Shown: positions 1 through 35,178 of the stretch, in pieces
Numbering within the stretch: the stretch's first letter is position 1
How the letters are laid out: each line of letters starts with the position of its first letter
Assembly: GCA_015523565.1 (NCBI GenBank)
Contig: WAKA01000029.1
Location: 1-35,178 of the forward strand
Source: Candidatus Heimdallarchaeota archaeon
Lineage (GTDB): Archaea > Asgardarchaeota > Heimdallarchaeia > Heimdallarchaeales > Kariarchaeaceae
Length of the DNA: 35,178 bases
Direction of reading: 5' to 3'
Program-made: the position numbers and the translations under genes
The notes under the pieces: generated by a model
The model's input: only the letters and a program-made list of their open reading frames with translations
The model's database searches: none
What the model was told of the DNA's origin: nothing

Positions 1-138
1 AAATTAAAAATAAAAACCTTTTTAGTTTATCATATAAGTTTGTTAAAATTAAAAGATTGGAATTATATCAATACAAAATTAGTTATTGGTCATTTTCTTG
101 CAAGAGATAATAAATAAGGAAGATTGAAATGACTATTT

Positions 139-615
139 ATGGAAAATAGTAGAATTGTTGTGTTCAGGTTTTTTGCAGAGCCTACAGATGTCAATTTTGG
201 CGGGAAGGTGCATGGAGGGGCAGTCATGAAATGGTTGGATCAGACAGCATTTGCCTGTGCCTCATCATGGAGTGGCACATATTGCGTAACTGTATTTGTT
301 GGTGGCATTCATTTTGTACGGCCCATCTACATTGGCAATATCGTACAAATCACAGCAAAATTGATCTATACAGGGACGAGTAGCATGCATATAGCATTGG
401 AGGTTAAATCAAAGTCTCCAAAAGAGCATGAATACGTAGTCAACACCCATTGCACCATGGTTTTTGTAGCGGTTGATGACAAGGGGAACAAGGTAAAGGT
501 TCCAAAATGGACGCCAATGACAGAAGAAGACAAAGAAGCTGAAAAACTTGCAGTTCAGATGAAAGGTTTATTTGCAAAATTTGAGGATAACACAAAAAAG
601 TTGATGACCCCTTAG
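139..615 (+). CDS. Acyl-CoA thioesterase, hotdog fold (YciA/BFIT-like)
   Basis: DVNFGGKVHGGAVMKWLD motif, CVTV..GIHFVRP, GTSSMHI, FVAVD: typical YciA-type hotdog thioesterase. Confidence 0.9.
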   Translation: MENSRIVVFRFFAEPTDVNFGGKVHGGAVMKWLDQTAFACASSWSGTYCVTVFVGGIHFVRPIYIGNIVQITAKLIYTGTSSMHIALEVKSKSPKEHEYVVNTHCTMVFVAVDDKGNKVKVPKWTPMTEEDKEAEKLAVQMKGLFAKFEDNTKKLMTP

Positions 616-1310
616 TTTTTACTTATTTGAGCCAAAGCGTCAGGGATATCATGCAGTGTTTCAACGATGATATCAGGATTTGATTCCATTAATGGTTTTT
701 TTGTATATTTGCCCATTGATCCAAGGATGCCAATTGATTTAGCGCCAATATTTTTGGCGGCTTGGATATCTACAGGAAAGTCACCGATCATGACTGTTTC
801 TTCAGGTTTCACGCCCAATTTTTTACATGCAAGAATCAATGCTTGAGGGTCTGGTTTTGCATTTGTAACATCATCTCTCGTGATGATGACATCAAATACA
901 TTGAACTCAGGAAAATCCTCAAGCGCCTTTTGAATTGTTTTCGTGCTGGCACTTGTGACTAGTGCCATTTTTTCATAATTTGTCCGCACGTAGTTTAAGA
1001 CATTCTGGTAGCCATCTATAGGGGTGATGTTTTGAAACTGTTTCCTTCTTTTTCTTAATTTGGCGAGCAAAAGGAGTCGCTGAAAAAAGTTTAGTCCAGA
1101 GATTTTCCCGATATACCAAATTGATTGGAGAACGATATGATTTGATTTTCCTCCTGATTTTTGGATGATGTTTCCAACATTCCTTTTCACTTTTTCTACA
1201 TTTATGTCACTCTTGATTTCCATGATAGCCCCGAATAATGGTTTCACCCATCTTTCTTCAAGGTCAATCAACGTTCCATCGAAGTCAAGGAGCACTGCCC
1301 TGATTTTCAC
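612..1310 (-). CDS. HAD-superfamily hydrolase (phosphoglycolate phosphatase/PPase-like)
   Basis: Motif I LLDFDGTL, motif II LVTS, motif III KPDP, motif IV MIGDFPVDIQAA. Confidence 0.9.
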   Translation of the reverse strand: MKIRAVLLDFDGTLIDLEERWVKPLFGAIMEIKSDINVEKVKRNVGNIIQKSGGKSNHIVLQSIWYIGKISGLNFFQRLLLLAKLRKRRKQFQNITPIDGYQNVLNYVRTNYEKMALVTSASTKTIQKALEDFPEFNVFDVIITRDDVTNAKPDPQALILACKKLGVKPEETVMIGDFPVDIQAAKNIGAKSIGILGSMGKYTKKPLMESNPDIIVETLHDIPDALAQISKN

Positions 1311-1346
1311 TATGTATGATATGCTGAATCAAAAGAATAAATTTTT

Positions 1347-1739
1347 CTAACGCACACTTTTCACTTTTTCTTCAAATGATTTCTTGTTTACAACATATCT
1401 GACATGCTCTCCTTCACCAACGATAAATCCTTGATAGCGGACATTGACTGACAGAAATATTTTCTTTCCCTCGACTTTTGTAATTTGTGCAGTTGCAGTG
1501 ATTGTTTCCCCTGGAAGGACTGCCTTCTTATGGTCAACACAGATTCTTATCCCAACAGAGATGTAATCGCTGGGAAGGAAATCTTGGATCAATAGCTTGG
1601 CAGTTTCTTCCATGAAAAGGACCATGCTGGGAGTGGCGAGAACATCGATGTCTCCAGAACCCAATGTTCTAGCAGTATGACCTTCTGTGATTTTATATTC
1701 TCGTTGGAAATATTTACCCACAGTGTTTTCAAGGTTCAC
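1347..1739 (-). CDS. FlK-like (fluoroacetyl-CoA) hotdog thioesterase
   Basis: GSGDIDVLATPSMVLFMEE, SVGIRICVDH, GEGEHVR motifs (Thr/Glu/His triad of the FlK family); GTG start. Confidence 0.85.
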   Translation of the reverse strand: MNLENTVGKYFQREYKITEGHTARTLGSGDIDVLATPSMVLFMEETAKLLIQDFLPSDYISVGIRICVDHKKAVLPGETITATAQITKVEGKKIFLSVNVRYQGFIVGEGEHVRYVVNKKSFEEKVKSVR

Positions 1740-1749
1740 AAAAGAATCG

Positions 1750-1769
1750 GCTTAAGTTAGTACTTAAGC
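1750..1769. promoter_or_regulatory. Perfect 8-4-8 inverted repeat GCTTAAGT-TAGT-ACTTAAGC, candidate operator or hairpin
   Basis: Read directly; lies 11-30 nt upstream of the 1739 start, in the 60-nt gap after the rhomboid stop. Confidence 0.4.
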
Positions 1770-1799
1770 TTACTCATATTGGATTGAAGATAGGAACTG

Positions 1800-2435
1800 T
1801 TATTTTGCGTTTTTTCCAATGAAGGAATAATTTCCCATGAGAAATCCCACTAAAAACCCGAAAATATGGGCAAAAATATTTGTATTTGCACTGGTTGATG
1901 AGAAAATAAGAAAGATAATACCTGCGGCCAGCAGTCGGTTTTTCTCTTCAAGTTTCTTTTTTCTTGCCCAGCCAAGAATTGCCCCCAACATACCAAATAT
2001 AGCGCCAGAAGCACCAAGTTGGAACGAATTTCCAAGAAGGGGAAGGGAAAGAAGGCTGGAAGCAAGACCAGAAACAAAATAAATGAGGAAAATGTCCTTG
2101 TCAGAGAACTTGTGGTCTTCCAGATAAAAGCCATAAATGATAAGGAACAGTGCATTTCCAAAGAGATGAGCTAGGTCGGCATGAAGGAAAAGAGATGTTA
2201 TTGGTGTCCAAATAAACCCCTTTTGCAATGTTTGGGAGGACAAACCAAAAAGAAGTATTGGGAATTCAGGCATCTGGAAAAGATTCATGGATGGTTCAAG
2301 ATCATTCAGATATGCCCATAAACCAATAAAATACGCAAATAGATAGAATAAAAAATTTGCAAACAAGAGCTTTCCTGTTGCCCGTTTCAATTCATCAATG
2401 GAAAATGCATCGGTCTTAGTTTCTTCCATGGGCAC
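1800..2435 (-). CDS. Rhomboid-family intramembrane serine protease
   Basis: FLHADLAHLFGN, catalytic GASG, AHIFGF, several hydrophobic helices. Confidence 0.9.
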   Translation of the reverse strand: MPMEETKTDAFSIDELKRATGKLLFANFLFYLFAYFIGLWAYLNDLEPSMNLFQMPEFPILLFGLSSQTLQKGFIWTPITSLFLHADLAHLFGNALFLIIYGFYLEDHKFSDKDIFLIYFVSGLASSLLSLPLLGNSFQLGASGAIFGMLGAILGWARKKKLEEKNRLLAAGIIFLIFSSTSANTNIFAHIFGFLVGFLMGNYSFIGKNAK

Positions 2436-2521
2436 AATTATTACAAATTAACCAATAATATAACTTAATTGTATTGAAACACGACCGATCGTATTAAAAA
2501 CTGACAAATTCAAGCCATCTT

Positions 2522-3817
2522 GTGTGGAAAAAGACCCATGACATTGGAGAGATTAACCCAAGCATGGATGGAGAAACAATTACCGTCAACGGCTGGGTTC
2601 ATGCGTTAAGAGTAAAGGGGAAGATTGCCTTTCTTGTGATCAGGGATTCTACAGGGAAAATCCAGGCAACTGCATTGAAGAAGAATGATGAAAAGCTGTT
2701 TGAACATCTGAAGGAATTGACACGAGAAACATGTATTTCCTTGACTGGCAAACTGAAAAAGCATCCTGAAGCACCCCGTGGTATCGAAATTGTCCCTGAA
2801 AGGTTGGAGGTTCTCAATTCCGCCGCCACCCCCTTGCCATTCGACCCCTTTGCTGATTTTATCAATACGAATAAAGACACAAGATTTGATTGGAGAATAT
2901 TGGATTTGAGGAATCCAATTCCCTTGGCTTACCATAAACTAAGGTCAGAGGTTATTTTTGAGGTTTCAAAATATATGCAGGAACAAGGGTTCACATTTTG
3001 GACAACGCCCAAAGTTTTGGGAGCAGCTAGTGAAGGGGGTGCAGAGGTATTCAAAGTTGATTGGTTTGGCAAACCAGCTTTTCTTGCAATGTCTCCACAA
3101 CTTCACAAGCAAGCAATCGCCGCAAATACTGGAACCAAATATTTTGAGATCACTCCATATTTCCGTGCAGAGAAAAGCCGAACTCGCCGTCATCTTGCGG
3201 AATTTTCAGGATTTGACGTGGAGGTTCCATTTGCCAGTGATGAGGATGTATGGCCAATAATGGAAGGAATTGTAAAAACTGCGGCAGATGCAATCAACAA
3301 GCATCCAGAGTTGCTTGAGGAATTGGGAGTTGAGGTACCCGAAGTAAAATTACCATTCAAAAGGTTAAGCTATGATGAATGCGTAAACCTTCTTCATGAA
3401 AATAAAATTGAAATGGAATGGGGAGAGGATTTCAGCACTGAACAAGAGGCCAAGCTTTGGGAAATTGTAGGGGAACCGTTTTTCATATATCATTTTCCCA
3501 AAAGTGTTGGAAAGTTCTATGTAAGAGAGGTAGAGGGAGATCCAAAGAAATGCCATGCATTTGACCTCATCTTCAAGCATGAATTAAGTTCAGGAGGTTG
3601 GAGGGAACACAGGTATGACCATCTCTTAAAAAATATTAAAGGGAAAGGCTTGAATCCAGACAATTTTAAGTCCTACTTGAACTTTTTCAAATATGGAGCC
3701 GCCCCTCATGCAGGATTTGGGATGGGTATAGAAAGATTGCTTGTCACCTTACTTAGTGCTCCAGATGTAAGGGAAGTTGTTGCCTTTCCAAGGACAGTTG
3801 ATAGATTGCATCCTTGA
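2522..3817 (+). CDS. aspS: Archaeal-type aspartyl-tRNA synthetase, probably non-discriminating (Asp/Asn)
   Basis: OB-fold N-term (GWVHALR..GKIAF..IRD), SEGGAEVF, LAMSPQLHKQ, FRAEKSRTRRHLAEF, PHAGFGMGIER, FPR; 431 aa with no bacterial GAD insertion. Confidence 0.9.
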   Translation: MWKKTHDIGEINPSMDGETITVNGWVHALRVKGKIAFLVIRDSTGKIQATALKKNDEKLFEHLKELTRETCISLTGKLKKHPEAPRGIEIVPERLEVLNSAATPLPFDPFADFINTNKDTRFDWRILDLRNPIPLAYHKLRSEVIFEVSKYMQEQGFTFWTTPKVLGAASEGGAEVFKVDWFGKPAFLAMSPQLHKQAIAANTGTKYFEITPYFRAEKSRTRRHLAEFSGFDVEVPFASDEDVWPIMEGIVKTAADAINKHPELLEELGVEVPEVKLPFKRLSYDECVNLLHENKIEMEWGEDFSTEQEAKLWEIVGEPFFIYHFPKSVGKFYVREVEGDPKKCHAFDLIFKHELSSGGWREHRYDHLLKNIKGKGLNPDNFKSYLNFFKYGAAPHAGFGMGIERLLVTLLSAPDVREVVAFPRTVDRLHP

Positions 3818-3818
3818 T

Positions 3819-4742
3819 TTATTGAGTCAGGACTTCACATCCATTTTCCTTGACAATGATTGTATGCTCAAACTGTGACACATTTGCATTTGGATTTCTT
3901 TCGACAAGCACAGGATAACCCATAATTATTCCAGCTCTAAGCAATTTTCTCAAATCCTTCATGATTGTCTCCTTGTCATTGTTTTCCTTGTCATAAAGGA
4001 AACGGGGTGAGAAGGGGAGTACGCCAACAGTCTTGAAATACTTGGCGAGGATTTTTGCATGTTCCACTTCTTTTTTCTTGGGTTTTCTGACAACCCTGAA
4101 AATATTTGTGCGTTTGCCATTGATTACTTCACCAACCCCATCGGTGGCGAATGGCTCTATTGCATACACCTTTCCTTTTTGTAATCTTCCTTTTATTAAT
4201 TCGAGAAATTTTGATCCATGATTCGGGATGGTTTGACCTGCGTGAAGGACATAACGTTTGATTTGGTGACCAGACAGGTTCCTGATGGGTTCATATCCCG
4301 CAGAAGTGATTGTTTTCTCGATGACTGCACCAACTTCCATTACTTTGACACCATCTTTCACAATTGAGAGAGCCGCTTCAAGAGCTTCGTTTGCCACTTT
4401 TACAAGTTCGTTGTATTGTGGATTGAAGTTTATTGTTATTGCGGTATCAACAATATATCCATCCACATGAGCACCTAAATCCACCTTGATGGTGTCATTC
4501 TTTCCGACAGTTCTAGAATCATTGATTTCAGGGGAATAATGAGCTGCTTCGTTGTTGATGGAAAAGTTCAGTGGAAAAGAGGGTTTTGCACCTTCTTTTC
4601 TGATAAATCCCTCTATTTCCTCTGCAATCTGAAATGCATTTTTTCCAGGCCTAATGGTTTTTTCAGCGATTCTTTTAGCTTCAATTGATATCCTTCCAGC
4701 TTCCCTATATTTTGAAAGAATTTCTTTTGCCTTACTTTCCAT
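3819..4742 (-). CDS. map: Methionine aminopeptidase type II
   Basis: AAHYSP, KVDLGAHVDGYIVDTA, NLSGHQI..YVLHAG, AIEPFAT, SQFEHT plus the type II helical insertion. Confidence 0.95.
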   Translation of the reverse strand: MESKAKEILSKYREAGRISIEAKRIAEKTIRPGKNAFQIAEEIEGFIRKEGAKPSFPLNFSINNEAAHYSPEINDSRTVGKNDTIKVDLGAHVDGYIVDTAITINFNPQYNELVKVANEALEAALSIVKDGVKVMEVGAVIEKTITSAGYEPIRNLSGHQIKRYVLHAGQTIPNHGSKFLELIKGRLQKGKVYAIEPFATDGVGEVINGKRTNIFRVVRKPKKKEVEHAKILAKYFKTVGVLPFSPRFLYDKENNDKETIMKDLRKLLRAGIIMGYPVLVERNPNANVSQFEHTIIVKENGCEVLTQ

Positions 4743-4782
4743 GAATTTTCGACCCTTATTTTGTTACAATAAAGTTAGTTTA

Positions 4783-7764
4783 TCAAGTTTCTTTTCCCTC
4801 AACCAAGTTTTTCAATTCTCTTCCTCCTTCGTTTTTAATCCAAATAACCCAACTTGTCATCAAAAAGAAGAGGATTGTAATGGCAAACAGATCATGGGTT
4901 TTTTGTTGGTTATAGTTTGCCAGTACACCAATTATTTCAGTATATCCATTTGTAAATTGATCTCCATAATAGATTGGGATAAACATGCTATACTTTCCAG
5001 CAAAGTATATGGTTAGTTTCGTTGAATATTCACCATCAACAAGTGTGAAATTAATTTCTGAGATGAATGTAGGTTCATCATTATGGATGAGATATCCTTT
5101 AAGTACAGATGGCAACTGAATAGGAGTACCATTTGAAAATGTAGGGGTTGAAAAGGAAATTGTAAAATTCTTGTAGAGTTCGACATTTATTTCTTCCCTT
5201 GTTTGTAATTTGATATTGTTAACCTTTATTGGAACCTTTATGATCTGATTTTGGATTAGCCATTCAAAAGTATCAATAGCAACATCCTGTGGGATTTCAG
5301 GATCATCAGTGAAAACTGGATTGAAACTGTTTCTTATCATGCCATATCTGAGAACTGGATAAATGAATGGGAGAACGGACGAATAAACAATGACACGTCC
5401 TTTACCGACTTCCTGAGCGGCGGCAATGGGTCTACCATTAAATTCACCCAAAGTGACAACATCATCTCCAAGAATATCCAAATACGGGCCAGTAGTAGGA
5501 AGGGGAGCTTGTTCAGGAAGCACAGTCTGAAATCTCAATGTTTTTCCAACAACATCATATTGAATGCCATAGTCTGGTTTACCATCATTGTTGCTATCTT
5601 TGTTTAACCTGATTCCAATTTGTTGATTGTTTAGATTTAATCTAAAAATTGCATTTAACGAGTCAATGGCAAATGGACCCATAGGACCATATTCTGTTTC
5701 ATATGATCCACCATGAGCCAATACAAGTAATCCACCTCCCAACTCATCAACAAACTTTCGGATAGCTGTATTTTCATCTGCAGAATAATCAACATCAGGG
5801 TCTGCAATGACAAGGATATTGTATTGTTTCAAAAGATTGAGAGTTAAAGACTTATTCTGAAAATCTACAATAAACCCCTTGTCCCGTAGAAGAACATTCA
5901 GGAAAATAAATTTTCCAGTAGGGCCATCATTCAAGAAATAATCTCCGAGGGTGTCTGCATCTTTGGAGATATCAAAAAGAATTTTTCCTCGAGGAAAGCG
6001 GGAAATGCTAAAAACAGAGATATTTGCATATTTCATGGGTTGTAGGGATTGTCCGTCGAGGAAATAAATTTCAGCTTTTACATATTCAACCTTCTTACTG
6101 GTGACCGTAAGATTTATGGGTACGATATTACTCCCCTGTTGAAGTTTTACAAATGTCGGCAAACCAATTTCTATATTACCGAAGTATTTTCTGTATTTAG
6201 GAACAATGGTCAAGTTTTCATCTGAGAAAACAGTAATATTGAAATAACGAGTTTCATTGATGATTGATGCGCGATAATAAAGATTAGATTCAAATCTAAC
6301 TGGATTTCCCTGATCGTCGAACTCCCTTCCATCATGGATTGCAAGGGGAGAAACAGTTACCCTTTCCAATTGAGCATTCTTTGTATTATTATACTTGTTA
6401 TAGAGTATCTCATAAGCTCTTGTGAAATTGACCACACCTCTCCCTTGCCTTTCAACAGCCATTCCCAAATCATTGGCACCAGCCAGGATTGCATGCTTGA
6501 TTTCAATTGCAGTGGCATTTGGAAAGGCCTGACGTAGAAGTAAAGCGCCTGCAGACACTATAGGAGTAGCCATAGAGGTTCCACTCCTGACAACGGGCTC
6601 AGCTGTTTCTGTATTGACTGAGACAATATTTACACCTGGTGCCAGAACATCTGGCTTGTTTAACCTTGAATAAGGTATGGAAGGACCATTGGCAGAAAAA
6701 TCCCAAATGGTTTGTGCATCCAACAATGCTCCAACACTGAGAACATTTTCCAATGCAGCAGGCATTCCCACAGTGCTTCCCCCTTCGTCACCATCATTAC
6801 CTGCCGCAACAACAGCAAGTATATCTTTTTTAGCCACTTTGTTTATGATTTCCGTGAACAAATCAGAAGACCCGTTATAGTTATTGGATCCAAAGCTCAT
6901 TGAGATAACTGAAACATTTAAGGTTGTAGCAAAGTCAATTCCCATTAACACATCAAGATTATTCCCGATACCATTTGAGTCCAGAACACGAATGGATTTG
7001 AAATTAGCCATGGGAGCCATTCCATGACTCTTTGTAAGCTTGAATGAATTATCGAGATAATAATAACCATTTCCGACTGCAATGCCCGCTACATGTGTTC
7101 CATGTCCAGATGGATCTTGTGTAGTATTTTCAGCAGGATTTTGCTTAAGGCTTCCAATAACATAAAATTCACCACGGCTTTTACTTAGATTAAACATGTC
7201 GTTGAAGCTGATCAAATTACTGATTCCTGAATCTACTATTGCAATTGATTGATTTTGACCATAATATCCCATTTTCCAAAGTGGTTCAATAGAAACCCAA
7301 TCCTTTACTTTTTCCAAAGTATTGAATGCCACTTCTTTTGACAATGACCTAGCGTTTTGCCAAGGGTCATTGACCTGTCTTTGATAGTAAGTGACTTGAG
7401 AGGGGATAACTTTCTTGACAGTACGGAATTGGGATGCATCAACATTTTCATTAACAGTGATGGCTGGAACTAAATTGAATACATATTCGACATCATCCCC
7501 CAATAGATCAAGTGCATGATTTCTTTCTTCAAATGAATTGAACCATAGAATTTTCTTGGTTCCTAAAAAACTTTGCAATTCGTGCTTTTTATTCGTTGGA
7601 TAATTGAGGGTTAAACCCCTTGCATCATTTTTTTGCACTATAGGTACGGGATTACTTGGAGATGCTTGATTTTCCGAAAAATCAAGGAAAGGGGCTACCA
7701 TTGGACTTGTCATAACAAGAATAAGGCAGAAGGACAAAAGCATAATGGATCGCATTACAATCAC
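4783..7764 (-). CDS. Secreted, C-terminally membrane-anchored S8 subtilase with a C-terminal GATase-like/GIFT-like domain
   Basis: Signal peptide; IVDSG, HGTHVAG, AAGN, SGTSMATP; downstream KILFD...YNILVIADPD...GGGLLVLA...GKGRVIV; C-terminal TM LFAITILFFLMTSWVIWI. Confidence 0.9.
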   Translation of the reverse strand: MIVMRSIMLLSFCLILVMTSPMVAPFLDFSENQASPSNPVPIVQKNDARGLTLNYPTNKKHELQSFLGTKKILWFNSFEERNHALDLLGDDVEYVFNLVPAITVNENVDASQFRTVKKVIPSQVTYYQRQVNDPWQNARSLSKEVAFNTLEKVKDWVSIEPLWKMGYYGQNQSIAIVDSGISNLISFNDMFNLSKSRGEFYVIGSLKQNPAENTTQDPSGHGTHVAGIAVGNGYYYLDNSFKLTKSHGMAPMANFKSIRVLDSNGIGNNLDVLMGIDFATTLNVSVISMSFGSNNYNGSSDLFTEIINKVAKKDILAVVAAGNDGDEGGSTVGMPAALENVLSVGALLDAQTIWDFSANGPSIPYSRLNKPDVLAPGVNIVSVNTETAEPVVRSGTSMATPIVSAGALLLRQAFPNATAIEIKHAILAGANDLGMAVERQGRGVVNFTRAYEILYNKYNNTKNAQLERVTVSPLAIHDGREFDDQGNPVRFESNLYYRASIINETRYFNITVFSDENLTIVPKYRKYFGNIEIGLPTFVKLQQGSNIVPINLTVTSKKVEYVKAEIYFLDGQSLQPMKYANISVFSISRFPRGKILFDISKDADTLGDYFLNDGPTGKFIFLNVLLRDKGFIVDFQNKSLTLNLLKQYNILVIADPDVDYSADENTAIRKFVDELGGGLLVLAHGGSYETEYGPMGPFAIDSLNAIFRLNLNNQQIGIRLNKDSNNDGKPDYGIQYDVVGKTLRFQTVLPEQAPLPTTGPYLDILGDDVVTLGEFNGRPIAAAQEVGKGRVIVYSSVLPFIYPVLRYGMIRNSFNPVFTDDPEIPQDVAIDTFEWLIQNQIIKVPIKVNNIKLQTREEINVELYKNFTISFSTPTFSNGTPIQLPSVLKGYLIHNDEPTFISEINFTLVDGEYSTKLTIYFAGKYSMFIPIYYGDQFTNGYTEIIGVLANYNQQKTHDLFAITILFFLMTSWVIWIKNEGGRELKNLVEGKET

Positions 7765-7909
7765 ATATTGAACAATCTGTATTTTAACTGTTATCCGATT
7801 GATTCATGAAAATTGCAAGAAAGCTTTCATATTTCATTTTCTTTTGACAACGAAAAGTCAAAGAAAGTGGAAAACAGTTTTATTTTTTGAAAATCAATGA
7901 TATCATGAT

Positions 7910-8629
7910 ATGTCACAATCGTTTAGCAAGGGTCATTCAGAATTGGTTCAAATTATAGACTATATAAATCAAACAATTCCATTGGTGACAACTGGTTCCA
8001 GAAAAGCAGATGTCAAACAAATGGTAATTACTGTATCAGAACAAATGAAATCAGAAGATTTAAACCAAATCTCACCACATTTTCGACCCTTGGGAACAAC
8101 ATTGAAAATATTAGTGGGCTCCGATTCTCCACTTTTAACGTCAGTTACGTTTCAAGGGTTTCTACTTGAAATGGCTGAGACATTGAGTGAAATCTCCGAA
8201 CTGATAAATTCAGGAGGAATTCCAGATCCGGCAATAATTCAAGACTTAAGAACAAACGGGGAATTCTTGATAAAGCTTGCAGGCAGAATGCTTTATAGGT
8301 ACAAGATTCAGGTCTACTTTGAACCTGATTATGATGCAAAGGTACTAAGGGCATTCATGCTTGCAAAAGACTTGTCAAAAGTTGTAAGATTTCTGAATGT
8401 CACCCCTGATATTTCACAGCAGACAAATCCCAACCTCGACAATGGCATTACATTGGAAGTATTATCTGCATCCAGTCCCCAAGAGTTAAATGATATCGTA
8501 ATGAATGTTCTTTCTGTCGAATCCTGTCAAATATTCATCGAAAGAAAAGAAAGCAATGTCATTTATCTTGATCCACCATATATTCCAGGGTCTGTAGATG
8601 ATAAGATGGAAAAATACCTTAACGAATGA
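7910..8629 (+). CDS. Hypothetical protein: helical N-terminus plus CheA P2-like (CheY-binding) domain
   Basis: Residues ~131-210 YKIQVYFEPDYDAKVLRAFMLAKDL...P...ITLEVLS....ELNDIVMNVLSVE match the pattern of Firmicute/archaeal CheA P2 domains (recognised from memory); no kinase or CheW domain. Confidence 0.55.
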   Translation: MSQSFSKGHSELVQIIDYINQTIPLVTTGSRKADVKQMVITVSEQMKSEDLNQISPHFRPLGTTLKILVGSDSPLLTSVTFQGFLLEMAETLSEISELINSGGIPDPAIIQDLRTNGEFLIKLAGRMLYRYKIQVYFEPDYDAKVLRAFMLAKDLSKVVRFLNVTPDISQQTNPNLDNGITLEVLSASSPQELNDIVMNVLSVESCQIFIERKESNVIYLDPPYIPGSVDDKMEKYLNE

Positions 8630-8712
8630 ATTGTCTTTTGGTGAAATTTAATTATTCTATTTTTGAAGTATCAAATATTCTTTTTTAGAAATGTATTACA
8701 GATTTTCCCTAT

Positions 8713-11700
8713 TTAGCTTTTGGATTTTTTTGATATCTTTCTTTTAAGAACAAAAGCAGAAGCGAACAGGGCAAGCACAAAGAACTGAGATATGGGTGAT
8801 GGGGATGAACTTGCCTCAGATGAAGTTACAGAAGAAGTTTCTGAAGTTGTTTCTGAAGTTGTTTGATTTGTAGGTTGTGATGAAGTAGGTGTACTAGTGA
8901 CTGGTTTTTCACCGATATAGAAGAGCAATGTCACTTTACCTTCATTACCTGCATCATCTTTTGCGATAAAGGTCAAGTTGTGTGTGACAATTGTAGGATC
9001 AACAGCATCCTTTTGCACAATCAATGTTACTTTCGTATCTTCAATAATTCTGGATACCTCTGATACGGGACGTTCAGTTCCATCCAAAATTACCGTAAGA
9101 TCGGAATAAGTGACCTTATAAGTTGAGTCAACCACTTCAAATTCGAACTTATAGACATACAAATCTTCTCCGAACACAGTTTCATTCTCTGTTAGGGGAG
9201 TAATTGTTGGTCCAAGAAGATTCAATGTCATTGTAAATCTAAGATAGTCATCGGCAGTTGTGACTTGAATATTGTGAACCCCATCCTCTGTAGCATTGTA
9301 TACCAATCTAAACCGACCGTTTCCAAGATCAGTCAATGGAATGTCTTGGGCAGGAATAGAGGTTTGCAACCTTCTTGCAGATACTTGTGTTGATGGACTT
9401 CCATTGTCATAGACTGAAAACTCGGCAACAAGTTGATCATCGGTAATATTCATGCTTTCAAGGGAAACACGATTGTTTTCCAAAAACCATTTATATGCAT
9501 TTTGAGCAAGGATACGATCGTATGGAGAATATCCTTGTGCCCCAGACGTTCCACCATTGTCTGTCCAGAAGTTGTTATCAGAAATTATTACCCTTCCACC
9601 ACCTATTTGGTCGTAAAGTGCAATTTGGGTCTTGTCCGCGGTTCCTGTTAGATAATACAAAGCCGCATTTTTGCTTTGGGCAACAGAATAATCCAGACTC
9701 AAAAAGTTGCCAAATGTAGTAACAGTTTTTGCAGACCCAACAAATGAGGTTACATTGTATATTGGTTTGATACGTTGATTAGGATCTGCTGTACTTGGAT
9801 CTGTGGAAGTTAAAGCACCAAATTTTCCAATAACCCTGTTAAGTTCAGTGGCATTGGTTCCGACAAGACCAGCATTGGTATCTGTAAACAAACCATTAAA
9901 GGTGAAAAGAAGATTACCTCCATTATCAACATAGTTTTCCAATGCGGTTATTTCACTATCCAAGAAATATTCTCCCTCATATGGAATATTAAAATCTGGA
10001 ATGCCAATTTCAACTGGGTCAGGAATCCATACAATATCATACCTTGATAAGAGGTCTGAAGTAATTTCCTCGTCAAATTCCTCAACCCAAACACCTTGAT
10101 CCATTGCCAGATCGATCATTCCGCCAGTATTTGTACCTCCAATTCGATCAGATCCAGAATCGTCCCAATCGGTATGGCGAAGGTCGAAGCCCATGATGGC
10201 ACGAGCAGGACCTGTAATTTCATAAGTAATTGAAATTTCAATCTTTTGATTATCTAACTGCACAATCAAGAAACCCGAATAAGAACCGACTGATGCACCA
10301 GTTGAATTCAGATATAAAGGAATTTCTTGAGAGTATGCATTGTTATCCCATGCAGTCTGATTAAAGAAGAGGATATCTGCCAATGATCCGTTGACAGAAA
10401 CAGAAACTTCAGCAGGATGGGAGGAGACAACCGTATATCCGTTAATTGGGGTGACAATGTCAGAAAGGTAGTTTGACCTGAATAGTCGATCATGGAGTGG
10501 AGTGACGGCAAGAGCCTTTGCAGTTCCATTTTGTGCAATGTTCATAAGATAGGTATATGAATTATAGATATTTACAAAACCCATCCCATAATCATAATTT
10601 CCACCGTCAGTTCCCTCTGCACCACGAAGTAAAGCAGCTTTTAGGGTTCCCATGTTCCATGTAATGTTGTTGGCATTAAGTGCGCTTGCCAAAGTAGCCA
10701 AAGCGCCTGAGGTGACAGGAGTTGAAAAGCTTGTCCCATCAACATAACCGAACAAATCACCAGGGTAGGTGGCGGTATAGACATTCTGTCCAGGTGCAAC
10801 CACATCAGGTTTCAGAATCTTTGAGACAGGGGTGGGACCCCTTGAACTGAAACTTGCAATATTTTTGTTATGATCTGTAGCGCCAACAGCAACAACATCA
10901 ATAAATCCACCAGGGAAACCCACAGTGCCTGGATTTGGACCTTCATTTCCAGCGGCAGCTACAACAAGAATACCTAAGTCTGTAAAAGCCTTGATAAGAG
11001 GACCGTTTGAAGGGAATGGTCCACCCAATGACAAGCTCAAAATGTCAATGGTCTGATTATATTCAAGCATTTTATTATATGCATTAAGTAAATCGTTTGG
11101 ATCAATTCCACCACTGCTTGTGGTTGGTAATGCAACAGAATAAATCGAAGCGTTCACAGCAGAACCGTATGCGTTAGGGTCTACGGAACCATCTGTGACG
11201 ATCATCCCTGCTACTGAAGTGCCATGATAGTAGAATTCGCCATTCAATGAGACAAAGACCTGTTCCTTAACTTTTCCTTTCAGGGCAGGGTGGTCAAGAT
11301 AAATACCATTATCGATTATACCAATATTAATTCCAGTTCCATTGTAACCCAAATCATAAAGTTGGGAGACACCCATCATCTGTATATCTTCAAGACCAGT
11401 TAAAGATTGTCCAGGATTTGAGATAGGATTTGGTTTTGGAATGGTGAGGGAATAATCACTCAATGGAAAAACAAAACCATTCCCATAAAGTGTTTTTGCC
11501 ACCTTTATTTGGTTAGAGTCAAGAGGAACAACAACAGCCTTCAAGTTGTCGTAAGATGCCTTTACATCAAATGAAGCCAAAAGGTCTTTATATTCCTCTT
11601 TTGATTGAGCAAAAATCACATAATCAGTTTTGACGGATTTAGACTGACTAGTTAACTTTGCATCCCCAACATTCAAAGGAACCTTTGTATTTGAGGATAC

Positions 11701-11781
11701 ATTGTTTGCGTTTATTGCCACAAGAGATGTAAACATCACTGTGAGCAAAAAGAGAGTGAACCATCTGTTATGATTCTTCAT
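8713..11781 (-). CDS. Secreted S8 subtilase with GATase-like/GIFT-like domain, Ig-like domains, Ser/Thr linker and C-terminal anchor
   Basis: Signal peptide; IIDNG, HGTSVAG, AAGNEG, SSRGP, KPDVVAPG, DGTSFSTP; YDIVWIPDP...YVDNGGNLL; C-term TTSETTSETSS linker, SP-hydrophobic helix, KRK tail. Confidence 0.9.
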   Translation of the reverse strand: MKNHNRWFTLFLLTVMFTSLVAINANNVSSNTKVPLNVGDAKLTSQSKSVKTDYVIFAQSKEEYKDLLASFDVKASYDNLKAVVVPLDSNQIKVAKTLYGNGFVFPLSDYSLTIPKPNPISNPGQSLTGLEDIQMMGVSQLYDLGYNGTGINIGIIDNGIYLDHPALKGKVKEQVFVSLNGEFYYHGTSVAGMIVTDGSVDPNAYGSAVNASIYSVALPTTSSGGIDPNDLLNAYNKMLEYNQTIDILSLSLGGPFPSNGPLIKAFTDLGILVVAAAGNEGPNPGTVGFPGGFIDVVAVGATDHNKNIASFSSRGPTPVSKILKPDVVAPGQNVYTATYPGDLFGYVDGTSFSTPVTSGALATLASALNANNITWNMGTLKAALLRGAEGTDGGNYDYGMGFVNIYNSYTYLMNIAQNGTAKALAVTPLHDRLFRSNYLSDIVTPINGYTVVSSHPAEVSVSVNGSLADILFFNQTAWDNNAYSQEIPLYLNSTGASVGSYSGFLIVQLDNQKIEISITYEITGPARAIMGFDLRHTDWDDSGSDRIGGTNTGGMIDLAMDQGVWVEEFDEEITSDLLSRYDIVWIPDPVEIGIPDFNIPYEGEYFLDSEITALENYVDNGGNLLFTFNGLFTDTNAGLVGTNATELNRVIGKFGALTSTDPSTADPNQRIKPIYNVTSFVGSAKTVTTFGNFLSLDYSVAQSKNAALYYLTGTADKTQIALYDQIGGGRVIISDNNFWTDNGGTSGAQGYSPYDRILAQNAYKWFLENNRVSLESMNITDDQLVAEFSVYDNGSPSTQVSARRLQTSIPAQDIPLTDLGNGRFRLVYNATEDGVHNIQVTTADDYLRFTMTLNLLGPTITPLTENETVFGEDLYVYKFEFEVVDSTYKVTYSDLTVILDGTERPVSEVSRIIEDTKVTLIVQKDAVDPTIVTHNLTFIAKDDAGNEGKVTLLFYIGEKPVTSTPTSSQPTNQTTSETTSETSSVTSSEASSSPSPISQFFVLALFASAFVLKRKISKKSKS
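8837..8864. repeat. 12-nt tandem repeat (GTTTCTGAAGTT x2.3) encoding the TTSE linker
   Basis: Read directly within the Ser/Thr-rich stalk of the subtilase. Confidence 0.7.
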
Positions 11782-11966
11782 GATTGAATGAAAAATGAAT
11801 AGAATATATATTTAACCAAACATCAATAAACAACTTTTCGAGAAATATGTAGTGTAAATAACCATGGGAATGAGCCTTGAATTATTAATCACATATCGGG
11901 CATTCGATGAAACATTGGAGGATTGACATACAAAAGGTCTATGAAGTTTATTGAATATGGGAAGTT

Positions 11967-12407
11967 GTGATACAAGTCAAGTTTGCTCGGATCCACAATG
12001 ATGAAACAATTGGACTGCCAACATTTGCCCACTCTACAGATGCATGTGCGGATATTAGGTCAGCAGTAGATTTGATCATTCCTCCAAAGGAATGGAGAGC
12101 TGTACCAACAGGGCTGAAAGTGGAAATTCCCCATGGCTATGAAATTCAGGTCAGACCAAGGTCTGGTTTGGCACTAAAGTATGGCATTACAGTTCTGAAT
12201 TCACCTGGGACAATTGATTCAGATTATAGGGGTGAAATAAAAGTCCTATTAATTAATCATTCCGACAAGGCATTTGAAATAAAGAAAGGGGACAGAATTG
12301 CACAAATTGCAATAAGAAAAGTTGAAGATGTACAATTTGTTTTAGTGGAGGAATTGAGTGAAACTGAGAGAAATGAGGGAGGATTTGGAAGTTCTGGAAT
12401 ATCATAA
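11967..12407 (+). CDS. dut: Trimeric dUTP diphosphatase
   Basis: All five motifs: ACADI, RPRSGLA, GTIDSDYRGE, GDRIAQ, RNEGGFGSSG. Confidence 0.95.
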   Translation: MIQVKFARIHNDETIGLPTFAHSTDACADIRSAVDLIIPPKEWRAVPTGLKVEIPHGYEIQVRPRSGLALKYGITVLNSPGTIDSDYRGEIKVLLINHSDKAFEIKKGDRIAQIAIRKVEDVQFVLVEELSETERNEGGFGSSGIS

Positions 12408-12450
12408 GAACTGAGCAAAATAAATTAATGAGATTTGATATTGAATTACT

Positions 12451-13428
12451 ATGGAGAGTTTAACTCTTTCCCGAGAAACAAAATTGGAATTGTTGGAGAA
12501 ATCCATAAGTGAGTCCTATTCAGATTTCCGTAATTGTATTGAAGGAATATATTATTCAAGGATAGAAAATGAAAAACCTGTTCTTGAGAGATATTTAATT
12601 TATTCAGAGGAAATAACCGAGGAAATTGCAAAAAACACAATAAATTTGGTTTCATCAATACTAGTTTTGTATAAGGATAAAACATCAGAAATTGAGAATT
12701 TTCAGTATATTGAACTGACAAAGAAGCAGATCATCTTTTTTAAGGGGAACAATGGTGAAATCAAGTCTTTTTCAGTCAAGAAGAAGGAAGGCATAACAAA
12801 TTTGGTATACTTCATTCAATTGTACATAGACAACATAATCCATTATGCAAAAAACATTAGTACAGAAGGGGAAAAATTAGAAGCAATCTTGGATCACGTA
12901 ATTTTTTCAAAAATATTAATGGAACATCCAAAAGCAACTGGAGGAATAAAATCACTAAAAGAAAACGAAATAGAGTCATTGTATTCAATCTATATTGAAC
13001 CATTTAAGTTGAAAAATTTAGTAATTACAAGAATTAGGTCAAATCAATTTCTTTCCCGCAAAAAAATGTTTCAAGAGCTTATAAAAACGTACACAGGAAA
13101 AGAAATTGATTATGGGTTCATAGTATTAAGAGAGGATTTTCAATCATTAACTTGTTCAAATTATGTTATTGAAAACCTTGAAGAGCGAATTTTTGAAATC
13201 TTATGGAATCAAGAGACCCATTTGCAGAAGTATTTGATGAAAATTGGAAAAGATTCAGATTTGTTCAAATTGGATGACAACCATTGGATTCTAATGTATA
13301 TGCCAATCAATAATATTCTTCTGTTTTTTATAGATGATAACAAGTCAACATTAGAGAAAATAGACAATAAAAAATCAGAAATTTACAATAGTGTTTCTTT
13401 CTTTTTTCCAGAATTTGGCAGTTTTTGA
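12451..13428 (+). CDS. Hypothetical protein
   Basis: 325-aa ORF directly after dut, composition consistent with a real gene; no motif recognised. Confidence 0.7.
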   Translation: MESLTLSRETKLELLEKSISESYSDFRNCIEGIYYSRIENEKPVLERYLIYSEEITEEIAKNTINLVSSILVLYKDKTSEIENFQYIELTKKQIIFFKGNNGEIKSFSVKKKEGITNLVYFIQLYIDNIIHYAKNISTEGEKLEAILDHVIFSKILMEHPKATGGIKSLKENEIESLYSIYIEPFKLKNLVITRIRSNQFLSRKKMFQELIKTYTGKEIDYGFIVLREDFQSLTCSNYVIENLEERIFEILWNQETHLQKYLMKIGKDSDLFKLDDNHWILMYMPINNILLFFIDDNKSTLEKIDNKKSEIYNSVSFFFPEFGSF

Positions 13429-14603
13429 ATCAGAAGGACAATCATTGCAATTGAAGCTGAAAGAATTGCAGAGAGAACGAAAGGCAAATTCAAGGAAAGT
13501 GAAATCAAAAATCCACCCATAAGTGGTCCCAATATTCTCATCAATGAGGAAATTCCCTGATTAAGTCCCATTCCAGATCCTTGAAGTTCATCATTTAGTT
13601 CCAATGAAATCTTGTTCAGCAAAGAGGGGTTAAGGAAAGCAATTGCAATAATAAGTGGGGATAGAAAAATTAAGACAAAGAGAATGGAATTCGCAGATGG
13701 GAGTAAAGCAAAAGCAAGGAATGCCAACGAGGCACCTGTGAAAATAAAAAGGTCACTCGGAAATTTTTTGGCCAATGGTCTGTAAACAAGCATTTGGGTC
13801 AATGCCAGTCCCAATCCAAAAATAGAGTAAATCATGCCCAGTACCTGTTCATTGCTTTCAGGAAATCTTTTTGGAATGTAAAGTGCGAATGCGGAGATGA
13901 AATTGCTGAATGAAAGATTATTAAGGGCAAATAGTGAAATGTAAAGTAAGGATTTTCTGTTTGACAATATAATTTTTAAGGAATCAATTGTTCCAATCTG
14001 GTTTGATTGAATTCTCTTGACAACAGGTTCAGGCAAATAAAAAAATGCCCCAAGCATGTTAATAATTGACACGCCCATTGCAAACAATCCAGGGACAAAA
14101 TACAATGGTTTTCCATTGACATGAATTTGAGCCAATGAGCCACCAATCACAGGTCCAATTGCAAACCCAATACCAAATGCGGCACTTAAGAGTCCATAGC
14201 TACGAGCGCGTAGTTTTTCAGTTGAAATATCAGCAATATAGGCATTTGCGGTTGTCAATGTAGAAGCAGTGAAAATCCCAGTAAGGATACGTGACAGGAA
14301 AAGAAGATTGAGTGTGGTTGAATAAGCAAAAACAAAAAATCCAAAACTAGTTCCCCCAATACCTATCAATATTGTCGGTCTTCTCCCTTTTTTGTCACTT
14401 ATTGTTCCCCAAATGGGTGCGGCAACAAATTGAGCAAAGGAGAAAACAGCGATGACAGCGCCATATTGTATTTCAGAAGCACCTAAATTTTCAGCGAAAT
14501 AGGGTAAAAGAGGAATGACAATGCTAAATCCCATTGTATCGATAAAAATAGACAATACAAGCAACCAGATGGTAATGCTTGAATTTTTTTGTTTCATTGG
14601 CAA
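13383..14603 (-). CDS. MFS transporter, TetA/DHA1-like
   Basis: D.MGF.IVIPLLP, motif A GTISDKKGRRP, AYIADIS, motif C GFAIGPVIGG, about 12 TMs. Confidence 0.9.
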   Translation of the reverse strand: MPMKQKNSSITIWLLVLSIFIDTMGFSIVIPLLPYFAENLGASEIQYGAVIAVFSFAQFVAAPIWGTISDKKGRRPTILIGIGGTSFGFFVFAYSTTLNLLFLSRILTGIFTASTLTTANAYIADISTEKLRARSYGLLSAAFGIGFAIGPVIGGSLAQIHVNGKPLYFVPGLFAMGVSIINMLGAFFYLPEPVVKRIQSNQIGTIDSLKIILSNRKSLLYISLFALNNLSFSNFISAFALYIPKRFPESNEQVLGMIYSIFGLGLALTQMLVYRPLAKKFPSDLFIFTGASLAFLAFALLPSANSILFVLIFLSPLIIAIAFLNPSLLNKISLELNDELQGSGMGLNQGISSLMRILGPLMGGFLISLSLNLPFVLSAILSASIAMIVLLIQKLPNSGKKKETLL

Positions 14604-14665
14604 TTCCCATCTATTCCATATTTATTTAAAATGGTTCAATAAATTTCAGGATTTATGCAGAAATC

Positions 14666-14680
14666 GATAATCGCATTATC
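14666..14680. promoter_or_regulatory. 6-3-6 inverted repeat GATAAT-CGC-ATTATC in a divergent intergenic region
   Basis: Read directly; between the MFS start (14603, -) and the small ORF start (14732, +). Confidence 0.3.
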
Positions 14681-14731
14681 AAGTCCACTAAATCTTTTTA
14701 AACCTTAAAAGAAATAAATACATGATTACCT

Positions 14732-14875
14732 ATGTCAGAAGAAGAAAAAAAAACACTACCAAAAGATGTAATGGACGAAATTAAGACCAAAGCTGACGAA
14801 TCAGGAGCTCATGATGTTTCTGAGATTGCCTCAAAGCTTGAGGGAAAAATTCCTACTGAGAAAAAAGAAGAATAA
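14732..14875 (+). CDS. Small 47-aa charged protein (not in the ORF track)
   Basis: ATG..TAA reads MSEEEKKTLPKDVMDEIKTKADESGAHDVSEIASKLEGKIPTEKKEE; TATA-like TTAAAA ~25 nt upstream; T-run immediately after the stop; fills an otherwise empty 286-nt gap. Confidence 0.7.
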   Translation: MSEEEKKTLPKDVMDEIKTKADESGAHDVSEIASKLEGKIPTEKKEE

Positions 14876-14891
14876 TTTTTTTTAATTTTTT
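14876..14891 (+). terminator. Archaeal-type oligo-U terminator after the small ORF
   Basis: TTTTTTTTAATTTTTT directly after the TAA. Confidence 0.45.
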
Positions 14892-17370
14892 AAGTTCTTT
14901 CAGTTAATCTTGATTGTATTTTTTTGATTGCATTTACATTGAATCTAATTAAGGATTCCCAAAATTCTGCACCCATATAGGGCATCAATGCCATACCAAT
15001 CAATAATATCAAAGCAGGGTTTTGAAGCCTTGGTACTGTAAGTATCATTTTGTTTACAACAAATACGATTGAAATTAGTGCAACAATTTTTGCCAAATCT
15101 AAAATCCAGTGAACAGGATCCATTGAATAGACAATATTTTTCTCTTCATCCCTAACCCAATTGATTGAAAAGTCAAGGTACAGAAAAGTGCAAACTGCCA
15201 ATGCTGCAGCTGTCAAGAAAAAAAATTCCTTTGTTGTGTGTGATTTAAAGAAAAGAGGAGTAACTTGCTGTATCAGGAAAAATAAAATGAGCAAGGGGAC
15301 AGTAAGTACAAAATTTCTAGGTTGAATATCAATTTTTGTAATCGTGGGTAGATTTAGTTTTTCGCTCCAATTCAGCATGACAATTTGTAGACTTAAGGAA
15401 GCAAGAAAGTATGAAAGCATGAAAGATGAAAGGGTAATTATTAACACGTTTCCTTTTATTTTGAGACCTATGAATTCAATAACTGGGTCATTTCTGAAAA
15501 TTGGGAAATTTCCATTCAAAGAGAAGATAAGGATCAATAAATACAGCAACATAATACCAATCTGAAAGTTTTGTATCCTTGATTGAACCTTTTCATCTTC
15601 TGATGAGGATTGAAATGTTTGATCCCATTTCAATGCCTGTAAAAACAATATAAATGAGAAAGGAAGCAAACCTACATTATTGAACAATGCAGAAACAGCA
15701 TCACCATTTGATAATAGACCAAAGAAATACAAGAAAATTGCAATAGTTGAGATGATGGCAAATACGGTAACTAGCACAAGCTCTTTTTCATTCGCTTCAT
15801 CTTTTATTCCATTATTTTGTATTTCATTGTCAGTCTTGGGGATTGGCTTTGGAAGAGTGTCTTCATTTTTTGGACTCGGCCAAATGACCAAAAAGACAGA
15901 AATCGACATCAACAAGAAATTAAAAAGGTTTTTGTCTTGTGGAGTATCTGCAAACAGGGAAACAGACCAGCTAATAACAGCAAATATGAATAATTGAGAA
16001 ACAATCAAAGTCAGGAACATACTCCAATATTTAAAAGATGGTTCCTTAAGCCTAAATGTTGGATCAAAAAATGTGGACCATCCTTTTTTGAGGGCATGTC
16101 CAAACCTGAAATGCAGTGTATTAGGTCGATGTGGAGCCAATGCCAATATCAGGAAAGGCATTAAAAATGGGGTATAATATTTATAGATGCCTCTAGGAAT
16201 TGTACCATGTGCCAAAAAGAAAAACATAGCCGCAAATCTGAAAATGAGGTATGGTTTTTCCTCAATGAATCTATAAGCAGAAAATGCGGTGTATGAAACA
16301 AAAAACAGGGTCAAAACAAATAACAGTTGAGTATTCACAAGTTTCGCCATTTTTGATGCAAATTCATAATCCTCATTTGCCACAATTGATGACACAAGGT
16401 TAGGGGCAATGCCTCCGTTTGACAAAAGATATTCCAAAGAGGGAACCGAGGAGGGCGCGCGAGAAGCCAAAAACAGTTTGATTACATAGGAACGTGGAGA
16501 CACAACAATGTAAGGAAGGGAGAAAAGAAGTGACCAAATGATAAATTCCATTAAAAATGTGAAACCCCTTAGCCAACCATATCGTCTAACCATAAGCATC
16601 AAGGCAGGCATTGCAAAGAGAAGTGGAAACTGTTTAGTCAAGAAACCGAGGGAAAGAATCACAAAGCCCATGCTGTCATGGTGTTCCAAATAGAACCAAA
16701 GATATAGGACACCAAAAAATGTCATTTGAGGGGTATTCAATCCGTAGATATTTGCATAAAACAGAGATATTGGGACAACGGAATGCATCATTCCCAATAA
16801 AAATGCAATTCCATTTCCCGTGTATCTTTTGGCTAGAATGTAGACCAGTACACTTGTCAATGAGTCAAAAATGACATTGGAAACAAGGACAGACTGCCAG
16901 GCATCTAGTCCAAAAAATATTTTCCCGATAGAAATCCAGAGAATGTAAAATGGACCATAGACATATCCACCCATTCTTTCAGGGTAGTAAATAGCAGTGG
17001 TCTCTCCTTCATAGGGGTTCCACCCATATGCAAAGTTGTCCACATAAGGCAAGTAGTACCATGAGAAGTCAACATAACCTTCTGTTTGGATAACTTGATC
17101 TGGTTCCCATCCAAAAAGCCTAGTCAACCAAAAAAACTCAGGATAGCTGTTTTTGAACTCAAAGCCAGAATTGTTGCCAACTGTTTGAATATAGAAGGAA
17201 ATAATAAAAAACTTCAACCAATATGAGACACCAAAAATTATGAGAGCAAAAACCAAATCAGTAAGCCTGTCTTGTCTTGCCTGCTTTTCAACTTTTGATT
17301 GAGCGGGTGTTTCTCGGACAAATTCTACAATTTTAACTATGGATGGCAATCTATTCTTCCAAACACACAT
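14890..17370 (-). CDS. Polytopic GT-C fold glycosyltransferase-like protein (GT87/PIG-M/DUF2029-like) with long multi-TM C-terminal extension
   Basis: First outer loop with DFSWYY..NPY..YVYGPF, then GFLTKQFPLL (conserved Lys of GT-C mannosyltransferases); many TMs; start uncertain. Confidence 0.6.
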   Translation of the reverse strand: MCVWKNRLPSIVKIVEFVRETPAQSKVEKQARQDRLTDLVFALIIFGVSYWLKFFIISFYIQTVGNNSGFEFKNSYPEFFWLTRLFGWEPDQVIQTEGYVDFSWYYLPYVDNFAYGWNPYEGETTAIYYPERMGGYVYGPFYILWISIGKIFFGLDAWQSVLVSNVIFDSLTSVLVYILAKRYTGNGIAFLLGMMHSVVPISLFYANIYGLNTPQMTFFGVLYLWFYLEHHDSMGFVILSLGFLTKQFPLLFAMPALMLMVRRYGWLRGFTFLMEFIIWSLLFSLPYIVVSPRSYVIKLFLASRAPSSVPSLEYLLSNGGIAPNLVSSIVANEDYEFASKMAKLVNTQLLFVLTLFFVSYTAFSAYRFIEEKPYLIFRFAAMFFFLAHGTIPRGIYKYYTPFLMPFLILALAPHRPNTLHFRFGHALKKGWSTFFDPTFRLKEPSFKYWSMFLTLIVSQLFIFAVISWSVSLFADTPQDKNLFNFLLMSISVFLVIWPSPKNEDTLPKPIPKTDNEIQNNGIKDEANEKELVLVTVFAIISTIAIFLYFFGLLSNGDAVSALFNNVGLLPFSFILFLQALKWDQTFQSSSEDEKVQSRIQNFQIGIMLLYLLILIFSLNGNFPIFRNDPVIEFIGLKIKGNVLIITLSSFMLSYFLASLSLQIVMLNWSEKLNLPTITKIDIQPRNFVLTVPLLILFFLIQQVTPLFFKSHTTKEFFFLTAAALAVCTFLYLDFSINWVRDEEKNIVYSMDPVHWILDLAKIVALISIVFVVNKMILTVPRLQNPALILLIGMALMPYMGAEFWESLIRFNVNAIKKIQSRLTERT

Positions 17371-17394
17371 GCATTAAAAAATCATTCTCAATGG

Positions 17395-18261
17395 TCACTT
17401 CTTGTTTTCTATCAATGTTTTTTCGCTTTTTTCGCTGTTTTCCTCTTTTGGCTTGTAAAGGAACTTAATGTTATTTTTTTCAATGTAATTGATTGACACT
17501 TGATAAATCTCTGCAATTATCCATACAGCCATAAACAAATAGGGTATTTCTATATTGTCCCTGTCTAGTATTCGAATATACCTTTGGAATTTGTTTACCA
17601 CCTTGTAAGTATGGTCAAGTCGATAGACTATCTTTTGGTTTTCATCTCTTTTTATGATATGAACTGCTGTTCTTTCAATAAGACCAGATTCATAGTTATT
17701 GGTATTCATTTCAACATTGACAGTCAGGTTTTTGGTTCCTTTTGATGTTTGAATTTGCTGTATGAACTCAATGTTGAAATTAAAGAAGTCAATTGTTTTT
17801 TCAAGATTGAACCTACAGTTTTCCTGTTCACAAATCAAATTCCTGAGAAAATCATTCTCGGTGGTATTAAACGGAAAGGATTCAAGGTCTGTATTATCCC
17901 TTACCAACAACGGTACCATGGAGAAGGATGATGGATATCCATTTTCATTTATTTGAAAATAAAAGATGTAATTGGCGGGTTTGACAGGTTGCACAATAGT
18001 GGAAATTTCACCGTCACTTCCATCAGCAACTACTTCAATTGTGGCAGACTTATTATTTTTATCGATCTTGAAAGAATCCAAATAAAATGTATTGCTTTCT
18101 TCGAATCTAAGAGTGTGTCCCCCAAAAATAGAGTAGCCACTTCGTGTTTCCGTGATAACCCATCCCTTGTCAACATATGGATTAGTGAAAATCAAAAAGG
18201 ATGGTAATACAAATATCATGAAAAAAAGGGAAACGAAAAACAAAATTTTTGATTTTTTCAT
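17395..18261 (-). CDS. Hypothetical membrane-anchored extracellular protein
   Basis: N-terminal signal/TM, beta-rich middle, C-terminal TM (IPYLFMAVWIIAEIY), charged tail. Confidence 0.7.
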   Translation of the reverse strand: MKKSKILFFVSLFFMIFVLPSFLIFTNPYVDKGWVITETRSGYSIFGGHTLRFEESNTFYLDSFKIDKNNKSATIEVVADGSDGEISTIVQPVKPANYIFYFQINENGYPSSFSMVPLLVRDNTDLESFPFNTTENDFLRNLICEQENCRFNLEKTIDFFNFNIEFIQQIQTSKGTKNLTVNVEMNTNNYESGLIERTAVHIIKRDENQKIVYRLDHTYKVVNKFQRYIRILDRDNIEIPYLFMAVWIIAEIYQVSINYIEKNNIKFLYKPKEENSEKSEKTLIENKK

Positions 18262-18318
18262 TTATGTATTGTTTATCGTATAAAATTTAATGATTTAGTT
18301 GCAACCCTATTAACAAAA

Positions 18319-18930
18319 CTAAGAAGTTGTTTCCATTCCTTGCAATTTGAGAAGAGAATAAACCTTGACAAACCTGTGAAGGGCGGTTATTGCAGTAAGG
18401 GCCATTAAGACTTCCATAATAACAACTACAGCAATTTCACCCATAAAGTATCCAAAAAATCCAGCCATAAAGAGAAATGTCATGCGTTCTGCACGTTCCA
18501 TAATTCCAATACCAGCAAGGGAAACACCAAGACCTTCACCTCTTGCACGGAGATAAGATACAGAAAAGGCGGCGGCCAAAAGGGTAATTGCCATCAATTG
18601 AGTACCAGAATTTGAAAAGCTTAGAATAAGACCAGTATAGATGGCAGCTTCACCAATCCGATCTGCCACAGAGTCAAGGAAAGCGCCATGGTCTGAAGCC
18701 ATTCCCCTAATTCTTGCAACACCACCATCAAGGGTGTCCATAATTCCACCTATTAAGATTGCGGCGGCGGCAACACCATAGTCGTGGGTATAAAATGCCC
18801 AACCTCCAATAATTGAAAAGGCAAGACCAATCATTGTCAAGAAATTGGGGGTGACGCCTATTTTTGCTAAAAATGCATACACAGGCTTCATCATCTTTGT
18901 TATTGGAGCTCTAAACTGATTTAAGACCAT
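18319..18930 (-). CDS. CDP-alcohol phosphatidyltransferase (archaetidylinositol-phosphate synthase/PgsA-like)
   Basis: TPNFLT, DTLDGGVAR...S..GAFLDSVADR, SYLRARGE, GIMERAER. Confidence 0.9.
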   Translation of the reverse strand: MVLNQFRAPITKMMKPVYAFLAKIGVTPNFLTMIGLAFSIIGGWAFYTHDYGVAAAAILIGGIMDTLDGGVARIRGMASDHGAFLDSVADRIGEAAIYTGLILSFSNSGTQLMAITLLAAAFSVSYLRARGEGLGVSLAGIGIMERAERMTFLFMAGFFGYFMGEIAVVVIMEVLMALTAITALHRFVKVYSLLKLQGMETTS

Positions 18931-19055
18931 GGATAATCTATATCCATATAATACTTTATGCTATTTAATTGTTTTGAAAATTTTTGGGAATGGTCTTCTG
19001 AAATCTAAAAATTTGAAAAAACGTTCAACAATTTCAGGGATTTTTTTACGATATT

Positions 19056-22000
19056 CTACCAACGTGGCATTGCTCTGTATGAACTGATAAGTGTACCCAA
19101 TTCATCAACGAAAATCGGATCTTGGGTAACAATGCCATATGCATTCTTATTTTTGAGAGGAGTTGCAAAGAGGAATTCTTCTCCGTCTCTGCTGGCAATA
19201 ATCATATTCAAGGAAGATGCACCGAATCCTTTTGCCTGGAATTTTCGGAATTGAATATTATTGTCAGATGCCTTCATCTTCTCTATTACTTGAGTATCTC
19301 CTGCGGTGTGGGCAGTAGGATCTGTGACTATGGTGACAGAGGTTCTACGATATTCTTCCCAAAGTTTTGGATCTATCCAATCAACAGTTGGAGTGACAAT
19401 TGTCAAATTGCTTCTTGTTCTTGATATCAAAGCATTAAGATCGGCAATCAGTGCCTCTCTTGTTGCGTCTACATAAGTAGCCTCTACAGTTTTTGGCTCA
19501 AATGCTTGGGCACCTTCTGAAATTTGTCTTAATAGATTCATTGCCTTGCCTGCGGCATCCAATGTTTCAGAAATAACTGAAGGGATTTTTCCAATTGTAT
19601 CTGAAATTTCTTTTCTTCCTGCATTCACAGATTGTTCAAGTTCATTTGTCAAGGTTTGTCCAAACTTTGAAACTTGACCTTTGAGAGTTGTCATAGTTTG
19701 TTCTATTTGGTTATTGACTTCATCAACATGGGATTTGAATCTGTCATTCATGGATCCAAGATCCTTACTTAAACCATCATCAACAATTTTTTCATAGTTT
19801 GCGACGGATTGTCTCAATTGTTGTTCATAAGCAAGAAGATCCTGTGTATTTTTATCAATCAATTGTACTATTTGATCAGACACATCCTTTGATGCCTTTG
19901 AGATGTCATTTTTTGCTTGTGAAACTGCATTGAGGATCAGGTTCTCAACCGTTGCCTGCATATTTGATACGGCACCATTGATTTCCGTTTGAAGGTCATT
20001 TGTTTGCCCTAAAACGAATTGGGATACAGAATCAACGAAACCTACCAATTCATCGATTTGGGCATTGAGTGTGGAAATGAGATTGTCATAATAGGTTCCA
20101 TTGAAATTGGCAATTGAATTTTTGTATTCTTGAAGCCTATTTGCCATTGATTCATTCAATTGTGATTTCAGTGCTTCAATACTGTCCATGAATGACTTGA
20201 AATCATTCACCAATGCATTAGTGACCTCAATAATCTCTTTTGAGGTGGAAACAGCATCCTTGAAGATGCCTCCAACCTTCTTGGATTCAGCATCTGCAAT
20301 TTTCTTGGTATCCTTTTCAAAATTCTTGTCAAGCTTTTCTGCTTGTTTCTTAATATCAATTAATGGCTTTCCTACATCATTGTTCATTGATTTGGCAGAT
20401 GCGTCAATTGCTTTTTCCGCTTTGTCAAATGATTGGGAAAGGTTTGCCAAGGTCTTTTTCAGGTTTTCCTCTTGTGCACTTTTTGCTTGCTCTAAAGTAG
20501 AGGAAAGTGAAGTATTAGTCTCCTCCCTGATTTTTTCCAGTCCCTGATTGAATTCCTCAAATTTGTCTGCAATTTCCTTAAGCCGCGTGTCCGTATCTTG
20601 TTTGAGATTGGTTGTCTCAGTTTGAACACCTTCCTCAATTTCGCGGATTCGTTCGGAGATAATTTTTTCAAGATTTTCAGAGGTTGAATCAGAATGTTTT
20701 TTCAACTGTTCCTTGGTATTTGAGACAACATCAGCAAGGGCAGACCCCATAGTTTCAGAAAATTCATTCATGACAGAAAGTTGCTTTTCCAAGGTTTCCT
20801 TATAGTCTGAAAGGAATTGAGTCTTAATGTTGTTTGTATCTTCCAATGCGGTTGCAACGCTTGAATCCACTTGGGAGTGGGCATTAGTGAAATGAGTGTC
20901 CGCTGTTTCAACAAATTTGTGGAAGGCTTTATCCAATAGGGAAATCAAATTCTCCTGCGCTGCAAGGACGATGTTTTCTTGGGTGTTTGCATCTATACCT
21001 TTTGCAAGGAATTCAGCCTTCCCTATCAAAGACAAGAGAGGTTCACTGAATGTGTTGGCCAGCTCATTTTTCACTTTGTCTTCCATTTCATTTAAAAGTT
21101 CATTGCTTGAACTTGTTATTGAATTTAGAAATGTGGTATGGGATTTATGAACTTCTTGACCCAATTCATTCAATATTGAGCTTAACCTTTCGGTATGGTC
21201 GTTTACGAGCCCTTCTACTTTTTCGACTTCATCTTGAACAGTTTTGCTCAAGGAAGACAAGACTTCCTCTTGGGTGGTTTCTGTATCTTCAGTTGCATTG
21301 CGAAGCATTGTTGCCAGATTTTGGGATAGTTTTTCATAATCTGACATTAACTTCTTATGTTCTTCCAGCTTTTGAATCACAAAATCTTTCTTACCAAACA
21401 TACCCTTGGTATTTTGTTCCAATGCACTCTTCAAATCCAAGAGCATTTTCTGGGATTTAGCTTGATATACTTCGAATTCTCTTTTGAGATTTGATAGTTG
21501 GTCGTGATGGTCATTGAATATTCTTTCAATCTCTTGAGGGAGTTCTTCTCTAATAGTGACAATGTTCAGTTCAAAGTCAGACTTGAACTTATTCAATTCA
21601 TCCTTATTTTTTGAGGAGATTGAGTTCAGGTCATTGTCAAAGGTTTTTAGTCCTGTTTCAGTTTCTTCCTTGAATTTTTTCAAGCTTTCATTTTTTACAT
21701 TCCCTATTGTGGAACTGAAGCTGGAGATAAGTTTTTCACGTGATGCGTTTGCATCAATTTGAAGCTTTTCAGCTTCAGATTTGAAAAGATCCATCTGAGC
21801 TTTTTGTCGGGAAATAACATCTTCCCTTGCAGACTTCATTTCTTGAAAACCAGAATTGATTGCTGTTTCAAATGTATTCTTGGAATTAGAAAGGTCATTG
21901 GAAAGCCTATCCTTCATTTGATTGAGATACTGGGTAATTTTTGTGTGAAATTCGTTTAATTTGTTTTCTGCAACTGTTGCCGCATTTTCAGCTTTTTCTT

Positions 22001-23489
22001 TTGCATCATTGACAAATTCTTCTCTGTCTTGGGTTGCTTTGTCCTCAATTTCGTTCAAGGAATCTGTTACACCAGAATTTAAGGTGTTCATCGCCTCATT
22101 GATTTCACTTTTTGTTTCGTTCAGGAAATTTGTTATGAAATTTTGCAAGGAAGTTAATTCCTTAGTAATGTGTTCAACAGAATTGTTTGAGGCTTCTGTC
22201 AATTGATCTCTGAAGTTGTTGTTATTGGTTTGTACCTCATTGAATTTTTCTTTCAATGTGTCTTGTAATTGGGTATTGAGCTTTTCCAAATCCTTGTCAA
22301 GCTCATTCTTGTTTCCACGGAGGGATTTTTCGATATTTGAATTTGCAGACTTCAGTTCTGACTTTGTCTGGTTCAATATTTTTGACAGCCCTTCCACAGA
22401 TGTTTTTTGGGTTTCATCAATAGCCTTAACCAGTTCTGATTTTATGTTTTGAACATTTTTTGCCAATGATGAATGCAAGTTTGCAATGGCTGATTTTGTG
22501 ATTTCAACAGCTTGTTTTTCTGCATTCTTTGCCTTGTTGTCAATTTCCTTGGTTCCTTCGTTTAAGGATTTCACAGTATTTGAATGGCTTTCCTTGAGGG
22601 ATTCGTGAAATGAGTCAAAGTCTGTTTGTGTTTTTGTGACATAATCTGATGAAAATGTTTCAATTTCATTTGTTAACTGGTCTGATAATGTTTTTGAGTT
22701 ATTATGCAATGTTTGCCTCATTGTTTCCAAATTGGATTTGTTAGGTTCAGCCATACCCTCAATTGCTTGATCAACAACAGTGACCCTCGCATTGACAGTC
22801 ATTCCCAATTCAGTTGCATAATCGATAATTTCTGTTTTCATTTCGTCATTTGTCGTATCAAGCTTGGTTCTATGCGTTTCAATTAGTGTATCTATAGAAG
22901 TGACAGTATTGTTTTTAGTTTCTTGCAGTAACGAGCTTTCTTTGTTCAGATCGTCGGCAATATTTTGAATTGGAGGGATAACTGCCTGCTTTATGTTGCT
23001 AGCAAGATTTTCAGACAGTTTATTGATTGATTCACGTTCCTGATGTGCAAGCTTCAGGAATTTATCTTTTTCCTCTTGATTGATTTGGTCAAGAGACTGA
23101 TTGAAACTAGAAATGGAATTGTCCTTTTCATCTATAAATTTGGTCTTGAATTGGAGTATTTGCTTTTCGGAATCTGACCATATCTGATTTACCTTTTCTC
23201 CAATTTCTCCAAGCTTATTTGACAACCTAGAACTGACGTCCGCCCCCAAAGCAATTTTTGGTGCTTCAGGGATGTATATTTTTGCATTTTCTCCTTTGAC
23301 TGCCAATGACTTTACATATCCTTTGCTTTCCAAGTTGTTCAGGGAATTTTTTACATCCTCAATGGAAACGTCATCCAAGTATGCCGCGACTTGTCCTGCT
23401 GTTCTGAAACCAAATGCAACAAGAACCTCATAGGCTTTTGCATCCAGTTCAGAAAATCCAAGAGTAATTAGATCATCAGAAAGAGCCAT
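19056..23489 (-). CDS. Giant 1477-aa protein: TrmB-like wHTH, ~1250-aa hendecad helical rod, TrmB/PLD-like C-terminal domain
   Basis: N-term LGFSELDAKAYEVL..G..TAGQVA......V..SL..LESKGYV...YIPEAP; C-term LNALISRTRSNLTIVTP...VTIVTD...IIASRDGEEFLFA...GIVTQDPIFVDEL; middle is amphipathic helix with 3-4-4 hydrophobic spacing. Confidence 0.75.
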   Translation of the reverse strand: MALSDDLITLGFSELDAKAYEVLVAFGFRTAGQVAAYLDDVSIEDVKNSLNNLESKGYVKSLAVKGENAKIYIPEAPKIALGADVSSRLSNKLGEIGEKVNQIWSDSEKQILQFKTKFIDEKDNSISSFNQSLDQINQEEKDKFLKLAHQERESINKLSENLASNIKQAVIPPIQNIADDLNKESSLLQETKNNTVTSIDTLIETHRTKLDTTNDEMKTEIIDYATELGMTVNARVTVVDQAIEGMAEPNKSNLETMRQTLHNNSKTLSDQLTNEIETFSSDYVTKTQTDFDSFHESLKESHSNTVKSLNEGTKEIDNKAKNAEKQAVEITKSAIANLHSSLAKNVQNIKSELVKAIDETQKTSVEGLSKILNQTKSELKSANSNIEKSLRGNKNELDKDLEKLNTQLQDTLKEKFNEVQTNNNNFRDQLTEASNNSVEHITKELTSLQNFITNFLNETKSEINEAMNTLNSGVTDSLNEIEDKATQDREEFVNDAKEKAENAATVAENKLNEFHTKITQYLNQMKDRLSNDLSNSKNTFETAINSGFQEMKSAREDVISRQKAQMDLFKSEAEKLQIDANASREKLISSFSSTIGNVKNESLKKFKEETETGLKTFDNDLNSISSKNKDELNKFKSDFELNIVTIREELPQEIERIFNDHHDQLSNLKREFEVYQAKSQKMLLDLKSALEQNTKGMFGKKDFVIQKLEEHKKLMSDYEKLSQNLATMLRNATEDTETTQEEVLSSLSKTVQDEVEKVEGLVNDHTERLSSILNELGQEVHKSHTTFLNSITSSSNELLNEMEDKVKNELANTFSEPLLSLIGKAEFLAKGIDANTQENIVLAAQENLISLLDKAFHKFVETADTHFTNAHSQVDSSVATALEDTNNIKTQFLSDYKETLEKQLSVMNEFSETMGSALADVVSNTKEQLKKHSDSTSENLEKIISERIREIEEGVQTETTNLKQDTDTRLKEIADKFEEFNQGLEKIREETNTSLSSTLEQAKSAQEENLKKTLANLSQSFDKAEKAIDASAKSMNNDVGKPLIDIKKQAEKLDKNFEKDTKKIADAESKKVGGIFKDAVSTSKEIIEVTNALVNDFKSFMDSIEALKSQLNESMANRLQEYKNSIANFNGTYYDNLISTLNAQIDELVGFVDSVSQFVLGQTNDLQTEINGAVSNMQATVENLILNAVSQAKNDISKASKDVSDQIVQLIDKNTQDLLAYEQQLRQSVANYEKIVDDGLSKDLGSMNDRFKSHVDEVNNQIEQTMTTLKGQVSKFGQTLTNELEQSVNAGRKEISDTIGKIPSVISETLDAAGKAMNLLRQISEGAQAFEPKTVEATYVDATREALIADLNALISRTRSNLTIVTPTVDWIDPKLWEEYRRTSVTIVTDPTAHTAGDTQVIEKMKASDNNIQFRKFQAKGFGASSLNMIIASRDGEEFLFATPLKNKNAYGIVTQDPIFVDELGTLISSYRAMPRW

Positions 23490-23491
23490 TT

Positions 23492-24805
23492 TTATACCTC
23501 CTTTGTTTCTTTGATGATTTCAGTGACCATATTGTTCACTGATTTTTCGACTTCCTTGAAGTCGCCGTCCACTTCCTTCTTAGTCGATTCAACAGTGCCC
23601 TTCACTACTTCCTTGCTTTCTTCCATCATTTTTTTGATGTCATTGGTTCCTGCATTTAAAATGGCATTGTTGGCATCCAATGTTTCCTTGGAAAGAGCCA
23701 ACGTCATTTCATTGAATTTGTTTAATTCTTGCATTACCAATGTTCTATTTTCTTTTCCAAGTTTTTCAAGTTCCTGTCTCAATGTTGCGAAAGAATCAAT
23801 GATTTCCTTTCTTGCTTCCGAGATTTGTCCATCCATGAATTCAATTGATCCTTGAACCCTTTTTCGCTGTTCCTCATTCAAGCCAGCCAATTCATTCATA
23901 ATGCTTTCCTTTATTTTGTTCATTTCGCCCCTTATTTCTCCGATGGCATTTTGCGTTTTTTCTTTGTGTTTTTCAAGGAGAACAGTCATTTGCTTATTAT
24001 ATGCGTCCACAATTTCTGAAACAGTTTTTTCCATTTGTTCTTCAAATGCAAGAATGGTGTTTTGCAATTCTCCGACTTCTTGGGTAAAGTGTGCATCAAT
24101 TTCATTATGAAGTCGGTGGAGATTGGACTTTAGGTGGCTTAGGGTATCTGTTATTATACTATCCAAGACTTCCTTTGTTTGAACCACACCTTTGTAAACG
24201 TCCTCAACTTTTGTTCCAATTTGGTTTTGAAAATCATTTTTCAGGGATTCAAGAGATTCATTCAATGTTTCCCCATTAATTTCAAGAATTTGCTTAAGTT
24301 CCGTATTGACAGTGGCATCTCGTTCGGCAACAAGGTCAACAGTTTTATTGATGGTTTCTGTTCCAAGTTCATTGATTCTTTGATCATAGTTTCCAACATA
24401 TTCCAAATGGGAATTGACACTGTCCTTGATATTTGAGAGGCTAGTGTCAAGTTGTAAGGCAATTTTTTGCTCGGCATCATCCAATGTTTGTTTTCCATAT
24501 TCTTCCATGTTGGAGATATTCGAGCTCATATCCTCATTCAGACCAGTAGTGGTGTTCTGCAATTCATTTGTGAAGGTTTCCATGCTTTCAGAGACTTTCT
24601 TTGATGTCTCCTCCTTCAATTGGTTCACTCTTTTAGCAGCATTAGTTAGCTGATCATCAGTTTTTCTTTCGATATTTTCCAATGAATCAACGATTCTCTT
24701 TTTTGCAGTTCCTATTTTTGCGTGGACACTGTCCTTAGTTTTGGTAACTGTCGAATTAATAGACTTTAGTTTTTCAATGTATTTGGAATTACTGTCTTCG
24801 CTCAT
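23492..24805 (-). CDS. All-helical apolipoprotein-like (hendecad coiled-coil) protein
   Basis: 437 aa, E/K/T/N-rich, no Pro/Trp/Cys seen, 11-residue hydrophobic periodicity; SD-like GAGGGA at 24816-24811. Confidence 0.75.
   Translation of the reverse strand: MSEDSNSKYIEKLKSINSTVTKTKDSVHAKIGTAKKRIVDSLENIERKTDDQLTNAAKRVNQLKEETSKKVSESMETFTNELQNTTTGLNEDMSSNISNMEEYGKQTLDDAEQKIALQLDTSLSNIKDSVNSHLEYVGNYDQRINELGTETINKTVDLVAERDATVNTELKQILEINGETLNESLESLKNDFQNQIGTKVEDVYKGVVQTKEVLDSIITDTLSHLKSNLHRLHNEIDAHFTQEVGELQNTILAFEEQMEKTVSEIVDAYNKQMTVLLEKHKEKTQNAIGEIRGEMNKIKESIMNELAGLNEEQRKRVQGSIEFMDGQISEARKEIIDSFATLRQELEKLGKENRTLVMQELNKFNEMTLALSKETLDANNAILNAGTNDIKKMMEESKEVVKGTVESTKKEVDGDFKEVEKSVNNMVTEIIKETKEV
23496..23502 (-). 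promoter_or_regulatory. Shine-Dalgarno AGGAGGT for the 1477-aa gene
   Basis: Minus strand AGGAGGT-ATAAAA-ATG, inside the 3' end of the upstream gene (translational coupling). Confidence 0.75.
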
Positions 24806-24815
24806 TTGAATCCCT

Positions 24816-26492
24816 CTATGTAGCTATCTTCTTCTTGAAATACTTTTGATGCTGTGGATATTTAACAAAGGTGGTCACAGCCTGTTCTAATACTTCCTTA
24901 GCAGTATTTTTTTCACCAGCCTGCTGGAATGACTCATAGGCGCGGACAAACAATGATCGAACGGCATAATGAAAGATTTCCAAGTTGATATTTCCTATCT
25001 CTCTCCTGAATCTTCTGCCTGCTTCCCTATAGTTAGCTTTTGCTCTCCATTGGATATTGGCCTTTTCAAAATAGATTGCAGATTGTTCATAGGCCATAGC
25101 TGAAAAATACTCTAATTTTTCGATTGCAAATCCTTTTGCCAATCTTTCATATAAATCACCTAACCTTTCATAGTCCCCAGTCTTAAGCAAACCTTCAGAT
25201 GCGATGTCAAGAAGTTCCAATGTCAAATCCTTCAATCCATTGGTTAATGCAACTTCAGCGGTTTTAGCCAATTCTGTTGAGAGCCGGAAGATCAGTAAAG
25301 GGTCCTTTACTCTTTTGACATTCACCCTGATTATTTCCACGTCCTCCTTATGGGGCAGGAGACCAGATTGTGCGAGTCTTTCAATTCTATTGAGCAAGAG
25401 AAGAACTTCGGTTCTTGGATCAATTGGCAAGAAAATGGATGAGACCAATTCCCATATGGACCTAGTGATAAATGCGTAATAATTTCCACTCCTTGTCAAC
25501 ATAAAACCCTGTATCAGTTCATCCAAAGTTTCCTCATCATGGTTTTTCAGAATTTCATTTCTTTCGAAAAGATTTATGTCCCGTTTTGATAGATCCTCAA
25601 GGAGTGAAACTTCTTTTTCAGTCAATCCAAATGCTTTTGCGACTGTTTCCGCGTCTAGTTTGGTTTGATCCACACCTTGTGAAGCAAGAAACTGCCTTAA
25701 TGCAAGATCAAATGGCAACCTTGTTGAAGCACTTAGGACTTTTTCCCTTTCATTCTTAATTAATTTTCCCCGTCTTCGTATCATGAGGTCAGCGTCTTTG
25801 AAATCAAAGTTGGAAACCTCAAGATGCAAGACATTGGATGTCTCCTCCATTCGTTTAATGTCAAGATGTTGATTAACAGAATTGTGGGAAGAAGTAATAA
25901 AGACAATATTCATCATTCGTTTGTTTGTTTCCAGAAAAATATTTTTCAGGATTTCAAATACAGACAGAAAATTGTAATTCATAGCCCTGTCAAGATCGTC
26001 AACAAAAACACCGATGTATTTTCGATCATCCTTGAGCTTTGCATCAGCCCTGTCCAATCGATAGAAAAACGTTTTAAGAAATTCATTCAAGGTTACTGAA
26101 TCGATAGTTTCTGCACTTATTCGATCGAAAAGGGATTGGGGAACCTCCCCAATAGTCACCCCGCGTTTTCTTTCAATGAAGTTCCTCCATTCAGGCGAAA
26201 GATTATTGATTTGTTCTTTGATGTCATTAAAGAAGTTTGGCAGACCATCTTCTGAAATTGGCATCTCTATACTAAACGGAATTACTTCTTGTGATAAGGC
26301 AATATCCTTGAGCTTATTGAGTAATGATGTTTTTCCAGATCCAGCAACTCCAGAGATGTGTATCCATCTCATGATTTTTTGATCACTGACCAGTTCCTTA
26401 ATCCACTGGTAAAATGCATCAATCTGTTCAGATCTTCCAACAAAGTCTATTGGATTTACAGGGTTTATTATTTCTTCCAGAGAAGTCTCCAT
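24816..26492 (-). CDS. STAND/AAA_16-like P-loop ATPase with C-terminal TPR/SNAP-like repeats
   Basis: FVGRSEQI, Walker A GVAGSGKT, Walker B VFVDDLD, VFITSS sensor, degenerate GxP (STRLPF); C-term GDYERLGDLYERLA..AMAYEQSAIYF..ANYREAG. Confidence 0.8.
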   Translation of the reverse strand: METSLEEIINPVNPIDFVGRSEQIDAFYQWIKELVSDQKIMRWIHISGVAGSGKTSLLNKLKDIALSQEVIPFSIEMPISEDGLPNFFNDIKEQINNLSPEWRNFIERKRGVTIGEVPQSLFDRISAETIDSVTLNEFLKTFFYRLDRADAKLKDDRKYIGVFVDDLDRAMNYNFLSVFEILKNIFLETNKRMMNIVFITSSHNSVNQHLDIKRMEETSNVLHLEVSNFDFKDADLMIRRRGKLIKNEREKVLSASTRLPFDLALRQFLASQGVDQTKLDAETVAKAFGLTEKEVSLLEDLSKRDINLFERNEILKNHDEETLDELIQGFMLTRSGNYYAFITRSIWELVSSIFLPIDPRTEVLLLLNRIERLAQSGLLPHKEDVEIIRVNVKRVKDPLLIFRLSTELAKTAEVALTNGLKDLTLELLDIASEGLLKTGDYERLGDLYERLAKGFAIEKLEYFSAMAYEQSAIYFEKANIQWRAKANYREAGRRFRREIGNINLEIFHYAVRSLFVRAYESFQQAGEKNTAKEVLEQAVTTFVKYPQHQKYFKKKIAT

Positions 26493-26643
26493 AGTATGAT
26501 CTACCTGTCCTTGAATGGTTTCGGTACAACTTATTTTTCACATTCTCCTTTAAATTCTTAATTGTTGGAATTTGCTCTTTTGGATGAATGGACGAACAAA
26601 CAGAATACAAAGTCAATAAAACGTAAAACATTTTTGATGTTTT

Positions 26644-28824
26644 TCAGATTGCTATGCTTAAGTTATCCCTTACTCCTGCAAGAGGATAATTGGGGTCTAT
26701 TGCAAGGATTGCTGTTTCTGCAATTTTCACCAATTCAGGATTGGGATTGCTTTCAAGTACATTGACCATCCATGAAAGATCTTCTGGCTTGCCTTTTTTG
26801 CCAAGCGCCCAATATGCGGCTTTTTTCACCTCGATATCGGGATTTTTCAGGGCTTCAAGCAATAGCCAACGGGAGTCAGATGTTCCAACCAACCCAAGAC
26901 CCAATAATATTCCAATTAATTTACCACGAGAAATATCTTCCTCCTTGCTCATTTCCAAAAGCTTATCCTCGTTTAGAAGTTCTATCTTACTGGCAAGCAA
27001 AATCACTCCAGAAACCACTTTTTCATGAGGGTGGTCAAATAGACCCTCATACACTTTTTCAAAATCAGTGGAATCAAATTTCTCAACCCACCGGAATGTT
27101 GCGGATCGACCATATTGTCCCAATCCATAAGAAAACTCATTTTCCGCCTTTTCGACAGTTGTTGGCCAGATGGTCAAAAGCAATGGCAGAAAGAATGGGA
27201 AAAATGACCAATGAAATGTTATCGTTGAGGCAGAGGTTGTCCAAATATAGATGTTCATGAAAAGGAGGAAAAAGAAGAAGAAATTAAGCCATTTCCTCCA
27301 GCTTTTCGAGAAGAAATACCCAAGTTTCATTGATCTGGCCCAATAAAATGAAACCATCATAAAAACAAGAAGAGGTATTAAAACCATAAAGATTACATAT
27401 TTGATTTGGTCACTGAAAGACAATCGGTCAAGCTGTCTGTAAGCCGCGGTAATAAAAAGAAGGTACAAATAAAGAAATCCAAAAATTGATGCCAACCTAA
27501 TTCCATTGAAATACCACGGTTCATTTGATTCAAGCATTTCAATGTCTTCTTGAACATCAATTGGATAAAATTCATTCAGATTCTTGACATCCTCAGTGAA
27601 TTTGCCTGCCATTATGAACATTGTTTCCTGGGTTGGTGAAGGAAGTAACATGTAGACAAATGGGAGTACAAATCTGAGAACAATAATAGATACAATGAAA
27701 CCAACTACCAATAAAAGTGGATTTACCGAATTACTCATGAACACTGAGAAAACAATGTCAATCACAAAAAATGCAAATATGACAATTATAAGCCCTTTTT
27801 TCTGGAACTTGAAATCTCGGATGATTGTTTTTAGAACTGGTATTGTTTCTCGATATCCTAGAAGCACAGAAGGTAGTGCCAATAAAATCAAAGAAACTCT
27901 AAGAAACAAGAACAAGGTTTTAACCTGTGAAACGAAATCAGAGCCGAATTGTATAAATTGAATATTGTCCTGAATTATAGAAAGGATGTCAAGAGCCACC
28001 CTTTGAAATACAGAATTTGAGGAAAGAAGGTTCATGACAACAGAAAAGAGCGAAGAACCCCAGAAATTCCGTGTTCTCCACCAGATGATACCAGAGACCA
28101 ATCCCCAAATGAACATCCGTAAGAATACAAAAACATATACATCCCAATCATAGAAAAGTAAGAAGAAGTTGGAAAAAGCAGTTGCTTGAATTATGGCACC
28201 AACCAATATTGCAGTTCCCATGCCCAACTTTGAGACACGTGCAAAGTTTGCAATCAAACCCCTCAGGAGATATTCAATACCAATATAAGTACCAATGAAG
28301 CTTAGAAAAAGAAGAATCTTTTCACGATCCGCCTTGTCGTCAGGACTTATGATATTGTAAATGTTTGCTTGGTAAAAATCAGGGGACGTGGTAATGGATT
28401 GACTTTTGAAAATTACATCCTGCCCTCTTGTTGCAATTATGGTTGTGGAAAGAATGAATTCAAGAAGAAAATAGGTACCAAGAGCCATGATTACATAAAA
28501 AAGAGTTGCCTTCACATTTTTTTTGCGGAGAGGTGGAGAGAGACCAATACCCATTTTTTTTAATTCATATTCAGAACTGACAATTATTAAAATTGGAATA
28601 AGGATTGACATGGAAAGGTATGTATTGACATAAAATTGAATCTGATCAGTTGGCTCCAAAAATAAATTTCCATATTTACCAGTCAAGGCACCGACCATTT
28701 GGTTACCAAAAAGTAACCCAATTGCCAATGACCCAATATATGCAGGAAAATAAACCCCATAAAATAAGTTGAGAAATTTAGGACCAATTGCCTGGTCTAT
28801 TACATATTGGTTTGATTTAGACAT
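26644..28824 (-). CDS. Polytopic membrane protein: degenerate CPBP/Abi-like domain, further TMs, C-terminal HEAT (PBS-lyase-like) repeats
   Basis: IEYLLRG and GIIWWRTRNFWGSSLFSVVMN resemble CPBP motifs; LLEALKNPDIEVKKAAYWALGKKG is a HEAT repeat; start moved to ATG 28824 (SD GAGGAGG at 28840-28834, 1 nt after the upstream stop). Confidence 0.65.
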   Translation of the reverse strand: MSKSNQYVIDQAIGPKFLNLFYGVYFPAYIGSLAIGLLFGNQMVGALTGKYGNLFLEPTDQIQFYVNTYLSMSILIPILIIVSSEYELKKMGIGLSPPLRKKNVKATLFYVIMALGTYFLLEFILSTTIIATRGQDVIFKSQSITTSPDFYQANIYNIISPDDKADREKILLFLSFIGTYIGIEYLLRGLIANFARVSKLGMGTAILVGAIIQATAFSNFFLLFYDWDVYVFVFLRMFIWGLVSGIIWWRTRNFWGSSLFSVVMNLLSSNSVFQRVALDILSIIQDNIQFIQFGSDFVSQVKTLFLFLRVSLILLALPSVLLGYRETIPVLKTIIRDFKFQKKGLIIVIFAFFVIDIVFSVFMSNSVNPLLLVVGFIVSIIVLRFVLPFVYMLLPSPTQETMFIMAGKFTEDVKNLNEFYPIDVQEDIEMLESNEPWYFNGIRLASIFGFLYLYLLFITAAYRQLDRLSFSDQIKYVIFMVLIPLLVFMMVSFYWARSMKLGYFFSKSWRKWLNFFFFFLLFMNIYIWTTSASTITFHWSFFPFFLPLLLTIWPTTVEKAENEFSYGLGQYGRSATFRWVEKFDSTDFEKVYEGLFDHPHEKVVSGVILLASKIELLNEDKLLEMSKEEDISRGKLIGILLGLGLVGTSDSRWLLLEALKNPDIEVKKAAYWALGKKGKPEDLSWMVNVLESNPNPELVKIAETAILAIDPNYPLAGVRDNLSIAI

Positions 28825-28825
28825 T

Positions 28826-30652
28826 TCAGGGTTCCTCCTCAATTGTGAGAATTGCATCAACACGTGATCTCTTCAATTTTCTCATGGAGATGAATTTTTG
28901 GTATGCTGTTTTCATGACATAAACTGTTGTCAGTATTAAAAATAACCAGAAAGAGCCCCGTAATCTGATATTTTTGATCACATGAATTTCAAGGGAAACG
29001 GAATTGTCATCCTCATTGATTTCAGTAACTTCGTTATTCAAATCAATTGTAGCTGACAGTGACATGTTTTTTGTATCGTATTTCAGGAATGTCCGATATG
29101 TATAAACAAGTGATGTATTGATTTGCAAAAAGGAAATCTCATCCTCAATAATTGGTTCTCCGTCAAGGTTCACTTGCAGTTTGAAATTTCCAGCAGGCAA
29201 AGACCCGTTTGAAATGAATGTGACCTTAATCAATAATGACGAGAATTCTTCTGCTGGTTCTGGAAATATCTCAATGGATGAAACTGCAAGGTTTGTGAAC
29301 CGATACCATGTTGCAAAAATTCCAGTTACATTCTTATAGAGGGTTTGCTGATTCAACGGAAGTAGCACAAAAGCAGTGCTTGGCGCCATGAAATGACCAA
29401 TCCTGCCAGGAGAAACTGCGATTCCATAAAGACTGTCATTTGCGACAACAATATTTGGACTATCTTTTCCAGGAAGTGAAACAGATGCAACTTCATCAAA
29501 TTTCCAAGCTTCCCTATTTGCAAGTACATAACCACTACTTGAGTAATCCGCAACTGTCAAGTTGGTATTGGGTTGCAAAACTGCAAATGATGCAGAAAAG
29601 TTGGAGGGGATGGTGAACAATTCACCTGCACGCATTTCAGGGGCTTCAATAAGTTGAACAAATGAAGAACGAATAAGTCCCACATATTGAATTTTTATGT
29701 TGATTGAAACGTCGATATCGGCCCTTATGGATGTGAGGGATTTGATTCCAGATGAAAGAGCCAATTGTGTAAATCCAAATATTGACAAGATTTGTGTAGA
29801 ATTGTTTTCATACTCTATTTTCACTTCAGTTGGAGATTCAGGCAGAATTTCAATTGTGGAAAAATCTAATTGGTCTTTTGATAAATCATACAAGTGATTT
29901 GGAATAACATATCTATTTCCGCGCAAGAATTTTGGGACACCCATTGTTGCAACGTACCCTGTTGATTCATTTGGGGAATAAAATGTAACCGTTGTTGGTT
30001 CAGAAGTGTTGATATACGTACCTCGAGTGACAGGGTATATTTGTGTGCTAAATGGTCGGAAAATCTGTTCTTTCTTAAATGTATCATTTGGAAATGCAAA
30101 ATTAACTGTTGTCAATGAATCTTCCGTAAAGACCACCGCATATCCGTCAAACGGAGACTTGTATTCAAATCCTCTCATTCTATCTGGGAGGACTGTATAA
30201 CCAAATGATTTGTCTGCAAAATCGTCTTGGCTTGATCTATGAACGAAAACTTGTGCAGGAGATGTAAGCCTAATAAGAGATCCATTGGTTAAACCCCGAC
30301 TAGTGGAGGGGTTAAAAGTTATTGTTGTAGGTTGGTTAAAGACTCTTTGATTAACACCAGATTCATCCATTTGAAAGCTTGTTATCATTAATGAGGGTTG
30401 GATAATTGTCACAGTAACTGATGCAAGACCGTCCTTATGCGTTTCATCAAAAATTAAGGGGATATAATAATCAAAAAATAAGAATCCCCCACCACCGCCG
30501 CCACTGCCTCCATTTGGATCGCTACCTGGTGGGGCAGGATCACCTTCTGATGATGATGCATTTGGAAAAAATGAAATTGGAGACAATAATATGGTCAAAA
30601 CAATAATTCCAGCAAAGACAAGGCGTAACTCCAACCATTTCATGTGTAGCAA
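28826..30652 (-). CDS. Surface protein: signal peptide, Gly-rich linker, beta-rich (IgGFc-binding-like) region, CARDB domain, C-terminal TM
   Basis: GGSGGGGGG; repeated LP...G..Y-type segments; NLAVSSIEIFPEP..N.G...A..F...IDLNNEVTEINEDDN (CARDB); TM FWLFLILTTVYVM. Confidence 0.65.
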   Translation of the reverse strand: MLHMKWLELRLVFAGIIVLTILLSPISFFPNASSSEGDPAPPGSDPNGGSGGGGGGFLFFDYYIPLIFDETHKDGLASVTVTIIQPSLMITSFQMDESGVNQRVFNQPTTITFNPSTSRGLTNGSLIRLTSPAQVFVHRSSQDDFADKSFGYTVLPDRMRGFEYKSPFDGYAVVFTEDSLTTVNFAFPNDTFKKEQIFRPFSTQIYPVTRGTYINTSEPTTVTFYSPNESTGYVATMGVPKFLRGNRYVIPNHLYDLSKDQLDFSTIEILPESPTEVKIEYENNSTQILSIFGFTQLALSSGIKSLTSIRADIDVSINIKIQYVGLIRSSFVQLIEAPEMRAGELFTIPSNFSASFAVLQPNTNLTVADYSSSGYVLANREAWKFDEVASVSLPGKDSPNIVVANDSLYGIAVSPGRIGHFMAPSTAFVLLPLNQQTLYKNVTGIFATWYRFTNLAVSSIEIFPEPAEEFSSLLIKVTFISNGSLPAGNFKLQVNLDGEPIIEDEISFLQINTSLVYTYRTFLKYDTKNMSLSATIDLNNEVTEINEDDNSVSLEIHVIKNIRLRGSFWLFLILTTVYVMKTAYQKFISMRKLKRSRVDAILTIEEEP

Positions 30653-30708
30653 ATGACCATCTTTTCACACCTATTTCAATATAATGATTTTAGGCAATGA
30701 AGATTTGG

Positions 30709-31350
30709 TTAAAATATCATTGTTTTATGCTTTTCACAGACAGGGATACGTTGAGAGATAAATTCTTGTCCAATTGAAAAATTGACAACATTTATTCTTA
30801 CGGTTTCTTTTCCGCATTTTGCACATTTTAAAGGGGAAGGGCTGAACTCCACGATTTTTTTTGCGTGTTCAATACGTGACCTTGTTGACTTGACAAAGAA
30901 TTTCCAAGCCTTTACAATTTGTTGTCCTTCTTTTGTATCTTTAGGTCTATTTCCTGTTCTTGAGGTGTATGAATACCAAAAAATCAAGTCAAACAATGCG
31001 ACAAGCTTGTTGGGGGGTATATAGGGAACTCCATCTATTTGGATAATAATATGATTCTCATCGGCTCGCATTTTGACCAATAGAGGGAATTCATGTGCCT
31101 TAAATGGAATATATTTTTTAGAGATGCTTTTCATTGCGGATTTAAGTTGAATGAATAGCTTTACCAACAAATCGGGTTTTTTGAGTGTTTTTGCCTCATG
31201 AACGATTTGAAGAGTTGTTTCACCATAGATTCTCAAAATGACCTGTCGATTCAATGAATTGAACTTTCTGACAAAAAGTTTGACAATCGATGTTGGATAG
31301 TGGATAATCTGGCTCATGAACCCAATTAAATATTTAAATGGTTGATGCAA
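30709..31350 (-). CDS. Hypothetical basic protein with C-terminal CxxC...CxxH zinc finger
   Basis: CAKCGK...PVCEKH; real start may be the internal Met12 (31317). Confidence 0.6.
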   Translation of the reverse strand: MHQPFKYLIGFMSQIIHYPTSIVKLFVRKFNSLNRQVILRIYGETTLQIVHEAKTLKKPDLLVKLFIQLKSAMKSISKKYIPFKAHEFPLLVKMRADENHIIIQIDGVPYIPPNKLVALFDLIFWYSYTSRTGNRPKDTKEGQQIVKAWKFFVKSTRSRIEHAKKIVEFSPSPLKCAKCGKETVRINVVNFSIGQEFISQRIPVCEKHKTMIF

Positions 31351-31851
31351 TTAACTATAGGGAGAGGAAGTTAAAAGTGAATCTTCTAGTGATCTTTTGG
31401 GGACAAAATATTCGAACAGAAGAGGTTTTTCTGTTCTTATCAAATCAGAAATGGATTTGGCTGCAATCTTTCCATTTGACAGTTTAAGATCAACCTCAAT
31501 TGTTATGATTTTTCTTCCGTGCTTGATCACGTTTGAAGTGACTACAACTTTTTCATTTAATGGAACAGGTCTTAGAAAATGAGTCTGCATTGAAACTGAA
31601 GCAAAAAAATTGGTTTCTCCTAAACTAAAAATGGTTATTCCCATAAGATCATCCATCATTGCAGTTGCAATACCACCATGAAGAGTTCCCGTCAAGTTAA
31701 GCATGTTTTGTCTTACTTGGAATTCATATTGAATGGATCCGTAATTTGCAGAAATTAATCGACCCCCCAGCCAATGGTTGATCAGCGAGTTCTTTTTCGT
31801 GATATAATAACCCTCATATTTTTTAAGGATTTCAAGTTGGGAATTTTCCAT
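31351..31851 (-). CDS. PaaI/THEM2-like hotdog thioesterase
   Basis: NLTGTLHGGIATAMMDDLMG, THFLRP, KHGRKI. Confidence 0.9.
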   Translation of the reverse strand: MENSQLEILKKYEGYYITKKNSLINHWLGGRLISANYGSIQYEFQVRQNMLNLTGTLHGGIATAMMDDLMGITIFSLGETNFFASVSMQTHFLRPVPLNEKVVVTSNVIKHGRKIITIEVDLKLSNGKIAAKSISDLIRTEKPLLFEYFVPKRSLEDSLLTSSPYS

Positions 31852-31911
31852 GAATTGGATAGCAAAGAACCAGTTTTAAATCGATGCACTTAACCTATTT
31901 GAGAAAATCCA

Positions 31912-32400
31912 ATGTTTGTATCCATGAAAAGTTTGGAGGCAATTGACTGGAATAACTTGAGTTGGAATGAAGCCCAGCGAATTGTTGTTGAGTTTCTCCA
32001 TTCCCATGGGTATATGAGCTTTCATGAAAGTCAAAATAAAGAAGGAAGGGCGGATGGGTATGCAATCAGAAAAACGGAAAAGGAAATCATCAAGGTAATT
32101 GTTGAAGTCAAACATTACAAAAAAATTACAGACATCACCGTAAAAAGAGCAATTGCACAAGGGCTCAAATATATGGATACCGTCATTTCAAAGGACAACA
32201 AAAGCAGGAAAAGGTTAGTTAAGCCAATTAGGTATGTAGTGGTTGTTGTGTTCACAAAAGATTATCCAGTCAAGAACATAAAACCCATAGAAACCAGAGA
32301 AAAAGTTGAGGTCATTTACTGTTCTGGAAAATCTCTAGAGAAAAAATTGAAGGAATACAAGTTGATTGACAACCAAAAACGATTAGACGAATTCTTTTAA
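31912..32400 (+). CDS. Stand-alone PD-(D/E)xK restriction-endonuclease-like protein (Mrr-like)
   Basis: LSWNEAQRIVVEFLHSHGY helix, GRADGYA, VIVEVKHY, AIAQGLKY. Confidence 0.65.
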   Translation: MFVSMKSLEAIDWNNLSWNEAQRIVVEFLHSHGYMSFHESQNKEGRADGYAIRKTEKEIIKVIVEVKHYKKITDITVKRAIAQGLKYMDTVISKDNKSRKRLVKPIRYVVVVVFTKDYPVKNIKPIETREKVEVIYCSGKSLEKKLKEYKLIDNQKRLDEFF

Positions 32401-33173
32401 GGTTGTGCCTTTATAATGGGGAAGAATTTCTCACTAGACAAAGATGCACTCCCAATAAGTCCACCTTGGATTTCTTCTCGTGCCAATAGTTCTTTTGCAT
32501 TGGTTGAATTCATTGATCCTCCATAAATGATTGGGACATTATTTGCATCTTCTCCAAATTTATTCAAGAGCCATTGTCTTATTGATTTATGCATAGCCTC
32601 TGCATCTTCAGGAGATGCAGGCGTGATTTTTCCAACTGGATTCAAGAGAGTATTATTAATTGCCCAAACAGGCTCATATGCAATAACAAGACCAGAAATA
32701 TCAGTGATTCCCTTCAATCCCTCGCTTAGTTGGTCGTAGATCACACCGATTGATTTTCCTTTCCTTCTCTCTTCTGCTGTCTCTCCCACACAGAATACAG
32801 GAGTCAAGCCATGTGACAATACAAGCTTCAATTTTTCATTGATTATGCTGTCTTTTTCACCAATAATGATTCGACGTTCGCTATGACCAATGATAACATA
32901 TTCCACACCCAATTCTTTGAGTGTAAGAATTGATGTTTCGCCAGTCATTGCTCCCTTTTCAATACTGCCAACGTTCTGCGCAGCCAAAGAAATTGGAGAG
33001 TTCTTCAACATCTTGGAAGCTAAGGGCAACATCGGCAGGGAAGGAGCAATAAAGACTTTCGTGTTCTTTTTAAAGGTAGGGCAATTCTCCACCATTGAGT
33101 TTATTATTTTTTCAGTTTCCTTCATTGAAGTGATTTGCATTTTCCAATTTCCGCCAAAAATATAGTCTCTCAT
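32397..33173 (-). CDS. tpiA: Triosephosphate isomerase, bacterial/eukaryote-length type
   Basis: GGNWKM, AAQN, GAMTGE, IIGHSERR, AYEPVWAI, YGGS, GGLIGSASL. Confidence 0.95.
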   Translation of the reverse strand: MRDYIFGGNWKMQITSMKETEKIINSMVENCPTFKKNTKVFIAPSLPMLPLASKMLKNSPISLAAQNVGSIEKGAMTGETSILTLKELGVEYVIIGHSERRIIIGEKDSIINEKLKLVLSHGLTPVFCVGETAEERRKGKSIGVIYDQLSEGLKGITDISGLVIAYEPVWAINNTLLNPVGKITPASPEDAEAMHKSIRQWLLNKFGEDANNVPIIYGGSMNSTNAKELLAREEIQGGLIGSASLSSEKFFPIIKAQP

Positions 33174-33261
33174 TGTTTGTCAAATGAGGTAAAAAATATA
33201 GTAATAAATTTGTTTGTGATTGTTTTCGTCAAACAGTTCAAATAATTTTGATCTAACGAAT

Positions 33262-33927
33262 TTATCTTCGGAATGGTTCAGAAGAGGCACCAATCCCTAT
33301 TTTTCTTTCCTTGAACCATTTGTAGAGTTGCACTGTCTCATTATAATGAATGTCAATTGACTGGATGAAATTTGCGATAGCCAATGCCAGTGCGGCAAAA
33401 TTTGTCTTTTCTTTCTCTTCAACTGACCAATTTTTTGTAAGGCTCTCGTCCTCTTCAATTGTTGAAATGGGAATGAATTGTTCAGACATTGTTGTCTTTA
33501 ATTCTCCAGACAATTCAAAAAGACTGTCGTCAATTCTTTCCACAGTGGGGGATATGTCTCCTGAAGGATACAGCAGGAATTCTTCCGCCTTATGAAATTG
33601 ATCTGTTATGAAATTGATTTCCGTGACAATGGATAATTCCACCTCATAAACGAGATACAGTACACCCTTTGTGTCATAATCAATATCTTGCCTCACAAAA
33701 ACCTCAAAGCGGACGGGAAGTAAAGAATTAACCAGATAGAAACCGATGGTGGCTTCCCTGTCACTAATTGAAATATCATCGATTTGATAACCAGAGACCC
33801 AATCCTTTTCCTTTAAAATCCTAAGGAAATAATTCATGAATGAAAGGGCATATTCCTTGGGGCTGGACAATTCAAACCCCAAATCTCCAAAAATATCTTC
33901 TACAAGCCGATTGATATCTATTTTCAA
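33262..33927 (-). CDS. Hypothetical acidic protein
   Basis: 221-aa ORF filling the space upstream of tpiA; no motif recognised; TTG start. Confidence 0.65.
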   Translation of the reverse strand: MKIDINRLVEDIFGDLGFELSSPKEYALSFMNYFLRILKEKDWVSGYQIDDISISDREATIGFYLVNSLLPVRFEVFVRQDIDYDTKGVLYLVYEVELSIVTEINFITDQFHKAEEFLLYPSGDISPTVERIDDSLFELSGELKTTMSEQFIPISTIEEDESLTKNWSVEEKEKTNFAALALAIANFIQSIDIHYNETVQLYKWFKERKIGIGASSEPFRR

Positions 33928-34046
33928 GTGATTCCTATGTGGTATTCAACACTTAAATATAGATCGATTCAGCTAAGGCGCCAGATCAGTGAGGGATGCT
34001 TTTCTTTTTCAGAAAGTTATTAATCAATCATTCAACAAAGCAATCA

Positions 34047-35057
34047 ATGGAAAAATTTCCAATATTCAATATTAATGGGAATGCAAGAGAAAAAGGGTTG
34101 CAACAGGGAAAACTGTTGAAAGAAAGAATCGAGAGAACCATTGACTTTTACAGGAAAGTATTCAGGGTAGACGAAAATCAGATCTTGGAAGAAGTGAGAC
34201 CGTTCATCAAATCTATCAGAGAATTTGACAGGGAGATAGCCAATGAGATAGAGGGAATAGCAGGAGGGTCTGGAATTGATGAAAAATGGATCTATGCATT
34301 GAATTGCCGTACAGAACTGCTAGGCAATTTCACTAATGAATGTACCGCTATATATTTTCCAAAATCAGGGATTCTCGGACAGAATTGGGATTGGGCAAAA
34401 GAATTGGAAAACTTGGCGGTTTTCCTCAAGATAAAAGAGAATGATGGTACACAAATCCTGATGATGACTGAACCAGGAATTATTGGCAAAATTGGATTCA
34501 ATTCACATGGACTTGGAGTCACATTGAACTTGCTCAAAATTGACCAAAAGTTATCTGGCGTTCCCATACATGTCATCCTTAGGTCAATTCTCAAGTCCAG
34601 AACCATAGAGGAAGCACTTGCAAAAATAGAAATGTCAAAACAAGGAAAATCAAGCAATATCGTCATTGGCACTGGAGAAGGGAGGTTCGTCGACATTGAG
34701 TTTGCAGGCAACAGAACATTTACTTTTGATAAGACGGAAAATATCTGGATTCATACAAACCATTTTTTGGGGGAACCGATAAATACAGACCCTATTGAGT
34801 TTGCCAGCTCATTTTCCAGGTATCGCAGATCAAATGAATTGATTAAGACAAATGAAGGAAGAACAGTTGAAGACATGAAAGAAATACTGCTTGACAGGGA
34901 AAACAATGCCTTCCCGATTTGCAGGAAATATGTTCAAGACGATTACATAGACAATGTAGGGACAGTGACAACATTGATAATGGATTTGAGGAAAAGAAAA
35001 CTCCATTTTACAAGAGGCTCTCCTTTGGAAAATCCGTTTGAGCAAATCACGATCTAA
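34047..35057 (+). CDS. Peptidase C45 family Ntn-hydrolase (acyl-CoA:6-APA acyltransferase-like)
   Basis: G..REKGLQQG, EIEGIA.G, LNCRTE, ECTA (autocleavage Cys), GQNWDW, GFNSHGLGV.LN, HTNHF; start taken at MEKFP (ORF track extends to 33996). Confidence 0.85.
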   Translation: MEKFPIFNINGNAREKGLQQGKLLKERIERTIDFYRKVFRVDENQILEEVRPFIKSIREFDREIANEIEGIAGGSGIDEKWIYALNCRTELLGNFTNECTAIYFPKSGILGQNWDWAKELENLAVFLKIKENDGTQILMMTEPGIIGKIGFNSHGLGVTLNLLKIDQKLSGVPIHVILRSILKSRTIEEALAKIEMSKQGKSSNIVIGTGEGRFVDIEFAGNRTFTFDKTENIWIHTNHFLGEPINTDPIEFASSFSRYRRSNELIKTNEGRTVEDMKEILLDRENNAFPICRKYVQDDYIDNVGTVTTLIMDLRKRKLHFTRGSPLENPFEQITI

Positions 35058-35178
35058 AATTTTTTGGAAAATTAAAGTTCACTTTTTAAGGGGTACATTC
35101 TGCCATTTGTTTTTGCAAATCCATCTAAAAATTTCAAAAAAGATATATAAATTGATCAAAGGTTTTATCATGACATTG

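Follow-up and report, generated by a model that had tools for sequence, protein, structure and literature searches.

Several described systems resemble parts of the locus reported here. STAND NTPases with TPR sensors are oligomerising switches; an effector domain at one end is usual, although not universal, and a sensor-I Arg and a second Walker B acid are features of the group. In SMC and Rad50 proteins, a long antiparallel arm unites the terminal domains, which form split ABC ATPase heads, and the special apex is a hinge or a zinc hook. Amphipathic helices of 11-residue repeats are known in apolipoproteins, perilipins and bacterial polar or cytoskeletal scaffolds. PMC4158304 describes TrmBL2 as a chromatin protein, and in PMC11840125 it is a roadblock for archaeal Smc-ScpAB.

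In this study, we analysed a stretch of 35,178 nucleotides (the window) from a Kariarchaeaceae-like Asgard archaeon. Three minus-strand ORFs of the window, A, B and C (Table 1), form a trio, each part of which comes from a known family. The original prediction, made from the window alone, had recognised no characterised system of this composition, and we found no published description in the literature outside most subscription journals. We tentatively read the trio as a structural machine of Asgard archaea that is inherited vertically and works as a tether or spacer gated by nucleotide, and regard this as a good possibility, somewhat short of an even chance.

A conserved three-gene locus

The ORF coordinates confirmed that the three genes are co-oriented, with gaps of 10 nt (A/B) and 2 nt (B/C); the gaps flanking the trio are 151 and 125 nt. 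SD motifs had been assigned to both B and C. A 7-nt anti-SD match like that of C is found in 64 of the 1468 ATG genes of this genome, whereas the best match of B is only 4 nt long, and such matches are common. The neighbour genes on both sides are likewise on the minus strand, so the transcript ends are not readable from the layout. A scan for promoters and terminators, using bacterial-type models on this archaeal host, found nothing. By a codon-bias proxy with a reference of only six genes, A, B and C lie in the 77th, 85th and 90th percentile.

The view that the trio is a discrete operon therefore rests on comparative synteny, which supports it. In a gene-neighbourhood search, A, B and C lay next to each other in 20/20 loci from the order, as they did in 11 further loci of other Asgard families. 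The flanking genes varied and had no function in common, and the neighbours of the trio are housekeeping genes. The trio occurs in nearly every genome searched within its order and in several Asgard classes, and it is single copy in 40 of 41 relatives. Among 251 Asgard genomes, all three genes scored in 52 and none in 184, and A was present in every B-positive genome; the exceptions to the all-or-none pattern are mostly contig edges. The trio was not found in 200-250 genomes of Thermoproteota, the sister phylum. The tree of C clusters by host family. C lies apart from A-B at seven loci, of which five come from a single family of the same class, and one Helarchaeota genome carries A-C but no B; thus, the trio is not obligatory. 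We rejected as the core a five-gene system that would add the CARDB and CPBP/HEAT genes lying upstream: CPBP/HEAT precedes the trio in 8 loci from three related families, in 0/9 loci of family f2 and in no distant loci.

Table 1. Positions of the genes, domains and motifs of the trio in the window
Feature	Positions	Strand	Description
Gene A	24816-26492	minus	558 aa; STAND-fold NTPase: NBD, helical domain, winged helix, arm/TPR
A nucleotide-binding domain	25809-26492	minus	~residues 1-228
A helical domain and winged helix	25428-25808	minus	~residues 229-355; GxP-equivalent (R/G)xPF motif
A arm and TPR/SNAP-like helical repeats	24816-25427	minus	~residues 356-558
GAGGGA SD-like motif, gene B	24811-24816	minus	overlaps stop codon of A
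Gene B	23492-24805	minus	437 aa; proline-free hendecad helix
B conserved central core	23981-24343	minus	~residues 155-275
AGGAGGT SD motif, gene C	23496-23502	minus	within last codons of B
Gene C	19056-23489	minus	1477 aa; giant TrmBL2-derived protein
C TrmB-type winged helix	23250-23489	minus	residues 1-80
C outgoing hendecad arm	21408-23249	minus	~residues 81-694; one phase over ~570 residues
C central break KGMFGKKD	21384-21407	minus	residues 695-702; helical phase jump
C returning hendecad arm	19518-21383	minus	~residues 703-1324
C C-terminal PLD-like domain, TrmBL2 type	19056-19517	minus	invariant RDxE motif

A STAND-type protein without an effector domain

A was expected to be a STAND-TPR ATPase, and a fold search with its predicted structure (pLDDT 91.6) supports this fold, PH0952 (6MFV) and MalT (8BOB) being the top matches. 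A has the NBD-HD-WHD core, arm and repeat sensor of STAND proteins together with Walker A, the first Walker B Asp and a GxP motif; the NBD-HD-WHD-arm-TPR order, Walker A and the GxP-equivalent motif are shared with PH0952 and MalT. In an alignment of 35 members, G51 and G53 of Walker A and D165 of Walker B are invariant, K54 is kept in 32 and the GxP-equivalent P260 in 29. Position 166 is D in 15 members, N in 12, E in 1 and another residue in 7 (D/E in 16/35). Position 168 is D/E in 31/35, and judging from the alignment this acid might substitute for the second Walker B acid. No Arg is among the common residues at positions 201-204 of the 35 members, where a sensor-I Arg was sought, and no conserved WHD His was seen in the alignment. 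Since A has no sensor-I Arg and often no second Walker B acid, its switching may differ from that of a textbook STAND protein. A also differs from PH0952 and MalT in its shorter TPR, and identity to them is 13-14%.

The arm/TPR region of A is conserved as much as the NBD (0.40-0.43 vs 0.41). No effector domain was found in A: in 35/35 aligned members the NBD starts from about residue 17 and the TPR continues to the end, whereas PH0952 has an N-terminal ArsR-like effector. Transmembrane segments were found in none of A, B and C. When A was modelled together with two copies of B residues 130-310, the predicted complex scored 0.04 against a mark of 0.32.

The STAND matches of the fold search also include Avs3 and AVAST5, and models of the ZorA tail, which has a similar rod period and composition (PADLOC E 4e-22), match B and C. 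We nevertheless consider antiviral defence of the Avs or Zorya kind, in which the STAND protein would sense a viral protein and the rods would execute or transmit, to be very improbable. Defence was among the roles first proposed, but the single-copy, near-universal rather than patchy occurrence in the order, the family-concordant C tree and the housekeeping neighbours disfavour it. The trio has no nuclease, TIR, SIR2 or membrane effector and no fused killing effector, and it matched no Avs model. The ZorA score is 48 against a cut-off of 190, and the trio lacks a membrane motor domain, with no ZorB-like neighbour seen.

Two rods of 11-residue repeats

As read from its sequence, B is an unbroken 11-residue-repeat helix, which would be ~65 nm long if straight. 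The hendecad period proposed for the rods proved real: a hydrophobic period of 3.65-3.68 was found in all homologues tested (29 of B and 20 of C), the lag-11 z against shuffles was 15 for C and 8 for B, and lag-28 was negative in the same test. The core of B aligns across Asgard nearly gap-free and is a candidate two-fold centre or partner site. An Atlas search with B gave weak leads only. The lengths of B and C do not co-vary, which argues against a length-matched B-C co-polymer.

C is a TrmBL2 with a ~1,240-residue insert in its pairing helix. Its winged helix matches PF01978 (31.5 bits; cut-off 25.6) and 3QPH (E 2e-11). The C-terminal tail (model pLDDT 83.6) is placed by fold search, in which the top six Foldseek matches are all TrmBL2 (E 8e-9, preceding helix included); a PDB sequence search with the tail gave nothing below E 0.09. 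A homologue search for longer proteins with the tail gave at least four matches, and no HKD catalytic motif was found in the tail alignment. This PLD-like domain had been missed in the first reading of the window. C shares the winged helix and pairing helix with TrmBL2 (5BPI, 5BQT, 5BOX, 5BPD) and TrmB (3QPH, 2F5T), and the PLD-like domain with TrmBL2. It differs from them in the hendecad insert, in the loss of Tyr50, in the linkage of its gene to a STAND gene and a second rod, and in the absence of the second, sugar-binding barrel (G320/E326), as C stops directly after the PLD-like domain.

The central break of C sits at fraction 0.498 of the insert. Arm-matched deletions were found in three lineages (124/131, 106/114 and ~334/301 residues); these shortenings are independent and remove matched lengths on either side of the central Gly/Lys loop. 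Such matched shortening supports antiparallel pairing of the arms, as originally predicted. The insert centre is basic (top decile in 13 of 31 dereplicated giants, p = 4e-6) and Gly/Pro-rich (10 of 31, p = 6e-4); the motif pattern of the tip was composed after inspecting the sequences. The central break is missing from many giant-TrmB paralogues. As in SMC and Rad50, which are of comparable or greater length, the arm of C would bring the ends together and has a special apex. However, C is built of hendecads instead of heptads, ends in a wHTH and a PLD-like domain rather than in ABC ATPase halves, has its ATPase as a separate STAND protein, and carries at its centre a short G/K loop without CxxC, a hinge domain or a zinc hook.

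The 3.67-residue period of C is common to apolipoprotein A/E and perilipin, C matches Pfam Apolipoprotein (PF01442, 119 bits; cut-off 90), and the hydrophobic face of the helices is ~120 degrees wide, opposite an acidic face. B and C could thus be imagined as a coat or carrier whose 11-mer helices open and bind membranes or lipid droplets, but we regard this as quite improbable. Lys/Arg make up 15-18% of the interface and 16% of the polar face, that is, no enrichment, and proline is at 0.2-0.5% without 22-mer punctuation, so the analogy originally drawn with apolipoproteins and perilipins is weak. B scores under the Apolipoprotein cut-off, and the matched deletions point to helix-helix pairing of the arms of C. 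The same stretch of C also matches ZorA and SpiroCoCo models, indicating that these matches reflect period and composition.

The head of C and DNA

Tyr50 of the recognition helix is reported to matter for the binding of DNA by TrmB, TrmBL1 and TrmBL2. It is missing in 62/62 giants, none of which has an aromatic residue there (0/62), and 5/5 short TrmB-like proteins encoded in the genome studied here carry the K/R-x-Y motif. The residue beside Tyr50, normally basic, is Asp/Glu in 31/62 giants. Their recognition helix is often acidic, and the net charge of the head is about neutral. T30, preceded by a basic residue, does not vary among operonic C proteins; 60/62 giants have T/S at this position and 46/62 keep K/R56. 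The loss of Tyr50 makes a DNA link of C doubtful and weakens the proposal that its wHTH ties the rods to DNA. MreA, a TrmB-family regulator, also lacks Tyr50, so the loss would lower rather than exclude DNA binding.

These residues also bear on a split signalling regulator, in which A would sense a ligand by its TPR like MalT or PH0952, B would relay and C would be the transcription-factor output in trans. Both best structural matches of A are STAND transcription regulators, PH0952 has its own DNA-binding domain where A has none, and TrmB proteins are regulators. C, however, has neither the recognition residues nor the sugar-binding barrel, the flanking genes share no function, and it is hard to see why a promoter-binding regulator would keep a 1,240-residue arm in register throughout the phylum. 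We judge a split regulator improbable.

A possible nucleotide-gated spacer

From gene order and co-occurrence we infer that the three products are partners, and their target is likewise putative. As a nucleotide-gated tether or spacer, C would pair antiparallel: it may be a 92-nm hairpin whose base unites head and tail, or a domain-swapped dimer with its hinge at the break. The two terminal domains would be mainly an oligomerisation hub, as the TrmBL2 domains are, making at most weak, non-specific DNA contact, and the basic/hydrophobic tip may dock onto membrane or a partner. B would form an antiparallel dimer gripped by the TPR of A. Nucleotide exchange in A, with STAND-type self-association, would lock or release the B-C connection, which would set or remove a fixed distance within the cell. 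The parts of the trio thus predict 92-nm and 65-nm rods, a nucleotide switch and a basic tip. The architecture of Asgard cells is little understood; the candidates for it are structural genes that are conserved and Asgard-specific. The trio moreover points to a larger, undescribed family of giant TrmB rods.

Giant TrmB rods in Asgard archaea

C is one paralogue of this pan-Asgard family. Giant TrmB rods were found in 221 of the 251 Asgard genomes (including a Lokiarchaeia genome and a 1.4-Mb complete genome), and most paralogues have no STAND ATPase neighbour. In one genus, a paralogue is flanked by scpA and scpB in 5/5 genomes. Smc was not found in the genome studied here. The operon as a replacement of Smc was rejected because canonical Smc coexists with it in several families. 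A 1201-aa gene (in L142) considered as SMC was dropped; its equivalent in L148 had no match to the Smc query.

A chromosome tether or organiser, the principal idea of the original prediction, has to be weighed against these data. The heads of C would bind DNA non-specifically like TrmBL2, the arms would hold or bridge the nucleoid so that its distance to the membrane or to another locus stays fixed, and A-B would be the release switch. Both ends of C are TrmBL2/TrmB domains, TrmBL2 has the chromatin and roadblock roles described above, T30, its preceding basic residue and K/R56 are largely kept, and the scpA-scpB paralogue and the negative search for Smc fit with this role. On the other hand, Tyr50 is gone, with an often acidic helix and a near-neutral head; the smc-neighbouring gene is another paralogue, on the opposite strand and in one genus; and several lineages have both the operon and canonical Smc. 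On balance such a tether is rather unlikely, although conceivable. A broader reading, that the giant-TrmB family consists of Asgard-wide 40-120 nm tethers derived from a chromatin protein that place the nucleoid or inner structures relative to the membrane, one member being switched in the Heimdall, Jord and Sif lineages by a dedicated STAND protein via an adaptor rod, seems to us a long shot. If true, it would give these archaeal relatives of eukaryotes a cell-architecture machine of a new kind, in which an NLR-type switch serves a structural and not an immune purpose. The membership of C in this multi-paralogue family had gone unnoticed in the first reading.

Conservation of the operon

Re-reading of the sequence agreed with the original description of three ORFs, their gaps and their SD-like motifs. 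By tblastn, gene A (STAND-fold NTPase), gene B (hendecad rod) and gene C (giant TrmBL2-derived protein) are each present in one copy in the host genome, and named homologues of A at ~40% identity belong to Kariarchaeaceae/Heimdallarchaeota, which makes a Kariarchaeaceae-like Asgard host most likely. A was matched in 40 of 41 relatives, with a single full copy in each. The gene-neighbourhood check proposed earlier came out in favour of synteny: A, B and C lie side by side in the same orientation in 20/20 loci fetched from the order, with varying flanks, and the order is kept in 11 more distant loci. A-B is retained with C elsewhere at five loci of one same-class family; one contig has the order C-A-B, and B is missing from the A-C pair of a Helarchaeota genome.

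Features of the contig and of related loci (unprefixed positions, window; G000, host genome; G055 and L, other Asgard genomes and loci)
Feature	Location	Strand	Description
Gene A	24816-26492	minus	ORF, 558 aa
Gene B	23492-24805	minus	ORF, 437 aa
Gene C	19056-23489	minus	ORF, 1477 aa
M24 peptidase	3819-4742		map-like
Subtilase 1	4783-7764	minus	~1000 aa
CheA P2-domain protein	7910-8629	plus	239 aa
Subtilase 2	8713-11781	minus	~1000 aa
CARDB-domain and CPBP-like/HEAT membrane proteins	26644-30652	minus	upstream of A
Mrr-like protein	31912-32400	plus	small, PD-(D/E)xK nuclease domain
Giant-TrmB paralogue	G000:C9:27615-29645		host genome
Giant-TrmB paralogue	G000:C122:3-1841		host genome
Headless form	L137:5121-6740		539 aa, complete genome
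Divergent Smc-like gene	L059:2-2467	opposite	family f12
Divergent Smc-like gene	G055:C47		family f12

In one sample of 251 Asgard genomes, 66 scored for A, 61 for B and 55 for C orthologues; 52 had all three and 184 none, counts that are descriptive and not a test because the profiles were partly built from the same genomes and kin are non-independent. Among the named carriers are Ca. Heimdallarchaeum aukensis, Borrarchaeum, Helarchaeota, Hermodarchaeota, Hodarchaeota and Jordarchaeales. No full-length A was found in the two largest families (65 and 61 genomes, apparently Thor- and Loki-like), in Ca. Harpocratesius or in a complete genome of 1.4 Mb. The family of full-length A was compact (~28 representatives) in a library of 1.84 billion proteins, and every named representative checked was Asgard. 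The 201-251 Thermoproteota genomes searched yielded no full-length A and no giant TrmB (C and paralogues of the same head-hendecad-tail plan); the five weak matches were ordinary TrmBs. A literature search, thin on subscription journals, found no paper describing the operon or the giant-TrmB family.

Architecture and proposed function

The predicted model of A (pLDDT 91.6) matches STAND proteins, PH0952 and MalT best. The family retains Walker A, the first Walker B Asp and a GxP-like motif; fewer than half of the members have the second Walker B acid, and the alignment has no sensor-I Arg. PH0952 has an effector domain, whereas A has none. Thus, A probably binds nucleotide and works on a partner in trans, and its hydrolysis may be slow. 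That A-B-C is a split STAND regulator seems unlikely to us.

The head of C is a TrmB winged helix, and in the fold search its tail matches the TrmBL2 PLD-like domain over the preceding helix as well. C is therefore a TrmBL2 carrying ~1,240 inserted residues within the pairing helix. The insert has a period of 3.667 in a single phase from ~81 to 650, and the phase jumps at a KGMFGKKD loop at fraction 0.498. Three independent shortenings take matched lengths off both arms (124/131, 106/114 and ~334/301 residues), which supports antiparallel pairing of arms that would each span 622 residues or ~92 nm. These shortenings would fit a hairpin and a domain-swapped dimer equally; TrmB itself has been described as domain-swapped. 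B has the same period, no proline and no central break. Its centre is conserved and aligns nearly gap-free across Asgard, and the extra sequence of longer orthologues sits on both sides of the centre, as might be expected of an antiparallel dimer. Lengths of B and C do not co-vary.

We tentatively favour A-B-C as a nucleotide-gated structural tether, in which C would be the arm and hub, B the adaptor rod and A the clamp. Folds, period, arm symmetry and gene linkage were computed; contacts, target and switching are inferred. A role in defence is very improbable. Among 31 dereplicated homologues the centre of C is basic and Gly/Pro-rich more often than chance, and an LFGK-like motif, a pattern picked after inspecting the sequences, is frequent there. 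This motif resembles membrane-targeting tips. A lipid-surface protein is, in our view, an improbable reading.

DNA binding by TrmB, TrmBL1 and TrmBL2 uses a recognition-helix tyrosine (PMC4158304). K/R-x-Y occupies this position in 5/5 short TrmB-like proteins of the host. Among 62 giant TrmBs none has an aromatic residue there, and in half the basic residue is replaced by Asp/Glu. The DNA anchor originally proposed for C is therefore unproven and less likely than thought. Since T30 and K56 persist, and MreA, a regulator of the TrmB family, has no such tyrosine either, DNA may still be bound weakly or in another way. A true chromosome tether is rather doubtful, in our estimate. Canonical Smc was not found in the 90%-complete host genome, just a Rad50-like gene on contig C117 and a DndD-like gene. 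The SMC_hinge model matched 0/8 family members and, weakly, 4/26 of family f2; it scores divergent true Smc weakly too, so a weak or missing match need not mean absence. Two f12 genomes carry, a few kb downstream of C, a second and divergent Smc-like gene (~1120-1130 aa).

The giant-TrmB family

The C-tail profile matches 221/251 Asgard genomes, mostly in multiple copies, and complete genomes encode one to five head-hendecad-tail proteins of 715-1538 aa. In a head-plus-tail tree that omitted the Helarchaeota protein, operon-linked C forms one group with a support of 92/97, which is under the starred threshold, and the branches of this group track host families. The rod architecture thus predates the operon and has a wider distribution; A-B probably serves one paralogue as an attached control module. 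A 676-aa paralogue of the host is followed, 6 nt downstream, by an L10e-like and then an S7-like ribosomal gene. In 5/5 genomes of one genus (L132, L144-L147), scpA and scpB flank an 800-aa paralogue encoded on the opposite strand. The headless form has a hendecad helix and a TrmBL2-type tail with no winged helix.

Neighbouring genes

In L032, L033 and L037, three related genomes, rhomboid, subtilase 1-type and map genes directly adjoin the operon. Subtilase 1 weakly matches the fourth domain of MBTPS1, the eukaryotic site-1 protease (E 2e-5, below cut-off). Many f1 and f2 genomes have the M24 peptidase gene beside the operon, on one side or the other. CPBP/HEAT genes lie upstream of the operon at eight loci of f1, f3 and f4 and are absent there in f2 and distant Asgard. 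No chemotaxis genes were recognised near the protein with the response-regulator-binding CheA P2 domain (E 4e-10). The window also encodes the Mrr-like protein.
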